Shown here: one piece after another, positions 1 to 64,000 of the stretch
Position numbering within the stretch: the first letter of the stretch is position 1
How the letters are laid out: each line of letters begins with the position of its first letter
From: a virus
Virus record (IMG/VR): IMGVR_UViG_3300027749_000062
Span: 32,001 to 96,000 of that record
Length of the DNA stretch: 64,000 nucleotides
Reading direction: 5' to 3' (one strand)
Notes under the pieces: model-generated
Seen by the model: the letters and a program-made list of their open reading frames with translations, nothing else
Databases searched by the model: none
Told to the model about the DNA's origin: nothing
Position numbers and translations under genes: made by a program

Positions 1-2888
1 TTTTCTGGCCTACAAGCAAATGCAAGCGGGCCTGTTCCTGCGACTATGCCGATTTGGTTTGTGCCAGCCGCTGGGTTTCCGCTTGAAATCCAAGTGTTAT
101 TTTTGGCAAACCATACCTTGCGAGTTGCCCCGTCAAAAGCAATACCAAGCACATCACCAGACGCAAACGTAGCGGCCGATGAAGAAGTGGAGCCATTTAT
201 AAAGTAGCTACTGTTGTCCCATGCAATTACCCCGCTGACGTTCATCGAACCGCTTGGAGAAATATTGGCAACAGTAATATCTGCAACAGCAACAGTAGGG
301 TATGTTGTGTTTGAAAGCGTTAATTCTGCATACCAAAGTCCTGAACCTTGTGAAGCAATTGTGGACATAAACGCACCGCTTGGGTAATTTGGCCCTTGCG
401 CTGTTAAATTCCCATTGGTTAAATATATTGTTGAAATATTATCTTTTCTCAATGGATTCCAAGTAGCGTAATTCGCCACTGTCGCGCTTGTCAGCGTTGG
501 CACATCCGTCATGGAGTCGTAGGTTGTGCCAGTAGTCACGCTGATGTTGTTCGTCGTCCAGTTGTTGCCCTGCGGGCTGGTGTCGTAGCCCAGCGTGGTG
601 GTCGATGTGTTGTTGCCGAAGGTCAGATAGAACCCGTTCGTGCCATACGAGCCGCCGTAGGTGATGGGTTGCCATACGCCGTAGCTGTTGAACGTGCCAA
701 AACTGGATGGTGTCAGGGCTGCGCCGTCAATGAAGTTGACCTCAGCAAGATAGCCATCAAAATTTTCAGTGCTGGACGATGAACATCCTAAGTAATGGGC
801 AATTGCGCTGTTGAATTGCGTATCAAAATTTTGTGATGGGTAGTTGGTGGCAGAAAATGAAGTAACTACAACTCCATTAACATAAATCAAAATACGATTT
901 GATGCTGTTGCTTGCGTGGTGTCAACCGCAACTACTATGTGATACCAAGCAGATGGGTCACGATAAAGCGCAGTAGTGTAAGTTCCACCGGAAACTCCAG
1001 CGCTAAATGATACTTGAATAGCATTTGTTGAATCTAAAATAATACCACCCCAAGGAGAACCGCTATGCGCTGTAAAAAGAAATTGCGCCGCGCCTGTAGC
1101 AAGATTTCCGCGCTTAACCCAACCGCTCCATGTCCATGTTTTTTGGTTGGATGCTTTAGCGGGAGTTCGGTTCAAATAAGAATTGTTGGTGCTACGGAAC
1201 CGCAGTGAACGGCTTGCGTACTTGATGGGCGTTAGGTATCCGCTGGAGGTAAATGTGTGGATGACATTGCCGCCAGAGATGGTCACTGTGCCACCAGCCA
1301 TCTGCTGGGTAGAGCCGGCGTAAGAAATGATGACTACGCCAGAGCCGCCGTTACCGCCGGTGCCTGAAACATAAGAACCACCGCCGCCGCCGCCAGTACC
1401 GGCTGTTCCACTGGTGCCGGTTGTTGTGCCACTTCCTGCGCCTCCACCGCCGGCGCCGCCGGTGCCCGCAGTGCCACTACCATAACTACCGCCGCCGCCA
1501 CCGCCAGCATAGGTAACGCTTGAACCACTAATACTGCTTGCCGTGCCTGCACCGCCATTACCTGAAATTGAACCACCAGAACCATTTCCTCCAACTGCAC
1601 TAGCGCCACCGCCACCACCAGCGGGATAAGGAGAAGATAGTTGAGTTCCATTGCTGCCGCCATTATTACCTTGACTTGGGCTGGTACTTGGAGTATTTCC
1701 TGATCCTCCATTTGTTATAGAATTTGAAAATCCGCCACCGCCGCCACCAGATCCACCAGATCCGCCGGACAGTTCTCCACTATTTCCAATTCGTGCGCCG
1801 TTGCCGCCACCAGCTGAAGTAATATTTAAAAAAACTGAATTAGCGCCATTAGTTGATGCCGGTGTTCCGCTGCCACCAACTCCTCCACTTCCTCCACTGC
1901 CAACGGTGATTACATAATTAGAGTTGGTATCAATCGTGACCCCAGTACCAGTGCGAAAACCTCCAGCACCACCGCCGCCTGAAGCGCCTCCGCCACCACC
2001 ACCAACAACAAGATATTGTGCTGTCAGTGAAGACAAAGGCAACAGAGTTCCTGATGTGTTAAATATGTGAATTGTGTTTGTGCCATCAGTTGTGACAACT
2101 CCGCCACCGAATTGCTGTGCGCCAACGTAGGAGATGATTACGACACCGGAGCCTCCGTTGCCGCCCGTTGTACCACTAACTGATGCTCCACCGCCACCAC
2201 CACCAAGGTTTGCTGTACCGGAGCTACCAGCACCAGAGGATGCACCATTGCCACCACCGCCATTACCACCTGTGCCTCGAGTTGATTGAGTTGTAGCACC
2301 GCCTCCACCGCCACCAGCATAGTAGGTAGATGTGCCTGAGATGCTATTTGCAGTACCTACGCCACCAGCACCAGATTGCCCATTTACACCGGCAGCACCG
2401 ACCGCCGAAGAACCGCCGCCACCACCAGTTGCACTGTAAGAAGCATTGTCCGTAATACCTTGTCCACCAGCGTAACCTTGCACTGGGGATGTAGATGGTG
2501 TGTTTCCAGCGCCGCCAGCGGCTGGTGTTCCATCAGGGCCACCACCACTACCAGAACCACCAGCAACGCCTACGTTACTAGCGGTAACTCCTCCCCCACC
2601 TCCTGCCGAAGTGGTTGCGTTAAATGTGGAATCACTACCAGATGCACCAGTACTATTTGCACCAGCACCTCCAGCGCCAACTGTGACTGTGTAAGACAGT
2701 GATGGGTTTAATGATGCTGTTCCCGTCCGATAACCGCCCGCGCCCCCTCCGCTACCGCCGTGAGAAGCAACGCCTCCACCACCCGCGCCCCCGCCAGCAA
2801 CTACAAGATAACTGACGGTAACCGATTGCAGTCCAGTCCACCCAAAGGCAGCAAGTGCGGCCGCTCCAATTTTCGATAAACGTGGCAT
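1..2888 (-). CDS. Large tail fibre/adhesin, 3'-partial (runs off the window): two Gly-rich modules, then LamG/concanavalin-like and SPRY-like domains
   Basis: Absent from the ORF track. Manual translation from ATG at 2888 (MPRLSKIGAAALAAFGW...SYLVVAGGG) is open to the window edge. It has two YLVVxGGG...GSGVVIISY...IHxF modules, then WTWSGWVKRG/RDPSAWYHIVVAVDTT/FDGYLAEVNFIDG (LamG-like) and GLWYAE...GDVLGIAFDG (SPRY-like). Confidence 0.85.
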   Translation of the reverse strand, partial: MPRLSKIGAAALAAFGWTGLQSVTVSYLVVAGGGAGGGGVASHGGSGGGAGGYRTGTASLNPSLSYTVTVGAGGAGANSTGASGSDSTFNATTSAGGGGGVTASNVGVAGGSGSGGGPDGTPAAGGAGNTPSTSPVQGYAGGQGITDNASYSATGGGGGSSAVGAAGVNGQSGAGGVGTANSISGTSTYYAGGGGGGATTQSTRGTGGNGGGGNGASSGAGSSGTANLGGGGGGASVSGTTGGNGGSGVVIISYVGAQQFGGGVVTTDGTNTIHIFNTSGTLLPLSSLTAQYLVVGGGGGGASGGGGAGGFRTGTGVTIDTNSNYVITVGSGGSGGVGGSGTPASTNGANSVFLNITSAGGGNGARIGNSGELSGGSGGSGGGGGGFSNSITNGGSGNTPSTSPSQGNNGGSNGTQLSSPYPAGGGGGASAVGGNGSGGSISGNGGAGTASSISGSSVTYAGGGGGGSYGSGTAGTGGAGGGGAGSGTTTGTSGTAGTGGGGGGSYVSGTGGNGGSGVVIISYAGSTQQMAGGTVTISGGNVIHTFTSSGYLTPIKYASRSLRFRSTNNSYLNRTPAKASNQKTWTWSGWVKRGNLATGAAQFLFTAHSGSPWGGIILDSTNAIQVSFSAGVSGGTYTTALYRDPSAWYHIVVAVDTTQATASNRILIYVNGVVVTSFSATNYPSQNFDTQFNSAIAHYLGCSSSSTENFDGYLAEVNFIDGAALTPSSFGTFNSYGVWQPITYGGSYGTNGFYLTFGNNTSTTTLGYDTSPQGNNWTTNNISVTTGTTYDSMTDVPTLTSATVANYATWNPLRKDNISTIYLTNGNLTAQGPNYPSGAFMSTIASQGSGLWYAELTLSNTTYPTVAVADITVANISPSGSMNVSGVIAWDNSSYFINGSTSSSAATFASGDVLGIAFDGATRKVWFAKNNTWISSGNPAAGTNQIGIVAGTGPLAFACRPE

Positions 2889-2898
2889 CAATTATCCT

Positions 2899-3393
2899 TT
2901 ATGCAAATTTTGTCAACGAAGCCAACACAACAAAAGTTGCACTTCCAGTTTTCTGAATAACATATGTATAACAGTCAATAGAACTTGCATTACCACTTGT
3001 TGGCGCAGAACCGCCTTGCCATTTAGGTGTTACTGAATTACCGTCAATTGTCACGGCACTATTATAATATGCTGTAGAACCTTGAGTAACTAGAAAAGTA
3101 GCAGAAGCAACTTCACCAGTTGCAAGCATAGAGTCCAAACTGTTACCACTTGAAGCTCGAAAATTAAGTGTCCAGTTTCCGGATGCGTTAGTGCTATAAT
3201 ACATTACAGATTGAGTAGCCAAATCATAGTTAACTGTACCTGTAGCAGCAGTCGCAGCAATCGTATCAACTTCAGCAATGCTTGACGTTTTAATAGAAGG
3301 CAGACTTGACGAACCAGTAAAAATAATGGTGTCAGTATTTTGTTGTTCTTGTATTGATGTTCCGTTAAGAACCAATGTGTATCTAGTTGTCAT
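2899..3393 (-). CDS. Tail fibre adaptor/structural protein
   Basis: 164 aa. Beta-rich, ending ...VTPKWQGGSAP...IDCYTYVIQKT...LASLTKFA, typical of phage fibre-associated proteins. RBS present. Confidence 0.65.
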   Translation of the reverse strand: MTTRYTLVLNGTSIQEQQNTDTIIFTGSSSLPSIKTSSIAEVDTIAATAATGTVNYDLATQSVMYYSTNASGNWTLNFRASSGNSLDSMLATGEVASATFLVTQGSTAYYNSAVTIDGNSVTPKWQGGSAPTSGNASSIDCYTYVIQKTGSATFVVLASLTKFA

Positions 3394-3401
3394 ATTTTTC
3401 C

Positions 3402-3824
3402 TTAACTTACTGGCACGTTAATTGTAGAACCTGAGCGATTCAAAATTGGCAATAAACCGTTACCAACAGGTATACTAATTGAGGAACCTGCTCTATTTAG
3501 GACGTATAAAGTAGTAGGTAATGTGCTCCAGCTAGCAGTAGTTCCATTTGTTTTTAAGAAATTATTCGCATAACCTGTTTGCGAAGGTAATGGAGAAAAA
3601 GTAGTCCATGCTGGAGGTGAATCTCCTCCACTGATTAGTACTTGTCCTGAAGTACCATATGCAGTATTACTCGTACCAAATGCAATACCTCCATTGGAAG
3701 TCAAAGTAACTACAGTTACATTATTACCTGTTTGAAATTGCAAAGAGCCGGTACTATCGGCACTTGTTTTAAGTCCTGGTACTCCTGTTATTAATCCTGA
3801 ATCTGCTGATATAATGCTAGACAT
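3402..3824 (-). CDS. Short tail fibre segment protein
   Basis: 140 aa. YGTSGQVLISGG..PAW and NFLKTNGTTASW fibre repeats. N-terminal module shared with neighbouring fibres. Confidence 0.65.
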   Translation of the reverse strand: MSSIISADSGLITGVPGLKTSADSTGSLQFQTGNNVTVVTLTSNGGIAFGTSNTAYGTSGQVLISGGDSPPAWTTFSPLPSQTGYANNFLKTNGTTASWSTLPTTLYVLNRAGSSISIPVGNGLLPILNRSGSTINVPVS

Positions 3825-3832
3825 TTTTTTCC

Positions 3833-4963
3833 TTATGCTGTGTATGTGCCGCTGGAGGTGAACGTGTGGATTGTGTTTCCACCAGAAGATGTTACTGTAC
3901 CGCCAGAACCGCGTTGTGAACCGGAGTAACTGATGATTACGATACCGGAGCCGCCATTGCCACCAATTCTTCCATTACTTCCGGCATTACCACCGCCGCC
4001 GCCGCCACCGCCAAGATTTGTAGTGCCAGCAACTCCATTTGCGCCGTTGTAAACAGCCCCGGCTCCACCACCGCCAGCGCCGCCTGCTCCGTTGGTTCCC
4101 CCGTTGATACCACCACCTCCACCACCACCAGCGTAATATGTGGAAGTACCTGAAATTGAAGAAGCAAGGCCAGCGCCGCCTGCACCAGAATTAGAGGTAC
4201 TAGAACCGCCTACTGCGCCAGCGCCACCACCGCCGCTGCACCCGTTTCCGCCACTGGCAGTTCCACCTGCATTACCTTGCCCTGCTGTGCCAGCGTAACC
4301 ACTGGTAGCGGGGCCACCGCCGCTTCCAGAACCGCCAGCAATTCCGTTACCAGTGCCTCCGCCAATTGCAGTAAGAGAACTAAGAACTGAATTGCCGCCT
4401 GCTGTTGCGGTGTAGGTGCCATCTCCTGTTCCACCAGCGCCAATGGTGACGGCATATGCAGTTCCCGAAGCAAGACTCAAAGAACTGCCCGACAACAACC
4501 CACCAGCCCCGGCTCCGCCACCTGCTGGCCCATAACCGCCCCCGCCGCCAGCCACAACTAAATAGCTAACTGCGTATGTAGTAACAATTGAACCCCAGTA
4601 GGAGCCGTTGTACAGTTCAAATGAAGACGTTGTGGAGTTGTAGCGAATCATGCCAGCCACTGCTGTGGGCTGCTGTGCAGTAGTGCCGATGGGCAATGTC
4701 AATGCACCCGTGCTATTCAAGGTGACGTTCTGGCTCGTGTCGATGGTGACCGCAGTCGTTCCTGCGCTTTTTATTGTTAGTGCCGTAGCTGCTGCTGAAC
4801 CAATAGTATTTACCGTAGCTGTGCCTGCAAAGGTAGTGTTCCGGCTTGCATCTATGGTGACCGCAGTTGTTCCTGCCGTTTGGAATGCAAGGACTCCTGA
4901 GGCATCTGCGGTCTGTATTAAACCACCTGTACCTGTATTGCTGGCGTTGATTGTTGTGGTCAT
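3833..4963 (-). CDS. Gly-rich tail fibre tip/adhesin
   Basis: 376 aa. LPIGTTAQQP..GMIRYN fibre repeat, then a YLVVAGGGG...GSGIVIISY...IHTFTSSG Gly-rich module. Confidence 0.75.
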   Translation of the reverse strand: MTTTINASNTGTGGLIQTADASGVLAFQTAGTTAVTIDASRNTTFAGTATVNTIGSAAATALTIKSAGTTAVTIDTSQNVTLNSTGALTLPIGTTAQQPTAVAGMIRYNSTTSSFELYNGSYWGSIVTTYAVSYLVVAGGGGGYGPAGGGAGAGGLLSGSSLSLASGTAYAVTIGAGGTGDGTYTATAGGNSVLSSLTAIGGGTGNGIAGGSGSGGGPATSGYAGTAGQGNAGGTASGGNGCSGGGGAGAVGGSSTSNSGAGGAGLASSISGTSTYYAGGGGGGGINGGTNGAGGAGGGGAGAVYNGANGVAGTTNLGGGGGGGGNAGSNGRIGGNGGSGIVIISYSGSQRGSGGTVTSSGGNTIHTFTSSGTYTA

Positions 4964-5130
4964 GCTGGTGTATCCGCTGGTTCAGGTGTATTACCTTCAG
5001 CAAGCCATTCTAGGTAGGCTTCAGCAGTAACTAAACAAGATTCCTGCTTGCCATCAGACCATTCACGCCACACAACATTTTCTTGTTGAGTCGTTGGGTC
5101 TTTAACTAATTTCCAAATTGGTGTTGTCAT
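4960..5130 (-). CDS. Small tail fibre assembly chaperone-like protein (56 aa)
   Basis: Below the ORF-track cutoff. MTTPIWKLVKD...YLEWLAEGNTPEPADTPA; ATGA overlaps with both neighbours. The YxxWLAEGNTPEPAD motif is common in small proteins that follow fibre genes. Confidence 0.7.
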   Translation of the reverse strand: MTTPIWKLVKDPTTQQENVVWREWSDGKQESCLVTAEAYLEWLAEGNTPEPADTPA

Positions 5131-6344
5131 AATTCACATCCTGTCGCAATAATTAAACTAGTCGCACTACTGCTTTGTAAAGAAGTTGCATTTCCAATAG
5201 TAAGACCACTTGAACCAGTTACATTTAAGGCAAAAGTTGACAAATTTGTTCCAGTTCCATAAATAGCTACTGTTCCTGCGGCAGAAGTTCCATAATTAGC
5301 TGGTATCACAGCAAAAGTTCCACTAGTCGTTATTCCTGTTGCCGCTACTCTAGGCTGAACAGGATAAGGTGCTGTAAAAATAGCCGCAGTTGATGCATAA
5401 CATTGTCCCGCAAACGGGAAATTGCTACTTGCACCAGAAACAGACCAAGCAGGACAATATCTCTGACATAAAGCCAACTCAGTACCATACGGGCGGTAAT
5501 CAAACGATGTAGCTGTGCTGCCTTTTTCTAGCTGTACGCCTGTGATGTAGAACGTGGCTCCGCTTGTGCCGACTACGCTGGTTGCGCCTGTAGCAGAACG
5601 ATAATCACCAGCCGCCCATGCTCCAGCCGTTCCGCTAAAAGTAGAGCCTACACCCAATCCAAAATTAACATAAACCCCAACCCCATTAGTTGCCCCCGCC
5701 CAAGTTCCAGTAGTATCACCAGCAATTGTTATGCTGATTGTTGTCCATGTATTTGCTGAAGAGATGGTGTATGTAAAAGGATATGACCTATTAAAACTTG
5801 ACCCATTTCCTAAACTTCCACCAAAAGTTCCAGTAAGTGATGAATAAACTCTAAAAGATAATGTAACTGTCTGTGCGTTTGCAGTACCCCAAGCCATATC
5901 TGCAAAATTAAACCCTTCAATTGCTTGAATAAATGTGTAAATGCTTCCAGCAACTATTGAAAATGCCGATTGGGATGTTATTCCAAAATAGTTATTAAAT
6001 CCAACTGGAGGAGTTACCGAGCCAGCATTTTGTTGCCCAACAACTTTACCAGTTGTCGGGTATTGAACAACTTGCCATCTATCTACCGTGTATCCACTAA
6101 TAGTATTCGCCGTTGCCGCCCCCGCATTACGCTGGTCAATCACCATCGCACCATTGATGATGCGGTTCTTGAAGCCAAAGGTGTTTGGCAGGTTTGCGTA
6201 GCCAGCAAAGGTGGCATTTTGCGAAGTATCCAGTGTGAGCGCAGTCGTGCCGTTGTTGGTCTGCAATACCAACGCACCTGTGGTATCAGCAGTAGCAACC
6301 AAACCGGTACTGGATGTTGTTCCTGCAGAAATACTTGATGCCAT
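5127..6344 (-). CDS. Tail fibre with carbohydrate-binding-like domain
   Basis: 405 aa. FKNRIINGAMVIDQRN...DRW, GVQLEKGSTATSFDYRPYGTELALCQRY: a widespread phage fibre family. Confidence 0.8.
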   Translation of the reverse strand: MASSISAGTTSSTGLVATADTTGALVLQTNNGTTALTLDTSQNATFAGYANLPNTFGFKNRIINGAMVIDQRNAGAATANTISGYTVDRWQVVQYPTTGKVVGQQNAGSVTPPVGFNNYFGITSQSAFSIVAGSIYTFIQAIEGFNFADMAWGTANAQTVTLSFRVYSSLTGTFGGSLGNGSSFNRSYPFTYTISSANTWTTISITIAGDTTGTWAGATNGVGVYVNFGLGVGSTFSGTAGAWAAGDYRSATGATSVVGTSGATFYITGVQLEKGSTATSFDYRPYGTELALCQRYCPAWSVSGASSNFPFAGQCYASTAAIFTAPYPVQPRVAATGITTSGTFAVIPANYGTSAAGTVAIYGTGTNLSTFALNVTGSSGLTIGNATSLQSSSATSLIIATGCEL

Positions 6345-6353
6345 TTATTATCC

Positions 6354-6968
6354 TTAAAAAATTAACCAGCGTTGGCCGCTGGTAATTGTAACTGATTGTC
6401 CATTCGCCACAGTCACAGGACCAACTGTCATAGCATTATAACCTGCAGCAATTGTATAACTTGAACTTATCGTTGCTCTATTTAGGTATAAACCATTATT
6501 TGCCGTGACTACAGATGCTTGTAATTCACCGGTAGATGGTTTATATAACAAATTTGTATTGCTGGTATAAACTGTAGTCGCAGAACCAGTTGTTGATGCC
6601 GCAAACAATGGATACTCATAACTAGCAGTCGTTGTATCGTTGCTTAGAGTTGCACCACCAACAGAAGTCCATGCAGGAGATGCACCACCATATCCCTCAA
6701 ATTGGCTTGTCGTTGTATTGTAACGCAACATACCAGTAGCTGGACTTGCTGGTTGTTGTCCTGTTGTACCTTTACTTAATGTAAGAGCTCCAGTGGATGT
6801 AAAAGTGCCATTTTGGTTTGCATCAATCAAAAAGGCTTGTGTGCCGTTAGTGGATATAGCTAATTGATTTGTGTTTGGATAGTAAACACCCGTAGTTGTG
6901 CCAGCAGTACCACCTTGTATTGCTGGTGTCGTTGCGCTATTGTCTGTGCCGTTAAGAAATAATGGCAT
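6354..6968 (-). CDS. Tail fibre connector protein
   Basis: 204 aa. GTTGQQP..GMLRYNTT..FEGY fibre repeat; C-terminal module N..TI...GP.TV..G..V....GQRW.I. Confidence 0.7.
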   Translation of the reverse strand: MPLFLNGTDNSATTPAIQGGTAGTTTGVYYPNTNQLAISTNGTQAFLIDANQNGTFTSTGALTLSKGTTGQQPASPATGMLRYNTTTSQFEGYGGASPAWTSVGGATLSNDTTTASYEYPLFAASTTGSATTVYTSNTNLLYKPSTGELQASVVTANNGLYLNRATISSSYTIAAGYNAMTVGPVTVANGQSVTITSGQRWLIF

Positions 6969-7002
6969 AGTTTACTCCACAATTTAGAATGGTTGTTTTC
7001 AT

Positions 7003-7347
7003 TTATTCCAGAACAACCCAAGAAGTAGTTGATTCATTCCATTCGTATATGCCGTCAGTAGGCATTGGTGTTGGTGCATCCCACAGGCAAGTTTCATCAT
7101 TCAATGTCCAAGATGGAAATGGTTGTGGTGGAATAAAAGCGTCACGGGTTCTATCGTAAGTAAAACCAACACCAGCGTAATTTTTACGCAATGGAGTGCC
7201 GCCGTTAGCGTGAACACCGCCTCGGGTATTATAACTAGTCTGGATCCATTCACCAGGACTTGTGTCTACGAATGTTTGAAAAAACTCAGGTTCAGCCACA
7301 ATGACTTGAACTACTACGCCGTTTGATACTTTTGCAAAATGTGCCAT
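7003..7347 (-). CDS. Conserved fibre-associated small protein (putative chaperone)
   Basis: 114 aa. MAHFAK...WIQTSYNT...LRKNYAG.G.TYD..RDAFIPPQPFPSW: a family usually found beside Gly-rich fibre genes. Confidence 0.7.
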   Translation of the reverse strand: MAHFAKVSNGVVVQVIVAEPEFFQTFVDTSPGEWIQTSYNTRGGVHANGGTPLRKNYAGVGFTYDRTRDAFIPPQPFPSWTLNDETCLWDAPTPMPTDGIYEWNESTTSWVVLE

Positions 7348-7365
7348 ATTAACTCCTTAACTTTT

Positions 7366-8913
7366 TTATGCTGTGTATGTACCGCTTGATGTAAATGTAT
7401 GTATAGTGTTTCCACCAGAAGATGTTACTGTACCACCTGTGCCTTTTTGCGAACCGGAGTAACTGATGATGACGATGCCGGAACCACCATTAGTGCCCGT
7501 ATTTGGGGCGTTCCATGTACAGCCCCCACCACCACCAGAATTTACAGTCGCGGCATTGGGATATGCGCCGCCGCCACCTGCACCGCCGCTGCCGTTACCA
7601 CCAGCGCCGGCACCACCACCACCGCCAGCGTAAGTAACACTGGAACCGGATATGCTACTTGCTGTTCCAGCACCACCCGTTCCACCAGAAGAACCAGAAC
7701 CAGAATTTCCGGCCGCTGAAGCGCCTCCGCCGCCACCACACGCATTGCCACCACCTCCACCGCCACCGGCATTTCCTTGCCCAGTAGTGCCAGAGCCGCC
7801 GCCATTACCACCGCGGCCGCCACCACCAGAACCACCAGAAACGCCAGTACCGGAACTACCGCCACCACCACCAAGAGCAGTTACAAGACTACCAATACTT
7901 GAATTACCGCCGGTATCACCAACACCGGTTGCCGCTGGTTGAGCGGATCCACCTGCACCAACAGTCACTGTGTATGCGGTTCCAGTAAGAACACTGGTAG
8001 ACGAAGTTAAAAGGCCTCCAGCCCCTCCGCCACCTGAACCTCCGCTGCCACCGCCACCGCCAGCAACTACCAAATAACTGACTGTGTAAAAACCTAAATT
8101 AGCTAATGTGGTGAGAAATGTTGGTGTAAGAGCCGTGCTGAACACAAACCATGAAGTGGATGCAGAACGATATATGTAAGATATTGATTGTCCCGGCACT
8201 AACCCAGGAATTGTGTTATTCAGCGTCTGTCCTGTATTAGCATTAAGTGTAAGTGTAGTAATTTCTTTTGTGCTACTGAAGCTAACCACCATTCCATCAC
8301 TAGGTGAAGCAGGCATTGTAATGGTTCCGGTAAGCAATGTACCGGCCGGGTTGATTATCAGCGTGTTGTAGGTGCTGAAAGTATATGAGAACCCCGTAGT
8401 CGGGACTAGGTAGTCGTAGTTTTGCACTACGCCTTTACCAGTGGATTTAATTGTGCCCGCGAACGTGGCGTTTTGGCTTGTGTCAATAGTGACCGCTGTG
8501 TTTCCATTAGTAGCAATAGTAACTGGACCACCAGACGAGGCCACAGATACGTTAGATGTGCCGTTAGAAATGGATGTTGTTGACAGAGTAGTCCAAGTAG
8601 GTGATGCACTCGATCCTGCTGAAGTCAGAACTTGTCCGTTTGTTCCAAAAGATGGTGTAGAACCTAAACCTATTGCTTGACTTGAATTAAGTGTGAGCGC
8701 AGTAGTTCCTGCACTTTTTAATGTGAGTGATGTAGCTGCTGCCGAAGTGATAGTGTTTGATGTAATTGAACCATTAAATGTTACATTTTGATTAGAATCG
8801 ATAAGAACTGCATTAGCTGAACTTGTACCAGTTTGTATTTGCAGATTGCCAGATAAATCTGACCTTACTGTAAATGCTGTTGTGAGTAAAGTTCCAGTTG
8901 ATAGTGTGCTCAT
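7366..8913 (-). CDS. Gly-rich tail fibre tip/adhesin
   Basis: 515 aa. FGTNGQVLTSAG repeat and an ITMPASPSDG beta-sandwich. The C-terminal Gly-rich module is paralogous to 3833-4963. Confidence 0.75.
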   Translation of the reverse strand: MSTLSTGTLLTTAFTVRSDLSGNLQIQTGTSSANAVLIDSNQNVTFNGSITSNTITSAAATSLTLKSAGTTALTLNSSQAIGLGSTPSFGTNGQVLTSAGSSASPTWTTLSTTSISNGTSNVSVASSGGPVTIATNGNTAVTIDTSQNATFAGTIKSTGKGVVQNYDYLVPTTGFSYTFSTYNTLIINPAGTLLTGTITMPASPSDGMVVSFSSTKEITTLTLNANTGQTLNNTIPGLVPGQSISYIYRSASTSWFVFSTALTPTFLTTLANLGFYTVSYLVVAGGGGGSGGSGGGGAGGLLTSSTSVLTGTAYTVTVGAGGSAQPAATGVGDTGGNSSIGSLVTALGGGGGSSGTGVSGGSGGGGRGGNGGGSGTTGQGNAGGGGGGGNACGGGGGASAAGNSGSGSSGGTGGAGTASSISGSSVTYAGGGGGAGAGGNGSGGAGGGGAYPNAATVNSGGGGGCTWNAPNTGTNGGSGIVIISYSGSQKGTGGTVTSSGGNTIHTFTSSGTYTA

Positions 8914-8922
8914 TTTTTTATT

Positions 8923-11166
8923 TTATAAAATTATCCATCGTTGTCCACTCGCAACATTAACATAGTAACTACTAGCTATGGTTAATGGGCCAACGGAAAG
9001 TCCATTTGTATTTGCTGCAATCGTTGCATTACTGGTTATATATGTACTGTTGAGAAGAATTAATGGAGCAGGACCAGTATTTGCCACAGCGAAAGCTGCA
9101 TTAGCTTGCGTGAAAGCACCGTTAGCATATATGCTGGCACTATTAGCCTGTGCATATGCGGAGTTAGCATATGTACCAGTTGTATTTTGACTACCATATG
9201 CAGAATTCGCTTGAGTGAATGCAGCTGTAATGCTGGTGTTTTGGGTTAAATTGATTGCATTTGATGAAGTAAAAGCCGCATTGGCTTGTACGAAAGAACC
9301 ATTGGCATATATTGAAGCACCATTAGCTTGTGCATATGCGGAGTTAGCATATGAACCAGACGTTATGGCATTAGCATTTGCATTATTGGCCGCCAAATAT
9401 GCTGAGTTGGCATATGTACCAGTTACATTTTGACCACTATATGATGCATTAGCTTGTACGAAAGCACCATTGGCATATATCTGCGCTGAGTTTGCGGTAT
9501 AGTATGCTGAGTTGGCATAAGTTGCGCTTACATTTTGAGAATTGAAAGCCGCATTTGCTTGTACAAAAGCACCGTTAGCATATATCTGTGCTGAGTTTGC
9601 AGTATAGTATGCTGAGTTGGCATATGTACCGGTCACATTTTGTGATGTATATGCAGCATTCGCTTGTACAAAAGCACCGTTAGCATATACACCAGCTGAA
9701 TTGGCGGCTACAAATGCAGAGTTGGCGTAAATACCAGTTGTGTTCTGTGAACCATAAGCTGAATTCGCTTGAGTGAATGCAGATGAAATACTTGTATTAT
9801 GTGTGCTGAATACCGAATTAGCAAATATGTATACTGCGTTAGCCTGTACAAAAGCACCATTAGCATAAACACCAGATGTTATTGCGTTGGCGTTTGCATT
9901 ATTAGCCGCCAGATAAGCTGAATTAGCATAGATACCAGTTGTTATAGAATTAGCATTGGCACCATTAGCTGCTAGATAAGCTGAGTTAGCATAGGTACCA
10001 GTTACATTCTGTGAACCATAAGCCGCATTAGCTTGTACGAAAGCACCATTTGCATATATCTGCGCTGAGTTTGCAGTATAATACGATGAATTGGCATAGG
10101 TACCAGTTGTTATTGCATTGGCATTGGCGTTGTTAGCTGCCAGATAAGCTGAATTGGCATATGTACCGGTTACATTCTGAGAAGCATATGATGAGTTTGC
10201 TTGTGTAAATGCTGATGAAATACTGGTATTCTGTGTGCTGAATACCGAATTAGCAAATATGTATACCGCATTTGCTTGAGTAAATGCGGAATTAGCATAG
10301 GCACCAGATGTTATAGCATTTGCGTTGGCATTATTTGCGGCTAGATACGCTGAATTGGCATAGGTACCAGATGTTATCGCATTCGCATTGGCGTTGTTAG
10401 CCGCTAAGTAAGCTGAATTGGCATATGTACCGGTTACATTCTGAGAAGCATAAGCCGCATTAGCTTGTACAAAGGCACCATTAGCATATAGACTTGCGCT
10501 ATTGGCTTGTGCATATGCTGAATTGGCGTAAGTGCCAGTTACATTCTGACTACCATAAGCCGCATTAGCTTGTACGAAGGCACCATTGGCATATAACTGA
10601 GCTGAATTAGCCGTATAATATGCTGAGTTAGCATAAGTGCCTGTAGTTATTGCATTAGCATTAGCATTGTTAGCTGCTAGGTATGCTGAGTTGGCGTATG
10701 TACCTGTTACGTTTTGAGAACCATAAGCCGCATTAGCTTGTACGAAAGCACCATTTGCATATATCTGCGCTGAGTTTGCAGTAAAATAAGCAGAATTGGC
10801 GTATGTACCTGTTACGTTTTGAGAACCATAAGCCGCATTGGCTTGTACAAAAGCTCCGTTAGCATATATTTGTGCAGAGTTAGCTGTATAGTATGCTGAG
10901 TTAGCGTATGATGCTGTCGCTGCAGGTGATGTTGTTTGTGTTGTTCCATCGACAAAGGTTATACCATTGCCTGTACCTGTAATTACATGATTTCCAGTAT
11001 ACACATTACCAACAACACCCAAACCACCAATCGATATGACAAGCGCACCAGTTAAATTTGATGTAGAATTATTTGCTCCAGAAATAGAAACATTTGAGCC
11101 TACCGTTATAAAGGTATCTACTGATGTATTTCCGTATATTCTTGTTCCACTTAGAAGTTTTGCCAT
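8923..11166 (-). CDS. Long coiled-coil fibre stalk (ANSAY/ANGAF heptad repeats)
   Basis: 747 aa, about 620 aa of 7-residue AN-x-A-[YF] repeats. C-terminal GP...GQRWIIL module. Confidence 0.75.
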   Translation of the reverse strand: MAKLLSGTRIYGNTSVDTFITVGSNVSISGANNSTSNLTGALVISIGGLGVVGNVYTGNHVITGTGNGITFVDGTTQTTSPAATASYANSAYYTANSAQIYANGAFVQANAAYGSQNVTGTYANSAYFTANSAQIYANGAFVQANAAYGSQNVTGTYANSAYLAANNANANAITTGTYANSAYYTANSAQLYANGAFVQANAAYGSQNVTGTYANSAYAQANSASLYANGAFVQANAAYASQNVTGTYANSAYLAANNANANAITSGTYANSAYLAANNANANAITSGAYANSAFTQANAVYIFANSVFSTQNTSISSAFTQANSSYASQNVTGTYANSAYLAANNANANAITTGTYANSSYYTANSAQIYANGAFVQANAAYGSQNVTGTYANSAYLAANGANANSITTGIYANSAYLAANNANANAITSGVYANGAFVQANAVYIFANSVFSTHNTSISSAFTQANSAYGSQNTTGIYANSAFVAANSAGVYANGAFVQANAAYTSQNVTGTYANSAYYTANSAQIYANGAFVQANAAFNSQNVSATYANSAYYTANSAQIYANGAFVQANASYSGQNVTGTYANSAYLAANNANANAITSGSYANSAYAQANGASIYANGSFVQANAAFTSSNAINLTQNTSITAAFTQANSAYGSQNTTGTYANSAYAQANSASIYANGAFTQANAAFAVANTGPAPLILLNSTYITSNATIAANTNGLSVGPLTIASSYYVNVASGQRWIIL

Positions 11167-11173
11167 AGTATGT

Positions 11174-11181
11174 TATTTATT
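11174..11181 (-). promoter_or_regulatory. Late promoter variant (AATAAATA)
   Basis: ATAAATA just upstream of the 747-aa gene. Similar motifs lie at 15887-15894, 16667-16674, 28524-28531 and 35827-35834. Confidence 0.45.
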
Positions 11182-11186
11182 CTAGG

Positions 11187-12032
11187 TTAAAAAGGTGTGA
11201 TAGTGTAAGTGTATTCATCAAAGTAACCACTGACCATATACGTTCCAGTGTTGGTTCTGCGTTCGGCAAAATCTGGAGTCACTATCACTCCAGTAGCACC
11301 TATTCCCTGATAAGGAGTTAAATATCCTGCTTCAAATTGAGCACCCCAACCATAAAATCCTGTTGCACCGTCACCTACATAAGTAGGGTTTACAAGGCTG
11401 GCATTAGTGGTACTTTTTGTTATACCAATACTACCTGTTAATGTTCCGGCTCCTGCTAATGCGGTATTGGTGATATTACCAGTTACACTTACTCTATACC
11501 ATCCATTTCCTTTTGGTTCGGAAGTTGAAGTAATATATGTTCCGCTACCGGATGTTGCTATATTATTAATAACTCCGGTAGATGGATTTACATTTATGCC
11601 GATTCTATCAGGTTGTTGATATCCTGTTGCAAAATATAAAGTTAAGTAGGTCGATGCAGAATATGATTTTACATGTACCGACCATGTATAAGTAGCAACT
11701 CTTTCTAATACAGTCATTGGATCTGTGAGTATTGTATGTCTACCTAACGGTGCTGAGTTCAATAGTAAATCTGCGGTTAGCGTACTATTAGGTGCTGCTA
11801 TTGCATTTCCGGTTACTACTACTTGACCCGAGGCAGTGTTCCACCCGGTTGCGTTATCAAATTCTTGAGAAGAAATGGCTAAATTCTTAATAGGTGATTG
11901 TGTAACTTCATCAAATAGTGCCGCATATACTCCTGCGGGTCCTACTTTAACAGAACTATAGGCTACTTCATCAAATGCCACACTTGATTGAAGTATTCCA
12001 GTGGGAAACAGTTTAGTTATAGTTGTTGCCAT
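11187..12032 (-). CDS. Fibre-associated protein with lectin/spike-like insert
   Basis: 281 aa. FDE motifs at both ends flank an NL..SQEFD..W...GWYRVSVT...WGAQFEAG..TPY domain. Confidence 0.6.
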   Translation of the reverse strand: MATTITKLFPTGILQSSVAFDEVAYSSVKVGPAGVYAALFDEVTQSPIKNLAISSQEFDNATGWNTASGQVVVTGNAIAAPNSTLTADLLLNSAPLGRHTILTDPMTVLERVATYTWSVHVKSYSASTYLTLYFATGYQQPDRIGINVNPSTGVINNIATSGSGTYITSTSEPKGNGWYRVSVTGNITNTALAGAGTLTGSIGITKSTTNASLVNPTYVGDGATGFYGWGAQFEAGYLTPYQGIGATGVIVTPDFAERRTNTGTYMVSGYFDEYTYTITPF

Positions 12033-15000
12033 TATCCAAATACCGTGTCTAAACTACCTGTAGCTGAGTTATAATATTGATAGACTACACTTACATTGCT
12101 ATTGACAAATCCAACTCTATTACCAACATAAATACTGTCTGCAACGCCGACACCACCAAACACTTGTAATGCACCTGTAGTATTTGATATAGATGTGGTT
12201 GTATTTGTTATTATTAAATTACCAGTAATTGTTACATTACCGGTAATTGTACCACCAGTATTTGCATTGACTGTATTGTTTGCTCTTGTATAAGCCGCAT
12301 TAGCTTGTACAAAAGCACCATTGGCATATAATGATGACGAGTTTGCAACATTAAATCCGGCGTTTGATTGTACAAAAGCACCGTTAGCATATAGTTGTGC
12401 TGAGTTTGCAGTAAAGTAAGCAGAATTGGCATATGTGCCGGTTACATTCTGACTACCGTAAGCAGCATTCGCCTGAACAAATCCACCGTTAGCATAAAGT
12501 TGTGCCGAGTTAGCCGTATAGTAAGCTGAGTTGGCATATGAACCAGTCGTGTTCTGACTTATGTAAGCTGCATTTGCCTGTGTATATGCATTTGTGATAT
12601 AAGTGAATACATTATATCCACTAACATATATTGTGTTGGCTATGACATTTGCTTTTACAGTATTAGCTATTAGATTTGCACGTTGATAAGAAGGATCTGT
12701 AATTATAATATTGTTATTGGGTGATACTTCTGGTGTATAACCTTCAAATATATTCCATTCTTTTGTATCCGAATCTCGGAAAAAACCTGTGTGTGCGTTT
12801 GTTCCATTATTATAATGTGCAGCAAAACCAATATCTAATGCATCTGAGTAATAATTTCCTAAACCCAATAATATCAAAGTATCTTTTACAGTAAAAGATT
12901 CAGTATTGGTTGTTATAGTAGTACCTAATACAGTCAAGTTACCTTGAATTGTTGCATCTTGGACAATGGTTAAATTGCCTGTAATTGTTCCGCCTGCCAA
13001 AGGTAAAGCATTATTAGCTTTCAAGAATGCAGAGTTTGCATATGACCCAGCTGAATTAGCAAAACTAAGTGCAGTATTGGCATATGTACCTGTCACATTC
13101 TGGCTACTATAAGAAGCATTGGCTTGTACAAAAGCACCATTTGCATATAACTGTGCTGAATTGGCCGTATAATATGCCGAGTTAGCATATGTGCCTGTAG
13201 TTATTGCATTTGCATTGGCGCCGTTAGCTGCTAGATAAGCCGAGTTTGCATAAGAACCAGATGTTATGGCATTCGCATTTGCATTATTAGCCGCCAGATA
13301 AGCTGAGTTAGCATAAGTTCCTGTTACATTTTGACTAGTGTATGATGCATTTGCCTGTACGAATGCACCATTAGCATATAACTGTGCTGAATTGGCGGTG
13401 TAATATGCTGAGTTTGCATAAGAACCAGATGTTATTGCATTCGCATTTGCGTTATTAGCCGCTAAGTAAGCTGAATTAGCATAAGTTCCTGTTACATTTT
13501 GACTAGTGTATGATGCGTTAGCTTGAGTAAATGCACCATTCGCATATACACCAGCAGAATTTGCAGAAAGAAATGCTGAGTTAGCATATGCACCTGAGGT
13601 TATTGCATTTGCATTAGAATTGTTTGATGATAAAAATGCAGAATTGGCATATGAACCGAATGTTATTGCATTAGCATTCGCACCATTGGCCGCCAAATAA
13701 GCTGAGTTAGCATAGGTACCAGTTACGTTTTGGGAAGCATAAGCTGAATTTGCCTGTACAAAAGCACCATTGGCATATAACTGAGATGAATTGGCTGTAT
13801 AATATGCTGCATTAGCATATGTACCTGTTACGTTTTGTGAACTATAGGCCGCATTGGCTTGTACGAGAGCACCATTCGCATATACGCCAGCAGAATTTGC
13901 TGTTGTAAAAGATGCATTAGAATATGCATAAGGTGCAGCCGCAGTAACTTGATATGTTGTATCGGGAAATATTACACTAACTGAAGTATTAACAGAATTT
14001 GCATATATGATATTAACACCACCAATATTTCCACTCGAACCGGTTGTGGTAAAATAAGCAGCTGTTACATTATTTGCAACTGTTAAATTATTGGATACAG
14101 TTAAGTTGCCTGCTGTAATTATTGTGCTTGTATTTTGTAATGCCGTATTTGCAACTCCAAAAGATGCATTGGCCTTAACAAAAGCACCATTCGCATATAC
14201 ACCAGCAGAATTTGCTGTTGAGAATGCTGAGTTAGCGTAAATACCAGTAGTATTTTGAGAACTAAATGCTGAGTTAGCGTAAATACCAGTAGTATTTTGA
14301 GAACTAAATGCTGAGTTAGCGTAGGCACCAGTTGTTATTGCATTGGCATTCGCACCATTAGCCGCCAAGTAAGCTGAATTGGCATATGTACCGGTTACAT
14401 TCTGAGAAGCATATGCTGAATTTGCTTGCAAGAAAGCTGCGTTTGCCGCGCTACCAGCTGAAGTTGAATTTGCTGTTGCGAAGGCAGCATTAGCCTGAGC
14501 AAATGCACCATTAGCATATACACCAGCAGAATTTGCAGTATAGTATGCTGAGTTAGCATATGTACCAGATGTTATTGCGTTAGCATTTGCACCATTGGCT
14601 GCTGTATATGCGGAGTTAGCATATGTGCCAGTCACATTTTGTGAAGCATATGATGAGTTTGCTTGTGCAAACGCTGATGTAATACTGGTGTTCTGTGTTA
14701 AATTAATTCCATTCGATGAAGAATAGACCGAATTTGCTTGAGTGAATGCACCATTGGCATATGTACCAGATGTTATTGCGTTGGCGTTTGCATTATTGGC
14801 TGCTAAGTAAGCTGAATTAGCATAAGTTCCAGTTACATTTTGACTAGTATATGCAGAATTGGCTTGTACAAAAGCACCATTCGCATATAAACTCGCTCCA
14901 TTTGCTTGTGTAAAAGCGGAGTTAGCATAGATGCCGGTGGTATTTTGACTATTATAAGCCGAATTGGATTGTACAAAAGCACCATTAGCATATAATGCTG

Positions 15001-15538
15001 CCGAATTGGCGGTATAATATGCTGAGTTGGCATATGTGCCTGTTACATTTTGACCAGTGTAAGATGCATTTGCCTGAGCAAAAGCACCATTAGCGTATAT
15101 CTGTGCTGAGTTTGCGGTATAGTATGCTGAGTTAGCATAGGTTCCAGTTACGTTTTGTGTATTAAAAGCTGCATTCGCTTGAGCAAAAGAACCATTAGCG
15201 TATGTTTGTGCCGAATTGGCTGTATAGTACGCACCATTAGCATAGGTACCTGTAGTGTTTTGGCTAATGTAGGCCGCGTTTGCCTGAATGAAAGCGCCAT
15301 TAGCATATAGTGCCGCAGAATTTGCTTGAGAATGACTAGAATTTCCATGAATATATGCTGCATTTGCTTGTAAGAAAGCTGCATTCGCTGATAAGAACGC
15401 AGAATTGGCATATGATCCAGTAGAGTTTTGACTACTATAAGATGAGTTGGCCTGAAGATATGCGGTATTTGCATAGTCACCTGCAACCCGTACATCTTTA
15501 TTCTCTTGATTACCTAAAATGGTATAAATTGTCTTCAT
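12032..15538 (-). CDS. Long coiled-coil fibre stalk with interspersed beta domains
   Basis: 1168 aa. ANSAY heptad tracts are interrupted by GNLTV and GGTITGNLTI...VKDTLILLG...DIGF beta modules. Confidence 0.75.
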   Translation of the reverse strand: MKTIYTILGNQENKDVRVAGDYANTAYLQANSSYSSQNSTGSYANSAFLSANAAFLQANAAYIHGNSSHSQANSAALYANGAFIQANAAYISQNTTGTYANGAYYTANSAQTYANGSFAQANAAFNTQNVTGTYANSAYYTANSAQIYANGAFAQANASYTGQNVTGTYANSAYYTANSAALYANGAFVQSNSAYNSQNTTGIYANSAFTQANGASLYANGAFVQANSAYTSQNVTGTYANSAYLAANNANANAITSGTYANGAFTQANSVYSSSNGINLTQNTSITSAFAQANSSYASQNVTGTYANSAYTAANGANANAITSGTYANSAYYTANSAGVYANGAFAQANAAFATANSTSAGSAANAAFLQANSAYASQNVTGTYANSAYLAANGANANAITTGAYANSAFSSQNTTGIYANSAFSSQNTTGIYANSAFSTANSAGVYANGAFVKANASFGVANTALQNTSTIITAGNLTVSNNLTVANNVTAAYFTTTGSSGNIGGVNIIYANSVNTSVSVIFPDTTYQVTAAAPYAYSNASFTTANSAGVYANGALVQANAAYSSQNVTGTYANAAYYTANSSQLYANGAFVQANSAYASQNVTGTYANSAYLAANGANANAITFGSYANSAFLSSNNSNANAITSGAYANSAFLSANSAGVYANGAFTQANASYTSQNVTGTYANSAYLAANNANANAITSGSYANSAYYTANSAQLYANGAFVQANASYTSQNVTGTYANSAYLAANNANANAITSGSYANSAYLAANGANANAITTGTYANSAYYTANSAQLYANGAFVQANASYSSQNVTGTYANTALSFANSAGSYANSAFLKANNALPLAGGTITGNLTIVQDATIQGNLTVLGTTITTNTESFTVKDTLILLGLGNYYSDALDIGFAAHYNNGTNAHTGFFRDSDTKEWNIFEGYTPEVSPNNNIIITDPSYQRANLIANTVKANVIANTIYVSGYNVFTYITNAYTQANAAYISQNTTGSYANSAYYTANSAQLYANGGFVQANAAYGSQNVTGTYANSAYFTANSAQLYANGAFVQSNAGFNVANSSSLYANGAFVQANAAYTRANNTVNANTGGTITGNVTITGNLIITNTTTSISNTTGALQVFGGVGVADSIYVGNRVGFVNSNVSVVYQYYNSATGSLDTVFG

Positions 15539-15539
15539 G

Positions 15540-15866
15540 TTATGTTATTTCTAATAGACTAACTATCACATCAACTGAAGAAGCTGTATTTGTATTTACT
15601 GAAAGATAATCACCAGATTCCAATACTACTTTTTGGCCGCCGCCTATTGGAATTAAAGAACTTCCTGGATCAATCTGAGCACTTTTTACCATATAAAAAT
15701 TTGAACCACTAATGTTTAAAATAACATTTGCAGATATTGAAGTATTTAATAGATTTGCAACTGACATACCAATAATTGTGGCTTGAGTTCCGGCGCCAGC
15801 TGTATACACTACTGTCGGAGATGTACCGACTGCGGCCGATCCATAATTTTTAAAACTATTTGCCAT
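15540..15866 (-). CDS. Small virion structural protein (MANSFKN family)
   Basis: 108 aa. MANSFKN...IIGMSVAN...KVVLESGD.L.V...DVIVSLLEIT. Confidence 0.65.
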   Translation of the reverse strand: MANSFKNYGSAAVGTSPTVVYTAGAGTQATIIGMSVANLLNTSISANVILNISGSNFYMVKSAQIDPGSSLIPIGGGQKVVLESGDYLSVNTNTASSVDVIVSLLEIT

Positions 15867-15892
15867 TTTTATTTCCTAATAACTTATATTTA

Positions 15893-16270
15893 TTAACCTA
15901 ATGCAATCGCATAAGCCAATGCATCTGAATCAGCTGTATTTGCTTTAGAGAAAGCTGCATTTGCATAAATTCCAGTTGTATTTTGACTAGCATATGAAGA
16001 ATTTGCGGCAATAAAAGCAGCATTTATTCCAGCAGTCGCAGAATTTGCAGCTGCAAAAGCTAGGTTTGATTGATTATATGCTGTAGAAACTTGCGATAAA
16101 GCAGTATTTGCAGTAGATAAAGCTGAATTAGCTACATCGTAAATTTGCTGAATCTGTTGAGATTGACTTGATGCACCTAAAAATTGTGCAGTGGATTGTA
16201 CAGATGCGGGTGCTCCTGGTCCAACCCTTACACTAATTTGTGATATAGGATTTACTACTACTGTTGCCAT
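15893..16270 (-). CDS. Short coiled-coil fibre adaptor
   Basis: 125 aa. ANSA repeats; ends DALAYAIALG. Confidence 0.6.
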   Translation of the reverse strand: MATVVVNPISQISVRVGPGAPASVQSTAQFLGASSQSQQIQQIYDVANSALSTANTALSQVSTAYNQSNLAFAAANSATAGINAAFIAANSSYASQNTTGIYANAAFSKANTADSDALAYAIALG

Positions 16271-16635
16271 TATGCATCTGTACCATAAGAATTGGTTACA
16301 CCAGTAACTCCTGGAGATACATAAATTTGTCCTTCTAACACCCTAGAAACTTGATTTGTTGCACTTGTTGTGATAACATCATACACATACTTGCCATACG
16401 GAATGTTTGCGGTTACTGGCGCAGTTAAAGAAAGTGTTATAATTCCGTTGTTTGCACTGGTAATTGTTGTTGTAATATTGAACGCAACATTGGCGGTGGT
16501 ATAAGACTTTTTAGCTCTTGATGATACAGTAAATCCTGTAAGATTATAAGGGCTTCCGTAATCGTCAGCTAATGTTAGTTGTGATGTAAAAGTGGAACCT
16601 TGTTCCAAATATTGGTCTGAATATCCTGCGGCCAT
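16270..16635 (-). CDS. Virion structural protein (BppU/Ig-like adaptor)
   Basis: 121 aa. EQGSTF...YNLTGFT...GIITLSLT...GKYVYDV...RVLEGQIYVSPGVT is a conserved T4-like structural family. Confidence 0.7.
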   Translation of the reverse strand: MAAGYSDQYLEQGSTFTSQLTLADDYGSPYNLTGFTVSSRAKKSYTTANVAFNITTTITSANNGIITLSLTAPVTANIPYGKYVYDVITTSATNQVSRVLEGQIYVSPGVTGVTNSYGTDA

Positions 16636-16681
16636 TTGTTGTACCTTTTATTTTCTGCACTCAACATATTTATGATATTTT

Positions 16682-19336
16682 TTACGGTAGTTTTGCCTTC
16701 AGTTCCTCTACTTGGTCACTCAGTTCTTTGATGGCCTCAATCAATAATGGCACCAGACGTTCATAATTAATTGTCAAATATTGACTATCTATAGGTGCAG
16801 GATGAACAATTTCAGGTAAAACTGATTGTACTTGTTGTGCAGATACACCAACTTCGCGCCTTACTTTATAACCCAAATCTTGTGCCGTTTGATTAGCTTC
16901 ATAATAGAAACCATTGAGTGACTTAACTTTATCTAAAGCACCTATGATGTTTCCTAAATTCGTTTTTAGTTTATCATCAGAATAATATGCAGTAATAGTT
17001 CCAATTGCACGAATTTCACCAGCCGTTGTTGAAGCAGCCGTACCAATACCAATTGAATTAAATTGAGAATTCTGTGTTGTGCTAGTAAATGTTGCAGCAG
17101 AACCTGTGGTATTTTGATTCAATGTTGGGAATGTACAATTGCTCAAATTACCTGATGATGGAGTACCAAGTATTGGAGTTACTAAAGTGGGACTTGTTGC
17201 AAAAACTAATGCACCAGAACCAGTTTCATCAGTAACAGCTGCCAGTAAATTGGCAGAATTGGAAGTTGCTAAGAAATTAGCAACATTTGTGGCAAGACCT
17301 GAAATACCAGTAGAAACTGGCAAACCAGTACAGTTTGTCAATGTACCTGAATTTGGTGTGCCAAGTACAGGTGTTACTAAAGTTGGAGTATTTGAAAGTA
17401 CAACTGAACCTGTTCCGGTAGAAGATGCAACTCCTGTACCACCAGATGAAACTGGAACAGGTTGTGAAGAAGTTATTTGTCCTGCAGCAATATTTGCATT
17501 TAGTGTTCCATAATTTGCATACACTATAGCACCAACTGAGTTACTTGTTGGATTTGTTGCTAGACCTTGGAATAGATAATAATTACTTCCTGCAACTCTT
17601 ACTAAACCTGCATATTTTGTACCTGCACTTACATATTGGCCATAAAAACCAATGTCAACTGTATCCGATAAATTGTTCGCAGCTAATTCAATCAATGAAT
17701 CAACTGTTTGGAAGGTTGAAACATTAATATATGAAGAAGTTCCATTGACAAATAAATTACCTGTGACACCTAAATCACCAGACAATGTACCACCAGTTCT
17801 TGGTAATGCATTATTTGCCGTTGTGAAAGCTGAATTTGCATAAGAACCTGATGTTACTGCTTTAGTGTCTGCTGTAGCTGCATTTGTTGTTGCTGTATTT
17901 GCTTGTGTATACGCAGCGTTTGCCTGAATAAATGCAGGTTGTGCAGATAAAGCCGCCGTATTAGCAGCACTAAATGCTGAGTTAGCATAAGCACCAGATG
18001 TTATTGCATTAGCGTTGGCATTATTTGCCGCCAAATATGCAGAGTTAGCATAAGTGCCTGTCGTATTTTGAGATTGATATGCTGAATTTGCTTGTGTAAA
18101 CGCAGGTTGTGCAGATAAAGCCGCCGTATTAGCAGCACTAAAAGCGGCATTTGCTTGGATAAAAGCACCAGTTAAAACTTTATTTGTTGGTACTGTTGTT
18201 GTGCTTGTTGATGTTGTACTATCAGAAATCATATTTGCAGTCATGATTTGTGAGTACTGTGTACCATTGTTTACATCTAAAATATCAAAATATTTACCTG
18301 TTTCATACCAACGTATAGTCGCATTGGCATTTGGAATACCAGTTGGTTGATTATTTGCAGTACCTCTATTAACACTAAAATAACTTATAACAGGTGTATT
18401 TGTGTTTGCATTTATTACAAAATTATTTGTTGTATAAACAACTGTTCCATTAAGTACAAAAGAACCGCCAACAGTTACTGAACCTGATGTTGTCAATGAT
18501 TGAAAAGCACCAACAGCATTTGTTGCTGAAAGTGATGATCCAGTCAATGTCATATTATTGATTGTTTGAGCACCAGACTGTAGATTATTAGCAAACAAAT
18601 ACGAAGAATTGGCAAAACTAAATGCCGAATTGGAATATATTCCGGTAGTATTTTGGGAACCATAAGCTGAATTAGCTTGTGTAAATGCTCCTAAGATGTA
18701 TGCAATAATATCATAACCATTAACAACTGCGCTTGTTGCTGCAATAATGGAACCTCCAAAATTACCATTTGAAGTTACTGTTAATTGGCCAGCATTAATT
18801 CTATTATTTGAAGTTAAAAATGATGTATAAGTGTTTCCTGTTATACTTACGTTTCCTGTAATTCCTGCACCTGCACCTACAGTCAATGAATTTTGTAATG
18901 TTGCTGCACCTAATACATTGATTGTGTTAGAAATGGTTGTTGTACCAGAAACACTTAATGTTCCACCTAAGGTTGAATTATTTGATACTGATAAACTAGT
19001 ACCTGTATTTGTGGCGTAGATAGTTCCATTAGAAGTAATCGAACCACTTGCAACTAAACTCTGTGATGTATTTGTGAAATATACTTGTTTACCTACAGTT
19101 AAGTTGTTGTCGATGGTTGCAGAAGAAGATGTACCTGTAACTTGTAATAATCCGGAAATTGTAGCATTATTTCCAACAGATAGAGATGTGCCTGTTCCAT
19201 TTAAAATCAAAGAACCAGAATCTTTTGTCCAATCATACTTACCGATTGAATTGATTTCATTTGAATCGGCGTTTGTTGCAACAATCCAATCACCAAATGT
19301 GTTGGCGAAACCTAAAATATTGACTGTATTTGCCAT
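16682..19336 (-). CDS. Tail fibre with C-terminal intramolecular chaperone (peptidase S74)
   Basis: 884 aa. C-terminal YYSDDKLK...EVGVSAQQVQSVLPEIV...YERLVPLLIEAIKEL is the S74 autocleaving chaperone. GGTGV and SPTLVTP.LGTP repeats also present. Confidence 0.85.
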   Translation of the reverse strand: MANTVNILGFANTFGDWIVATNADSNEINSIGKYDWTKDSGSLILNGTGTSLSVGNNATISGLLQVTGTSSSATIDNNLTVGKQVYFTNTSQSLVASGSITSNGTIYATNTGTSLSVSNNSTLGGTLSVSGTTTISNTINVLGAATLQNSLTVGAGAGITGNVSITGNTYTSFLTSNNRINAGQLTVTSNGNFGGSIIAATSAVVNGYDIIAYILGAFTQANSAYGSQNTTGIYSNSAFSFANSSYLFANNLQSGAQTINNMTLTGSSLSATNAVGAFQSLTTSGSVTVGGSFVLNGTVVYTTNNFVINANTNTPVISYFSVNRGTANNQPTGIPNANATIRWYETGKYFDILDVNNGTQYSQIMTANMISDSTTSTSTTTVPTNKVLTGAFIQANAAFSAANTAALSAQPAFTQANSAYQSQNTTGTYANSAYLAANNANANAITSGAYANSAFSAANTAALSAQPAFIQANAAYTQANTATTNAATADTKAVTSGSYANSAFTTANNALPRTGGTLSGDLGVTGNLFVNGTSSYINVSTFQTVDSLIELAANNLSDTVDIGFYGQYVSAGTKYAGLVRVAGSNYYLFQGLATNPTSNSVGAIVYANYGTLNANIAAGQITSSQPVPVSSGGTGVASSTGTGSVVLSNTPTLVTPVLGTPNSGTLTNCTGLPVSTGISGLATNVANFLATSNSANLLAAVTDETGSGALVFATSPTLVTPILGTPSSGNLSNCTFPTLNQNTTGSAATFTSTTQNSQFNSIGIGTAASTTAGEIRAIGTITAYYSDDKLKTNLGNIIGALDKVKSLNGFYYEANQTAQDLGYKVRREVGVSAQQVQSVLPEIVHPAPIDSQYLTINYERLVPLLIEAIKELSDQVEELKAKLP

Positions 19337-19337
19337 C

Positions 19338-19559
19338 TTAACCTTTTATTAGTAATTGTTGCAACAACGATTTAATCTCGGACATGTCCGATTTGATGCA
19401 ATCTATTTCTGATTTTACTTTATTTATTTCTTCTTTTTGAATCTTTACCAACCTAAGTTTATTATAATACTCATTTTTTTCTGTACTATCTGTAGGCAAA
19501 AGAGCTCTACTGTTTATATCACGAACAAAATTTGTTCCAGTAACTCTTACTAGTTCCAT
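19338..19559 (-). CDS. Conserved small T4-like protein (C-terminal coiled coil)
   Basis: 73 aa. V.G..FVRD..SRALL...EIKSLLQQL, typically found after the VrlC-like gene. Confidence 0.65.
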   Translation of the reverse strand: MELVRVTGTNFVRDINSRALLPTDSTEKNEYYNKLRLVKIQKEEINKVKSEIDCIKSDMSEIKSLLQQLLIKG

Positions 19560-19560
19560 T

Positions 19561-21753
19561 TTAGATTCCTGTTCCTGCTGGCAATGCTAATGCACGAATA
19601 TCAGTTAAGAAAGGAACATTTGTATTATCACTTGTCGCTAAAACAATTTTGATTGCAAATTGAATAAATGATGTATACTTTTGACCTGTTGTTGCACTTA
19701 CATAACTGATGCTGTTGTTTGCTTGGTTACTTGCATAAATGCCAGGCGCAGCTTCATATTCATACAAATCGGTTCTAGATGTGGAAAATGTATTTGGATT
19801 CTGCATAGTTGTCATCAACTGCCAGTTACCTGATTCAAACGGAGCTGTATCTAATGAATTCAAAATTTTGTAATAAACATAGATAGCTGTACCTAATGGT
19901 TTATATGCAGTATAAAATACTCTTAAATCACCTGAATCATTTCCTGGTGCAAGTACAACTTTCTTAGTGAAATATTTTGCATATGAATTACCACCTTTTG
20001 ATGATGTTTCACCTGTTACTGTAACAACAGCATTTGCATTTCCTCCGCGAGTAGCTGGATTGGAAATTGTAATTGTTGGTGATGTTAGATAACCAGAACC
20101 TGGTGTAATTGCATATACAGAAGTAATTGCACCGTTGGCATTTGCAGTAAATCCTAATGTTGCAACATTTGAACCAACATCTGGACTTGAAATTGATATT
20201 GTTGTTGCATTGACGTTATAACCATAACCTGGATTGGTAATAGATATAACATTATTACCAATTCCCATGTTATTGATGAGATAAGAAATCGCATACATCG
20301 TAACACCATCGTCCGAAATGATTGGGGTCACGTTAGGATCACTTGTGGCCATTGTTGCATACAATGAGAAGGAATTATTTGAATACTTTAATAGGGTTCT
20401 TTCTCCATTTCCATCATTTAAGTAAATGTCATCAGGTAAAGGACTTCCTAATCTTCCAGGAGTAATTGAATTTGTACCTGTTGGTACATTTCCAGTCTTT
20501 AATGTTGCTGTATATGAATAATTGATACTTGTTCCTGTTGGTGCAAGGTCAGTTGTGGTGATATTCATTGCATCATAAACTCTACTTGGAGAATAATTAC
20601 CAAATATCTGTGAGGCACTATTCGCATCTATCTTATTCAAAATATCTTGGTTGCCCATTTTTCTAAATGGCAAACCTTTGGGTACAGTAAACTGAACCGA
20701 AGCTGTGGTTGTAGAGAACACACATTTATCAATAACAAACATCAAATCTTTTGTTTGGTCTGCTGACCATGTTATACCATTTTGAGATTCAAACAAAGCA
20801 CCAACATAAGGAGCTGCACCAATTTTTGTTGGATTACTTGGATTTGCATCTGATACATTAGCTTTTGCAGTAGAGGGTACAGCTATTTGATTTTGTTGAC
20901 CATAATAAAGTACATAATCTTTAGAAGCTGAATTAACAATAAAAGCGTACAATACACCAGATTGAATATAAACCGGTGCATCAAAAACAAATTCTGTATA
21001 AGCACTTGGATCCAAATAATGTGGTGTGCTGGATGTGTTTACTTGGTTTGGAAGTAACATAACCGTAGAGTAATCTAATGTAGAACCATCAGGATAACCA
21101 TTAATTGTAGGTACAACACTAATTTTTACTGGAATATTTGTTGAAGGTTTTGAATAGAAAAATAATTTGATTGAGTATAAGAAAATGCCATTGGGGTAAT
21201 TATCTTTTGAAACAATAAATGTTTGTGCAACCGGATCACTATTACCTGTTTGTACGGTAGTAGAACGAGTCGTTGTAACTGAACTAATTAATTGATTGGC
21301 TCTTTGATTTACTTGAGTAAATACAGATTTAGAAGAATCTATTGAAGGTGCAAAATCTAATTTTTGTGAGGATGTTGAAAGACCTGAGGCGACAAATGTT
21401 CCTTCGGCAAATGTTGTTGCGGTTGTTAAATCTGTGGCCACAGTTCTATTATCTACGCGAAATACTCTACTTCCGGTTTGAAATGTAGTGGAAGGAACAT
21501 TGAAAATACCAACAAAATTACCAGCTTCATCTGTCGAAGGTTTAGCTAATGAGTTTCCAGTTTGCACCGCCGAGCTAATTTTAGTTAAATTGCCTGAAAT
21601 GGAATAACGAGAACTAATATCTCCACCCATTTCTGTATTTGTACCCAACGATAAATTTACAGGAGTACTAAGTGTAACAAGTTTTGTTACCGGATCATAT
21701 GCTGTAATGGTTGCAGAATAAGTGTAAAGACTTGAGCGATAAAGTGTTGTCAT
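19561..21753 (-). CDS. VrlC/DUF4815-like baseplate structural protein, C-terminal half
   Basis: 730 aa. DPVAQTF, GIFLYSIKLFF, GALFESQNG.TWSADQ..DLMF, AKYFTKKVVL and F.QFAIKIVL...VP...DIRALA motifs. Confidence 0.8.
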   Translation of the reverse strand: MTTLYRSSLYTYSATITAYDPVTKLVTLSTPVNLSLGTNTEMGGDISSRYSISGNLTKISSAVQTGNSLAKPSTDEAGNFVGIFNVPSTTFQTGSRVFRVDNRTVATDLTTATTFAEGTFVASGLSTSSQKLDFAPSIDSSKSVFTQVNQRANQLISSVTTTRSTTVQTGNSDPVAQTFIVSKDNYPNGIFLYSIKLFFYSKPSTNIPVKISVVPTINGYPDGSTLDYSTVMLLPNQVNTSSTPHYLDPSAYTEFVFDAPVYIQSGVLYAFIVNSASKDYVLYYGQQNQIAVPSTAKANVSDANPSNPTKIGAAPYVGALFESQNGITWSADQTKDLMFVIDKCVFSTTTASVQFTVPKGLPFRKMGNQDILNKIDANSASQIFGNYSPSRVYDAMNITTTDLAPTGTSINYSYTATLKTGNVPTGTNSITPGRLGSPLPDDIYLNDGNGERTLLKYSNNSFSLYATMATSDPNVTPIISDDGVTMYAISYLINNMGIGNNVISITNPGYGYNVNATTISISSPDVGSNVATLGFTANANGAITSVYAITPGSGYLTSPTITISNPATRGGNANAVVTVTGETSSKGGNSYAKYFTKKVVLAPGNDSGDLRVFYTAYKPLGTAIYVYYKILNSLDTAPFESGNWQLMTTMQNPNTFSTSRTDLYEYEAAPGIYASNQANNSISYVSATTGQKYTSFIQFAIKIVLATSDNTNVPFLTDIRALALPAGTGI

Positions 21754-21772
21754 TTATTTTTCCAAAATTTTA

Positions 21773-24700
21773 TTAATTATTTATTGTCTTGGGAAATGAT
21801 TTATCACCAAAAACTCTACTAATTGTATATAAGAAAGCAAATAGTGCCCACATTCCGTAACCTGTTACTATACCAGCTTGCTTGTCTTTTCTTGGTAATA
21901 AGTTGACTATTTTACTAATTGGTTTACCAATATTCATAATAATTTTACCAGCGAGATTATCTTTATCTCTCTTACCCATTATATATGCCATATGTTCAGC
22001 CCAAGGTGTTGCAATTCTATGAGCCCATTTTGTTGCAAGTTTTGCTTGGACTTCAGAACGCTTCTTATCATCTTTAATCCAGAACATACATTGTGGACCT
22101 TCACCGGACATCCAATCAACAACAACTGTAGCCCAACGAATATAACCATGATAGGCCGCAGGGTCATTCAATTTTAACAATTCACCAAATTCTTGGTCCG
22201 CCTTGTAAATTGATTCATCCATTAGTCCCAATTGGTATAGTTTGGTACAGATAATTTTACCTCCACCACCGCCACCTCCAGAAGGTTTTGGTGGAGGTGG
22301 AACATATGTTGCAGATACATCGAGACTGTAAACATATTTTGATGTAATGTTAATTGTTGAACCAACATAGTAACTAGAAGTATTTGAAGCAGTAGCTGGA
22401 TCCAATCTTAATTGAGTTGCACCAACAAACCACTCTGCGCCAGCTGGCATTCTAACCGAAGTTCCTGCATTAGTATATGTAATCGGTGGATTAATTGTAG
22501 TATACACTATCGTGTTTGATGCATTCTTAATTGTTGCACCAAAAGCTGATGTTGTTGTACCTGAACTTGTTGCGGTCCATCCAAGTTTTACCGTTGTTGG
22601 TGCATTTGATACTGTATAAGTAAAAGTTGTTGTTGATGCTGGTGTGTTCGTTAAAGAAGTTCCAATGCTTGTACCATTCGCATAAACTGTTGCTGAACCT
22701 GATGCACCAACCTCTATCGTGTAAATTCCGTTAGCTGTGAGTGTGACGGGTGAGGTAAAATTGAAATTGGTACTATTAGTTCCATCACCCCAAACTCCAT
22801 AGTTATTCAATAGTGATGAATAACCTTGTACTATTGGTGTTCCAAATATTTGTGTTGTTGTATTACCATTTAATGTATTTGACCAACCACCACCAACACC
22901 ACTAATTGAACCACTTTGGCTTATGTTTATTACTGAATTAGAGGCTACTGTTCCTGATGCAGAAGAAGACAAGTAATTTCCACTAGAGTCAAATGTTGCA
23001 TTCCTTAAAGTTGTAGATCCTAATAAATTAGGAACACCAAGAATATCTGAAACATATAAACGAACTTTTGTCGTATCTGTATAATAATAAACAGTTGTTA
23101 CACGAGCAATTGGATAGAACACACTGGCAATATAAAAACCAATAATATCATCATTATTAAATGTGCCAGAAACACCTGTCAATTCAATTGTATTTGGAGC
23201 AGTCATGTATCGTGATACATCTACACCATCAAAGAATGTCGATACATTTGAATTGACCAACAAACCAGATGCACGAATAATAACTTGTTGCGGTCTAATG
23301 TAAGGCAATACTGTAATATTAGTCAAGTATCCATTATTAATTCCAAATGTGGAAGAAGTAGGATTATATGCACCTGAAGTAACATTTTGAATTTGACTTG
23401 CATATGTTTGCGTTGTTGTGCTTACAGTAGTTGTCCTAGATGTACTAGTAGTGGATACGCTTGAGCTAGAACTACTACTTGATGATAATGTTCCTGGAAT
23501 AGTTTGATAATCACCTGAATTTAACAAGTTAACACCAGTTGTGGCTTGATATATTTGAAAATTAGGATTAGTAACTAAAATCGCTGGTGCTTGATTGTTA
23601 TCTACCCAATTGTCCATTGGTGGGTTCATTTGTAATAACCCCTGTTGGACTGAAACATTGAATGGATTTACAGAAACTGTACTACTTGCAAGTGGTTGAA
23701 CAGCAACATTTTCTGTTGTGTATGGTAAAGTAAACAGATTTGTTTGAGCACCATTGATGCTATTAATTCTATAACTATTTGTATTTGCTATCGTTCCTAA
23801 ACTCGCAAGCACAACAGGATTTTGGAGTTGAAAATTATCAACCAATTGCAATGCAGTTAGTTGATTTTTACGAACATTGATGTTTGCAGCATAGTCTGGA
23901 TTTTGTGTGTCTGCTGTTCCAAATGATGAAAAATCATCAACCAATATACCATTCTTAAAACGATTTAAACCATTAGCATCAGGAATTTGTAAAGAACTAG
24001 CTTTTTGTTCCAAAATACTTAATGATGTATAATATTCTAAATTATTAACACGGGTTTCTAAATCTGTAATATCTTCTTTAGCCCAACGCTTGTGAATAAT
24101 TTTATTGATAGACAAGTTTGATGGAACACCAGGTGTACCCTCACCAGGAACAAAAGCTGTATATGGGTCGTGAAATAAATTTGCAATTATCATAGAACCA
24201 GATGGTTCATTTGGCAATAATGGATTAACAGAAGGTGTACCTTGAATTATATTAAAACTCTTATCTTTTGTTAATACTAATTTGTCGTTTCTACCCAAAT
24301 AGTATTGATAGAAACCTGTAAAGTTTGATAAATTATTGGGTATCAACATACCAATATCATTCGTAGAAGTTTGTGTACCTGAATATTCCCAAACATATGC
24401 AGTCTGACCATTAACTCGGCAAGGCCTAAAATCAATACAATCTCTTAATGCATATTGTACACCATCTTTAGCTGTGTATGAACCAATTTGTGCATAAGCT
24501 TCTGCTGAACTCGATACACCACCATAAGTTGAGCCTGATGTATTATATGATTGGATACTGAAATAACCATCACCAGAAGATGCTTGTGTGTGAGAATAGT
24601 AATCTACAGCAACAAGAATATTTCCTGAAGGAATCGGCGCACCTGGAATCAATGAAACCGATGCATGGTCATAGAAACTATCTCTTTGGCCATTGTCTAA

Positions 24701-27085
24701 TGTGAAATAAGAAGTAATATCTGTATAATTTGACAATGAACCTGATGGATTTGTACCAGCAACACCTGAATCAAATACACCTACAATTCTTTTAACATCA
24801 TTTACATACAATGACATTTTTCCAGTTGCTGTAATGTCTGTTTTACTAATTGTAATTTGACCTTTTGTTAAATCCTGATAAGAATTTGTTCCAGAAACTG
24901 ATGCAAGTGTACCAACAGTTACGGTGTTACCCGTAACTAAAGATTTTGATTTTAAAACATAACTTGAAGAATCACCACTGCTTGCTTGGACTTGTGCAAT
25001 AATTGTAACATTTTTATTTGTACCAACACCAGAACCAACTGTAAATGTTGCTTGAGTTTTATCAGAAGAAATTGAAATTGTATTACCTGATGTAGTAAAA
25101 TCTAAAACATTACCTGTTGAATTATCAACAACCATGAATAATTGCGGCGCAGATGAACTATCTAAAGTACCTGTACCTTCAAATCTTAATGGATTACTTG
25201 CATTGCCTGATGTTGCTTGTAGTGTTAATGTATTACCAGTAAATGTTTTTGAACGATATACTCTTTGTGTAAAATAAGAAGTGGTGGTTAATTGTGCAAC
25301 ATATGGATAACCAATTTGAAATATTAATTCGGGTGAAACTTGTGAATATAATATTGTATCTGAATTTGCAAGACCATTAACTTTACCACTTGCTGCATTT
25401 ATATTCACATTTGCGGTTAGCGCATAAGAACCAGAACCGGCAGTTTTAACAATAGATTCAACATCATAATTTTCATATATCAATGAGAAAGTTGATGTTG
25501 CTGTTGGTGTTACTGTGAATGGAGAATCCACATTTACTACTTTGGAAGCACCATTGTAACTTGTAATATTTCTCAAATCAATAATACCGCCAGTATTCAT
25601 ACTTACTGTTACATTGAAGTAAGAATTTGAAGTGGCTGAGAATGAACCGTTTGTATCATTAATTGTGAAGGTTGTTGCAGTGCCTGATGTAACATTTCCG
25701 GATAATGTGTTTGCAGCAAAATCTGAAATATATGCATTGAAAATATATGTTTTAGTATTTGTTCCAGTACCTGAATTATATTTCAAGTTACGCATGAAAG
25801 CAGAACCAATCAATGTTGATGAATAAGTTGTAGTATTTGTTGAAACAATGTTAGCTGCAGGAACACAATGCAAATCAACTTGAGGCAATGTAGAAATATC
25901 AAATACACCATTAGAGGTGTCTACAACAAAATAATTTCCGTAATCCACATAAACTGGATTATTACTGATATTTGCAACAGACTGAGCTCTTGTGTTTGTT
26001 AATTTAATATCAGATTGGTTCTCTACTCGATAACCATGAACATATGCAACACCTTTACTAATACTTAAATCATAGGTTGTATTTGATGTAGAATTTGCAG
26101 ATGGTGTTAGTTTGAAATCATTAACAATATAATCACCATTTGTTTCATAATCACGTTTTGCAAAGTAATCATCGATGGTTGAGTAAACAGTGCCATCAAC
26201 TTGTTTTAAAATATTACCATTTTCAATCCGAACCAATTCAATAAAATTATCATCATTACCTAAAGTCAAAGGCAACGTAATCAATGTTAGTGTGATAACA
26301 TATCTGTCTGCACCCGGTGCTTGATAGTTGGATGCACCAATAGCAGGATCCAACAAAGAAGAATCATTGATGTAATCGTAAATTGTTTCTGTAATTTGTA
26401 AACCAATGCGGTATGATGGTAAATTATCATACTTGTCTAAAATGATTGTCTGTGGATTAACAGTAACAAAGTTACCTATTGAATATTGGATGCCAGTACT
26501 ATTTGAAATGGAATATCCATTAACAACATAAAATACACCATTCGCAATAGAAGCAACCGATGAAAGACCAGTTGAAGATATGGTTGTTGATACTGAATTA
26601 ACTACTGTAGTGGTCGATGTAGCGACAGAAGCATAGTATGTTGAACCTGTGCTTGTTGAAATAACACTACCATCGGTAAATTGAGCACCTGAGAGATATG
26701 TTACAATCAATGTTGGTGGGTCACCAACGGTGGAACCACTAGTTGTAGTTTCAGCCGTAGCAATAACTCTAGCAAGAATTGTTCCTGTTGAATCTTGAAT
26801 AATTTGGCCTGCGAAATTCCCAGCAGTTACTGTAATACCATTGTAAGTATTGTTCAGTTTAATATAATAACATTGTTGATTAAGTGTGACTTGTCCACCC
26901 GAAACTGGTGTATTTGTAGAATATATCGCAGAAGCAAATTCAGAAATTTGATTCTGTAAAATTGTTTGAGACTGTGTTAATTCACGAGCTTGAACCGCAG
27001 AACCTGGCTTAAACAGTATGCGGTGAAAGTTTTTTGATGGGTCAAAATCGTCAAAATATGGACCAACATTGAAATTTAAAGACAT
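21773..27085 (-). CDS. VrlC/DUF4815-like baseplate structural protein, N-terminal part, with C-terminal GGGG-KIICT domain
   Basis: 1770 aa. PYFDDFD..KNFHRILFKPG.AVQARELTQ.Q.ILQNQI, APGADR, RVNNLEYYTSLS.LE and RFKNGILVDDF motifs. Confidence 0.85.
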   Translation of the reverse strand: MSLNFNVGPYFDDFDPSKNFHRILFKPGSAVQARELTQSQTILQNQISEFASAIYSTNTPVSGGQVTLNQQCYYIKLNNTYNGITVTAGNFAGQIIQDSTGTILARVIATAETTTSGSTVGDPPTLIVTYLSGAQFTDGSVISTSTGSTYYASVATSTTTVVNSVSTTISSTGLSSVASIANGVFYVVNGYSISNSTGIQYSIGNFVTVNPQTIILDKYDNLPSYRIGLQITETIYDYINDSSLLDPAIGASNYQAPGADRYVITLTLITLPLTLGNDDNFIELVRIENGNILKQVDGTVYSTIDDYFAKRDYETNGDYIVNDFKLTPSANSTSNTTYDLSISKGVAYVHGYRVENQSDIKLTNTRAQSVANISNNPVYVDYGNYFVVDTSNGVFDISTLPQVDLHCVPAANIVSTNTTTYSSTLIGSAFMRNLKYNSGTGTNTKTYIFNAYISDFAANTLSGNVTSGTATTFTINDTNGSFSATSNSYFNVTVSMNTGGIIDLRNITSYNGASKVVNVDSPFTVTPTATSTFSLIYENYDVESIVKTAGSGSYALTANVNINAASGKVNGLANSDTILYSQVSPELIFQIGYPYVAQLTTTSYFTQRVYRSKTFTGNTLTLQATSGNASNPLRFEGTGTLDSSSAPQLFMVVDNSTGNVLDFTTSGNTISISSDKTQATFTVGSGVGTNKNVTIIAQVQASSGDSSSYVLKSKSLVTGNTVTVGTLASVSGTNSYQDLTKGQITISKTDITATGKMSLYVNDVKRIVGVFDSGVAGTNPSGSLSNYTDITSYFTLDNGQRDSFYDHASVSLIPGAPIPSGNILVAVDYYSHTQASSGDGYFSIQSYNTSGSTYGGVSSSAEAYAQIGSYTAKDGVQYALRDCIDFRPCRVNGQTAYVWEYSGTQTSTNDIGMLIPNNLSNFTGFYQYYLGRNDKLVLTKDKSFNIIQGTPSVNPLLPNEPSGSMIIANLFHDPYTAFVPGEGTPGVPSNLSINKIIHKRWAKEDITDLETRVNNLEYYTSLSILEQKASSLQIPDANGLNRFKNGILVDDFSSFGTADTQNPDYAANINVRKNQLTALQLVDNFQLQNPVVLASLGTIANTNSYRINSINGAQTNLFTLPYTTENVAVQPLASSTVSVNPFNVSVQQGLLQMNPPMDNWVDNNQAPAILVTNPNFQIYQATTGVNLLNSGDYQTIPGTLSSSSSSSSSVSTTSTSRTTTVSTTTQTYASQIQNVTSGAYNPTSSTFGINNGYLTNITVLPYIRPQQVIIRASGLLVNSNVSTFFDGVDVSRYMTAPNTIELTGVSGTFNNDDIIGFYIASVFYPIARVTTVYYYTDTTKVRLYVSDILGVPNLLGSTTLRNATFDSSGNYLSSSASGTVASNSVINISQSGSISGVGGGWSNTLNGNTTTQIFGTPIVQGYSSLLNNYGVWGDGTNSTNFNFTSPVTLTANGIYTIEVGASGSATVYANGTSIGTSLTNTPASTTTFTYTVSNAPTTVKLGWTATSSGTTTSAFGATIKNASNTIVYTTINPPITYTNAGTSVRMPAGAEWFVGATQLRLDPATASNTSSYYVGSTINITSKYVYSLDVSATYVPPPPKPSGGGGGGGKIICTKLYQLGLMDESIYKADQEFGELLKLNDPAAYHGYIRWATVVVDWMSGEGPQCMFWIKDDKKRSEVQAKLATKWAHRIATPWAEHMAYIMGKRDKDNLAGKIIMNIGKPISKIVNLLPRKDKQAGIVTGYGMWALFAFLYTISRVFGDKSFPKTINN

Positions 27086-27094
27086 TTTTTTCCT

Positions 27095-28519
27095 TTAGTA
27101 TCCTAGTACAAATTTAAATTGCTCGATGCCATCAACGCTTCTTTGAACACCAACACGATTCTCAATATATGTTATATATCCTGAAAATGGAATGAGTGAA
27201 GGTGAAGTTACAGAGAAAACCACCCTCGATGCACCTGAAGATAAACCAATAATTGATTGGCCAACTGTATATGTTCCATTTATATTTATCAACTGTAATA
27301 TATTCGTTGATGTGTTGAAATTTAAGACTGTTCCGTAGTAAATAACATTTCCATTATTATCGAATTGTTGTACAATTTCATCGGCCGTGTAGACATTTCC
27401 TGCACCAGCTGAAACTAGAAATTGGGTTGAAGTGTTATATATTGCACCATTTGCGAGTGCTGGACCAGAGGAACCATATACTTGTGGATTAATAAGAAGT
27501 CCAACTTGGCGATAATTTACACCGGTTGTAGGCAAAACACCATTTTCAGAACCATTGAATTCAACTGAATACATTACATGATTGCAACCCAACTCAGATA
27601 TTGGATCGTATGCATGGCCGCCGACTGGTGAAATAGGAGCTACGGCTGTTGCACCAGAACCTAATGAAGAAATATAACTTAGATTCGCTGAGGTGTATGC
27701 CTTGATTGATACATTTGCATATGTATAATTGTTTCCTGCAAAACCTGTTTTGACAACAATATCATTAATTACACCATTGGTTATCTGTGAACTTGTTATA
27801 TTTGCAACGGTTCCTGTACCATCACCTGTTACGGTAACCACAATATATGTGTTAACTGCATCATATCCTGATCCTCCGTTTGTTACATTTATTACCTCAA
27901 TGTCTCCGCAACCTGCGTTAGTCAGATATGGTTGAGGTGTGTTTGCACCAACAGGGATAGGCATCCAATCAGTATCCAAGAAACTTTTCTTGAGACCTGC
28001 ATCAATTGTATACATGTATTTCCATTTATACAGGTCATTACCTTGATAGATATTATTTGTTCCGTATGAACCTGGTTGAAAATATGGCTCAGAAGTTGAC
28101 AGTCCGCCATTATTATTCGCAAGACATTTGAAAACTTGGTCGTAACGGTTCTTTACATAAAAATTATAAAGTGGAAATCCATTGGCATCTTTTGCATTCA
28201 TGTTTACTGAATCGGAATATGCAAAGAAATTGGTGTTATTTGCCCAATTAATCCTTTGAATAACAGGTGAAATGTTACTGGAGTTAATTAGTTTTGCTCC
28301 AAACATATTTTTAAACACTCTTTTCAGATATGTCTGGTCTTCTGTCGGTTGTGTTGGTGTTTCACTTGAATTCACTATTGGCCATGAATCCTCTTGGCCA
28401 ATAAAAGCATATATGGAATTAATGGTAGCACCATTGAGTTTGACTGTCGGATTGTAATAATCCGTCTCAACTCTGATTACTTTTGCTTGATTTGTGAGTA
28501 TGTTTAGATTTGATGCCAT
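27095..28519 (-). CDS. gp8: Baseplate wedge protein
   Basis: 474 aa. VFKCL.NN, YKWKYMYTI, WMPIP, GGH..DPI.EL, YRQVGL..NP, YIENR..R...E..K.VL motifs. Confidence 0.85.
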   Translation of the reverse strand: MASNLNILTNQAKVIRVETDYYNPTVKLNGATINSIYAFIGQEDSWPIVNSSETPTQPTEDQTYLKRVFKNMFGAKLINSSNISPVIQRINWANNTNFFAYSDSVNMNAKDANGFPLYNFYVKNRYDQVFKCLANNNGGLSTSEPYFQPGSYGTNNIYQGNDLYKWKYMYTIDAGLKKSFLDTDWMPIPVGANTPQPYLTNAGCGDIEVINVTNGGSGYDAVNTYIVVTVTGDGTGTVANITSSQITNGVINDIVVKTGFAGNNYTYANVSIKAYTSANLSYISSLGSGATAVAPISPVGGHAYDPISELGCNHVMYSVEFNGSENGVLPTTGVNYRQVGLLINPQVYGSSGPALANGAIYNTSTQFLVSAGAGNVYTADEIVQQFDNNGNVIYYGTVLNFNTSTNILQLININGTYTVGQSIIGLSSGASRVVFSVTSPSLIPFSGYITYIENRVGVQRSVDGIEQFKFVLGY

Positions 28520-28529
28520 GATTTATTTA

Positions 28530-30188
28530 TTAAGCGTGGGTGACAGAACAGAAAGTATTTTGCACGGTACCATCTATTGACATATATCTAAGAAATACAG
28601 TTGATGTTCCTGGAATATTATATGTTGTTGCATTTAAGGTTGAATTTAATGCTGATACTCCTGTAGTTAATGTTTGGTTTGTTCCAGCAGTGTTTGTTAT
28701 CCATGCAACAACTTCTTTACCTGCCAGTAAATTTGATAGTGTAACAACTAAACCTGTGGACGTTTGAGCCCTAACAACAGAAGTATTTGCATGGTCAATT
28801 GTTATTGCGGTTTGAGCACCAGGATATACTATTGGAGTATAAACAAAACCTTTTTGCGGTTCAACACGGCCTGTAAAAGTTACAGAATCTGCATTAAATA
28901 ACGCGATTCTTTGAATTGTATTTGAACCAACTGGTGTATTATAAAATTCAATACGAGTTCCTCTTGCAGAATCGGTAAAATTTTCAGATGCAACAAAGTC
29001 AATTTTTGTTGGACTGGATCCAGGAAATTGTGTTCCTGTGAAACCATTTCCAACAATTCTCATCATAATGTCATTGTTTGAAGTTGCTGCAGGTGCCGCA
29101 GATGAACCGCGACCCATACGGCCGATTAAAACAGGATAGGTATTTTGACCAAAACTATCTAATACTAAGCGTGTTGTTGTGTTTGCTTTACCGGTAATCT
29201 GCAACATATAATTTGTATTTGATGCTTGATAAGCCGTATTAGCTCCAGTTATCTGTATAAAAGCGGTATTTGGATCAAAAGTTGTGTTGTTGAAATCTAT
29301 TAGTGTTCCGTTAGTTACTAGATTGCCTGTTATATTAATATCTTTAGTGATGTTTGTTGTACGATTGATAACCAAATTTGCAGTTGCTATTGATTGGCCA
29401 ATAATCATATCAACAGTTGTTAATGCTGAATATATTGTATTATTTGCAAGTGCTAAACTACCAATATTACCGGTATTAGCAACAACTGCACCTGTAATAG
29501 TTAAAGAACCTGAAAAAGTGCCTGTTGTATTTGCAAGTGCATTATTTGCTTTAGCAAATGCAGACTGTGAGTATGCATTAGAAGCAGCTGCGGTGTTCTG
29601 AGAAGTTCCATCTGAGAAGAAAATTTGATTTCCATTGACCATCTTGAAACCGGTAGAAGTCATCTTAGCAATAACATTGGATGATGTGCCACCAGAAACC
29701 ATAAATCTAGTTTCTGTATTTGATGTTGTAGTACCAATAATCAAATTACCACCAAGTAATCCTGCTGAACTTCCGCCTTGAACATAAAGATAACCATCTA
29801 ATGGAGCAACAGCAGTACCGATGTTATTGAATTCGGAACCTGGTTGATATGCAGGATTTGCCAAACCTAAATCTAAGAAATATGTAGAATCTGTACCATT
29901 GTTTGCAGTAATAACATGGTCAGCTGTGCCGCCGCCATTCAGGTTAACAAAGTTGGTTTGTACATATGATTCACCGGCCAATGAAAACTGTGCAATCGTA
30001 TTAGGTAAAAGGGTGGTATTGTTACCTACAACCAATGCAGTATTCGCATAAAGACCAGCTGCTAATGTTCCGGCAGAAAACTGGAATGTTTGTGCAGAGG
30101 GTATATCAATACCAACAAACAAAGTGTTTGCTGTGTTTGCATTGATTGTTGAAAATTTAGGTAATTCTGAGATTTTAATTGTTGACAT
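28530..30188 (-). CDS. Baseplate-attached fibre/structural protein
   Basis: 552 aa. N-terminal KISELP attachment motif; beta-rich. Confidence 0.6.
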   Translation of the reverse strand: MSTIKISELPKFSTINANTANTLFVGIDIPSAQTFQFSAGTLAAGLYANTALVVGNNTTLLPNTIAQFSLAGESYVQTNFVNLNGGGTADHVITANNGTDSTYFLDLGLANPAYQPGSEFNNIGTAVAPLDGYLYVQGGSSAGLLGGNLIIGTTTSNTETRFMVSGGTSSNVIAKMTSTGFKMVNGNQIFFSDGTSQNTAAASNAYSQSAFAKANNALANTTGTFSGSLTITGAVVANTGNIGSLALANNTIYSALTTVDMIIGQSIATANLVINRTTNITKDINITGNLVTNGTLIDFNNTTFDPNTAFIQITGANTAYQASNTNYMLQITGKANTTTRLVLDSFGQNTYPVLIGRMGRGSSAAPAATSNNDIMMRIVGNGFTGTQFPGSSPTKIDFVASENFTDSARGTRIEFYNTPVGSNTIQRIALFNADSVTFTGRVEPQKGFVYTPIVYPGAQTAITIDHANTSVVRAQTSTGLVVTLSNLLAGKEVVAWITNTAGTNQTLTTGVSALNSTLNATTYNIPGTSTVFLRYMSIDGTVQNTFCSVTHA

Positions 30189-30191
30189 TTT

Positions 30192-33100
30192 TTATCCTAT
30201 TAGAAGCCAAGCGCCTGTTTCTGAAGTTAATATATCACCGGTTTCTGTTCCTAGTTGAGCAAGATACTGTGTTCCGACTGGTCCAATAATTTGAACATTG
30301 TTGTATAGAGAAGTAATACTTCTACCAACAGAAATATATCCGTTTGCACCACTTGTCAATGGACCACTTAAAGTAACAGAAGTATACGGAGAACTGAAAG
30401 ATGTTACTGTCTGAGCTACTCCATTAACTGTAATCGTATCACCAACACGAATAATATCTAATATAGGATACGCCGTATTACTATAGGTACCATTGTTGAC
30501 AATGTTATAACTATATGTCAATGATGTTATATTTATTATCTGGTTATTACCATTGGATGCAGAAGTACCTACAGCCACATTTGCAAAGTATGTCCAAACA
30601 TTGTCTTGTAGTGTTACTGTATTCGCTGCATAGTTTATTTTAGAAACTAAACCATGAACGGAATCATTGATTCCTGTTCCATAAACAAATACGATTTCTG
30701 TGGTATTTGCAGTAAGAAAACTAGCAATATTTGCACCATACAAATTATTGAAAGTAACCATGTTATTACTTGGAGTTGTTGCATTACCTGCCGAAATAGA
30801 TACTGTTGCAGCATTTCCTGCATAGAAACCTAGTGTGTGGCCTGTATCTAATGCATCATTGACAATGAAGTTCATATTGTTGCTTGAACGCATTGCAATT
30901 CGACCAATAACTCTTGTGCCTGATGGATGTAATAGATTCAATAACACATCACGATACTTTTCAATCTCTTTAGATAGTGTTATTTGATAGGTGTAGTTAT
31001 TATAATCCACACTTTGCAATACATCAAAGGCGCTTGGTTGACCTGAAGTGTCCAAATATTGGCCATTTCCAATTACCAAACCATTCAAGAAAGTTGCATT
31101 CGCTTTTGCAAAACCATCACCATATGTAATTATACCATTTGCAGAATCAAATCGTGTATTCTCTACAGAATTATCAAATGTGGTATTATGTATGGATGTA
31201 TAACCAGAAACAAGAGAATAAGCAGCACTCCTAACATCAATTTTCAATGGCAGATTTTTATTAGGTATTGCATTATAGTTATATACTCTCAACTGGTATA
31301 TACTGTTATTTGCAGGAATATAATTTTGTAATGCGTTGATTGAGTCCACAGAAGCAATATATGTGGCAGTATTTACATTTGCACCTTGATAAATTATATC
31401 ACCATTCACTGGTATACTCAATGTCGAAACATTGGAAACAATTAAGTCTTGGACTTTTAATGATACTCTTGGTGCGCTAATATAATCTTGACCGTTTTCT
31501 GTGATATTGAATGATGTAATTGCACCTACACGATTTAATGTTTGTGAAAAAGTTGCACCTGTACCTAAAGTTCCAGGTATCGATAATTGTGCCGTTCCTA
31601 AATAATATGAATTTGCATTTCCATTAATTTTAGAATTTGCAGTAAGTATCATTGATGTTGCATTGACAATAGATTGAACCGTACCAATTACAATATTTGT
31701 ATTTGTTACCAGTAAAGCACCATTACTGAATTGTGCAGTAAAGTTTGTTCCGTTACCTGTAACTGTTGAACTTGTTGTTCTTATTGTTACATTACCATTG
31801 GCTGTACGTTTAACAACAGCAACAGGTAATGAATTCATGTAACCCATGCCACCTAAAGAAATCATATTGGTTAAGTTACTTACATAGTCCGCAGATACAA
31901 TTGAACCAGAACTATTGACAGTTACATTAGCAAAAGCACCATAACCAGATCCACCAATAATTGCAATTTGGTCATTGTTAGCATAACCTGAACCCGGTTT
32001 AACTATTTGAATTGGTGAAAGAATACCTAAGTTAGCTAGATTTGTTTGAGAATAGACATCCGTCGTATATTCTGATATAGCTTGTATGGATGGTGGAGAA
32101 CTTAAACCACCGCCTTGATTTTGTACAATAAGTGATGCAATTGGATACGTTGTAAAACCAGTAAATGAAAACGCATTTGCTAAAGTTGTATTTGCATTTG
32201 CACTTAAATTATTTGCAAACTGATAAGATTGTTGTGTCCAAAGTCCTGTTGATACATTATATGTGTTTGCGCCTGAACTGCCTGCAATATTTCCAATGCA
32301 ATGGTATCTCTTTAACTGTATACTATCGGTTGGAATAAAAGTTACATTTGCAATTCCTGCAGGATTTAAAGTACCAACTGTTGCAATAGGTGATGATGGA
32401 CTTGAACCTGATAGATTTGTAAATTGTATAAAAGTATTTGCACCACCAATTTGCAGGTTTGCTGTAGATGTGGTATAACCATATCCCTCATTCGAAACAA
32501 CAATACGCTGAATTGAACCTGATGTAACTTGGCCAACATATGCGGTTGCACCAACTGGTCCAGCCACATTTGAATTTAACCCACCATAAAAAACAATTGG
32601 ATCACCTGTACTATAAGATAGACCTCTATTGTTTGGATCAATAACAACCTGACTAATTTGGCCAACAATGAGTGCTGTCAGAGATTCTGAACCAGCTGTT
32701 CCTTCTGGTACTATTGCACCATTGAGGAAATATAATGTTTGATTATTTGAATCAACAACAGTAACTGTTTCACCTGATTGGAATAATCTTTCAACATTTG
32801 AAATGAATACTTCTGTTTTAAGACCATCAAATATTGCAGTTTCAACTGTTGCAATAGATTTTGAAATGTTGCCAAATACTCTAAGGTTTTGAATTGACAG
32901 GAAGTTTTTATCACTGGTCGCCAATTTCAAACTTCTAGGAACATACCACTTACCAGCAGAAGCTTTTAGTAAAGCATCTTTAGTATAAAAAAATTCTACA
33001 TCAGAATTGTAGAGTATTCTAAACAAAAACTTATAAGAAGCAGGCGTACCTTTACTTTCATACAGTTGTTTTGCTATTTTGATTGCTTTTCTTTTATCTG

Positions 33101-33350
33101 CCAATATTTCTTGTGGGAAATAAGACATAAAATCATTTACATAATACTGTAAGAACTGCTCTGTGGTTGTGTCTACATCCATGTAATTCAAAAGATTCTT
33201 AGAGAAATCTAATGTATTATTTTGTTCTTCTAACCATTCATAGTATGCCTGTATGAATAAGACAAAATTGGCGTAGTTTGGGTCCTCACTAATGAATTTA
33301 GGAAGCTGAAAAGGAACCAGTAACGATGTTTTATTGGTACTTTGTAACAT
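30192..33350 (-). CDS. gp7: Baseplate wedge initiator (gp7-like)
   Basis: 1052 aa. QLPKFI.ED..NFV.F..AYYEWLE, YESKGT..SYKFLFR.LY, LQS.DYN.YTY, LLHPSG motifs; follows gp6. Confidence 0.75.
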   Translation of the reverse strand: MLQSTNKTSLLVPFQLPKFISEDPNYANFVLFIQAYYEWLEEQNNTLDFSKNLLNYMDVDTTTEQFLQYYVNDFMSYFPQEILADKRKAIKIAKQLYESKGTPASYKFLFRILYNSDVEFFYTKDALLKASAGKWYVPRSLKLATSDKNFLSIQNLRVFGNISKSIATVETAIFDGLKTEVFISNVERLFQSGETVTVVDSNNQTLYFLNGAIVPEGTAGSESLTALIVGQISQVVIDPNNRGLSYSTGDPIVFYGGLNSNVAGPVGATAYVGQVTSGSIQRIVVSNEGYGYTTSTANLQIGGANTFIQFTNLSGSSPSSPIATVGTLNPAGIANVTFIPTDSIQLKRYHCIGNIAGSSGANTYNVSTGLWTQQSYQFANNLSANANTTLANAFSFTGFTTYPIASLIVQNQGGGLSSPPSIQAISEYTTDVYSQTNLANLGILSPIQIVKPGSGYANNDQIAIIGGSGYGAFANVTVNSSGSIVSADYVSNLTNMISLGGMGYMNSLPVAVVKRTANGNVTIRTTSSTVTGNGTNFTAQFSNGALLVTNTNIVIGTVQSIVNATSMILTANSKINGNANSYYLGTAQLSIPGTLGTGATFSQTLNRVGAITSFNITENGQDYISAPRVSLKVQDLIVSNVSTLSIPVNGDIIYQGANVNTATYIASVDSINALQNYIPANNSIYQLRVYNYNAIPNKNLPLKIDVRSAAYSLVSGYTSIHNTTFDNSVENTRFDSANGIITYGDGFAKANATFLNGLVIGNGQYLDTSGQPSAFDVLQSVDYNNYTYQITLSKEIEKYRDVLLNLLHPSGTRVIGRIAMRSSNNMNFIVNDALDTGHTLGFYAGNAATVSISAGNATTPSNNMVTFNNLYGANIASFLTANTTEIVFVYGTGINDSVHGLVSKINYAANTVTLQDNVWTYFANVAVGTSASNGNNQIINITSLTYSYNIVNNGTYSNTAYPILDIIRVGDTITVNGVAQTVTSFSSPYTSVTLSGPLTSGANGYISVGRSITSLYNNVQIIGPVGTQYLAQLGTETGDILTSETGAWLLIG

Positions 33351-33354
33351 TTAA

Positions 33355-35430
33355 TTAACTTTTCTTAGCTGTAACAGAAACACTCACCGCAGCTGAGTCA
33401 TATGGATCAATTGTAATTATTCTATTCAACGAAGAAGATATGATTGTCGTTGTTGGTTGACATGATATGGTTAATTGGCCCAAATCATTATCGACTGATA
33501 CAGGATTAAAATTACTTAATATAACAATACCATTTGTGTAATCGATTGTGCCTACATTAGCAGAAACAACAACTTTACCTTTAACTGTATCGTTAATGTA
33601 ACTTCTTATTGTTCCATATTGACCTTGTAACTGTGCCACTACAGATGCGCCTGTACCTGTAGTGTCTCCAACAGCAGCAATAATTGTAGCTAGTGCGGAA
33701 GTGTATCCAACGCCTGCATTTGTTACGGTGACTGAATACAACTTGTTGTTAACAATTTTGGCAGTAGCTGTTGCGCCTGTTCCATCACCTGTAATTACCA
33801 CAGTTGGTGTATCAGTATAATTATAACCTGGATTTAATACTGAAATTGAATCTATACCAACGGTAGATGTGGGAACTTCTTCAAAATAAACACCACTCAA
33901 TGTTGTTGCAGTATTGCTTGGATTTGTAATAGTTACACTTGGATAACTAACTAAAGAAGAACCATATAACCCGCGTTTTAATTTGCTATTATAATAGAGA
34001 TTATATGTCGTTGAAGTACCTAATGTAGGATAAAATTTCTTTTGGACATTTATAGTAAAATCAGAAGAAACTACAGATTTATTGTATGAGTTTATTGTGG
34101 TTAAAACATCATATGAACTGAATGTGGAATTAAAAGTGTTTAGATTATTTGCCGCATAATTGTAAATAGCATTTTGTATTCCTGTTTGCATTGTTCCAGG
34201 AGTCAAAGTAGTCTGAGCCGTGTTATAAAGTACATTTGCAGAAACTTGAATATAGGTATAATCTGGATCAATAATCGTAGGTTCAACCGTCATCATACTA
34301 ATTGGTTTAAGAACCTGAGTTTTAATCAATTCTTTTTGTGTCGTTGTTAAATCGTAGGCACCTTTTGGTTTTAATGAGATAAACACTTGACCATAAACTG
34401 GCGGAATATTTTCTTCGCCACCCCAAACAGAAACTGCATCGAAAGAAATGCCTAAAGAGTTTTGTTGAACTGCTGTGATATAATCATTCTTACTTACTGC
34501 ACGGCCTTGTGCTGCAAAAGCTTTTGGTGCTTGGAATTTAATAGAAGCAATCGCCTCTTTTTCTATGCCTTGAGTTGCAGCCATTATTGGATTAACAGTT
34601 ATAGTGGCATAAGAACCAATATTGTCCATTAACACAAAGTTATTGGCTAATCCACCAGCAGTTCCCAATGTTGTTAGATAATTAACTCTTACGATATTTC
34701 CATCAGACAATTGTTTACCTAAAACGCCGTCACCAAAATAAATTTGATAATTTCCATTTACTGCTTCTTGAACAAAATATACCTTACTTGTTGGATTTAA
34801 TTCCAAATAACTTGTTTCACTATTATAAACATCATAGTAGGTATTTGTACTAGACTCTTGAACCAATACTTCTATTGTAGATAAATCAATATTGGTATCT
34901 GGAATTTCATATATGTAATTTGGATTGTTTGTAGAGTTTACGATAAAACTGTATGATGAAAGGCTTCCTTGTTTCAATTCAATCATTGGAAATTTTGCAA
35001 AATTGTTAACCACACTTGCTGTTGTAGCTGTTGTTGTAACATAATTAAAATTTGTTCCATTAACAGGTTCTGAAAGAAACTTTGTATATTTTGGGATTGT
35101 GAGACTTGTAGTTGTCACTCCACTAAAAACAAGATTAATTTCTGCAATAGGTCCAACTGCCGATTTTGGAACATAATTCATTAATTTTGCATGAGAAACA
35201 ACCGAAGAACGCTGCAATGCCGAATCTAAAAACATTTCATTTGCAACCATGTTTAGATAGAAAGCATTATATTGTGTGTTGTATGCAAGAACATCCAATA
35301 GTGTAGAAAGAGCTGAACCTGTAAAGTTGTAATCTTTAAATGTGTCTTGAGATTGCAAATAGGTAATGAAATTTCTCTTGATATCCGAGAAATCTAGATT
35401 AGCTACTTGTATGTTTGTATTTGATGCCAT
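33355..35430 (-). CDS. gp6: Baseplate wedge subunit
   Basis: 691 aa. LDF..IK...FKDYNF.GS.LS.LLDVLAYNT.YNAFY.NM.ANEMFLDSA, FGDGVLGK, RAVS..DY, VWGGE motifs. Confidence 0.95.
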   Translation of the reverse strand: MASNTNIQVANLDFSDIKRNFITYLQSQDTFKDYNFTGSALSTLLDVLAYNTQYNAFYLNMVANEMFLDSALQRSSVVSHAKLMNYVPKSAVGPIAEINLVFSGVTTTSLTIPKYTKFLSEPVNGTNFNYVTTTATTASVVNNFAKFPMIELKQGSLSSYSFIVNSTNNPNYIYEIPDTNIDLSTIEVLVQESSTNTYYDVYNSETSYLELNPTSKVYFVQEAVNGNYQIYFGDGVLGKQLSDGNIVRVNYLTTLGTAGGLANNFVLMDNIGSYATITVNPIMAATQGIEKEAIASIKFQAPKAFAAQGRAVSKNDYITAVQQNSLGISFDAVSVWGGEENIPPVYGQVFISLKPKGAYDLTTTQKELIKTQVLKPISMMTVEPTIIDPDYTYIQVSANVLYNTAQTTLTPGTMQTGIQNAIYNYAANNLNTFNSTFSSYDVLTTINSYNKSVVSSDFTINVQKKFYPTLGTSTTYNLYYNSKLKRGLYGSSLVSYPSVTITNPSNTATTLSGVYFEEVPTSTVGIDSISVLNPGYNYTDTPTVVITGDGTGATATAKIVNNKLYSVTVTNAGVGYTSALATIIAAVGDTTGTGASVVAQLQGQYGTIRSYINDTVKGKVVVSANVGTIDYTNGIVILSNFNPVSVDNDLGQLTISCQPTTTIISSSLNRIITIDPYDSAAVSVSVTAKKS

Positions 35431-35822
35431 TATCTGGACCTTTGAAGAATTAGGTTAACTGCTGTTGGTACTGAGTTATTTCCAACATAAAAACTTAAAT
35501 AAACTAAAAATGAATTTCCATCTTCATTAAGTGTAATTTCCAACTCATCAATAGCAACCCTTGGCTCATAATTTTTAATAGTATTTCTTATTTCTGTATC
35601 TAAAATTGAGGCGGTAACTTCTGTCGCTGGTTCAAATAGTAATCGATTTAAATTGGAACCAACATCAGGCTGAAAAGGCCTCTCATAAAAATTAGTCAAC
35701 AAAAGATTTCTAACCGAGGCTATTACGGCATTCTCATCATAACGGAGAGCAATATCATTTGTACCTGGCACACGCTTGAATGTGAGGTCTATGTCTGAGT
35801 ATATTTTTTTTAATGTTGCCAT
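35430..35822 (-). CDS. gp25: Baseplate wedge subunit
   Basis: 130 aa. YSDIDL.F, SVRNLLLT..YERPFQP..GS, NYEPRV motifs. Confidence 0.95.
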   Translation of the reverse strand: MATLKKIYSDIDLTFKRVPGTNDIALRYDENAVIASVRNLLLTNFYERPFQPDVGSNLNRLLFEPATEVTASILDTEIRNTIKNYEPRVAIDELEITLNEDGNSFLVYLSFYVGNNSVPTAVNLILQRSR

Positions 35823-35841
35823 CTTCTATTTATTACTCTTA

Positions 35842-36684
35842 TTAAGAGACATTTGCGGTTTGTGTCTGAGAGAGTAATCTAGTTTTCAACTTGTTTGTTC
35901 CAATATAAGTGTTTACTAATAGAGTTTCAGTTGCACCCAATTCACTTAATGGAGCAACTACAGAATAATCAGCTATAACAGCCGCTGAATTTGTAAAGAA
36001 TGCATTATCTTGTGTAGTATAAGTTGTCATCAAAGAAGTGATGGATCCTATAGTGCTACTTATTGCTTGTGTTTGCGCCAAAGTTAAATTAGAAGTATTT
36101 GGTGTACCCATCGTAATACTATTTGAAAGTGTAATTTGTTGTGAGGACAATGTGTTACTAAGTGTACTTAATGTATTACCTAAAGTTATACTAGTAAAAT
36201 TACCCATAATAGGTGAATTATTTTGCACGCCATCAGATTGATATGTGATATAGGACAATATTTTACCATATCCTATTGCCATTCTGTAATGAACTGTAGT
36301 CACATCACTTCCCGGATCAACAACATTGGATTGTCTATTAGTAACATACAAGTAATTGTTTACTGTACCTACTGCACCAACGGCTGTATTGCCTAAATCA
36401 CGCAAAGCTTGTGTGACTGTAGAAGATATAGTGGATTGAACATTGATAGCCAATGTTGCAGCATTTATTGAATTGAGTGCAGATGTTATCGTTATAGTTA
36501 ATGGTGCCACAGGATTGACAAAATAACCACCAGTATTGGATGTGGAAATGTCTTCGGTTTGCCATGCATTCAATAATTGTGGCATAAATGCCAAATTGTT
36601 TGCAACGGCACTACTGTCGGTTGTAACTGTCGCGTTGGTTGTTGGGTCTGTTGAATTGAACCCTAATCTTCCATAAATACTCAT
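35842..36684 (-). CDS. Hypothetical virion protein between gp5 and gp25
   Basis: 280 aa, Ser/Thr/Asn-rich. RBS present; located in the baseplate operon. Confidence 0.55.
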   Translation of the reverse strand: MSIYGRLGFNSTDPTTNATVTTDSSAVANNLAFMPQLLNAWQTEDISTSNTGGYFVNPVAPLTITITSALNSINAATLAINVQSTISSTVTQALRDLGNTAVGAVGTVNNYLYVTNRQSNVVDPGSDVTTVHYRMAIGYGKILSYITYQSDGVQNNSPIMGNFTSITLGNTLSTLSNTLSSQQITLSNSITMGTPNTSNLTLAQTQAISSTIGSITSLMTTYTTQDNAFFTNSAAVIADYSVVAPLSELGATETLLVNTYIGTNKLKTRLLSQTQTANVS

Positions 36685-36693
36685 AATATATCC

Positions 36694-37548
36694 TTAAGCT
36701 GTAATTTCTGGTCTTGTTGGTGGACTTGTTGGTCCATTCGGTGCAATATGAGATTGTAAATTTCGTAAAATTCCATTGATAATATCTTTCGCAAAGAAAG
36801 AAGTTGATATTGCAGATGATGATAATGGCGCAGACATTGAAACTAAAGAATTGATTGGACCCAAACTAGAAATTTGGCCAGGAAATGGCACACCTGTTCC
36901 AACGGAAATACCACCTCCAGGTGTTGCAAAACCACCAAATGAAGCGGACATACCAGATATACAATCCACTCGACCTGAAGAAAAAATATAGTTGCCTGTT
37001 ATTGAACCCTCAGACCTTATATCTCCAAGAACATTCACATATTCACCTGGAACAAGATTTATACCACCACCTAGTGCGCCACCAGCTTTAATATCCATAT
37101 CGCCTTGTGAAACAAAACTGGTCAAACCTTCCACTACTGTAGTATAATTACCTTTAACATGTAATTCATAATTACCATCAATTTGTTCATTAACATTGCC
37201 TTGCGTATAAATGTTCGCATCACCTAAAACGGTAATGTTCATGTTTCCATTAATGAGTATGTTTTTATCTTTGATTGTTATTTCATATCCATCACCATAG
37301 ACCTTATGCACCTCATCACCATTAGGATGCATTTCAATAAATGTACCTGTACGGTGTTGCAACCTAACTCTCTCCCTTGTTGGAGTGTCATCCATTTCAA
37401 ATGCATGGCCACTAGGAGTTTGTGTTGCATTATTAAAAGGATAAATTGGTTGATAATCCGCCACCTTTGTCAACGGGTTAATACTTGTATTTGCCGCTGA
37501 TTCGGGTTCTGTCCATGCGTTAAAATAATCTGGTTTTTTAATTGTCAT
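36694..37548 (-). CDS. gp5: Baseplate central spike, gp5 C-terminal part (beta-helix)
   Basis: YPFN...T.SGH.FEMDDTP.RER.RLQHRTGTF.EMHPNG and V.GN beta-helix repeats. Start placed at MTIKK (37548). Confidence 0.8.
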   Translation of the reverse strand: MTIKKPDYFNAWTEPESAANTSINPLTKVADYQPIYPFNNATQTPSGHAFEMDDTPTRERVRLQHRTGTFIEMHPNGDEVHKVYGDGYEITIKDKNILINGNMNITVLGDANIYTQGNVNEQIDGNYELHVKGNYTTVVEGLTSFVSQGDMDIKAGGALGGGINLVPGEYVNVLGDIRSEGSITGNYIFSSGRVDCISGMSASFGGFATPGGGISVGTGVPFPGQISSLGPINSLVSMSAPLSSSAISTSFFAKDIINGILRNLQSHIAPNGPTSPPTRPEITA

Positions 37549-37561
37549 TATAAACTTCCAA

Positions 37562-38449
37562 TTATGGTTTACCTTTAGTAACTGAATCACCTGAGAACCA
37601 TTTACCTGCGGCCTCTTTACCAGATTCTATTCCAGCATTAATTGATGCACTAAGATTGTCTATATTTGCATTTAGTGGATCAGTTACATATGTTGTTATA
37701 GTTGTTGGTTGTGGTGCTTCATTTTCATTCAAGTAAGCTGCTGTGAGACTAGCTTCTGTTCCGGCCAAACCATTGGCAAACGCCGCACCAACAGAAGCTA
37801 TTCCTGATTTAAAATTTAATACGCAATCTTCTAATATTTTTTTCACTTGGTCAGGTAATGAGTTTATCCAAGCTGTAATTTCATTTAATTGTTGTAATAT
37901 ATAATAAACCATGGCAACATCGGCTACAACTTGAGCTGCAATTTTTAAATATTGATTAATTTGTCTCACTTTATCTTTAAAATAAGCGAAATTTATTGAA
38001 AAAGTTCCAGTCACATCAGCATTAAGTCCGGCTAAAATTGCATTGATTGCAGTTCTGAATAATTGATTTAATCTTGTTATTGCTGTGCGAATTGCAGCAG
38101 ACGCAGCATTTTTACCATTTTTAATTGCACCCAATAATATTCCCACATTTGGAACTAAAGCAGTCAAAGATAAATTTGCATTTAATCTAAATTTAAAATC
38201 ACAAACGTGTGCAACTTGACTGTTAGTAATATAAACACCGGTGTTAATCAATGCACCTCTAGCAATACCGGGGGAAGTTTGAACACCTTTGGTTGAAAAC
38301 GAACCACCCCATGACCATTGTGCAGGTCTTCCATAATCTGATACATAAAGGCCATTTGATGCATTTGGATTAGGATTCATCTCCAGTGTTGGTCCAGTTG
38401 CTGGTTTATAATTAACATAATCCAATGAGAGTTCAGCTTGAATGGCCAT
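37562..38449 (-). CDS. gp5-locus middle protein (helical, unknown function)
   Basis: 295 aa between the OB-fold and beta-helix genes, with its own RBS (AAGGA). No lysozyme motifs seen. Confidence 0.55.
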   Translation of the reverse strand: MAIQAELSLDYVNYKPATGPTLEMNPNPNASNGLYVSDYGRPAQWSWGGSFSTKGVQTSPGIARGALINTGVYITNSQVAHVCDFKFRLNANLSLTALVPNVGILLGAIKNGKNAASAAIRTAITRLNQLFRTAINAILAGLNADVTGTFSINFAYFKDKVRQINQYLKIAAQVVADVAMVYYILQQLNEITAWINSLPDQVKKILEDCVLNFKSGIASVGAAFANGLAGTEASLTAAYLNENEAPQPTTITTYVTDPLNANIDNLSASINAGIESGKEAAGKWFSGDSVTKGKP

Positions 38450-38460
38450 AATTTATCCTT

Positions 38461-38790
38461 TTAAGTTGAATAACCAGCTTTTTGTTCTGGTGTTATTCCA
38501 GGCAATACACCCATCATCACAGGAAATTGGCCACTCTCTCCATCCAAAAAGAAACCAACAACCCAATCATTGAGTTCAGGTGCACCAAATGTTTTTGAAG
38601 TATTTATGGCGTTCATTGGTGTAGCCCAAGGTAAATCCGCATCAGGAATCAGAGTAACATTATCTGTGTGCCATCCAAATATTCTAACTTTACATCTTCC
38701 TAAACCCAATGGATCAGCTCTATTTTTAACAACACCCATCCACCAAACAAATCCATTCAAACCTGCAAAATTAGTGGTCGCCTTTGACAT
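38461..38790 (-). CDS. gp5: gp5 N-terminal OB-fold as a stand-alone protein
   Basis: 109 aa. FVWWMGVV..R.DPL.LGRCKVRIFGWH...DLPWA...WVVGFFLDGE..Q.PVMMG. Confidence 0.85.
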   Translation of the reverse strand: MSKATTNFAGLNGFVWWMGVVKNRADPLGLGRCKVRIFGWHTDNVTLIPDADLPWATPMNAINTSKTFGAPELNDWVVGFFLDGESGQFPVMMGVLPGITPEQKAGYST

Positions 38791-40145
38791 TATATAACTC
38801 CTTTAACCGCATTACTCCAACCAACAGAACCATTATTAGGATCAGCATATAGATTAGGAACACTCTCTTTACATATTTCCAAAATAGTTCTATATTTAAA
38901 TTGATCCAAAATGTGTCTCACCGCAGTAACCAAATAATTTCCTGAATAGAAATCATCTAAGCCTTTAGCTTGTCTAACTGGATCTTTTGAAAGTAAATTA
39001 AATTTAATAACAGATCCAACAGTCAATGCTGGATCACCCCAAACTGAAATTTTCATTCTATTATAATTTGCCAAAGGTATTTGTGCAGTTCTATTCGGTA
39101 TGTAGGTCTCTGCAAAAATATCACGCGCAACTGAACCTGGTTTATTTTTTATGACAGCATAATCGTTTTGATTTGAATTTGCAAAAATCATTTTAAAAGA
39201 TGCTTCTGGTGTTTGATATAAAGTATCACCGTTGCGATTTTTGTAATTGTTAGTTATTGGCCAATTGTTTAATTTTTCAACTTTGTTATTATAATCTGCG
39301 TAACTGAAATCTGTTACTTTATATCTTCTTAATAAAGGATCAACCGACAATAAACGATTTGCAAACATACCTTGATTTACACCAGCTAATGTATCAAAAG
39401 AATCCATTATTTCATATGAAAGTGCATTGTATAAATTGTATGGCATATCGACAACATTTAAATTCCTAGGAGAATAATTATATTCTCTCATTGGACTTTG
39501 TTCATACAAATTTTGTAAAGACCTAAAATTATATCCAAATTTATTCTCATAAAATAACATATCAGCACCAACCATAGTAATAGATCCAAAAGCTCCTGGT
39601 CTTGCATATGTAGCCAACCAATTGATAGCATCAAAAGGTTTTAAAAATGGAACTATGAAATCATAAACACCATATGTATTATCTATTTGCCCCATTCTAT
39701 TATCTGGCACCTGTAGATATGTCTTTAATATATCTTTTATGTTTGTCGTTATATCTGAATTTTTATAAGACTTACTTATTTTATATTGTTCAGAAAGAAA
39801 CAATTCTTCAGAACAAAAGTAGATTGAATATGTTTCTGTATTTCCTTCATTCAAAGATTCTCTTTTACTTATTGTAAAAATGCGAAAACTCTTTTTAATG
39901 ATGTTTGTGGTATCATCAGCTTGACCAAAATGTAAATGAATGAATTCATTACCAGACATACTTAAACTATTTGCTAAGTCTATGGAATCTTTAATCATTA
40001 CATAACCGGAAGCCGTGTTATTAAACAGATCCTCATTATAAGATATTTCTATAAAATTAAAAGACAAATCAATATCACTAGTGGCTGAATGAACAACTAT
40101 ACTAATTAATTGAAAATTACCTGGATATCTTAAATTGTTTGCCAT
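38790..40145 (-). CDS. Baseplate hub protein (gp27-like)
   Basis: 451 aa. EDLF....SG...I.D, PFDAINWL, FYENK.GYNFRSL, GD..LTVG, YSGNYLVTAVRH motifs; lies between gp53 and gp5. Confidence 0.7.
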   Translation of the reverse strand: MANNLRYPGNFQLISIVVHSATSDIDLSFNFIEISYNEDLFNNTASGYVMIKDSIDLANSLSMSGNEFIHLHFGQADDTTNIIKKSFRIFTISKRESLNEGNTETYSIYFCSEELFLSEQYKISKSYKNSDITTNIKDILKTYLQVPDNRMGQIDNTYGVYDFIVPFLKPFDAINWLATYARPGAFGSITMVGADMLFYENKFGYNFRSLQNLYEQSPMREYNYSPRNLNVVDMPYNLYNALSYEIMDSFDTLAGVNQGMFANRLLSVDPLLRRYKVTDFSYADYNNKVEKLNNWPITNNYKNRNGDTLYQTPEASFKMIFANSNQNDYAVIKNKPGSVARDIFAETYIPNRTAQIPLANYNRMKISVWGDPALTVGSVIKFNLLSKDPVRQAKGLDDFYSGNYLVTAVRHILDQFKYRTILEICKESVPNLYADPNNGSVGWSNAVKGVI

Positions 40146-40146
40146 G

Positions 40147-40806
40147 TCACATTTTCATCAAATTATAAAACTGCATTTCAAATTCAGAAACATATTTTGC
40201 GTTAACCAAGTAAATTGACCTACGAGATTCGTTTAGATTCAATTCATAATCATAAATTGTTTCTGTATACTTACTAACTATTTGTGTTACTTGAGCACCA
40301 GTTGTAAAAGTTCTTACAATTGTATCTTCTTGTATAGTCAGATATTCATCAAGACTAACATGATAATTTAATATGTTTGCCTTGTTTGTACTGTTGTCTA
40401 TTGTTTTAACAGATTTAACATAGTATTTTATCTGGCCTTGAGTATAAGATAAAATTTGAGCAGATGTTACTGAACTTTCTGGAATGTTATAAAATGTTGC
40501 ACAATCTGGAGTATACTTATTTTTAATATAAGTGGTGAATAAATTAGAATTCATTGGCCAATCCCATTGTGGGTCAATGATTTGATTAGCGAACAGAACA
40601 ATCCAGTAACGATATGGATCTTCGTAGTACTTACTTGCAATTATTTCAGGTGAATCACTATCTTTCACATTATATGAATAGAACAACAAAGGATTCTTCA
40701 ACAAGCTAGGTACAATTTCAGACCTGACCATAAGATTGGTCAACAATATCTTATTTCCGCTGTAATCGATACTTGATATTTTAGGTAGAGTTTCAAAATA
40801 TTTCAT
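40147..40806 (-). CDS. gp53: Baseplate wedge component
   Basis: 219 aa. YF..LP, PEIIA.KYY.DP..YWIVL..N.I.DP..DWP, YDYE..LNE..R.I motifs. Confidence 0.9.
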   Translation of the reverse strand: MKYFETLPKISSIDYSGNKILLTNLMVRSEIVPSLLKNPLLFYSYNVKDSDSPEIIASKYYEDPYRYWIVLFANQIIDPQWDWPMNSNLFTTYIKNKYTPDCATFYNIPESSVTSAQILSYTQGQIKYYVKSVKTIDNSTNKANILNYHVSLDEYLTIQEDTIVRTFTTGAQVTQIVSKYTETIYDYELNLNESRRSIYLVNAKYVSEFEMQFYNLMKM

Positions 40807-41915
40807 TATCTTAATCCTGCCTCTCCACCTTGAAATCCATCTCTCAGTCTTTTCCTATCTAAAATCTCAACTTCTTGGAAAGTTAGTGTTAGATGTGTTT
40901 GAACTGGCGCACCAGCACCTTGGCCCGATTCGTCTCCACTATGTGCAGCAAAACCATTAGGTGCATAATCGACAGATATATCATCTAATACACAATCTGT
41001 ATATTTTGGTAAATTTATATTTTCAACACCATTCTTCATAAATTTAACTTGAAAAAGAGCGGGTGGAGTTAAAAACATAGCTTCTTTCGCTGTAGCTACA
41101 CCAACACCAACTGTAGGAGCCGCAAAAAATTTGAACAAATATATAATTTTCCTAACTACTTCTGCTTCTGGACCTGACACAGGTGTAAATAAAAAATCCA
41201 AAGAAAAAGTTCTAAACTGAGAACCTCGGTAAATCATCTGTAGTTGAGGATTCGATGTGTATCCTTGTGTTTGCAGTAAGGCTTCAGTTATTCCTCCACT
41301 GCCACCCAATAATCCTACTATTTTATCAACAGAAAATTTAATAGTTGAGGGATCGTTTGATATAGAGTCTAGTACAGTTCCTGAAGAACTTGCAGCATTA
41401 CCCGCTATCGAAGCTGCAGACCTTATTCCACCTAATATTGGACCAAGGTCATCTCTTATACTAATTGAACCATAATCTGGATTATAATTATCTTTTAAAG
41501 AATCTGGCATATACAAATTAATAAATGCTTTAACTTGTGTCCTGTTGGATTGTATATCCATTGCTTCACTTGCAGATTTAAGAAAAGATTTAAGACTAGA
41601 AAAAGGTCCTTCTTCTGTGGTATTTATTTCTAAATTTGGGTTTTCTTGCAATTTAGTGGACGCATTGTTAGCTGAACTTAGGGCGGTTTTAACCTCTGTT
41701 ACTAATTTATCTAATTTTTGTGGTACAATGTCGTAGACAGTAAATGCAACATAATGAGGATAATTGACACTTCTAAGTTTAAGTGGATATTGAACAGTTT
41801 CAAAAGCATTGGGGTCTGTATCCAACACAGCCAATGGACCAATTGATCCTGTTGATAGACCATTTGTCTTGAGAGCAGTAGCTTGTTCAACGGTCAATAC
41901 TTCAATAGCCGCCAT
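40806..41915 (-). CDS. gp48: Baseplate tail tube cap
   Basis: 369 aa. I.LYMP, NP....Y....FRTF..DF.F.P...EA, CVL..I.VDYAP, L.F.E.E motifs. Confidence 0.85.
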   Translation of the reverse strand: MAAIEVLTVEQATALKTNGLSTGSIGPLAVLDTDPNAFETVQYPLKLRSVNYPHYVAFTVYDIVPQKLDKLVTEVKTALSSANNASTKLQENPNLEINTTEEGPFSSLKSFLKSASEAMDIQSNRTQVKAFINLYMPDSLKDNYNPDYGSISIRDDLGPILGGIRSAASIAGNAASSSGTVLDSISNDPSTIKFSVDKIVGLLGGSGGITEALLQTQGYTSNPQLQMIYRGSQFRTFSLDFLFTPVSGPEAEVVRKIIYLFKFFAAPTVGVGVATAKEAMFLTPPALFQVKFMKNGVENINLPKYTDCVLDDISVDYAPNGFAAHSGDESGQGAGAPVQTHLTLTFQEVEILDRKRLRDGFQGGEAGLR

Positions 41916-41943
41916 TTATTTTTCCTAAAAAGATTATACATAC

Positions 41944-41951
41944 TATTTATG
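41944..41951 (-). promoter_or_regulatory. Late promoter variant (CATAAATA) for gp48, overlapping the divergent gp4 start codon
   Basis: Motif 28 nt upstream of the gp48 ATG. Confidence 0.5.
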
Positions 41952-42383
41952 GCATACTCAGGCAAATTTATTCCCAAATATCCACAGAAATATGTGGGTG
42001 ATTACACTAATATTATTTATCGCTCTTCCTGGGAGTGTAAGGTGATGTATTGGCTAGATTCAAACCCAAATATCGTTTCATGGGCGTCAGAAGAACTTAT
42101 AATCCCTTATATATCACCCGTGGATGGCAAAAAACATAGATATTTCCCAGATTTTATAGTTAAATCTAAGACAAAAGATAATAAATTGAAGACAACCATC
42201 ATTGAAGTTAAACCAAAAAAGCAATCTGTAGAACCTGAAAAAAAGAAAAAAGTAACAAAGCAATATATCCAAGAAGTTACCACATGGGGTATCAATCAGG
42301 CTAAATGGAAAGCTGCAACAGAATATGCATTGGACCGAGGTTGGGAGTTCATGGTGATAACGGAAGACCATTTAGGTCTCTAA
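41949..42383 (+). CDS. gp4: Head completion nuclease
   Basis: MAYSGKF.P..P.KY.GD..NIIYRSSWE...W.SEE..IPY.SP.D...HRYFPDF...EVKP...N.AKW.AA. Start placed at 41949. Confidence 0.92.
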   Translation: MAYSGKFIPKYPQKYVGDYTNIIYRSSWECKVMYWLDSNPNIVSWASEELIIPYISPVDGKKHRYFPDFIVKSKTKDNKLKTTIIEVKPKKQSVEPEKKKKVTKQYIQEVTTWGINQAKWKAATEYALDRGWEFMVITEDHLGL

Positions 42384-42390
42384 CTAAATA
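42383..42390 (+). promoter_or_regulatory. Late promoter variant (ACTAAATA) before gp2
   Basis: CTAAATA 4 nt before the ATG. Confidence 0.45.
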
Positions 42391-42394
42391 GTAC

Positions 42395-43018
42395 ATGGAA
42401 TCTAAATTAACAACATTAGCAGAAGAAAAGAAACAGGCAGGCCTTAAAACCATGTCGAAGGATTCTATTGCTTGGTTAAAAGAAAAGATTGTTGAAATCA
42501 AAAGACCAGATAAAATATCTGCCGCCATTAGAGGTGAGACATTTAGAAAAGCTAATCAGTTTAAGATAGGAATGATGTATTGTTTTTTTTATGATCCAAA
42601 AACAAAAGATGATTTACCGTATTGGGATAAATTTCCAGTAGTTTTGGTATTAGAAAGGTACAATGATGGTTTTCTAGGATTGAACTTGCATTATCTACCA
42701 ATAAAATACAGAATGGCATTTCTGTCTAAACTGATGAGGTTTGCTCAGTTGACAGCAGAAGATGATATTAAGCGTATGCGTATATCCTATGAGATCCTAA
42801 ACTCAGCCAAGAGATACGCAGAGTTCAGACCAATGTTGAAAAGATACTTATTTGGTCGCCTTAGGTCAAAATTACTAATGATTCAACCAAATGAATGGGA
42901 TGTTGCATCAATGTTACCTCTACAGCAATTTAAAGGTGCTAGAACTTCCACAGTATGGAAAGATTCTATGCAACATTACAAAGACCATATGGCACACTTT
43001 AACCAGGAAGAAGAATAA
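42395..43018 (+). CDS. gp2: DNA end protector protein
   Basis: 207 aa. F.YDPK.K..LPYWD.FP.V, GFLGLNLHYLP...R motifs. Confidence 0.92.
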   Translation: MESKLTTLAEEKKQAGLKTMSKDSIAWLKEKIVEIKRPDKISAAIRGETFRKANQFKIGMMYCFFYDPKTKDDLPYWDKFPVVLVLERYNDGFLGLNLHYLPIKYRMAFLSKLMRFAQLTAEDDIKRMRISYEILNSAKRYAEFRPMLKRYLFGRLRSKLLMIQPNEWDVASMLPLQQFKGARTSTVWKDSMQHYKDHMAHFNQEEE

Positions 43019-43019
43019 A

Positions 43020-43595
43020 ATGGGTACAATAAGTCAGTTTACAGCTAAAATTGGAGAAATTGCAAGGCCTAAACTTTTTGATGTTACTATTTCTCCGCCT
43101 GGAAAATTTCTTGGCGCAGCTGGAGGACCTGGATTTTTGGAAAATAAAGGTCTCAAAGATTTAAAATCTGTTGCAACAAATTTTAATTTTAAATGTGAAT
43201 CCACAAATATACCAGGAAGAACATTTGCTACGACAGAACAAAAATTTGGATCAAATCCAACAGAAAAACATGCATATCATACAACATATAACGATATTGA
43301 TATGACTATTATTGTTACGGAATCCGGCGAAAAAAATAGAGGATTACGAGAAAAAAGATTCTTCGATGCATGGATGAATTATATTAATCCATTAGAAACA
43401 TATGATTTTATTTACAAACAAGATTATGTTGGGCAAATAACAATCAATCAGTACAATAGTTCAGGTGATGAGATTTTTGCTTGTACATTACTCGATGCTT
43501 TTCCAATTTCTGTCAATCAACTAGATTTGGATTGGTCAAGTGATGGTTATCACAAATTAAATGTAACTTTTGCCTATACTCGTTGGATAGCTTAA
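43020..43595 (+). CDS. Tail tube-like / tube initiator protein (gp19/gp54 family)
   Basis: ARP.LF.V.I, CE...IPG, FFDAWM..I, L.DAFP.SV....LDW......KL.VTFAY..W motifs. Start placed at MGTIS (43020). Confidence 0.8.
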   Translation: MGTISQFTAKIGEIARPKLFDVTISPPGKFLGAAGGPGFLENKGLKDLKSVATNFNFKCESTNIPGRTFATTEQKFGSNPTEKHAYHTTYNDIDMTIIVTESGEKNRGLREKRFFDAWMNYINPLETYDFIYKQDYVGQITINQYNSSGDEIFACTLLDAFPISVNQLDLDWSSDGYHKLNVTFAYTRWIA

Positions 43596-43629
43596 CTTAT
43601 ATAATTACTTAATGAAAAGGAAATAGACT

Positions 43630-44355
43630 ATGGCTTTACCAAAAATAGATTCACCAATCTTTGAATTGACTTTACCACTCAGCAAGAAATTAGTACGCTT
43701 CCGTCCTTTCTTAGTGAAAGAACAAAGAAATCTAATGATGGCTATGGAGGCAGATGAAAGAGAAACAATTGAAAAGAACATCAAGCAAGTTCTTCATAAT
43801 TGTACCTTGACAGAGAATATTGATATTGATAATCTACCTATTATCGATATTGAATACTACTTTATTCAACTGCGAGCCAGATCCGTTGGTGAAGTTGTAC
43901 AAAACAAATACCGTTGTGAGAACAAAGTAGAAGATAAATCTTGTGGCAACTTGATGGAAGTTAACATAAACCTATTAGACATTAAGATTACTGAATCACA
44001 AGAAAACAATTCTGAGGTTCAACTTACAGATAATATTATGATTAAATTGGGTTATCCAAAGTTTTCTGCACTTGATTCTGTGAAAGATTCAAAAAGTTCT
44101 ACAGATATAGCTTTTGAAATGATTGTGAATAGTGTTGAACATATTTTTGATGGTGAACAATTCTATTATGCAAATGAAACAAGTAAAGAAGAATTGATTG
44201 AATTTATTGAATCTTTGAATCAAGAACAATTCTCCAGAATCGAAGATTTCTTTGATAATCTTCCTGTATTGAATAAGCGAATTGAAATGGATTGTAAGAA
44301 GTGTGGTTTTCATCATACTATTGAGGTGGAGGGCCTCGAAAATTTTTTCGGGTAG
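43630..44355 (+). CDS. gp26: Baseplate hub subunit
   Basis: 241 aa. MALPKI..P, FRPFLVKE, DIEY.F.QLRARSVGE, C..CG......EGL..FF motifs. Confidence 0.92.
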   Translation: MALPKIDSPIFELTLPLSKKLVRFRPFLVKEQRNLMMAMEADERETIEKNIKQVLHNCTLTENIDIDNLPIIDIEYYFIQLRARSVGEVVQNKYRCENKVEDKSCGNLMEVNINLLDIKITESQENNSEVQLTDNIMIKLGYPKFSALDSVKDSKSSTDIAFEMIVNSVEHIFDGEQFYYANETSKEELIEFIESLNQEQFSRIEDFFDNLPVLNKRIEMDCKKCGFHHTIEVEGLENFFG

Positions 44356-44543
44356 TGATGCGGCATGATACTTTGAGAAATTACTATACAACTAATTTCG
44401 CATTGATGCAGCATCACAAATATAGCCTGACTGAATTAGAAACCATGTTACCTTGGGAAAGAGATGTTTATATTAGTTTGCTTACACAACATATTCAAGA
44501 AGAAAATGAAAAGATAAAACAACAAAACGCAACTAAGAGATAA
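44355..44543 (+). CDS. gp51: Baseplate hub assembly catalyst
   Basis: 62 aa. NYY.TNFALMQHHKYSL.ELE.M.PWER.VY..LL. Confidence 0.9.
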   Translation: MMRHDTLRNYYTTNFALMQHHKYSLTELETMLPWERDVYISLLTQHIQEENEKIKQQNATKR

Positions 44544-44545
44544 AA

Positions 44546-47026
44546 ATGGAACAAAAAGTTTTCGACAGTATGCTCAAGTCCGGTGAATTTGAGCAAATGT
44601 TTAATGAAAATAAAATCAACGAATTGTTGAGTGTTGGAAACTTGTCTAAAAAACAAATAGACAAATTGGTCGAGCTTGGTAAAAAATTATCTAAGAGTGA
44701 GTTAAAGAAAAGGCAATTAGAATTATCTAAACAGCCTGGATATAAAGAACATATATTGGTTCCGTTAATTCAAAAAATTCTTGCTGAACAAGGTCGTTCC
44801 CGTGATCCTGAGACTGGTCGATATGTAAGAAAGGCGGAACAACCACCTGAAGAACAGAAACAAGAGGAAGAAGATCCTGAAGATTCAGGAGATGAACAAG
44901 ACACAGCAGAAGAACCTGAAGATAATAAAGAAACGAAAACAGGTGGATTGGGTAATAGATTCAAGAAAATAGCCAAAAAGTTTATTCCTCAGAAAATGAA
45001 GAATATGTTTTTAGGACCCAAATCAAATACATCACAAACAATAAATTCAAAAGTCAACACAGAATTATATACTAAAGTTGGTTCTTCTAAAAGACCTAAA
45101 CTGCGTAAAGGTGACGGTGCAGGTACTGTAGGTGCTAAAATTTACTCCATTTTAAGAAATGATATAGAAGAAAAGAAATTAACCAAAGAGTTAAAAAACA
45201 ATTTTCGTGAGAGTAAAGTGGATAATGAAAAGAGAAGACATGATGAGATAATGGAAGCTTTAGGTCACAGTAGTGGAGGTAAAACTGAGAAAACTGGTAA
45301 AAGTGATGAAGAAGTCGCTTCTAGTGGTGCCGGAGAATTGATAACTATGTTAGGTTTAGGTGCAGCTGCGGCTGGCGCCATTGGTGCAGTTGGTGTGGCA
45401 TCAATGAAAACAAGTTCATCACCAGCATCATCAGCTGCAGCTGCACAAATATCTACAAAAAAAAGACAATATTCAGAAGATTTACAATCACCTCCAGTTC
45501 CTTTAGGAGGTGATAAAACATCAACAGCGTCAACGTCTCCTTCAGCGGCCGGGCCAGAAGAAATAATTGGCCAACACAATCGTCTATCTAAAAATGTAGA
45601 ATCAACAACACCAGCAGAACCAGCACCAGCGGAACCAGCACCAGCGGAACAAGCACCAGCGGAACAAGCACCAGCAGAACAAGCACCAGCAGAACAAGCA
45701 CCAGCAGAACAAGCACCAGCAGTATCAGCAACCCAATCTTCGGTGTCCAAAACATTTGTGGGACCTGGATTTAGTACTTCTGAAGGCACTCGATGGTCAT
45801 ATGTACTAGCTGGCGCGGATCCCTCTACATACACATTTTCCGCAAATACTGGCCAAAAGAAAAGCGACCTTGATTGGGGACCTAATTCAATTGGAAAAAA
45901 TGGTGCAGCTGCAACGGCCATGGCCAAAGAAAAAAATAATGCAAGTAAATTGCCTGATTTGGTGGCCGTATTTGATATGCAATCCAAAAATCAAAAATTG
46001 GTTTCTCAAGCAGATATAGAAAGAGAGAAAGGCCGATACATTCGAATAAAACCTGCAGCTGCAGCATCGGCAAAATCTAATGTTGCAACTGCACCAACAA
46101 CGGCCGCAGCTGTTGTAGGTACGGCCGCTGCTGCAAAACCTGTGCCCGTTGCTAACGCTACAGCTACACCATTACCAGCTGAAGCTGCAGCTGAAGCTGC
46201 TGCAGCTGTTCCTGCAAAAGATACTTCGAGTGAAATGATTATAGAAAATCAAGCTTCCACAACTGCAGCCAAAAAACCTACAGCAAAAAAAGAACCAAAA
46301 GCAAAACCTAAAACGCGACAACATTATACAGGAGATATGTTTGCTAAAGATATAAACGGTCATTTTGTTAATATGACAGAAGAAGTATATGGATTATATA
46401 AAGAATATTTTGATAAAACCGGAAAAGAAATTCCATTTACCAGTAATATTCGCACTGAAGCGGAGCAACAAGACGAGCGCAACAAAGGTAGATACAATGA
46501 TAAAAAAGGCCGCTGGGAAACTTCAGCAGGTCGCCCTATCGCTGATTATAGTGAACACTTTATGGGTGCTGCTATTGATGTAAGTACCAAGTTAACTCCG
46601 GATATGAGGAAATTTCTTAAAGAAAATGGATGGTATCAACCACTTCCCGTAGATGATGATGTGCATTGGGTAAAGAATCCAAATTTCAAGCCTGAGGAAA
46701 AAAAACCAGTTTTGGTAACACCAGCATTACCAGCATTACCAGCATCAGCACCAAAAAAGATTAGTTATAACACTTTAGACATAACACCAACCTTATTAGC
46801 ATCAAATGATTCTGATAATTCTAGCACTCTAAGTTCAAATGATGTTATGACTGGTTTACGATTAAATCAAATTTCTTCCTTAAATATGGATCAGAAAAAA
46901 AGAAATACGATGCAACCTATCGTTCTTGTAAATAACACTACAACTATAATAGGTTCAACTAAAAAAGAAACCACTTCAATACCAACAGATCCTGATTACA
47001 ATGCATATTCTCCCTATGCAGCATAA
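44546..47026 (+). CDS. Tape-measure/hub-like protein with C-terminal M15-type (LAS) peptidoglycan peptidase
   Basis: 826 aa at the gp29 position. TS.IRT..EQ...SEH..G.AIDV...GW......D.VHW is a Zn peptidase M15 motif set. Confidence 0.65.
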   Translation: MEQKVFDSMLKSGEFEQMFNENKINELLSVGNLSKKQIDKLVELGKKLSKSELKKRQLELSKQPGYKEHILVPLIQKILAEQGRSRDPETGRYVRKAEQPPEEQKQEEEDPEDSGDEQDTAEEPEDNKETKTGGLGNRFKKIAKKFIPQKMKNMFLGPKSNTSQTINSKVNTELYTKVGSSKRPKLRKGDGAGTVGAKIYSILRNDIEEKKLTKELKNNFRESKVDNEKRRHDEIMEALGHSSGGKTEKTGKSDEEVASSGAGELITMLGLGAAAAGAIGAVGVASMKTSSSPASSAAAAQISTKKRQYSEDLQSPPVPLGGDKTSTASTSPSAAGPEEIIGQHNRLSKNVESTTPAEPAPAEPAPAEQAPAEQAPAEQAPAEQAPAEQAPAVSATQSSVSKTFVGPGFSTSEGTRWSYVLAGADPSTYTFSANTGQKKSDLDWGPNSIGKNGAAATAMAKEKNNASKLPDLVAVFDMQSKNQKLVSQADIEREKGRYIRIKPAAAASAKSNVATAPTTAAAVVGTAAAAKPVPVANATATPLPAEAAAEAAAAVPAKDTSSEMIIENQASTTAAKKPTAKKEPKAKPKTRQHYTGDMFAKDINGHFVNMTEEVYGLYKEYFDKTGKEIPFTSNIRTEAEQQDERNKGRYNDKKGRWETSAGRPIADYSEHFMGAAIDVSTKLTPDMRKFLKENGWYQPLPVDDDVHWVKNPNFKPEEKKPVLVTPALPALPASAPKKISYNTLDITPTLLASNDSDNSSTLSSNDVMTGLRLNQISSLNMDQKKRNTMQPIVLVNNTTTIIGSTKKETTSIPTDPDYNAYSPYAA
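45611..45722 (+). repeat. 15-bp coding VNTR (CCAGCRGAACMAGCA x about 7.5; PAEPA/PAEQA)
   Basis: Tandem copies read directly from the sequence. Confidence 0.95.
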
Positions 47027-47041
47027 CAAAAGAGAATAAAA

Positions 47042-49045
47042 ATGGACTACAGTAAAGCAAAAAAAATAAGAAGCCAGAGCCTCAAAGATTTAATCATAGA
47101 CAGAACCTTAAATGGGGAGGGCTTTGGTAAATCTATTTCCAGTTCCATAAAAGATAAAACTAAAGCTAAACTAACAGGCCTCAAAGAGAAATTTGATCCA
47201 ATGAATATCTCCCGTGCAGTTGGAGGAAGATTAGGTGCATATGCATATGGTAAACTTGCAGGTAGAAGTGATAAAGATATGGCTTACTTTGCAGGTGTAA
47301 AAAACAAAAAATCATCAGCTGACGCATCAGCTCTTACACCAGTTAAGAATGATCCTCTAGTTTCAAAAGTATCCGACGGTGAAAATAGACCAATCAGAAA
47401 AGGTGAAGGTCTTTCCACTATTATGGCTCGTATTTTCAATTTGTTAAAAAGACAAATTTTAGAAGAAAAGAAAGAGAGAGAAATTGCTGCGGATTTTGAA
47501 GAAGAACAGGAAGATGAGAGAGAATTAAGACATAAAGAATTACTTGATGCTCTAAAAAATTTAGGTGGTGGAACTGCAACTGCTGAAAAAAAAGGTAAAG
47601 GTTTTCTTGAAAGGATGATTGAAATAGTCAAAAAAATATTGGCCGCAGTATTTTTAAAACTTAAACCATTACTGACTGTTTTGAAATCAATAATAAAAGC
47701 AATTGCTTTAAATAAAGATTTATCAACCTTACGAAGTATTGCATCATTAGCTATGGCGTTTCCGGGTGTTGCCTTGGTCGCAGGTGGGGCTGCTGCTGCA
47801 GTTGTAATATCCAGAGATGTTGAACAACGCCAAGAAGCTATGAGAGCTGATCCTTATAATCCTAAATTTAAAGATGAACCTTATGCAATGATTCAAAGGG
47901 GTGAAGCTTCCAACAACAGTGAAGCTGGAGCATTAAACGCACAAAAAATAGGAAAACAAAAACCTAGAGATATAGTCGAATCAATAATGACCAATCCTGA
48001 TTTTACTGATGTGGTAAAAAAGCAAGAGTTATCTGTTCAAAATTTACAACAAGTAACGGACTGGTTAGCAAAAACTCAAGGTAATCAGAGAGCTAAATTT
48101 CAAGGTGAAGTTACAAATAAAGCTGGAAAATTAGTTACTCTTTCAGGTGGTACAGATGAAAATTTAGTTGTTCCGGCCACTAATCCAAAAAGTGCAAAAT
48201 ATGTTGCTCCAGCGCAGGCGGCACCACAAGTTATTGATGTAAAAGGTGCTGGTGAAAATATTATACCTGCAGATAATGTTGGACTAGACGGCCGACCATT
48301 AACTCCAGCTCCAGCACCAGCAGCTGCTCCAGCACCAGCAGCTGCTCCAGCACCAGCAGCTGCTCCAGCGCCAGCAGTTGCTCCAGCGCCAGCAGTTGCT
48401 CCAGCGCCAGCAGTTGCTCCAGCGCCAGCAGCACCAGCAGTGCAAGCGGCCGATGTAAAATCAGCAGTAAAAGTAGAAGAATCAGCACCAAAACCGGAAG
48501 CTGCAACTGCTGTACCTGCTAGTAAACCTTACAGAGAAATTGCAAAAAATATAAGAGTAGATTCTACAATATCCGATGAAACAATTTCTAACATGAAAGA
48601 ATCACCTGGAAATTTCAATTTTCTTGATTCGGATGAAATGTGGACAAGAAATAAAAACGGAAATCTCGGTATTATAAAAATTCCAAAACAAGATATAATA
48701 AAAAGTAGCAATTTTTCTAAAGAAGAAATGGAAAGGCAAACAAAAGAAACAAAAGAAAGAATAATAGATGGTGCAAAAAATATGAAGTTGGATTCTGATA
48801 AAAAATCTTCACTAGAAACAAGTGACAACATGTTTGCTCAAATGTTTCAAAGAGCTCAAAAAGTTTATGAAGATTTAATGTTAGCTAGTGATAGTACAAA
48901 ATTTAAACCTACTATAATAGATGCAAGTAAGAGTGTTGCAACTTCTGGTGGCGGTAATTCTGGCACCATTTTTTCAGCTCCTGTTCGTACAGATGATGAT
49001 ACTCTAAAACTTATACTGAAAAAAAATACTCACTCATTTGCATAA
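47042..49045 (+). CDS. Second tape-measure/hub-like protein, paralogue of 44546-47026
   Basis: 667 aa. Shares KV....RP.RKG.G...A.I...L...I.E.K...E....F.E......E.RH.E...AL with the upstream gene. Confidence 0.6.
   Translation: MDYSKAKKIRSQSLKDLIIDRTLNGEGFGKSISSSIKDKTKAKLTGLKEKFDPMNISRAVGGRLGAYAYGKLAGRSDKDMAYFAGVKNKKSSADASALTPVKNDPLVSKVSDGENRPIRKGEGLSTIMARIFNLLKRQILEEKKEREIAADFEEEQEDERELRHKELLDALKNLGGGTATAEKKGKGFLERMIEIVKKILAAVFLKLKPLLTVLKSIIKAIALNKDLSTLRSIASLAMAFPGVALVAGGAAAAVVISRDVEQRQEAMRADPYNPKFKDEPYAMIQRGEASNNSEAGALNAQKIGKQKPRDIVESIMTNPDFTDVVKKQELSVQNLQQVTDWLAKTQGNQRAKFQGEVTNKAGKLVTLSGGTDENLVVPATNPKSAKYVAPAQAAPQVIDVKGAGENIIPADNVGLDGRPLTPAPAPAAAPAPAAAPAPAAAPAPAVAPAPAVAPAPAVAPAPAAPAVQAADVKSAVKVEESAPKPEAATAVPASKPYREIAKNIRVDSTISDETISNMKESPGNFNFLDSDEMWTRNKNGNLGIIKIPKQDIIKSSNFSKEEMERQTKETKERIIDGAKNMKLDSDKKSSLETSDNMFAQMFQRAQKVYEDLMLASDSTKFKPTIIDASKSVATSGGGNSGTIFSAPVRTDDDTLKLILKKNTHSFA
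48308..48430 (+). repeat. 18-bp coding VNTR (GCTCCAGCRCCAGCAGYT x about 6.8; APAPAA/APAPAV)
   Basis: Tandem copies read directly from the sequence. Confidence 0.95.
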
Positions 49046-49046
49046 T

Positions 49047-49070
49047 AAAAAACCCCGCACTAGGCGGGGT
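49047..49070 (-). terminator. Rho-independent terminator after gp32, between convergent genes
   Basis: Minus strand ACCCCGC-CTAGT-GCGGGGT followed by TTTTT. Confidence 0.85.
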
Positions 49071-49095
49071 ATCAAGTTCCATGAAAGATAGAAGT

Positions 49096-49983
49096 TTAGT
49101 CTTCTTCAGCCAACTTTGAGAAGTAAGCCATATCGTCATCATCACCAGATAATGACAATTCAGGTTCAGCAGCCTTAGGTTTAAATGCCTCAGGTGTTGC
49201 CTTCATTTGTTCAACAGTAGTCTTAGGTTTAATAGTCTCACCCAAACCAAGAACACGAGTCAAACGAGTCAATAGTTCTTCATATGTCTTGAATTCTTTA
49301 TCGGCAGTCATCTCTTTCAAAGAGTGTTCTGATTTCCAGATTTTTTCAAGCTTTGCATCATCCGTAGACAATGGTGCAGGAGATTCAAATTCAGACTTGT
49401 CATAGTTTTGGTATCCCTCAACTTTACGAATCTTCAACTTGAAGTTAGCACCAGCCCACAGGTCGAACGGATTGATTGCCTTTTCATCAGCAAACTGTGG
49501 GTTCATTGCTTCAGTAATCTTATCAAAGATTTTTTTACCAAAACGGAACAATTTGATTTGTCCTTCGTTCTCAGGATGTTTTGGATCCGAAACGATATAA
49601 ACATTTGCAATGTAGTTCAGTTTACGTTTCTGTTTGCGTACAATCTCTTTATTGGCTTCGATACCAGAATTCCACAATGAAGAATTGTGTTCACACACAG
49701 GACATTGTTGGTTCTTGGTTGTCAAGCAGTTGTCAATAAGCCAACCACCAGGACCTTGAAATCCGTGTGAGAATAGTTTGACCCACGGAAGTGCGTCATC
49801 ACCATCTACAGCCGGAGCTGGAAGAAAACGGAGAACAGCCATGCCGTTGCCGGCTTTGTCTACTTCAGGTTTCCAATAATTGTCTTTGTTGTCAGAACCC
49901 TCTGAGGTGTTTAAAGCTTCGATAGCTTTAGAGAGTTTGTCAAGATTGCCCGAAGAGCGTTTAAGATTTGCGAAATCTACCAT
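49096..49983 (-). CDS. gp32: Single-stranded DNA-binding protein
   Basis: 295 aa. WKPEVDKAGNG.AV.RFLPAP, HGFQGPGGW.I.NCLTT...CPVCE, NPFDLW.GANFKLKIR motifs; acidic tail. Confidence 0.97.
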   Translation of the reverse strand: MVDFANLKRSSGNLDKLSKAIEALNTSEGSDNKDNYWKPEVDKAGNGMAVLRFLPAPAVDGDDALPWVKLFSHGFQGPGGWLIDNCLTTKNQQCPVCEHNSSLWNSGIEANKEIVRKQKRKLNYIANVYIVSDPKHPENEGQIKLFRFGKKIFDKITEAMNPQFADEKAINPFDLWAGANFKLKIRKVEGYQNYDKSEFESPAPLSTDDAKLEKIWKSEHSLKEMTADKEFKTYEELLTRLTRVLGLGETIKPKTTVEQMKATPEAFKPKAAEPELSLSGDDDDMAYFSKLAEED

Positions 49984-50052
49984 GATTTTTCCTTTATATA
50001 ACGGAGTGTAAAAAATAAAAACGGATTATCCACTTTATGCATAATAAAACTT

Positions 50053-50081
50053 ACTATAACACAGGCCGAAGCCTGTGTCAA
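50053..50081 (-). promoter_or_regulatory. Sigma70-type promoter for gp32; its spacer is a C(UUCG)G hairpin
   Basis: TTGACA-caggcttcggcctgtgt (17 nt)-TATAGT. ACACAGGC-TTCG-GCCTGTGT is a perfect hairpin. Confidence 0.8.
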
Positions 50082-50102
50082 TACTTATAACGGTATATTT
50101 GA

Positions 50103-50531
50103 TTACATATTTCTTTTGATATTGGTTTTTAAACCTTGAATGGAGGTTTTATTTGCCATACCAGATTTTGTAACAGCTGCTGGTTTTCTGTTTGCTAGTT
50201 TGTCGTAACCTTGTGTGTGGTTGTCTCTTGGGAAATGCATCTTACCTGCGCCAGATTCTAAATCTTTTGCAAATTTATCTCCGTGGACTTTTTTAGCACG
50301 AGCAACAACTTTATCGGAATCTCCTGAGCCTTCAGGATCAGTAGCGTTTCTCATTGCACTAACATATGCGGCTTTAGGAAGTGCTTCTACAACTTGGCGA
50401 ATTTCTTCGTAAACAGCAATAAGTTGCTGAATATTATCTTCGTCATACTGATAGGATTCAGTAACCAATTGTTCCCAATCTTCCTTGATAAGACCAGCGC
50501 GTTCTAACCAGATTTGATGTTGTATAGACAT
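50103..50531 (-). CDS. Late protein, candidate internal head protein
   Basis: Start MSIQHQ (50531) with RBS GGGG. Preceded by TATAAATA; acidic N-terminus and basic C-terminus. Confidence 0.55.
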   Translation of the reverse strand: MSIQHQIWLERAGLIKEDWEQLVTESYQYDEDNIQQLIAVYEEIRQVVEALPKAAYVSAMRNATDPEGSGDSDKVVARAKKVHGDKFAKDLESGAGKMHFPRDNHTQGYDKLANRKPAAVTKSGMANKTSIQGLKTNIKRNM

Positions 50532-50568
50532 TTTTTCCCCTTTATTAAGTAATTTGACCAACTCGGTA

Positions 50569-50576
50569 TATTTATA
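50569..50576 (-). promoter_or_regulatory. T4-type late promoter TATAAATA
   Basis: Exact consensus in an intergenic gap; gp33 is encoded nearby. Confidence 0.75.
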
Positions 50577-50593
50577 TACCGCCAGTTTTATAT

Positions 50594-51085
50594 TTAGTCA
50601 TCCAATAAAGTGTCTAATGAAGCAATAGTAGATGCAGCATCCGTGTGATGGATTGCTGTACCGCGTGCCTCAACCCAGTCAATGATAACAGAAAATGTGT
50701 CATCAATGATAATGGATTCTGGTGACGCAAAGGTATACTTCAAGCTTTTACCTGGTACAAAATTGCGTGGATAGTTGATACCATGAGAAATCAACCATTT
50801 TGTTTTCTGGTCTGAAATATCCTCATGCGAATCTTGCCTTGCTGTAGAAGAAAGAATCTCTACAGGAATATCTAATGTGTTCAAGTGATCCAATAACATC
50901 CTTGCATCTGGCATCATATCAAGGCTTGCAAATTGTTTAGTCTCAATAAAGGTGTTGAAGTAAGGACCAAAATTACGGTTCCTGTCAGCTTGTTCAGGTG
51001 TAATATGAAACATTTCTTTGTATCTCTTGGCAAAATCAGCAATCACGCCGTCCATGTCCAAATAGATTTTTGTAAACTTACTCAT
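50594..51085 (-). CDS. HAD-family 5'(3')-deoxyribonucleotidase-like protein
   Basis: 163 aa. IYLDMDGVIADF, K..W and IIDD motifs. Confidence 0.85.
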   Translation of the reverse strand: MSKFTKIYLDMDGVIADFAKRYKEMFHITPEQADRNRNFGPYFNTFIETKQFASLDMMPDARMLLDHLNTLDIPVEILSSTARQDSHEDISDQKTKWLISHGINYPRNFVPGKSLKYTFASPESIIIDDTFSVIIDWVEARGTAIHHTDAASTIASLDTLLDD

Positions 51086-51683
51086 TTGTAATTGCCTCTT
51101 TTAAAATATTCTTAAACTTAACTTTATCGTATGTAATAAATGGTGCATACTTTTCACACTTCAATTTCCAGGACGGCCAGATAATGTCATCACTAATCTT
51201 TTTGTCCCACATGGAAAAGAAGTTCATCATATCATTCAGTATCACCAATGTTTCAATCGATATTGAATTCTGCATTGCACCAACTAGTAAGTCAGGATAC
51301 TCACCAGGCCTTACCTTCATCAATTCATCAGGACTATTTACCTGTTCTAAGATGCGTACTATATCAGATTCAAAATTATATGTCAAGCTCTGAGAAATCT
51401 TTTGCCACTTCTTATATACATCTTCACCATTTGGTCCAGTCATTTCACCAACCCAAGTTGAGTCGCCGTATACAAAATTGGCCACATAGAAGTTCCTGAG
51501 TTCATCCAACGAGTATTTGCGTGATAACTTGTAGAAGCTATATTTATCTTTGCGCTTCAGGAAGGTATCTTTGCTCACATTAGTTTTTCCATGATACTTA
51601 AAGAAATCATAGGAAGACGAGGTGAAATGTAACTTCAAAGCATTATATAACGCAAAGGCTGCAAAGCCTGTACCTTCATTCAT
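51078..51683 (-). CDS. gp59: Loader of DNA helicase
   Basis: 201 aa. Y.ALKLHFT..SYDFFKY.GK...F.KRKDKY.F.KL, ISIETL.IL, KY.PF motifs; T4 gene order 33-59-32. Confidence 0.9.
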   Translation of the reverse strand: MNEGTGFAAFALYNALKLHFTSSSYDFFKYHGKTNVSKDTFLKRKDKYSFYKLSRKYSLDELRNFYVANFVYGDSTWVGEMTGPNGEDVYKKWQKISQSLTYNFESDIVRILEQVNSPDELMKVRPGEYPDLLVGAMQNSISIETLVILNDMMNFFSMWDKKISDDIIWPSWKLKCEKYAPFITYDKVKFKNILKEAITNE

Positions 51684-51901
51684 AGTGGCAGTTTTGCGGC
51701 CTTCTTGATTAGATTTACTGACTGTGCTTCTTCACGAATACGAGCCTTTAGAAATGAAGAAACCAATGTTGCTGCAACTTCTACCTCGATGCCTGTTTCA
51801 TCACAATATTGGATAATGACATCCATACAAGGCTGACCTTGCTCATCAGCCATCTCCAATATTTTAGTAGAGAAATCGGATATTTCTTCTCTAGTTGCCA
51901 T
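51680..51901 (-). CDS. gp33: Late transcription coactivator
   Basis: 73 aa. FS..I......MD.II.YC....IE.E..A.L....LK..I..EA...NL.......LP. Confidence 0.85.
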   Translation of the reverse strand: MATREEISDFSTKILEMADEQGQPCMDVIIQYCDETGIEVEVAATLVSSFLKARIREEAQSVNLIKKAAKLPL

Positions 51902-52116
51902 TATCGTTTACCTAGTGCAAATGTGATGCAGGTTGCAGTAGGTAATTGTTCATAAGCACACTTCACGGAAAGTGGATCAACGCCTTTTGAGATTGCTGAT
52001 TCCATATTCTTTGCAAAGTTATTGCGTTCATTTAATTGGTAAATGGTTACAGCTGCAATAGTAGAACCAATTAAAATGGTCACACAAACAATATATGTCA
52101 TTAATTCTTTATTCAT
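51901..52116 (-). CDS. Small membrane-anchored hypothetical protein
   Basis: N-terminal hydrophobic helix; AISKGVDPLSVKCAY motif. Start placed at MNKEL. Confidence 0.6.
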   Translation of the reverse strand: MNKELMTYIVCVTILIGSTIAAVTIYQLNERNNFAKNMESAISKGVDPLSVKCAYEQLPTATCITFALGKR

Positions 52117-52660
52117 AAAAACTCCTATTTCTGTCAATATTATCCACACGGCTTCTATAGAAAATGTGATGACCTATTTTCTTCACTTTTTCCAATTTCC
52201 ATTGTGGATTTACATAGTCGGCATGATAGTATGTTGCACCTTGTGTAACATCTTCCTTGAGGTCACGATTTAGAATCATATCCACGGCCAACTCACGAAC
52301 TTCATTATACAACGAACTATCTCTAATTGTCAAGCGTTTATCGGTAATGTTTTTATCACATAACCATGAAAACTGACAGGTTCCTCCCGTCTTCTGATGA
52401 ACAACTCCGCAAATATCTTTACTGTAACCGGATTGAACACGATTAATGGTAACAAAAGCAATAGCTTGTTTACCACTCAATGGTTCATGTCCAGCTTCAA
52501 AGTAAATGTTCTCTGCAAGGCATGTAACCTGCCTTTTTGTTGCCTCAGTGAGATCCCGATAATTAACTTTTAGAGGAATTCTATAATTAATGTTTATCGT
52601 AGCGAGGCAAAGAACTATTGCGGAAACTACTATGCTGAAAAGTATTGCTTTACTTCGCAT
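52109..52660 (-). CDS. Cell wall hydrolase (SleB/Hydrolase_2)
   Basis: 183 aa. CLAENIYFEA..E...G..A...V..NRV, ICGVV.Q, CQFSW, T.GA.YYHA.YV.P.W, IG.HIFY motifs; N-terminal TM segment. Confidence 0.92.
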   Translation of the reverse strand: MRSKAILFSIVVSAIVLCLATININYRIPLKVNYRDLTEATKRQVTCLAENIYFEAGHEPLSGKQAIAFVTINRVQSGYSKDICGVVHQKTGGTCQFSWLCDKNITDKRLTIRDSSLYNEVRELAVDMILNRDLKEDVTQGATYYHADYVNPQWKLEKVKKIGHHIFYRSRVDNIDRNRSFYE

Positions 52661-52681
52661 GGGTTTCCTTTCGAAAAAATG

Positions 52682-52720
52682 ATAGGTTATTGGACGGGAC
52701 TACCGTCAGAGATAACCTAT
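52682..52720 (-). other. Intergenic stem-loop (possible terminator or processing signal)
   Basis: ATAGGTTAT...GACGG-n5-CCGTC...ATAACCTAT inverted repeat between the OMP and SleB genes. Confidence 0.55.
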
Positions 52721-52735
52721 TAAACTCTTTTTAGT

Positions 52736-53179
52736 TTAGAAACTAAATTTAACGCCAGCAGTAATACGGCTACCGTTTTCTGCAACAACCCGGTCTTGAC
52801 CAGCTTGGTAACTGTAATCAAGTCCTGCTGTAACTGACTTGGTAATTGGCATACGAGCACCAATACCAGCAGAAGCGGCATAACCATCATAAGCTGAACC
52901 TGATTGGCTATCGATAAAAAGAAGACCAAATTTAGCATCAATTGATACAGGTCCCATTTTTGATACCTCTACACTATTAACCAAACTGTAAGAGTCAGCG
53001 GATGTAGAACGATTGAATCCTGCGGTTAGGTTATAACCATGTACGGTTTCACCAACTGATACACCCCAAACATTTTGTGTTGAGCTAAGATTGGTGCCAT
53101 CATTGATACCAACTTCTAAAGCCTGTGCGCTTGCAAATACACCCATAAGGGATGCGATAAGTACGAGTTTTTTAATCAA
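52736..53179 (-). CDS. Small outer-membrane beta-barrel protein (OmpA/Ail/Lom-like)
   Basis: 147 aa. TTG start with AGGAG RBS, signal peptide ending AQA, alternating beta strands, C-terminal ...AGVKFSF BAM signature. Confidence 0.8.
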   Translation of the reverse strand: MIKKLVLIASLMGVFASAQALEVGINDGTNLSSTQNVWGVSVGETVHGYNLTAGFNRSTSADSYSLVNSVEVSKMGPVSIDAKFGLLFIDSQSGSAYDGYAASAGIGARMPITKSVTAGLDYSYQAGQDRVVAENGSRITAGVKFSF

Positions 53180-53202
53180 AATTTTCTCCTATTGTTGAAC
53201 AA

Positions 53203-53516
53203 ATTGCCGACTGATTGGATAATAAGGACAGTCGGCGAAACCTCAGCTTAGCTTAAGCAGCTAGGCGATATGCGGAGTCGTTTGCATTTACGTTTTTTGC
53301 TTGATTAACGGTCATCGCCTACCGTGCTGTCCACTCTGTTACTTGTTGCCCTGTCGAAACTATGCACCCCCATCAAAAACGCACCAAAGGACTTGAACCT
53401 TATTTCTAGAATAGTACCATACAACCAGAGCGACTGGCAGATGCGTTTTTGGTGGAGGTGGGGGGATTCGCACCCCCGTCCAGAACACTTTTCTCTTTGC
53501 TTCATACAGCAATAAA
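53203..53516 (-). ncRNA. ssrA: Circularly permuted (two-piece) tmRNA, tag ANDSAYRLAA
   Basis: On the minus strand the acceptor piece (...GTTCTGGACGGGGGTGCGAATCCCCCCACCTCCACCA, ending 53450) comes first. A 78-nt intervening sequence follows, then the coding piece starting GGGGGTGCATAGTTTCGACAG (53371). The G3:U70 pair is present. The tag ORF 53285-53253 reads GCA AAC GAC TCC GCA TAT CGC CTA GCT GCT TAA; a 3' hairpin lies at 53206-53236. Confidence 0.92.
53379..53446 (-). ncRNA. tRNA-like element inside the tmRNA intervening sequence
   Basis: 7-bp acceptor-like stem ACGCATC/GGTGCGT, D-like arm CCAG-TCGCT-CTGG, T-arm AAGG-TTCAAGT-CCTT; the anticodon arm does not pair. Confidence 0.5.
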
Positions 53517-53518
53517 AT

Positions 53519-53609
53519 ACACACTTAGGGAGATTCTCACTCCCGTACCCACAAAGTGGGAACTTAGTCTAATTGCACAGCTGAGCCATGTCCCAGTTCA
53601 TAAGTGTGT
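53519..53609 (-). ncRNA. tRNA-like element upstream of the tmRNA acceptor piece
   Basis: 9-bp stem ACACACTTA/TAAGTGTGT stacked on T-arm GGGAG-TGAGAAT-CTCCC, plus CTGGG-ACATGG-CTCAG and CCCAC-TTT-GTGGG arms; no anticodon stem. Confidence 0.55.
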
Positions 53610-53618
53610 TAATTATAT

Positions 53619-53647
53619 ATTGTATCACAGGATTAGAGACTTGTCAA
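53619..53647 (-). promoter_or_regulatory. Sigma70-type promoter for the tRNA-like/tmRNA/OMP transcript
   Basis: TTGACA-agtctctaatcctgtga (17 nt)-TACAAT. Confidence 0.85.
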
Positions 53648-53659
53648 GCCTCTCATAAT

Positions 53660-53932
53660 TTAAGTGTTTTCGAATATATTTACAAAAACTGTTCCGTCTT
53701 CCAGTGCTTCTATTTCATGCCATTCGTTTGCTGCAAGATTAATTGGTTTTGAAAACTTATTGATAATTTTTTCACGACCTTCTTTGCGTAGGATGCAACT
53801 ACCTGCATTGCATATTGTAGCGTGAGCGAATGTGTGTTCATGTTTTGGTAATCCTTCATTCATGTTGGCGTGGTAAACATTGAAAGATGCGCCGGCATAA
53901 TCAAATTGATGAATAGGATTAACAACAATCAT
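53660..53932 (-). CDS. Cupin-fold protein
   Basis: 90 aa. LPKHEH.FAH and WHEIEALEDGTVFVN cupin motifs. Confidence 0.8.
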   Translation of the reverse strand: MIVVNPIHQFDYAGASFNVYHANMNEGLPKHEHTFAHATICNAGSCILRKEGREKIINKFSKPINLAANEWHEIEALEDGTVFVNIFENT

Positions 53933-54150
53933 AAATCTTCTAGACCTTGTATTACTGGACCTGTAGTAACAGGAGTTCTTTTAATTCTATTTTCAGAAGT
54001 ATTAAAATACCACCAATCGGCCATAACATCATCTTCACATTCCAACCAATATGTTGGTTCTGCTGGTGTCCAAGATTTTGTATCACATACATCTGCAATT
54101 CGATAACCATTTTCTACAAGTTCGTTTGGACATACTAATGCATATTTCAT
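53929..54150 (-). CDS. Small fibre-associated acidic protein
   Basis: 73 aa. MKYALV.PNE...GYRIADV...W..C.DDV.AD.WY, typical after Gly-rich fibre genes. Confidence 0.6.
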   Translation of the reverse strand: MKYALVCPNELVENGYRIADVCDTKSWTPAEPTYWLECEDDVMADWWYFNTSENRIKRTPVTTGPVIQGLEDL

Positions 54151-54163
54151 TTAAATGCTCCTT

Positions 54164-54787
54164 TTAATACTCAATAATTACATAACCAGCTGTACCGGAA
54201 TTATTAGGATAGTAACCTGTTCCAGCTTGACCAAGACCTCTATCATCAACACTCAAATTAGTTAAAGAATAACCAGGAGTTGTAAAGCCTGTTGCTGTAC
54301 CATTCGCAGCTGCGGCCGGTTGTGAAGGTGAAGTTCCGCCTGCAGCACCAGCACCGCCGCCGGTACATTGAATTGTGCTGATTGATTGTGTTCCAGAAGA
54401 TATTGAAGAAGTAGTTCCAGCATTTCCAGGACTACCAGGATTTCTACCGCTTTGGACGCCGAGGCCTCCGGCACCAGCTGTTCCAACAACTATAGTTAAT
54501 GTTAAACCTGGTGTTAGTCCAGTAATCCATTGAATTCCCTGTGCTCCGTATCCACCATAACCTCCAATAACATCAATGTATCCACAACCTGAAGGATATC
54601 GTCCATTGCCACCGGCGCCGCCACCTCCACTAACTACCCTAGCTTTTAATGATGTAATTCCAGTGGGTATAGTAAATGTGCCGTTAGCACTAAAATATTG
54701 TGCTCGAGGTCCCACATAAGAAGAAGCAGTATTTTGTGTACTATTATCTCCAAATGTTATTAAACCATTTCCTAATGATGTTGCCAT
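54164..54787 (-). CDS. Small Gly-rich fibre/adhesin protein
   Basis: 207 aa. ITFGDNSTQNTA, F.ANGTFTIPTG.T.L...V.GGGG, G.AGYVIIEY. Confidence 0.7.
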   Translation of the reverse strand: MATSLGNGLITFGDNSTQNTASSYVGPRAQYFSANGTFTIPTGITSLKARVVSGGGGAGGNGRYPSGCGYIDVIGGYGGYGAQGIQWITGLTPGLTLTIVVGTAGAGGLGVQSGRNPGSPGNAGTTSSISSGTQSISTIQCTGGGAGAAGGTSPSQPAAAANGTATGFTTPGYSLTNLSVDDRGLGQAGTGYYPNNSGTAGYVIIEY

Positions 54788-54814
54788 TGTTTTCCCCTTT
54801 TTTTTCTTACCACC

Positions 54815-54822
54815 TATTTATA
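54815..54822 (-). promoter_or_regulatory. T4-type late promoter TATAAATA
   Basis: Exact consensus overlapping the exonuclease stop codon, 27 nt before the Gly-rich gene. Confidence 0.75.
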
Positions 54823-55480
54823 AGGTTGTTTTATAGAATTCAATCGCTTTTACTAATCCCTCAATGTGGTCTTCTGTCTTTTCAACAAACACCAATGGTT
54901 CAGAACCATCTACGGCCATCAAGGTTACAATCTGGTCGACAGGTGTACCAATCATTTCTTCTAACATCAATGCATATGCAGTTTCTTGCCAAAAGTAAGA
55001 CATAATCTTATCTCTTGTTTTGATTCGGCTACTGGTTTTAAAGTCAATAATGGACAGTTTATTATCCCAATGTGCAATCAAATCAACACGCCCAGCAACA
55101 CCAAGTTTCTTGGAAAACAATGTACACTCTTGATACCAAATATCAGATACATTCGCATCTATGATTGGTTTAAGACTCTTGAACATTTCCAATGCATCAG
55201 GCATGGCTTTCTTTGAATACTCTGAGTTATTGTTTAGATATGCTTCACAGAGGCTATGCACATTCGTACCACGGCCAGATGCTTTACGCGAGATTTTATT
55301 AGCTTCTTCTTCACCAACACGTTTACGCCACGCAAGTATGTCAGCTTTACTCATCGCACCTAAAACGGTGGTAATGGAAGGCAATCTTGTACCATCAGCC
55401 AACTGATAGTATCTTTTACCATCAGGAAAAGTAGTAGATTGTAAATCTTGTAAAGATTCAGGTGGGCAGTAGTTAAACAT
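54818..55480 (-). CDS. PD-(D/E)XK exonuclease of T4-like phages
   Basis: 220 aa. R.Y....G..LPSITTVL, WR.RVG.EEA, RGT.VH, AGRVD.IA, IIDFKTS motifs. Confidence 0.88.
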   Translation of the reverse strand: MFNYCPPESLQDLQSTTFPDGKRYYQLADGTRLPSITTVLGAMSKADILAWRKRVGEEEANKISRKASGRGTNVHSLCEAYLNNNSEYSKKAMPDALEMFKSLKPIIDANVSDIWYQECTLFSKKLGVAGRVDLIAHWDNKLSIIDFKTSSRIKTRDKIMSYFWQETAYALMLEEMIGTPVDQIVTLMAVDGSEPLVFVEKTEDHIEGLVKAIEFYKTTL

Positions 55481-56244
55481 TATATTCCTAATTTATCGCA
55501 GGCAACAATCCATGATTTAACCAAACTGCTGCGAACAATGTCTTCTGGTGTAAATCCAATTTCAGTAAACTCATTCATATGTCTTGCAACATTCAAAAAC
55601 TCTGCAAGGCCTGATATATCATTCCTACTCTTAATTAAGTCATTCTGTTTCAAGTCACCAACAAAGATAATCTTAGAACGGTGACCAACACGGGAAATAA
55701 CCGAGCTCAATTCGTGAAATGTCATCGACTGACATTCATCTACAATAATGATAGAGTTGTCAATAGAGATGCCACGAATAGCTGTAGTGGAAATAAATCT
55801 AGCGTAACCTTGTTCCTTCAATCTATCCCACGCATCGGAACGACCAAAAAGTGTCTCACATATTTCTTTGTAAGGCACTTCATAAATCTCCATCTTTTCA
55901 TCTAGTGTACCTGGAACAAAACCTTGGTCTCTTACCTGTACAGCAGAACGAACAACCACAATATGTGTAAATGGATTGTCTTTGTTTAGAACTTCTTCAA
56001 TTGCACGATACAATGCTAAAAATGTTTTACCGACACCTGGTGATCCTAATAGGCCAATAAAGTAATCACCTGTTTTATATGCGTCAAAGAACTTTTGTTG
56101 ATTTTGTGTTAGTGCTTCAAATGTTTTTAAATGGTCTAATTTTATTTTTAAAGAGTTTGAAACGGGTAGGTGTCTGTGTATTACCTCATCACCTTCAATC
56201 GAATCATCACGTTTTTGTATTGCTGTTTTTCTATTGCTTGCCAT
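55480..56244 (-). CDS. phoH: PhoH-like ATPase
   Basis: 254 aa. LT.NQ, G.PG.GKTFLA, VRSAV..RD.GF.PG, IRG, IVDE.Q, GD..Q.DL, DIVRS motifs. Confidence 0.95.
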   Translation of the reverse strand: MASNRKTAIQKRDDSIEGDEVIHRHLPVSNSLKIKLDHLKTFEALTQNQQKFFDAYKTGDYFIGLLGSPGVGKTFLALYRAIEEVLNKDNPFTHIVVVRSAVQVRDQGFVPGTLDEKMEIYEVPYKEICETLFGRSDAWDRLKEQGYARFISTTAIRGISIDNSIIIVDECQSMTFHELSSVISRVGHRSKIIFVGDLKQNDLIKSRNDISGLAEFLNVARHMNEFTEIGFTPEDIVRSSLVKSWIVACDKLGI

Positions 56245-56270
56245 GAAACATCCTTGTTGTTGTTGCGGGA

Positions 56271-56426
56271 TTATTTGGAGGTTTTTGTTTTTGCAAATTC
56301 CTTCTTTAGTAAAGCAGCTACTTTGGTTTGTGAGACTTTCTTGGCTGGTGCTTGATGTTTTTGTGGCTGTTTGTAATAGCCAGTACCAAGAAGTGCAGGA
56401 ATGCGATAAGGACGATTAATTACCAT
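56271..56426 (-). CDS. Small basic hypothetical protein (51 aa)
   Basis: Below the ORF-track cutoff. MVINRPYRIPALLG...KTSK fills the gap and overlaps the upstream stop codon. Confidence 0.45.
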   Translation of the reverse strand: MVINRPYRIPALLGTGYYKQPQKHQAPAKKVSQTKVAALLKKEFAKTKTSK

Positions 56427-56698
56427 TCTCTAGGCAACTTTGTTTTATGACCTGACATTGTGTTTCCTGGAATGGATTCTTTCATGCGTTGAATGACACC
56501 ACGCTCAAAGGCCATATGAGCTTGACCGATACCGGGAACAGACATACGAGCACCATCTGACATAATTGGAAGATTGTGTGCTGTGTGATAGCGTTCAAGG
56601 TGTGGATTGTTTTGAGTAAACGAATCTAATTCCGCAATTCTCATACGGTGTTCTTCTACTTCGTTTGTATCTTTATTTAAGAAATCATAGCTGGGCAT
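56420..56698 (-). CDS. FmdB-like small regulatory protein of T4-like phages
   Basis: 92 aa. MPSYDF.NK.T.EV.E..M...E.D.F...NPHLE. Confidence 0.65.
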   Translation of the reverse strand: MPSYDFLNKDTNEVEEHRMRIAELDSFTQNNPHLERYHTAHNLPIMSDGARMSVPGIGQAHMAFERGVIQRMKESIPGNTMSGHKTKLPREW

Positions 56699-56710
56699 TA
56701 TACCATCCTA

Positions 56711-56770
56711 GAACATTACGAGAGTTAATCTTACCACGCCATGAGGCTAGGTGCGTCTTATTATTTATAT
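56711..56770. repeat. 60-bp direct repeat, copy A (relic 3' end of the glycosylase gene; contains TATAAATA)
   Basis: 58/60 identical to 57379-57438. Confidence 0.95.
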
Positions 56771-56786
56771 TCAAGTCCTGTTAGTC

Positions 56787-57356
56787 TTATGTTAATTTCT
56801 CTACATAGCTAAGCCAACCTGTTGTGATATACTTATGTTGTGTCGGTGATTTGATTCCTCTGTGTGTATGTGTCCAATCGGCCGGCCATATTAATGTCAA
56901 TCCTTTTTTAGGTTTAGTAATTAATTTTTGATGATAAAATTCAGTTCCACCTTCATCGGTAACATCATTCAAATATGTCATAAAAGCCAAATGTCTATCA
57001 GAATTTGGCATAGTTCTTTCTGAGTGCCAAACAGCATATGAACTTCCGGGTTTGTAATGTTGTATGTTTATTGTTTCTATGAGAGAGATGGGATTGTACC
57101 AATTACAAACTTGATATTTTTCAATATACTTGTTCAAACATTTTTGTAATTCTACTGTATATCTAAAAAAAACTTCGCCGCAAGAATTAAGAGATACCTC
57201 AGTAGTATCTTTAACCTCTTTGTTAATTATATTATGTCCAAAAACTCCAATGTGTTTAATTGGACTAATGTTATATGCTTCTATTATTTCATCACACAAA
57301 TTCAAATCGTCAATATATGTTTGATGTATAAAAGACTCATAAGGTATATTTGACAT
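56787..57356 (-). CDS. 2OG-Fe(II) oxygenase
   Basis: NIQHY.PG..Y..WHSE, R.LAFMTYLNDV..EGGTEF, PKKG..LIWPA.WTH.HRG, KYI.TGW motifs. Start placed at MSNIP (TAATG overlap). Confidence 0.92.
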   Translation of the reverse strand: MSNIPYESFIHQTYIDDLNLCDEIIEAYNISPIKHIGVFGHNIINKEVKDTTEVSLNSCGEVFFRYTVELQKCLNKYIEKYQVCNWYNPISLIETINIQHYKPGSSYAVWHSERTMPNSDRHLAFMTYLNDVTDEGGTEFYHQKLITKPKKGLTLIWPADWTHTHRGIKSPTQHKYITTGWLSYVEKLT

Positions 57357-57907
57357 TATATTGTTTGAAACCAATTCGGAACATTACGGGAATTAATCTT
57401 ACCACGCCATGAGGCTAGGTGCGTCTTATTATTTATATAGTAATTGTGATATGATGCCATAGAATCACCTGGAATTTTTACTTCATCAGGCATTGCAGGT
57501 GTGGGACCTGTAAAATCACCTTTTGGTATATTATTTGGTATCATTTTAAGGTCGGGTATCAATCTAGCACAAGCATGGATTTTGCCATAACGATATGTGA
57601 ATTCTTTAAGGAGTTCGCACCACAAAGTATACAACCACACATAGTTTTTATCTGATTGTCGAGACCAGATTGCGGATGGATGATTCTGCATAGTAGGTTT
57701 CATAAGACGAGTTTCACGCTCATCAGGCAATCGCCATGCTTTGATTGACCTATTGTTTGCTGTTAATCTACGATATTCTTCGCCGTCAAGTACACGGTGA
57801 GATGTAGATAACAACTGAGCATATTCAATAACCATTTTGCAAACATGTTTATCAACGTGCATTTCTGCACAAATTTTTGGATCGTTGTCGAGGTAAAAGA
57901 TATTCAT
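57356..57907 (-). CDS. Pyrimidine-dimer DNA glycosylase-like (DenV-related) protein
   Basis: 183 aa. MNIFYLD.DP..CA..H.DKHV.KM..EYAQLLST.HR, NHPS..W, E.T.RYGK.H, AMPD motifs. Confidence 0.8.
   Translation of the reverse strand: MNIFYLDNDPKICAEMHVDKHVCKMVIEYAQLLSTSHRVLDGEEYRRLTANNRSIKAWRLPDERETRLMKPTMQNHPSAIWSRQSDKNYVWLYTLWCELLKEFTYRYGKIHACARLIPDLKMIPNNIPKGDFTGPTPAMPDEVKIPGDSMASYHNYYINNKTHLASWRGKINSRNVPNWFQTI
57379..57438. repeat. 60-bp direct repeat, copy B (current 3' region of the glycosylase gene; contains TATAAATA)
   Basis: 58/60 identical to 56711-56770. Confidence 0.95.
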
Positions 57908-58179
57908 AATATCATTCTTAATAGTCCGATAGAGTCGATGGTGACCAATAGGAAATAATTAGCAAGCATACCAAAGGAACGCCGAGTATAAGCGCACCCA
58001 GCGTATATAAGACAACCTGTAATCCAGATTGGGTACATGATAAGAAGGGGAGGATTAGGCACGGTGAGGGCCATAGTGATAGCACAACCAACAGATAAAG
58101 CCCAAGCAAGGATCTCAAAATAAAAACGTACTCTATTGCTTTCGTAATCATTACTAATCCATTTTAAAATATTACTCAT
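57904..58179 (-). CDS. Small membrane protein (about 3 TM helices)
   Basis: Hydrophobic throughout. Start placed at MSNILKW. Confidence 0.65.
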   Translation of the reverse strand: MSNILKWISNDYESNRVRFYFEILAWALSVGCAITMALTVPNPPLLIMYPIWITGCLIYAGCAYTRRSFGMLANYFLLVTIDSIGLLRMIL

Positions 58180-58444
58180 CAAATACTGTAGACCATTTTT
58201 TAAGTTTGTGAATTTTGTTTTCTTGTGCTTCAAGCACCTTGACAGGATTAATAATTTTCAAATCATAACAAATGTAAACCATAGCCATCAGGTCACCAAT
58301 TTCTTCTTCTAGGTGTTCACGATTAGTTTTATTTGTGTTTGGCTTGATGTTATCGAGGCCAAACCTAAAACACTTACTAATCGCTTGTATCACCTCTGCA
58401 CATTCTTCTTGTGCAATTAACAATACTTCGCGGTTATTATCCAT
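58172..58444 (-). CDS. MazG-like NTP pyrophosphohydrolase
   Basis: 90 aa. EECAEVIQAISK..RFG, L.EEIGDL.AM motifs. Confidence 0.75.
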   Translation of the reverse strand: MDNNREVLLIAQEECAEVIQAISKCFRFGLDNIKPNTNKTNREHLEEEIGDLMAMVYICYDLKIINPVKVLEAQENKIHKLKKWSTVFDE

Positions 58445-58758
58445 TATTCAAGACCAGCAGTAGTATTACCCATAGTTACTTTCGGTGGGCGGCCTGGACC
58501 ACGGCGTTCTTCTTGCGGTTGCATTCTTTGAATTCGTGTTGCAATGTCTTCAGGTGTTACTGTCTGCAATGCAAATTGTTGGAACATTGTATAAGAATCT
58601 GTAACCTTCATAGAGTTTTTACCACCAACTGCCGCAGCATCAGGGAAAAACAGATTACAACCACCTTCACGCAGCGGTGCAATTTCTAGAATTGAATCTA
58701 GATTGATAATTACTTTGGTGTTTTTTTCAACAGAAAATACTTCGATAAATGTGCTCAT
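58444..58758 (-). CDS. Hypothetical protein (C-terminal AT-hook-like RGPGRP)
   Basis: 104 aa ORF in the operon. Confidence 0.6.
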   Translation of the reverse strand: MSTFIEVFSVEKNTKVIINLDSILEIAPLREGGCNLFFPDAAAVGGKNSMKVTDSYTMFQQFALQTVTPEDIATRIQRMQPQEERRGPGRPPKVTMGNTTAGLE

Positions 58759-58789
58759 AATATTCTTTCAAGTTAGTTGTGGGTTGTAT

Positions 58790-58969
58790 TTATTCGTCTT
58801 TGCCCTTAGCATTTACACCCATCTGTTGTCGTTCGGATGTTGAAGCAATGTATTGAGCTTGAATCATATTTTGTTTAAATGCGTTGCGTTGTTCTTTATT
58901 CACAAATGGCAATAGCGCAATCATAGTTTTGTTTCTTTTAGATAGTTTAAAAGTGGAAGGGGTTTTCAT
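58790..58969 (-). CDS. Hypothetical protein (59 aa)
   Basis: Below the ORF-track cutoff. MKTPSTFKLSKETKTMIA...FKQNMIQAQ; fills the gap. Confidence 0.6.
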   Translation of the reverse strand: MKTPSTFKLSKRNKTMIALLPFVNKEQRNAFKQNMIQAQYIASTSERQQMGVNAKGKDE

Positions 58970-59204
58970 ATAATCCTAAAAAGTGGTTAGCAAGATACAG
59001 TATAACACAAAGACAAACGATTGTCAAGGTCTTATATCCTAAGGATACCATTTCATCATGGTAATAATCAACTTCTAATTCCAAGAAATCTCTTTGGCCT
59101 AGAAGCATAGGTTGACATTCATCTTCACCACCCATCATTAGGATAGTTTTTTTGGCTTCACGCAACCTATTCTTCGCCTCAAAATAATTAAATATCGATT
59201 TCAT
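58947..59204 (-). CDS. Hypothetical membrane protein
   Basis: 85 aa with a C-terminal TM segment. Confidence 0.55.
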   Translation of the reverse strand: MKSIFNYFEAKNRLREAKKTILMMGGEDECQPMLLGQRDFLELEVDYYHDEMVSLGYKTLTIVCLCVILYLANHFLGLYENPFHF

Positions 59205-59475
59205 TAACTAGACCATTACTATGTTTGTTTGTGTGTGCATCAACATCTTGAAACAGGCGTTTTTCTTGTTGTGTTGGTTCTTTAAATACTTTGCGTGGAT
59301 TACCACACATTACACAATTTGGATTGCCACAATTCATTGCATGTTTCTTGGCAAACTTATGTGGTTCTTTAACCTGAACACCAAATGCTTTGGCAATTTT
59401 AGCCTGTTTGTTTACAGCATTCTCATCTTTGAGTAGGCGTTTGCTGTGTTTGAATTTGTCATCCTTGTGGCTCAT
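59188..59475 (-). CDS. Hypothetical basic protein with Cys/His cluster
   Basis: 95 aa. H...CG.P.C.MCGNPRK motif. Confidence 0.65.
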   Translation of the reverse strand: MSHKDDKFKHSKRLLKDENAVNKQAKIAKAFGVQVKEPHKFAKKHAMNCGNPNCVMCGNPRKVFKEPTQQEKRLFQDVDAHTNKHSNGLVNEIDI

Positions 59476-59602
59476 TTTTCACCGCCTTTTGATAGTTATA
59501 TAATTTTATATAGTACGCAAAACGAATTGGTTCATGTATAGGATTAGGCAGTTTATCACCAAACATTTCAACCAATTCACGACCAATCATGTTATAGTCC
59601 AT
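59459..59602 (-). CDS. Hypothetical protein (47 aa)
   Basis: Below the ORF-track cutoff. MDYNMIG...LPNPIHEP.RFAYY.KLY. Confidence 0.55.
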   Translation of the reverse strand: MDYNMIGRELVEMFGDKLPNPIHEPIRFAYYIKLYNYQKAVKNEPQG

Positions 59603-60279
59603 CAATCCCAAAGACCTCTGTAGTAACGGCCAAATAGAAGCATAGCATTGTCAATACGATCCGAATGTGCCTTGTAACCTTCAGCATCAAAATGACTGGT
59701 ATCTTTATCCGTTTTCTTCATTTCAAACATACCATTGTCTAATTTAATCCATTCACTGTCATGTACACCGGTATGGTATTGAGCATCCCAATCACAATCA
59801 GGATGTTCCTGTTCAAAACCCCAAATGATTTCATCAAGTACCCAATCCCAGCGCTTGAAATGGTTTTCATCGGTGTCCCACTCATTTTCTTTAGGTGGTG
59901 CTTCAGTGGAACGGAGATTCAAACCTTCAGGTACATCTTCATCACGAACATATGGTGCACCGTGTTTTTTATCTCTTAGTTGTTTCAACATTGGCAAAAT
60001 AATCAAAGCCAATGTTCCATCCATGTTCCAAGTATCCCAACTATCAATCTTTACCTTGACAGTTTGTTTTCTTTTTGAATGTACCCAGTGGCAAAACTTA
60101 GACAGAAGTGATTCCTCACCTTTGCTGTTTTTACTTAAGCGTTTACCAAATTCGTGTACCCAATCTGGTTTATCTTTAAAGCCATGTTCATCTTTTACTG
60201 GTTTGACCCAAAAGCAAAGCATATCTGCAATTTGATATGGGCCAATCCAATCGATATAAGGACCAATTTTAATTTTCAT
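59602..60279 (-). CDS. Conserved phage hypothetical protein
   Basis: 225 aa. WDTWNMD.TLA.IILPMLKQL...KHGAP, RWDWVLDE, LFG.YY..LWD. Confidence 0.75.
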   Translation of the reverse strand: MKIKIGPYIDWIGPYQIADMLCFWVKPVKDEHGFKDKPDWVHEFGKRLSKNSKGEESLLSKFCHWVHSKRKQTVKVKIDSWDTWNMDGTLALIILPMLKQLRDKKHGAPYVRDEDVPEGLNLRSTEAPPKENEWDTDENHFKRWDWVLDEIIWGFEQEHPDCDWDAQYHTGVHDSEWIKLDNGMFEMKKTDKDTSHFDAEGYKAHSDRIDNAMLLFGRYYRGLWD

Positions 60280-60294
60280 ATTATTCCCTTTATG

Positions 60295-60792
60295 TTATTT
60301 GATAAACCAGTTTTTCTCACAATCACTTTTTGAAAGATTCATATATTGCATACAATCAAGAATATAAGATTTAGGAGCTTCATTCAAAATATATTCAATC
60401 TCTTTAGTTTTGGCTACAGGTTTTTTAGTTGCAATTTCAACTTCTTTTTCGAGTTCATCCAAATCGGGAGCCTTGATTACTTTGGTTTTATAAGCACTTA
60501 CATCTAAATTGAAAGAATTTTCTACATTTTTGCTTTCATATTTGATTTCACTCTGTTCTTCGGCAAATTTAGGATTTTGTATAACAGTTGAAATACAAGT
60601 GGAACCAAATATATCTGGTTGATTCTTCTCTTTCTTAAATTTATCTAATATAGATTTTTTATCTCTTTCAAGAATCCTTGCACAGGATGAAGGTGTTCTA
60701 TAATAAGATGTATATTCAGATTGCATAAACTGACAATTTCCGCCAGAAGAAATGAAACACATCCAAAAAACTGGCATGTAAATAAAATACAT
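60295..60792 (-). CDS. Hypothetical protein, possibly exported, Cys-containing
   Basis: 165 aa with a hydrophobic N-terminus. Confidence 0.55.
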   Translation of the reverse strand: MYFIYMPVFWMCFISSGGNCQFMQSEYTSYYRTPSSCARILERDKKSILDKFKKEKNQPDIFGSTCISTVIQNPKFAEEQSEIKYESKNVENSFNLDVSAYKTKVIKAPDLDELEKEVEIATKKPVAKTKEIEYILNEAPKSYILDCMQYMNLSKSDCEKNWFIK

Positions 60793-60794
60793 TT

Positions 60795-61127
60795 TTATTG
60801 GATGTAAGGTTCGCAGTTAACAGACACAGGCACCAAAATCTTACCTGCTTCTGCGCGGACAGAAACATAAGTCACGCGAGGACGCAATTTAGAAAGAACA
60901 CATTCACGGGAATGCATCGCTAGTTCGTTAGAATCCATTGCTTCTGGACCTTTATAGTTCTGCAACTTGTAGGTATCTGTTTCAACAGGCTTAGGCATAT
61001 TGACAATGACAGTAGGTGCAGCTGCTTCTTTTGCGGGCACATTTACTTCCCATGCTGTTTTATGTGCTGTAGAACAACCGGTAACAAGAACAACAGCAGC
61101 AACAGCTGCAAACAATTTAACTTTCAT
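60795..61127 (-). CDS. Lipoprotein
   Basis: MKVKLFAAVAAVVLVTG-C lipobox. Confidence 0.7.
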   Translation of the reverse strand: MKVKLFAAVAAVVLVTGCSTAHKTAWEVNVPAKEAAAPTVIVNMPKPVETDTYKLQNYKGPEAMDSNELAMHSRECVLSKLRPRVTYVSVRAEAGKILVPVSVNCEPYIQ

Positions 61128-61141
61128 AATATACTCACTTT

Positions 61142-61360
61142 TCACAAAAAACGACCAGTATGGTCACTAACAAACTTTCGCACCATTGCATCATATGGTT
61201 TACCAAGATACATTGCTTCCCAAATCAAACGCAATTCTTCATCTGGTTCACTGAAATGGCCATCAGAATCACTTACCGTATAACCTTTACGCTCAATATA
61301 CTCAATTATATCATCAATTTCAAAATCATCCAATTCAACATCAACATTAATATAAGGCAT
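61142..61360 (-). CDS. Hypothetical acidic protein
   Basis: 72 aa ORF in the operon. Confidence 0.6.
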   Translation of the reverse strand: MPYINVDVELDDFEIDDIIEYIERKGYTVSDSDGHFSEPDEELRLIWEAMYLGKPYDAMVRKFVSDHTGRFL

Positions 61361-61362
61361 GA

Positions 61363-61620
61363 TTATGCTCCGAATGTAATCGACTTAACAGATTCAATAC
61401 TGAATGCACGCCAGCCTTTAATGTCCAAATCAAACACAGCAACCGATGTTTCAGATTTAGAACGCTGTGTAGTTTCAGTTGATTCAGGCAGGTCTTTGAC
61501 AGGCAACCATTCAGGCATAAGTGTACAACGCATATTGCGGTCAGTACCATCTTTTTTAACGAAAGCCACTGTCACAACTTGGTCATTTAGCAATTCTTCA
61601 AACCATTTACGATTCATCAT
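61363..61620 (-). CDS. SH3/Sm-like WYL_2 (DUF2693)-type protein
   Basis: 85 aa. V.F.KKDGT.R.M.CTL...VFDLD..GWR.F. Confidence 0.75.
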   Translation of the reverse strand: MMNRKWFEELLNDQVVTVAFVKKDGTDRNMRCTLMPEWLPVKDLPESTETTQRSKSETSVAVFDLDIKGWRAFSIESVKSITFGA

Positions 61621-61631
61621 ATATCCTCTAT

Positions 61632-61862
61632 TTACAATTTACTCTTAATACTATTGATTAGGTCATTTGCCTGGGCAAAATTCCCGTCCTCGGGACCATC
61701 ATAACACAAAATCTTACGGTTGTCAAGCTCTTCGCTGTACATTTTCAAAAGTTCGGTTGCATATTCCTTGTCCGGCATAGGGGCCAACAACCACCACGCA
61801 AGTAGTGTCATTTCATCCAAACTCAATAGGTAATGTAGGTTTTTGCGGTCTCTTTTTTTCAT
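61632..61862 (-). CDS. Hypothetical protein
   Basis: Start placed at MKKRDRKNL (ATGA overlap). Confidence 0.55.
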   Translation of the reverse strand: MKKRDRKNLHYLLSLDEMTLLAWWLLAPMPDKEYATELLKMYSEELDNRKILCYDGPEDGNFAQANDLINSIKSKL

Positions 61863-62095
61863 TTGCGGAATCCATGTTTTCGTAGTAGATAATTGCCAAT
61901 TAAAAGAAAAAACGTCCATGCAGCGAACCAATAATGGCCTTTTGTAAGGGAATCTAATGTACCCATTATCAAGATTCCTATTACACACCAAGTAATCTCT
62001 ACATTGTTTTCTTCATACCATTGCATGAAAGATTTTGAATTGGTCATATCATCTTCAATTTTATCGGCAATCTGACGTTTTCTCCAACCATTCAT
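61859..62095 (-). CDS. Small membrane protein (2 TM)
   Basis: 78 aa with two hydrophobic segments. Confidence 0.6.
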   Translation of the reverse strand: MNGWRKRQIADKIEDDMTNSKSFMQWYEENNVEITWCVIGILIMGTLDSLTKGHYWFAAWTFFLLIGNYLLRKHGFRK

Positions 62096-62445
62096 ACAGT
62101 CTCCAATTCTTCTGTTACAATATGCGTTACGATAGGTTCCTCACGGACAACAGGTGTCACAGTAGTAGGTCGACCAATATATCGTCCTTCTGCATTAAAC
62201 TCATTACAATTCTTTAATTGATATGCGGTGACATTGCGACCTGTCTTGAATACTTTAATCACGCCACCATCACGACGGATATTGTATATATTAGTCGGCA
62301 ACCGATACAGGACTGCTTCTTGGTCTGTGCCTTTGAAGCACGCCTTAATATCATCTGGTGATACAGGCAGACCTGACAATAGAACAACGGTAATTTTTTC
62401 GTGGCGATTTTGTTTGCCAGTGCGTACTTTAAGTTTTGTAGCCAT
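62092..62445 (-). CDS. Hypothetical protein (possible winged helix)
   Basis: Start placed at MATKL. YRL...IYNIR..GG.I...K.GR.V..YQL. Confidence 0.6.
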   Translation of the reverse strand: MATKLKVRTGKQNRHEKITVVLLSGLPVSPDDIKACFKGTDQEAVLYRLPTNIYNIRRDGGVIKVFKTGRNVTAYQLKNCNEFNAEGRYIGRPTTVTPVVREEPIVTHIVTEELETV

Positions 62446-62460
62446 AATATATTCTTTCAA

Positions 62461-63639
62461 TTAAAAGGGAATTTCTTCATCAGATGCCGGTGCAATTGGT
62501 TTTGCAGGCGCCGATACTGGTTCAGGTTCAGGTGCATGGACTTTTGCATCGACTTTGCTATACAGGTCAAGGAATGCAGTCTTAGTTTCTTCATCGAAAC
62601 GATTAACACACAAGGTGATAGCCTTCATACGGTCATTGAAAATCGTATATGCTCGTGCAATGTGAACCAAACGGCGAGTAGAAATGATTTCATCAGTACC
62701 GCCTTCTTTGAATGTCTTACGAACTGTATCAGCCCATGACACCAAGCAGGTAACAAAATCTTCTTCAGCAATCAAAGGCTTCAGAATCTTTGTCTCAGTC
62801 TTAACATCAGGATAATCCTGTTCGACTGTAATAGGGAAGCGTTCAAGGAATGCATCATCAAGAATTTGTGACAGATACTTACCTTCATCTGAACCACGAC
62901 CTTTGGTGTTCGCAGTAGCAATGATGTTGAAACCGGTTTTAGGATGTACCAACTCACCAGATTTTTTGTTGTAGTAAGGTTTGCCTTCAAGAATACCTTG
63001 CAAGCACATTAGTTTGTTTGAACCACGGTCAACTTCATCGATTAGAAGGACTGCACCACGTTTCATAGCAATAATGACAGGACCATCACGGTTGACGACA
63101 TTGCCGTTGACAAGAGTAGGACCACCCAACAGGTCTGATTCATCAGTTTCAATAGAAATGTTAACACGGATGCACTCACGCTGGAGCTCAGCGCATACTT
63201 GTTCAACCATAAGTGTTTTGCCGTTGCCAGAATGACCAGTAACAAACACGGGATAAAACATAGAAGACTTAACAATATTGCGAAGGTCTTTAAAGAAACC
63301 AAAAGGGACATAATCAGGATACTTTACAGGAATAGAGGTGTCAGATTCATCAACCAGTTTAGGTTGGCGAAATGAAAGGACTTGACCAACTGCCATATCA
63401 ACAGTTTCAAGCTCAGGTTCTTTTGCTTTCATAGATACAAGACCTGGAATAAAGGGAACAATATACTGACCACGACCTGCACGGTGTTCAGCTTTAGTAA
63501 CTAACCAAAAGGGATAGGTGCAACCAGATTCTTCTACAACATCAGAAATTTGGTCACGGGAAATAATTGCACCAACACCATACTTTTGTGTAGCTGCTGC
63601 AATAAACTCTTTTTGATTCTTATTCATCATTTTCTCCAT
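62461..63639 (-). CDS. cobS: CobS-like MoxR-family AAA+ ATPase
   Basis: 392 aa. GHSGNGKT, RVNI..ETDE.DL.GG, LLIDEVD, ATANTKG.GS..G, AFLERF, ISTRRLVHI motifs. Confidence 0.9.
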   Translation of the reverse strand: MEKMMNKNQKEFIAAATQKYGVGAIISRDQISDVVEESGCTYPFWLVTKAEHRAGRGQYIVPFIPGLVSMKAKEPELETVDMAVGQVLSFRQPKLVDESDTSIPVKYPDYVPFGFFKDLRNIVKSSMFYPVFVTGHSGNGKTLMVEQVCAELQRECIRVNISIETDESDLLGGPTLVNGNVVNRDGPVIIAMKRGAVLLIDEVDRGSNKLMCLQGILEGKPYYNKKSGELVHPKTGFNIIATANTKGRGSDEGKYLSQILDDAFLERFPITVEQDYPDVKTETKILKPLIAEEDFVTCLVSWADTVRKTFKEGGTDEIISTRRLVHIARAYTIFNDRMKAITLCVNRFDEETKTAFLDLYSKVDAKVHAPEPEPVSAPAKPIAPASDEEIPF

Positions 63640-63769
63640 CTACTGTCAGACCCAATGTAGCCTGCACTTGTTTAATATCAACTTCCAACATCAATGCAAT
63701 TTCATCAGTATCATAACCATTATTAGCCATGTCTTGAATCTCTGCATAAACATCTTTCATCCTTGCCAT
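63620..63769 (-). CDS. Small acidic hypothetical protein (49 aa)
   Basis: Below the ORF-track cutoff. GGAG RBS directly after the promoter; MARMKDVYAEIQDM... Confidence 0.6.
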   Translation of the reverse strand: MARMKDVYAEIQDMANNGYDTDEIALMLEVDIKQVQATLGLTVDGENDE

Positions 63770-63791
63770 ACAATCTCCAGTTAAAAATTAC

Positions 63792-63820
63792 ATTATACAC
63801 CACTTTGTGGTATTTGTCAA
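63792..63820 (-). promoter_or_regulatory. Consensus sigma70 (early) promoter
   Basis: TTGACA-aataccacaaagtggtg (17 nt)-TATAAT; the spacer holds the inverted repeat ACCAC-AAA-GTGGT. Confidence 0.9.
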
Positions 63821-63834
63821 GCACTTTTTTGGTT

Positions 63835-64000
63835 TCAGCCCTTGACAATATCGAAACTCAGTATAGGATGGCGGTGTCCCTGATTGAACATAGGTGCTCT
63901 AGTGGTTTCTTTCCATGTCCAGATTTCCTTAAAACCTTCCTTCAATGTAGGAGGTTCATATCCTTGGATCATATTATCAATTACATCCACAGGAATAACT
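63835..64000 (-). CDS. 3' end of a P-loop kinase (AAA_33/polynucleotide kinase-like), 5'-partial
   Basis: Translates to ...VIPVDVIDNMIQGYEPPTLKEGFKEIW..., the typical C-terminus of this family. Confidence 0.6.
   Translation of the reverse strand, partial: VIPVDVIDNMIQGYEPPTLKEGFKEIWTWKETTRAPMFNQGHRHPILSFDIVKG

Follow-up and report, generated by a model that had tools for sequence, protein, structure and literature searches.

The giant VrlC baseplate protein of a marine T4-like phage is made as two pieces, broken at the tip of one beta-hairpin. The break is occupied by a cassette composed of a Pro/Gly tether, a 161-aa domain (KIICT), a stop codon and a conserved restart signal, which together interrupt the hairpin tip. 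We lean, with moderate confidence, towards a surface hairpin that tolerates interruption and receives exchangeable cassettes for a C-terminal cap, with the two halves pairing non-covalently and the cap probably serving to anchor in a membrane or envelope. Pelagiphages and cyanophages are among the most abundant viruses of the sea, and in their baseplates VrlC replaces gp7 of T4 (PMC7029224).

VrlC is encoded by two reading frames

The window, the whole stretch of DNA analysed here (64,000 nt), comes from a phage contig that is 62% complete. In it VrlC/DUF4815 is encoded by two minus-strand ORFs in different frames, 1770 and 730 aa long and spaced by 19 nt (Table 1), as the initial annotation had described. 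Both parts match the family significantly by profile: part 1 matches Pfam DUF4815 (PF16075; E 1.8e-57) and positions 5-1273 of phrog_358 (E 2e-228), and part 2 matches positions 1308-1612 of the latter (E 1.2e-85). By BLASTP the two are collinear with the single-chain, 2001-aa VrlC of Pelagibacter phage HTVC008M, whose residues 1-1363 correspond to part 1 and whose residues from 1379 correspond to part 2. The gene context is that of a baseplate, with a baseplate wedge gene upstream of VrlC and genes for tail fibres downstream. An assembly error does not account for the split: it is found on many independent contigs, with dN/dS of 0.02-0.18.

Table 1. Features of the split VrlC gene (positions in the window)
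Feature	Position	Strand	Details or basis
VrlC part 1 (ORF1)	21773..27085	-	1770 aa, stop TAA; Pfam DUF4815 and phrog_358 matches
Conserved VrlC body, aa 1-1295	23201..27085	-	BLASTP; collinear with HTVC008M VrlC residues 1-1363
Earlier, uninterrupted copy of the small beta-domain, about aa 473-533; short hairpin turn (SMNTGGIIDLRN)	25487..25669	-	hhalign of copy 1 vs copy 2
Lineage-specific insert in a VrlC beta-sandwich, aa 1296-1540	22466..23200	-	Predicted all-beta; absent from HTVC008M; AF2 of the homologous L087 stretch
Broken beta-domain, first half	22301..22465	-	Alignment with unsplit relatives
Hairpin strand 1 (..TINITSKYVYSLDVSATYV)	22301-22366	-	AF2 strand 339-357 in L087
Pro/Gly tether PPPPKPSGGGGGGG	22259..22300	-	Hairpin tip loop PPPQLPSGGAGG in unsplit relatives
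KIICT domain, aa 1610-1770 (161 aa), end of part 1	21776..22258	-	AF2, six helices; family clusters; dN/dS
Invariant Cys1613, KIICTKL motif	22247..22249	-	Cys in 359/359 aligned members
Terminal hydrophobic helix IVTGYGMWALFAFLYTISRVF, then short basic tail	21809..21871	-	AF2, hydropathy; missing in 29/377 members
TAA stop and 19-nt spacer (gap 21754-21772) with restart signal GGAAAAATAA abutting ATG	21754..21775	-	Motif comparison among relatives
VrlC part 2 (ORF2)	19561..21753	-	730 aa; phrog_358 positions 1308-1612; aligns with HTVC008M VrlC from residue 1379
Hairpin strand 2 (LYRSSLYTYSATITAY), second half of broken beta-domain	21697..21744	-	Alignment to unsplit relatives; AF2
DPVAQTF, second hot site	21217..21237	-	Unbroken in the window; relatives broken just before it (KIICT, CCVVAT or 3-4 tandem Hint)

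The break lies in the tip loop of a beta-hairpin

Relatives without the split (2311-2349 aa, about 2330 aa) continue uninterrupted across the break (...INITSKYVYKFNTSATYVPPPQLPSGGAGGLTLKNGYRASLYNYTATITAYD...) and share 70-85% identity with the window's protein at the junction. In the AlphaFold2 model of one of them, L087, residues 339-357 and 369-391 are the two strands of one hairpin, with PPPQLPSGGAG as its tip loop. Alignment and model together place the break in the tip loop of a long two-stranded hairpin predicted to project from a small beta-domain, and bear out the earlier proposal that the break falls mid-domain. The motifs on which that proposal was built are found at the positions it gave for them, ASNTSSYYVGSTINITS being aa 1566-1582 (22340-22390 of the window). 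The Pro/Gly stretch, however, had been taken for a linker, and much of the same sequence is already there in the unbroken loop of unsplit relatives. The broken domain had also been regarded as one copy of a repeat. This stands at the profile level, where the two copies of the small beta-domain match (hhalign 97%, E 1.2e-10) and the gap in their alignment, 12 residues long, falls precisely on the hairpin, but not within a single genome, where the repeat has no significance (z = 1.1).

KIICT is a family of C-terminal domains on distal tail proteins

To judge from sequence comparison and structure prediction, KIICT is an undescribed, phage-restricted family of C-terminal helical domains. AlphaFold2 predicts six helices and no strands for the window's domain (pLDDT 83, pTM 0.78), in agreement with the helical domain and hydrophobic last helix recognized at the outset, although that helix is only moderately hydrophobic (best 19-residue Kyte-Doolittle mean, 1.45). 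The family has about 1870 protein clusters at 50% identity, nearly all from phages. Its members come from phage and metagenome records, apart from a lone match on a short MAG contig, and in these records none was found in a bacterial conflict locus. The domain has no family match in Pfam or NCBIfam (up to E 0.1) or in PHROG, and no solved fold resembling it was found among Foldseek and VIA matches. The suspicion that a genuine conserved family follows the Pro/Gly stretch proved correct: a Cys, an Asp and a Gly-Tyr pair are invariant in all 359 aligned members, among which no His or Asn is conserved.

In 377 proteins KIICT is always C-terminal, with a median of 3 residues after it. Its last helix is hydrophobic in 348 of these and absent in 29 (8%). 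At least four Gly lie among the 12 residues before the domain in 73% of members, and some members have a TM-like segment directly upstream. All identifiable host proteins are distal-tail components (VrlC, Gly_rich_2 proteins and a gp5-like hub matching phrog_694 at E 1e-31); KIICT thus caps gp5-like hub proteins and glycine-rich adhesin domains too, and also stands at the end of complete, unsplit proteins. The dN/dS of the domain is 0.02-0.065 versus 0.08-0.18 for its flanks, which points to stronger purifying selection on KIICT than on its host protein; synonymous divergence (dS) is also lower in the domain than in the flanks.

The same site carries different ends in related phages

Among related phages the loop at the hairpin tip is unbroken in some, while others have KIICT subtypes different from the window's, an unrelated CCVVAT module, Hint domains or short tails rich in Trp and Asp. 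Alternation with Hint domains at the same site, raised in the initial annotation as a point to check, is found in L096, L116, L105 and L107, where Hint sits at the identical hairpin tip; in P0130, P0326, P0327, P0337, P0394 and L068 a Hint domain lies between the linker and KIICT. These true Hint domains show C1, TxxH and, in one type, HN. A second site in VrlC, just before DPVAQTF, has the same repertoire, including 3-4 tandem Hint copies in P0276 and P0281; those of P0276 match the Pfam pre-toxin HINT family (E 1.3e-23). The CCVVAT module, which matches nothing in NCBIfam up to E 0.1, has a hydrophobic helix at its end; in Hint-linked tails the final helix is amphipathic, and the short tails are rich in Trp. 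Three relatives (L090, L094 and L099) are split with no module at all, having just a 15-20-aa tail.

All split forms, whether they end in KIICT, CCVVAT, Hint, RVICT or a short tail, have in common the restart signal GGAAAAATAA-ATG-ACA-ACA, and some have an overlapping TAAATG. A tree of 39 rows requires at least 14 state changes and nests the window's clade with unsplit forms (99% SH-aLRT), though as a quick-search, midpoint-rooted tree with a long outgroup branch it does not give the direction, gain or loss, of cassette change. The window's KIICT domain shares 58% identity with a copy on a Gly-rich protein and 53% with a copy on a gp5-like protein, against just 36-39% with those that occupy this VrlC site in L118 and L120.

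Two chains and a proposed tethered cap

We propose that coupled translation yields both VrlC chains, and that these would rebuild the beta-domain non-covalently by pairing of the 13-14-residue hairpin strands that each retains. Neither splicing nor ligation would be necessary for this, since split forms with short tails alone exist. A split gene would presumably be unavoidable, since the module requires a free C-terminus and yet is attached at an internal surface loop. Most likely, KIICT would be a cap that binds a membrane or envelope, flexibly tethered to the tip of a projecting baseplate arm and acting once the distal tail meets the host envelope; a role as a tail anchor during assembly in the infected cell seems to us less likely. 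A membrane role is favoured by the hydrophobic last helix of most members, by the helices that end the CCVVAT module and the Hint-linked tails, by the Trp in the short tails and by the TM-like segment of some members, and a place on the distal tail by the host proteins identified. The invariant Cys, Asp and Tyr suggest a specific chemical or ligand-binding role. Membrane tethering, which the initial annotation had put forward, cannot be the core function of the fold, because 29 of the 377 members have no hydrophobic helix. That 8% of the family lacks this helix and that the window's own is only moderately hydrophobic also speak against the cap, and a lone invariant Cys with an Asp is more typical of catalysis than of membrane binding. 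Moreover, a Hint domain directly before KIICT would sever it from the structural part, a layout that suits a transient module, or one acting separately, no less well than a cap kept permanently on the virion.

Such considerations bear on the possibility, which we regard as doubtful, that KIICT is a non-Hint, Cys-dependent self-processing module that cuts itself off part 1 at or near the poly-Gly/KIIC junction after assembly, in the manner of Hint domains and of tail-spike C-terminal chaperone domains, so that the mature baseplate would hold just two VrlC chains. The invariance of Cys, Asp and Gly-Tyr, the Gly-rich stretch before most members, the Hint domains found at the same position and sometimes directly before KIICT, and the recurrence of one conserved C-terminal module on varied fibre, spike and baseplate proteins (the pattern of a removable assembly domain) would all be in keeping with it. 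Yet the predicted fold is all-helical, with the Cys lying within helix 1, three residues after the conserved block begins, and with neither TxxH nor HN nor a conserved His or Asn, all of which speaks against the autoprocessing originally suggested. Self-processing would also leave a purposeless-looking tail-anchored fragment, yet the domain is under strong purifying selection. In addition, the unsplit relatives, so similar at the junction, assemble without KIICT, and VrlC thus needs no KIICT chaperone. A broader version, in which KIICT is a new kind of autoprocessing or adduct-forming module, all-helical and dependent on its Cys, that can functionally trade places with Hint and breaks or transfers the poly-Gly/KIIC bond, we find equally doubtful.

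Trans-splicing, with a Cys thioester attacked by the N-terminal Thr of part 2, the halves ligated and the domain excised, is extremely improbable. It would draw on the invariant Cys and on the conserved M-T-T start of part 2, from which ligation had been suggested. M-T-T, however, belongs to the restart signal common to all module types, which explains its conservation without chemistry, and it is equally conserved behind module-free short tails and CCVVAT modules. Part 2 has no C-intein-like segment, and ligation is unlikely, and is not required, because the module-free split forms would be unable to ligate.

Cargo and selfish elements as improbable readings

Unrelated alternative C-terminal modules behind one conserved tether at one site recall the polymorphic C-terminal toxin cassettes of Rhs, CdiA and MuF proteins, and KIICT might likewise be an effector: carried on distal tail parts, exchanged by 3'-end recombination behind a constant gene body, released by Hint where Hint precedes it, and acting on the host envelope or inner membrane at infection. 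The pre-toxin HINT match of P0276 and the gp5-like needle protein among the hosts agree with this reading, which we nevertheless hold to be improbable. KIICT shows no similarity to toxin families in Pfam, NCBIfam, Foldseek or VIA searches; no immunity-like gene comes next, the downstream gene in the window being the rest of VrlC; VrlC and fibres are peripheral and stay outside the cell; and the searches gave the family in phage and metagenome records, with the lone match on a MAG contig, and in no bacterial conflict locus. In polymorphic toxin systems a Hint domain just before the toxin domain is the releasing peptidase and 3' cassettes are replaced (Zhang et al. 2012, PMC3482391). The likeness lies in an unchanging structural body at the N-terminus, a conserved junction, a Hint domain that may or may not precede the variable part, and replaceable C-terminal cassettes, whereas the VrlC cassette matches no toxin family, is followed by no immunity gene, and sits inside a structural gene, the baseplate gene of a lytic marine myovirus, whose remainder restarts downstream.

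Very improbable, in our judgement, is that KIICT is a purely selfish mobile gene that inserts in tail genes and is fused in frame merely for translation, with no role for the phage. Presence/absence polymorphism between close relatives, the lower dS of the cassette and the company of Hint domains, another class of mobile element, would be in line with one. Inteins and homing endonucleases favour replication genes; KIICT is seen on distal tail proteins only and on no replication gene, lacks nuclease or recombinase motifs (Pfam, NCBIfam), is always C-terminal and always on a flexible linker, and caps complete proteins as well, where nothing is split. In the T4-like Aeromonas phage Aeh1, the essential gene nrdA is similarly broken into two ORFs by an inserted element, mobE, and function is restored by non-covalent assembly, aided by junction-created sequences, with splicing at neither the RNA nor the protein level (Crona et al. 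2010, PMC3045599). The Aeh1 insert, however, is a free-standing HNH endonuclease gene, whereas KIICT is a translated C-terminal domain of the upstream half, without a nuclease motif and one of several interchangeable modules at its site.

Other known C-terminal modules

Members of the Hint superfamily (inteins, bacterial intein-like domains and the Hedgehog C-terminal domain) resemble KIICT in following a Gly-rich junction with an invariant Cys near the start, and in relatives both VrlC sites are found with true Hint domains; Hint is all-beta, whereas KIICT is predicted to be all-alpha and has no TxxH/HN blocks. KIICT was rejected as a Hint domain on its six predicted helices, on the lack of a Hint match in Pfam or NCBIfam up to E 0.1, and on its motif, with Cys as the fourth residue of the KIICTKL block, not the first, and no invariant His/Asn. 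A split intein was rejected as well: part 2 lacks the C-intein of about 35 aa that would precede a downstream extein with Cys, Ser or Thr at +1, and after M-T-T it is hairpin strand from residue 4 (Leu) onward.

Peptidase_S74 is a conserved C-terminal intramolecular chaperone on diverse fibres and spikes, released by Ser-Lys autoproteolysis. KIICT likewise stands, conserved, at the C-terminus of a variety of fibre and spike proteins, but VrlC relatives fold without it, its cleavage is putative, and there is no sequence match: Pfam up to E 0.1 gave no hit of the PF13884 type, nor did Foldseek or VIA give such a fold, at a level where remote similarity could remain. Tail-anchored proteins and GlyGly-CTERM-like signals have a hydrophobic helix and basic residues at the extreme C-terminus after Gly-rich sequence. 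KIICT shares the hydrophobic helix, the basic residues and the Gly-rich sequence ahead, but its helix comes after a folded, conserved helical domain of about 140 aa and is missing from 8% of members. A GlyGly-CTERM or CFI-box-CTERM signal was rejected for want of an NCBIfam match up to E 0.1 and on size, a folded 161-aa domain against a short tripartite signal of less than 40 aa.

One surface hairpin of VrlC is a cassette site at which phages exchange short tails, Hint domains and C-terminal modules and get by with an interrupted chain, and its intact, scarred, split and Hint-cut forms offer a natural series for how essential structural genes survive fragmentation. KIICT is a large unannotated family on the virion parts that touch the host, and its function, once known, could explain a step in adsorption, penetration or tail assembly of marine myoviruses. 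Were the Cys catalytic, the domain would supply a new fold for self-processing, one that protein engineering might use; were KIICT autoprocessing, phages would have at least two unrelated protein-level ways of handling modules in structural loops.

For the lineage-specific insert at aa 1296-1540, some relatives have recorded Pfam PA14 or GLEYA matches (precomputed Pfam, P0137 and P0146).

A VrlC gene in two pieces

The window belongs to a 104-kb IMG/VR virus contig (~62% complete, ~35% G+C). Its minus strand carries, in order, a baseplate-wedge gene, ORF1, a short spacer, ORF2, a small virion protein and then tail-fibre genes. ORF1 and ORF2 are the two pieces of VrlC, the substitute for gp7 in the baseplates of pelagiphages and cyanophages (PMC7029224). 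ORF1 matched DUF4815 with E 1.8e-57 and positions 5-1273 of the phrog_358 profile, and ORF2 matched positions 1308-1612 of the latter. In Pelagibacter phage HTVC008M, the closest cultured relative for this gene, VrlC is a single chain of 2001 aa in the same gene order; its residues 1-1363 correspond to ORF1, and those from 1379 onward to ORF2 from aa 78. The initial annotation had therefore described the split correctly, including the sizes, frames and separation of the pieces. A 72-aa ORF likewise directly follows VrlC in HTVC008M. We found no description of a split VrlC, or of the module that ends ORF1, in the accessible literature. The closest published parallel to the gene architecture is nrdA of phage Aeh1, split by mobE, where tails derived from the junction assemble the fragments (PMC3045599).

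Features of the split VrlC gene and its neighbours in the window
Feature	Coordinates	Strand	Profile match
Baseplate-wedge gene	27095-28519	minus	phrog_438
ORF1 (VrlC part 1), 1770 aa	21773-27085	minus	Pfam DUF4815, phrog_358
Spacer between ORF1 and ORF2, 19 nt		minus	
ORF2 (VrlC part 2), 730 aa, frame differs from ORF1	19561-21753	minus	phrog_358
Virion structural protein, 73 aa, directly after VrlC	19338-19559	minus	phrog_473 (E 2.5e-15)

The break lies at the tip of a beta-hairpin

When ORF2 residues 1-120 were used as query against long proteins, 48 unsplit relatives came up, each a single chain with a length of 1969-3019 aa; seven showed 69-85% identity to the query. One of these, metagenome protein P0245, runs through the break as ...FYVGSTINITSKYVYKFNTSATYV-PPPQLPSGGAGGLTLKNG-YRASLYNYTATITAYD..., where the corresponding stretch of the window reads ...YYVGSTINITSKYVYSLDVSATYV-PPPPKPSGGGGGGG-(161-aa domain, stop, 19 nt, M-T-T)-LYRSSLYTYSATITAYD...; the turn is shorter in further unsplit relatives, such as ...TSKYVYIYNNKYYDKIQTFKSVITAY... 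or ...IAVTSTNGTSVETYNANVISY... The homologous part of the unsplit locus L087 (499 residues) was modelled with AlphaFold2 from a 48-row alignment (mean pLDDT 74.6). In this model ATINITSKYVYQFNTSATY (339-357) pairs with GLTLSNGYRASLYTYSATITAYD (369-391) as the strands of a single long hairpin (arms pLDDT 67-83), with PPPQLPSGGAG at its tip (pLDDT ~56). The VrlC break thus sits at a hairpin tip, bearing out the earlier proposal that the protein is interrupted within a domain. The proposed repeat around the break is also real: although it was not significant when tested inside the window genome alone (z = 1.1), when each copy was turned into a profile from 45 relatives, hhalign aligned the two with 97% probability (E 1.2e-10), and the sole gap between them, of 12 residues, falls exactly at the extended hairpin of the second copy. 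The junction flanks had no tblastn match among cultured phages.

The content of the tip is exchangeable

Reading the exact hairpin tip in 36 further VrlC loci from viral contigs, we found that the content of this site is exchangeable (table below). We call the 161-aa helical domain ending ORF1 (aa 1610-1770) the KIICT domain, after its KIICTKL motif; the CCVVAT module was treated as a separate family because hhalign gave the pair a probability of 2%. Hint domains occupy the identical tip in some loci, the alternation for which the initial annotation had suggested a survey.

Content of the hairpin tip in relatives of the window
Content	Loci	Profile match
KIICT domain resembling that of the window	L089, L098, L111, L009, L011	
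Different KIICT subtype, with just 36-39% identity to the domain of the window	L118, L120	
RVICT variant, divergent, without hydrophobic end	L097, L102, L119	
CCVVAT module, ~130 aa, unrelated, with its own hydrophobic helix	L091-L093, L100, L101, L103, L109, L115, L117, L122	
Hint domain without C-terminal Asn, then helical tail	L096, L116, L105, L107	Pfam Hint N-terminal block
Trp/Asp-rich tail of 15-20 aa only (..WWSWSDWF..)	L090, L094, L099	
Unbroken loop	L084-L088, L106, L114	

Every split form keeps hairpin arms of 13-14 residues, and nearly all share a restart signal ahead of ORF2, (T)GGAAAAATAA-ATG-ACA-ACA, which in L100, L101 and L122 overlaps the stop as TAAATG. Ligation of part 1 to ORF2, proposed earlier from the N-terminal M-T-T of part 2, is unlikely, since there is no C-intein, M-T-T belongs to this common restart, and split forms without any module exist. 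The module-free ends (L090, L094, L099; L006:3683-7351) read GGWWSWSDWFDNQQGE, GGDFSWSDYQNLNVGS and PPPVYQWSDSGDG after the Pro/Gly tether, and these short Trp/Asp-rich tails look like a small motif in their own right.

Over the 39 rows of a quick maximum-likelihood tree, computed from VrlC residues 1-1250, at least 14 state changes were required, and the clade of the window nested with unsplit forms (99% SH-aLRT); given the short search, midpoint root and long outgroup branch, no direction of change was read from this tree. At the DNA level, no clean derivation of the L087 'scar' loop from the split form was obtained. The KIICT domain of the window is 58% identical to one on a Gly-rich 500-aa protein and 53% identical to that of a gp5-like hub, which places it nearer to these carriers' copies than to the L118 and L120 domains that occupy its own VrlC site. 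Compared with L098 and L111, the domain has diverged at synonymous positions about half as much as its flanks. Both comparisons indicate movement of the cassette independent of the VrlC gene.

The KIICT domain is a constrained, phage-specific and strictly C-terminal unit

Residues 1610-1770 gave nothing significant against Pfam, NCBIfam or PHROGs; a YibX row (E 0.044) was judged to be chance. A word-indexed search recovered 137 proteins of comparable length plus 470 or more that are longer; from 1.84 billion cluster representatives, a profile search returned 1870 at E ≤0.001 and 1040 at E ≤1e-10. The carriers, which the initial annotation had left to be surveyed, include VrlC, a gp5-like hub and Gly_rich_2 proteins. 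One genome per species from ~185,000 prokaryotic species produced one match, on a 6-kb MAG contig, and tblastn of 50,697 phage records produced only gp028 of Synechococcus phage SynMITS9220M01. The domain is C-terminal in 377 of 377 members, with a median of 3 residues beyond it. Among the 359 members in which the N-terminal part is covered, the Cys of KIICTKL, on whose conservation the earlier self-processing idea depended, is invariant, as are the Asp of ADQ and a Gly-Tyr pair; Trp is kept in 355 and the His of AEHMAY in only 223. In comparisons of the window with three of its close relatives, the domain has a dN/dS of 0.02-0.065 and the remaining VrlC one of 0.08-0.18.

The predicted structure consists of six helices and is confident (pLDDT 83, pTM 0.78). 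It showed no significant likeness to solved structures (Foldseek against PDB, best E 0.44), matched nothing but family members in BFVD, and had no usable match in the ESM Atlas. The best hits of the wide VIA-align search, the NEL E3-ligase domains of SlrP and SspH1 (Z 5.9 and 5.8), were rejected, because these Z values lie under the tool's meaningful level for helical bundles and the catalytic Cys of the ligases is not matched to Cys18. The final helix is hydrophobic with basic residues after it, and is absent in 29 of 377 members, where the sequence stops earlier. In 73% of members, the twelve residues upstream of the domain include four or more Gly, and many members have a Pro run ahead of these; Asn-Cys repeats occur in 13%, and an extra Cys 1-2 residues ahead of IIC in 34%. 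Proteins of ~290-300 aa (P0032, P0038, P0072, P0087 and others; L073) combine a virion-like N-terminal motif, an Asn-Cys repeat core and the KIICT domain. Two apparent stand-alone 169-aa KIICT proteins, P0011 and P0016, begin within the Pro/Gly tether; they are probably gp5-like fusions of the L021 kind whose start was called wrongly.

Other sites, other hosts and Hint domains

At a second VrlC site, the KIICT domain closes the upstream ORF just ahead of the motif DP(V/I/L)(A/G)QTF (aa 173-179 of ORF2 in the window) in L006-L008, L028, L030 and L048, and a CCVVAT module does so in L113. The break lies further upstream in L014 and L053, and L006 and L028 have an additional break with a short ..YQWSD.. 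tail. A Cys-rich ORF of ~140 aa, MG(I/M)SLEEFLKDREACAHC..GN.E.C (L113:8041-8490, L034:8476-8901, L049:8443-8859), adjoins the KIICT or CCVVAT module downstream, ahead of the remainder of the split gene, at some loci; the L113 copy, the one compared, had no match among PHROG families. Outside VrlC, the domain ends a gp5-like baseplate hub (L021:7335-8486; OB domain, phrog_694 E 1e-31, short beta-helix, PPPPPSRGGG, KIICT) flanked by gp27-like and gp25/gp6-like genes. It also caps Gly_rich_2 adhesin domains, both complete and split, and in L034 interrupts each of two Gly-rich domains. The window itself has three intact Gly_rich_2 (PF21722) proteins on the minus strand (3-2891, 3833-4963 and 7366-8913), in a segment (3-8913) of 47-50% G+C compared with ~35% elsewhere; none of the three bears the domain, which is present in a single copy in the contig.

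Tandem Hint domains, four in P0276 and three in P0281, occupy the DPxAQTF site of an otherwise continuous VrlC, with the pattern C-F...TxxH...VHN followed by Lys (P0276 aa 1826-2461, before DPLAQTF). Having no +1 nucleophile, these Hints should cleave and not splice. In the VrlC fragment P0130, a Hint lies between the tether and a KIICT domain 78% identical to that of the window (...ATYVPPPPSNSGGPGC/CFDPEAKV...VVVHN/K/KIICTKLY), an arrangement likewise found in P0326, P0327, P0337, P0394 and L068. Such Hints would release the KIICT domain, and the lone invariant Cys and Asp are unexplained by an anchoring role; for these reasons we retain Cys-dependent self-processing by the KIICT domain as a minority reading of rather low probability. 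Tested as a Hint, a split intein, a CTERM sorting signal or a toxin cassette, the domain itself did not qualify as any of these. The polymorphic-toxin cassette system is the closest parallel to exchangeable ends with an optional Hint (PMC3482391).

A possible role at the baseplate arm

All hosts identified for the KIICT domain are distal-tail parts, and the alternative ends finish in a helix that is hydrophobic or amphipathic, or else in a tail rich in Trp, so that membrane affinity would be their common feature. As to the function of the KIICT domain, which we infer throughout, these two observations lead us to favour a membrane or envelope anchor, flexibly tethered to the tip of a projecting baseplate arm; a tail-anchor acting during assembly would rank second. 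The split of the gene may stem from the placement, on an internal loop, of a module that has to be C-terminal. The halves would reassemble through pairing of the two retained hairpin strands, given that split forms occur without any module and that the restart would couple their translation. In a few members (P0355, P0366, P0360, P0331, P0340 and P0388), a TM-like hydrophobic stretch replaces the poly-Gly tether directly before the KIICT domain, which would in that case lie between two membrane helices.

Follow-up and report, generated by a model that had tools for sequence, protein, structure and literature searches.

A conserved tRNA-like RNA element in the precursors of two-piece tmRNAs of T4-like phages

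The precursor of a two-piece tmRNA in an uncultured phage carries, ahead of the tmRNA proper, a 91-nt RNA with four helices around a junction. This element is a selected RNA structure under purifying selection and not a gene or a fold that arose by chance. It recurs in relatives, where it is an optional cargo of the tmRNA precursor and a portable one, alternating between two positions, a leader upstream of the tmRNA and the spacer between the two tmRNA pieces. It is built on the plan of a tRNA, and it is not itself a tRNA. It represents an RNA family that has no Rfam entry, and as to kind it is a tRNA-like passenger or processing module. The explanation that we favor, at a rough probability of 0.45, is that of a tRNA-derived, non-decoding cassette that would be excised from the precursor by tRNA-processing enzymes and would have a role of its own. 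The alternation between leader and spacer and the evidence from tRNA register are new to this analysis.

The window, by which we mean the whole stretch of 64,000 nt that was analyzed, belongs to an IMG/VR virus record of 104 kb, about 62% complete. The CobS-like ATPase of this record is closest to those of the T4-like pelagimyophages HTVC008M and Mosig; the OM43 phage Melnitz is also described in the literature as kin of these phages. ARAGORN and Rfam detect a single permuted tmRNA in the window, on the minus strand and with the tag ANDSAYRLAA. Its bounds are 53162-53542 according to ARAGORN, whereas the Rfam model tmRNA_permuted matches 53253-53511 with 137 bits; the beta_tmRNA model also matches. 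The 104-kb record holds no tRNA genes, and neither a phage-encoded SmpB nor another obvious partner was found in the 62% of the genome that it represents. The promoter in front of the element (TTGACA-17-TG-n-TACAAT) agrees with the consensus at 11 of 12 positions and has an extended −10 box in addition; this block is kept in five relatives (L082, L084, L143, L150 and L155). Since no terminator-like site was found on the minus strand between promoter, element, and tmRNA, one common precursor, as had been proposed in an earlier reading of the letters by a model (the sequence-only reading), is the simplest interpretation. The gene directly downstream of the tmRNA (52736-53179, minus strand) codes for 147 aa; the N-terminus of the product is signal-peptide-like, and its C-terminus reads ...YSF. 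From its sequence the product appears to be an outer-membrane protein, and its gene adjoins the tmRNA in relatives as well; none of the flanking small proteins, this one included, has a match in Pfam.

Table 1. Features of the tmRNA locus in the window, with the corresponding locus of phage Mosig. Strands and pairing partners of the element are given 5′ to 3′ on the minus strand.
Feature	Position	Strand	Description
Promoter, sigma-70 type	53619-53647	minus	-35 TTGACA 53647-53642, 17-nt spacer with TG, -10 TACAAT 53624-53619
Element (model R1)	53519-53609	minus	91-nt four-way-junction RNA on the tRNA plan; 120.2 bits, E 1.7e-28
P1, 5′ strand	53601-53609	minus	ACACACTTA; acceptor-like closing stem, pairs with 53519-53527, 9 bp
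J1/2	53599-53600	minus	TG, invariant; position of tRNA residues 8-9
P2, D-arm homologue	53561-53598	minus	4-bp AACT/AGTT (53595-53598 with 53561-53564)
P2 internal loop	within 53561-53598	minus	GGGA / CAATTAGACTA, invariant
P2 inner hairpin	53576-53590	minus	CATGGC-TCA-GCTGTG
P3, stunted anticodon-arm homologue	53548-53560	minus	CCCAC-TTT-GTGGG
J3/4	53545-53547	minus	TAC, invariant, 3 nt; variable-loop position
P4, T-arm-like	53528-53544	minus	GGGAG-TGAGAAT-CTCCC; abuts P1, 0 unpaired bases between
P1, 3′ strand	53519-53527	minus	TAAGTGTGT; followed by A/T-rich linker ATTTTAT
tmRNA acceptor piece	53450-53518	minus	end ...CACCTCC-A-CCA at 53450
tmRNA intervening segment	53372-53449	minus	10-bp closing stem around separate tRNA-like cargo, canonical loop TTCAAGT
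tmRNA coding piece	53196-53371	minus	begins GGGGGTG; tag ANDSAYRLAA
tmRNA locus of Pelagibacter phage Mosig	MT647606.1 111558-111772	minus	shares the spacer layout

The architecture that the sequence-only reading had sketched for the element largely stands (Table 1). Its position and length were confirmed, with the start 9 nt past the −10 box and a gap of 7 nt between its end and the tmRNA_permuted match at 53511. The 9-bp terminal stem P1 indeed stacks on the perfect T-arm-like hairpin P4, the long D-like arm combines a 4-bp stem with an inner hairpin, and no CCA is encoded; across the variants described below, the 3′ flanks read ATTTT, TTTTT, TTGTA, or TTCTG. The likeness between the P4 loop and the T-loop of the tmRNA (TGAGAAT and TGCGAAT) was also correctly noted, the two being one position apart. 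The arm that had been called variable-like is present as a hairpin, but the versions of L139 and L158 identify it as the homologue of the anticodon arm, and the true variable region is the TAC of J3/4. Minimum-free-energy folding returns the same four helices. Their energy is by itself unremarkable (z = −2.3), and it is the conservation in relatives, not the folding energy, that places the element beyond chance. It occurs once in the 104-kb record, and the Rfam tmRNA models place it only as unpaired 5′ flank.

Two other interpretations of this stretch were tried and rejected. An internal ATG opens a frame of 10 codons in the window, whereas in L139 and L141 a different hairpin length shifts it; because the frame is not kept and the substitutions are compensatory in RNA terms, the element is not a protein-coding mini-gene. 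As to base pairing between element and tmRNA, the best candidate, 14 nt long and rich in G-U, pairs the element with the window's own spacer; we treat it as chance because that spacer (53372-53449) is not conserved in relatives that share the leader element.

Homologues of the downstream 147-aa gene led to a starting set of five phage loci, all with a permuted tmRNA and all but one with the element, and pattern scans of IMG/VR and metagenomes yielded further relatives. Together they amount to 34 instances with 18 distinct sequences; the contigs, about 24 in number, come from uncultured phages or metagenomes. All 34 matches of the covariance model (CM), R1, fall in loci of two-piece tmRNAs, which bears out the linkage to ssrA that the sequence-only reading had proposed to look for with such a model. 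Each locus has exactly one copy according to R1. Looking for extra copies across the rest of the window, among 181 fetched loci, and through four related phage records (571 kb in total, three of them complete genomes of 160-203 kb) yielded nothing but weak matches to tRNAs.

In the model-based alignment of the 18 variants, 99.2% of the cells in the helices are paired. Both sides have changed in 12 of 29 pairs; P1 contributes 7 (of its 9), P3 contributes 3 (of its 5), and P2a and P2b contribute one apiece. The observed values were reached by none of 500 shuffles, and registers that were slid along the alignment pair only in 24-46%. In P2a, AACT/AGTT is replaced by ATCT/AGAT in five variants, and the inner hairpin also occurs as CACGG..CCGTG and CATGC..GCGTG. 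P4 is essentially invariant in sequence (one G-U) and offers no covariation test. While the sequences of P1 and P3 have wholly changed, about 45 bases in loops and junctions persist (ATGA.CT.GGACA, GTGCAATTAGAC, G.GTACGGGAG, and ATCT.CCT). Since the sample of 18 variants from about 24 contigs comes from closely related T4-like phages, recent common descent could explain part of this sequence invariance. Structure is nevertheless conserved among these relatives, and with its compensatory changes and invariant D-region the element is not the ordinary decaying tRNA pseudogene that the sequence-only reading had allowed for.

The leader position is occupied in 15 distinct variants, including that of the window. 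Three further distinct variants, on four contigs, lie in the spacer of alpha-type (L139, L158) or beta-type tmRNAs (L146/L154). There the CCA is followed by a single nucleotide, an 11-bp closing stem, the core, CTGAT, and finally the coding piece with its G1, which puts the element 1 nt past the CCA and 5 nt ahead of G1. The type of tmRNA downstream of near-identical elements varies. Other relatives (L086, L171-L175, and Mosig) are without the element and make the tmRNA nonetheless; the weak matches in L086 and Mosig align to the T-arm of the tmRNA or to the closing stem of the spacer. L086, L172, and Mosig have no such cassette at all, and in L172 and Mosig transcription starts right at the acceptor piece.

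The two positions also receive other cargo. A second RNA, about 95 nt long, structured, conserved, and unrelated to the first (module 2; for example, L082:2563-2662, plus strand), has the core ...GGTACACC(A/G)GATTACTCTAGGGAAACCT...GATAGACC, closed by a stem of 9-10 bp. L082 and L171 have it as leader, L172-L175 within the intervening segment, and a scan of L172 gave no Rfam match for it at E ≤ 10. The intervening segments of this phage group, that of Mosig included, all have a closing stem of 9-12 bp at the same place, with the common layout CCA, 1 nt, closing stem, variable cargo, closing stem, (N)TGAT or AT, and G1. The cargo ranges from the present element, the other tRNA-like unit of the window, and module 2 to mini-ORFs after AAGGA and, in Mosig, a loop of 20 nt. 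We also observe that the leader cassette, in its stem and flanks (T-AACACACTTA...TAAGTGTGT-T-run), resembles the spacer stem of Mosig, AAACACATTA/TAATGTGTTT; such sequence likeness gives hints that leader cassettes may derive from spacer cassettes.

In L142 (3955-4494, minus strand), as in L156, an inserted ORF for a 179-aa HNH-like protein separates the element from the tmRNA. The HNH-like motif is C-terminal, the last codons overlap the acceptor piece, and Pfam has no match for the protein at E ≤ 0.01. L084 retains only the 3′ end of this ORF (a remnant at about 2670-2700). The tmRNA downstream is of a different sequence type, which suggests that a homing endonuclease has driven replacement at the locus.

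That the element follows the plan of a tRNA is shown by several features. A cloverleaf topology with the junction spacing of tRNAs is present, both in the covariation-supported helices and in the alignment of R1 to tRNAs; the junctions measure 2 / 0 / 3 / 0 nt, compared with 2 / 1 / 4-5 / 0 in tRNA. In the strongest of the tests, run with filters off, R1, which was built from the element alone, matches 10 of the 22 ARAGORN-called tRNAs of the related phage G003, at full model length, on the correct strand, and in register. Five of these (Glu, Leu, Pro, and two Arg) have E < 0.01, and in the 571 kb of the four related records the sole non-self match at E ≤ 1 is one of these tRNAs. In L139 and L158, P3 has 6 bp and 7-nt loops (CTTTTAA and CTTTGAA) that fit Y-U-NNN-R-N, with different "anticodons". 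When the inner hairpin is taken out of the L139 version, ARAGORN at lowered thresholds calls a tRNA-Lys(UUU), a call obtained for 0 of 2000 shuffles.

The element is not a tRNA, however. The tmRNA is the only call that ARAGORN makes in the window, and at E ≤ 10 Rfam lists no tRNA match for the element, be it the version of the window or that of L139. Instead of a 7-bp acceptor stem with discriminator and CCA there is a closing stem of 9 bp, or 11 bp in the spacer versions, so that P1 and P4 add up to 14-16 bp versus 12 bp in tRNA. A D loop of 7-11 nt with G18 G19 is replaced by GGGA, a 15-nt hairpin, and CAATTAGACTA, that is, by a conserved 30-nt insertion with its own hairpin at the D-loop position. 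In place of a 5-bp anticodon stem with a 7-nt loop, the window has 5 bp and the 3-nt loop TTT; the 7-nt anticodon-like loop is kept only in L139 and L158, and most variants have 3-6 nt. The P4 loop reads N-G-N-R-R-A-T, with a variable third base, and not T-psi-C-R-A. Elbow mimicry, which the sequence-only reading had put forward, is conjectural for this element, whose 7-nt loop is not a conserved T-loop and has no conserved elbow partner. One variant of the P4 loop, GGCGGAT, resembles the consensus T-loop of alpha_tmRNA, GGCgGUA. We also looked for covariation of the P4 loop with the T-loop of the same phage's tmRNA and discarded the idea, as no consistent pairing emerged.

Among known RNAs, tRNA itself (RF00005) shares with the element the cloverleaf, the 4-bp D stem, and the 5-bp T stem with 7-nt loop stacked on the terminal stem, and the T-arms of tRNA-Pro and tRNA-Arg of phage G003 are close to its GGGAG..CTCCC. 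The tRNA-like domain of tmRNA offers another parallel, with GGAC and a T-arm where the element has GTAC and GGGAG-7 nt-CTCCC, and with T-loops (TGCGAAT, GGCGGTA) that resemble those of the element (TGAGAAT, GGCGGAT). In contrast to that domain, the element has a D-like stem and is without G3:U70, CCA, or pairing to the coding piece. The stable RNAs of the T4 tRNA cluster and bacterial Y RNAs (YrlA) are comparable as small stable RNAs that have tRNA-like ends or a tRNA-like module, are products of the tRNA-processing machinery, and serve functions that are poorly understood. From these systems the element differs in having the tmRNA as its partner RNA, in the absence of a Ro-binding helix, and in the absence of an Rfam match at E ≤ 10.

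Database searches placed the element in no described family. Rfam scans of the window region, L139, and L172 (gathering thresholds and E ≤ 10) returned only tmRNA models and noise. When the locus and the L139 tmRNA were compared by blastn with 50,697 phage records, cultured phages yielded only short T-arm matches. Two patterns run against 185,579 bacterial and archaeal species genomes gave 0 and 1 matches, none of them credible; the single one lies inside a coding region of a Melainabacteria genome, has no CM support, and was rejected as chance. A looser pattern gave only chance matches over viral contigs. A paper on tmRNA that does not mention the element (PMC11915505) describes an intact tRNA-Ala in the intervening sequence of one permuted tmRNA and calls it unique. 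That case is likewise a tRNA-type cargo in the spacer of a two-piece tmRNA. It differs in being a normal, high-scoring tRNA in a single record, whereas the element is a recurrent non-tRNA family that also occurs as leader.

Permuted tmRNA precursors are reported to be cleaved by tRNA-processing enzymes (PMC11915505), and we propose that the element would be handled in the same way. It would be co-transcribed with the tmRNA from the strong early-type promoter. Going by shape and context, RNase P would cleave P1 at its 5′ base, and the A/U-rich linker on the 3′ side would be the target of RNase E or exonucleases. In the spacer slot, the RNase P cut would leave an acceptor piece with CCA plus 1 nt; as the element lies there between the CCA and G1, it must be excised for the CCA end of the tmRNA to be exposed. 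The freed RNA of about 90 nt would be neither chargeable nor able to decode, would look like a tRNA or tmRNA, and would most likely bind a factor that recognizes tRNA shape.

A function of its own is supported by the retention of the element despite the HNH-like gene inserted between it and the tmRNA, and by module 2, an unrelated RNA that occupies the same two slots. Moreover, since its core is invariant across slots and tmRNA types, and since sister loci dispense with it for excision, the element is probably more than a nuclease handle, which favors a released mimic. It is possible, though on balance we doubt it, that the tmRNA precursor serves as a launch platform with two slots for exchanged, stem-closed cassettes, from which the element, derived from a tRNA with a rebuilt D region and released by tRNA-processing enzymes, would act in trans on the host's tRNA- or tmRNA-handling machinery (for instance SmpB, RNase P, elbow-reading enzymes, or a defense nuclease) while the phage takes over ribosome rescue. 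The role in protecting translation that the sequence-only reading had envisaged is pure conjecture.

A simpler account would see in the element only punctuation or a folding aid, an RNase P (and RNase E) handle that acts in cis to separate the pieces of the pre-tmRNA and is then discarded. Precedents exist in the separation of polycistronic tRNAs by RNase P, in the cut by RNase P at mascRNA that makes the 3′ end of MALAT1, and in the tRNA punctuation of mitochondrial transcripts; mascRNA and menRNA, which lie downstream of MALAT1 and NEAT1, are likewise non-decoding tRNA-shaped units within a longer non-coding precursor. The spacer versions suit this account well. They sit 1 nt past the CCA and 5 nt before G1, every intervening segment of the group has its 9-12 bp closing stem at the same place, and the window's own spacer carries another tRNA-like unit, with a weak match to the mascRNA-menRNA model (E 0.12). 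In L139, L146, and L158 the placement, 1 nt after the CCA, is that of the mascRNA type, downstream of the RNA whose 3′ end is defined. The element of the window, in contrast, lies upstream of the acceptor piece, and the earlier suggestion that tRNA-like units generate the tmRNA ends, which agrees with the spacer relatives, fits it poorly. The leader slot needs no precise cut, and the transcripts of relatives begin directly at the acceptor piece; excision does not depend on the element, since most sister spacers manage with other cargo; and some 45 invariant bases outside the helices exceed what a nuclease handle needs. Compared with mascRNA, the element belongs to a bacterial or phage setting, has no sequence kinship, and is dispensable in sister loci. 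We regard punctuation as the sole role of the element as unlikely.

The covarying helices and the conserved junction and internal loop would also suit an aptamer, and most leader versions have a T-run after P1. The element might accordingly be a cis regulator of the riboswitch kind, a four-way junction whose ligand-dependent P1 steers read-through into the tmRNA or its processing; a glutamine riboswitch has been reported within the ssrA gene of Melnitz (PMC9004378). That we consider this improbable has several reasons. No Rfam riboswitch family matches the element at E ≤ 10, whereas the glutamine riboswitch of Mosig (RF01739), our positive control, was detected, 19 kb away from the tmRNA. Neither an alternative pairing nor an expression platform nor a terminator-like site on the minus strand was found. 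The T-run is missing in L084 and in all spacer versions (CTTCTGAT), and it belongs to the leader of the tmRNA as well. Finally, the tRNA register of the CM matches speaks for tRNA ancestry rather than an aptamer. A functionless passenger, be it a decaying tRNA pseudogene or a selfish insert tolerated in a non-coding transcript, was already disfavored and is in our view the least probable reading of all. The anticodon loop reduced to 3-6 nt in most variants, the absent CCA, and the optional occurrence among relatives would agree with it, as would a locus that is a hot spot of recombination, with its HNH-like insertion, swapped tmRNA types, and variable cargo. Decay would have cost the element its pairing, however, and we find four helices with compensatory changes and an invariant insert in the D-region across phages with alpha- and beta-type tmRNAs; nor is it a decayed gene, the internal ATG frame not being conserved.

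Phage tmRNAs are known, yet we know of no explanation for them, and to our knowledge the spacer of two-piece tmRNAs has so far been treated as discarded sequence. The precursor described here bears at least two conserved, portable structured RNAs, one of which clearly descends from the tRNA plan although it is unable to decode. Should the excised cassette that we favor be released and active, it would mean that phages send out accessory tRNA mimics along with their ribosome-rescue RNA, a clue to the purpose of phage tmRNA. Were it a processing handle only, it would be a counterpart, in bacteria and their phages, of the MALAT1-mascRNA pair, and would help to explain how permuted tmRNAs acquire their CCA ends. 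In either case, R1 can serve as a starting point for annotation of the family.

Two further observations concern the related loci. Some spacers contain ORFs that begin 5-7 nt after an AAGGA made by the first bases past the CCA. They comprise 23 codons in L082/L109 and are longer in the 174-nt spacer of L114/L123, and L159 has a hydrophobic mini-ORF; judging from these sequences, the "discarded" spacer possibly codes for small proteins. A cluster of 22 tRNA genes within 3 kb (L180, G003:C1:165000-168087) is present in the 203-kb relative, a complete genome with the element in its L085 type.
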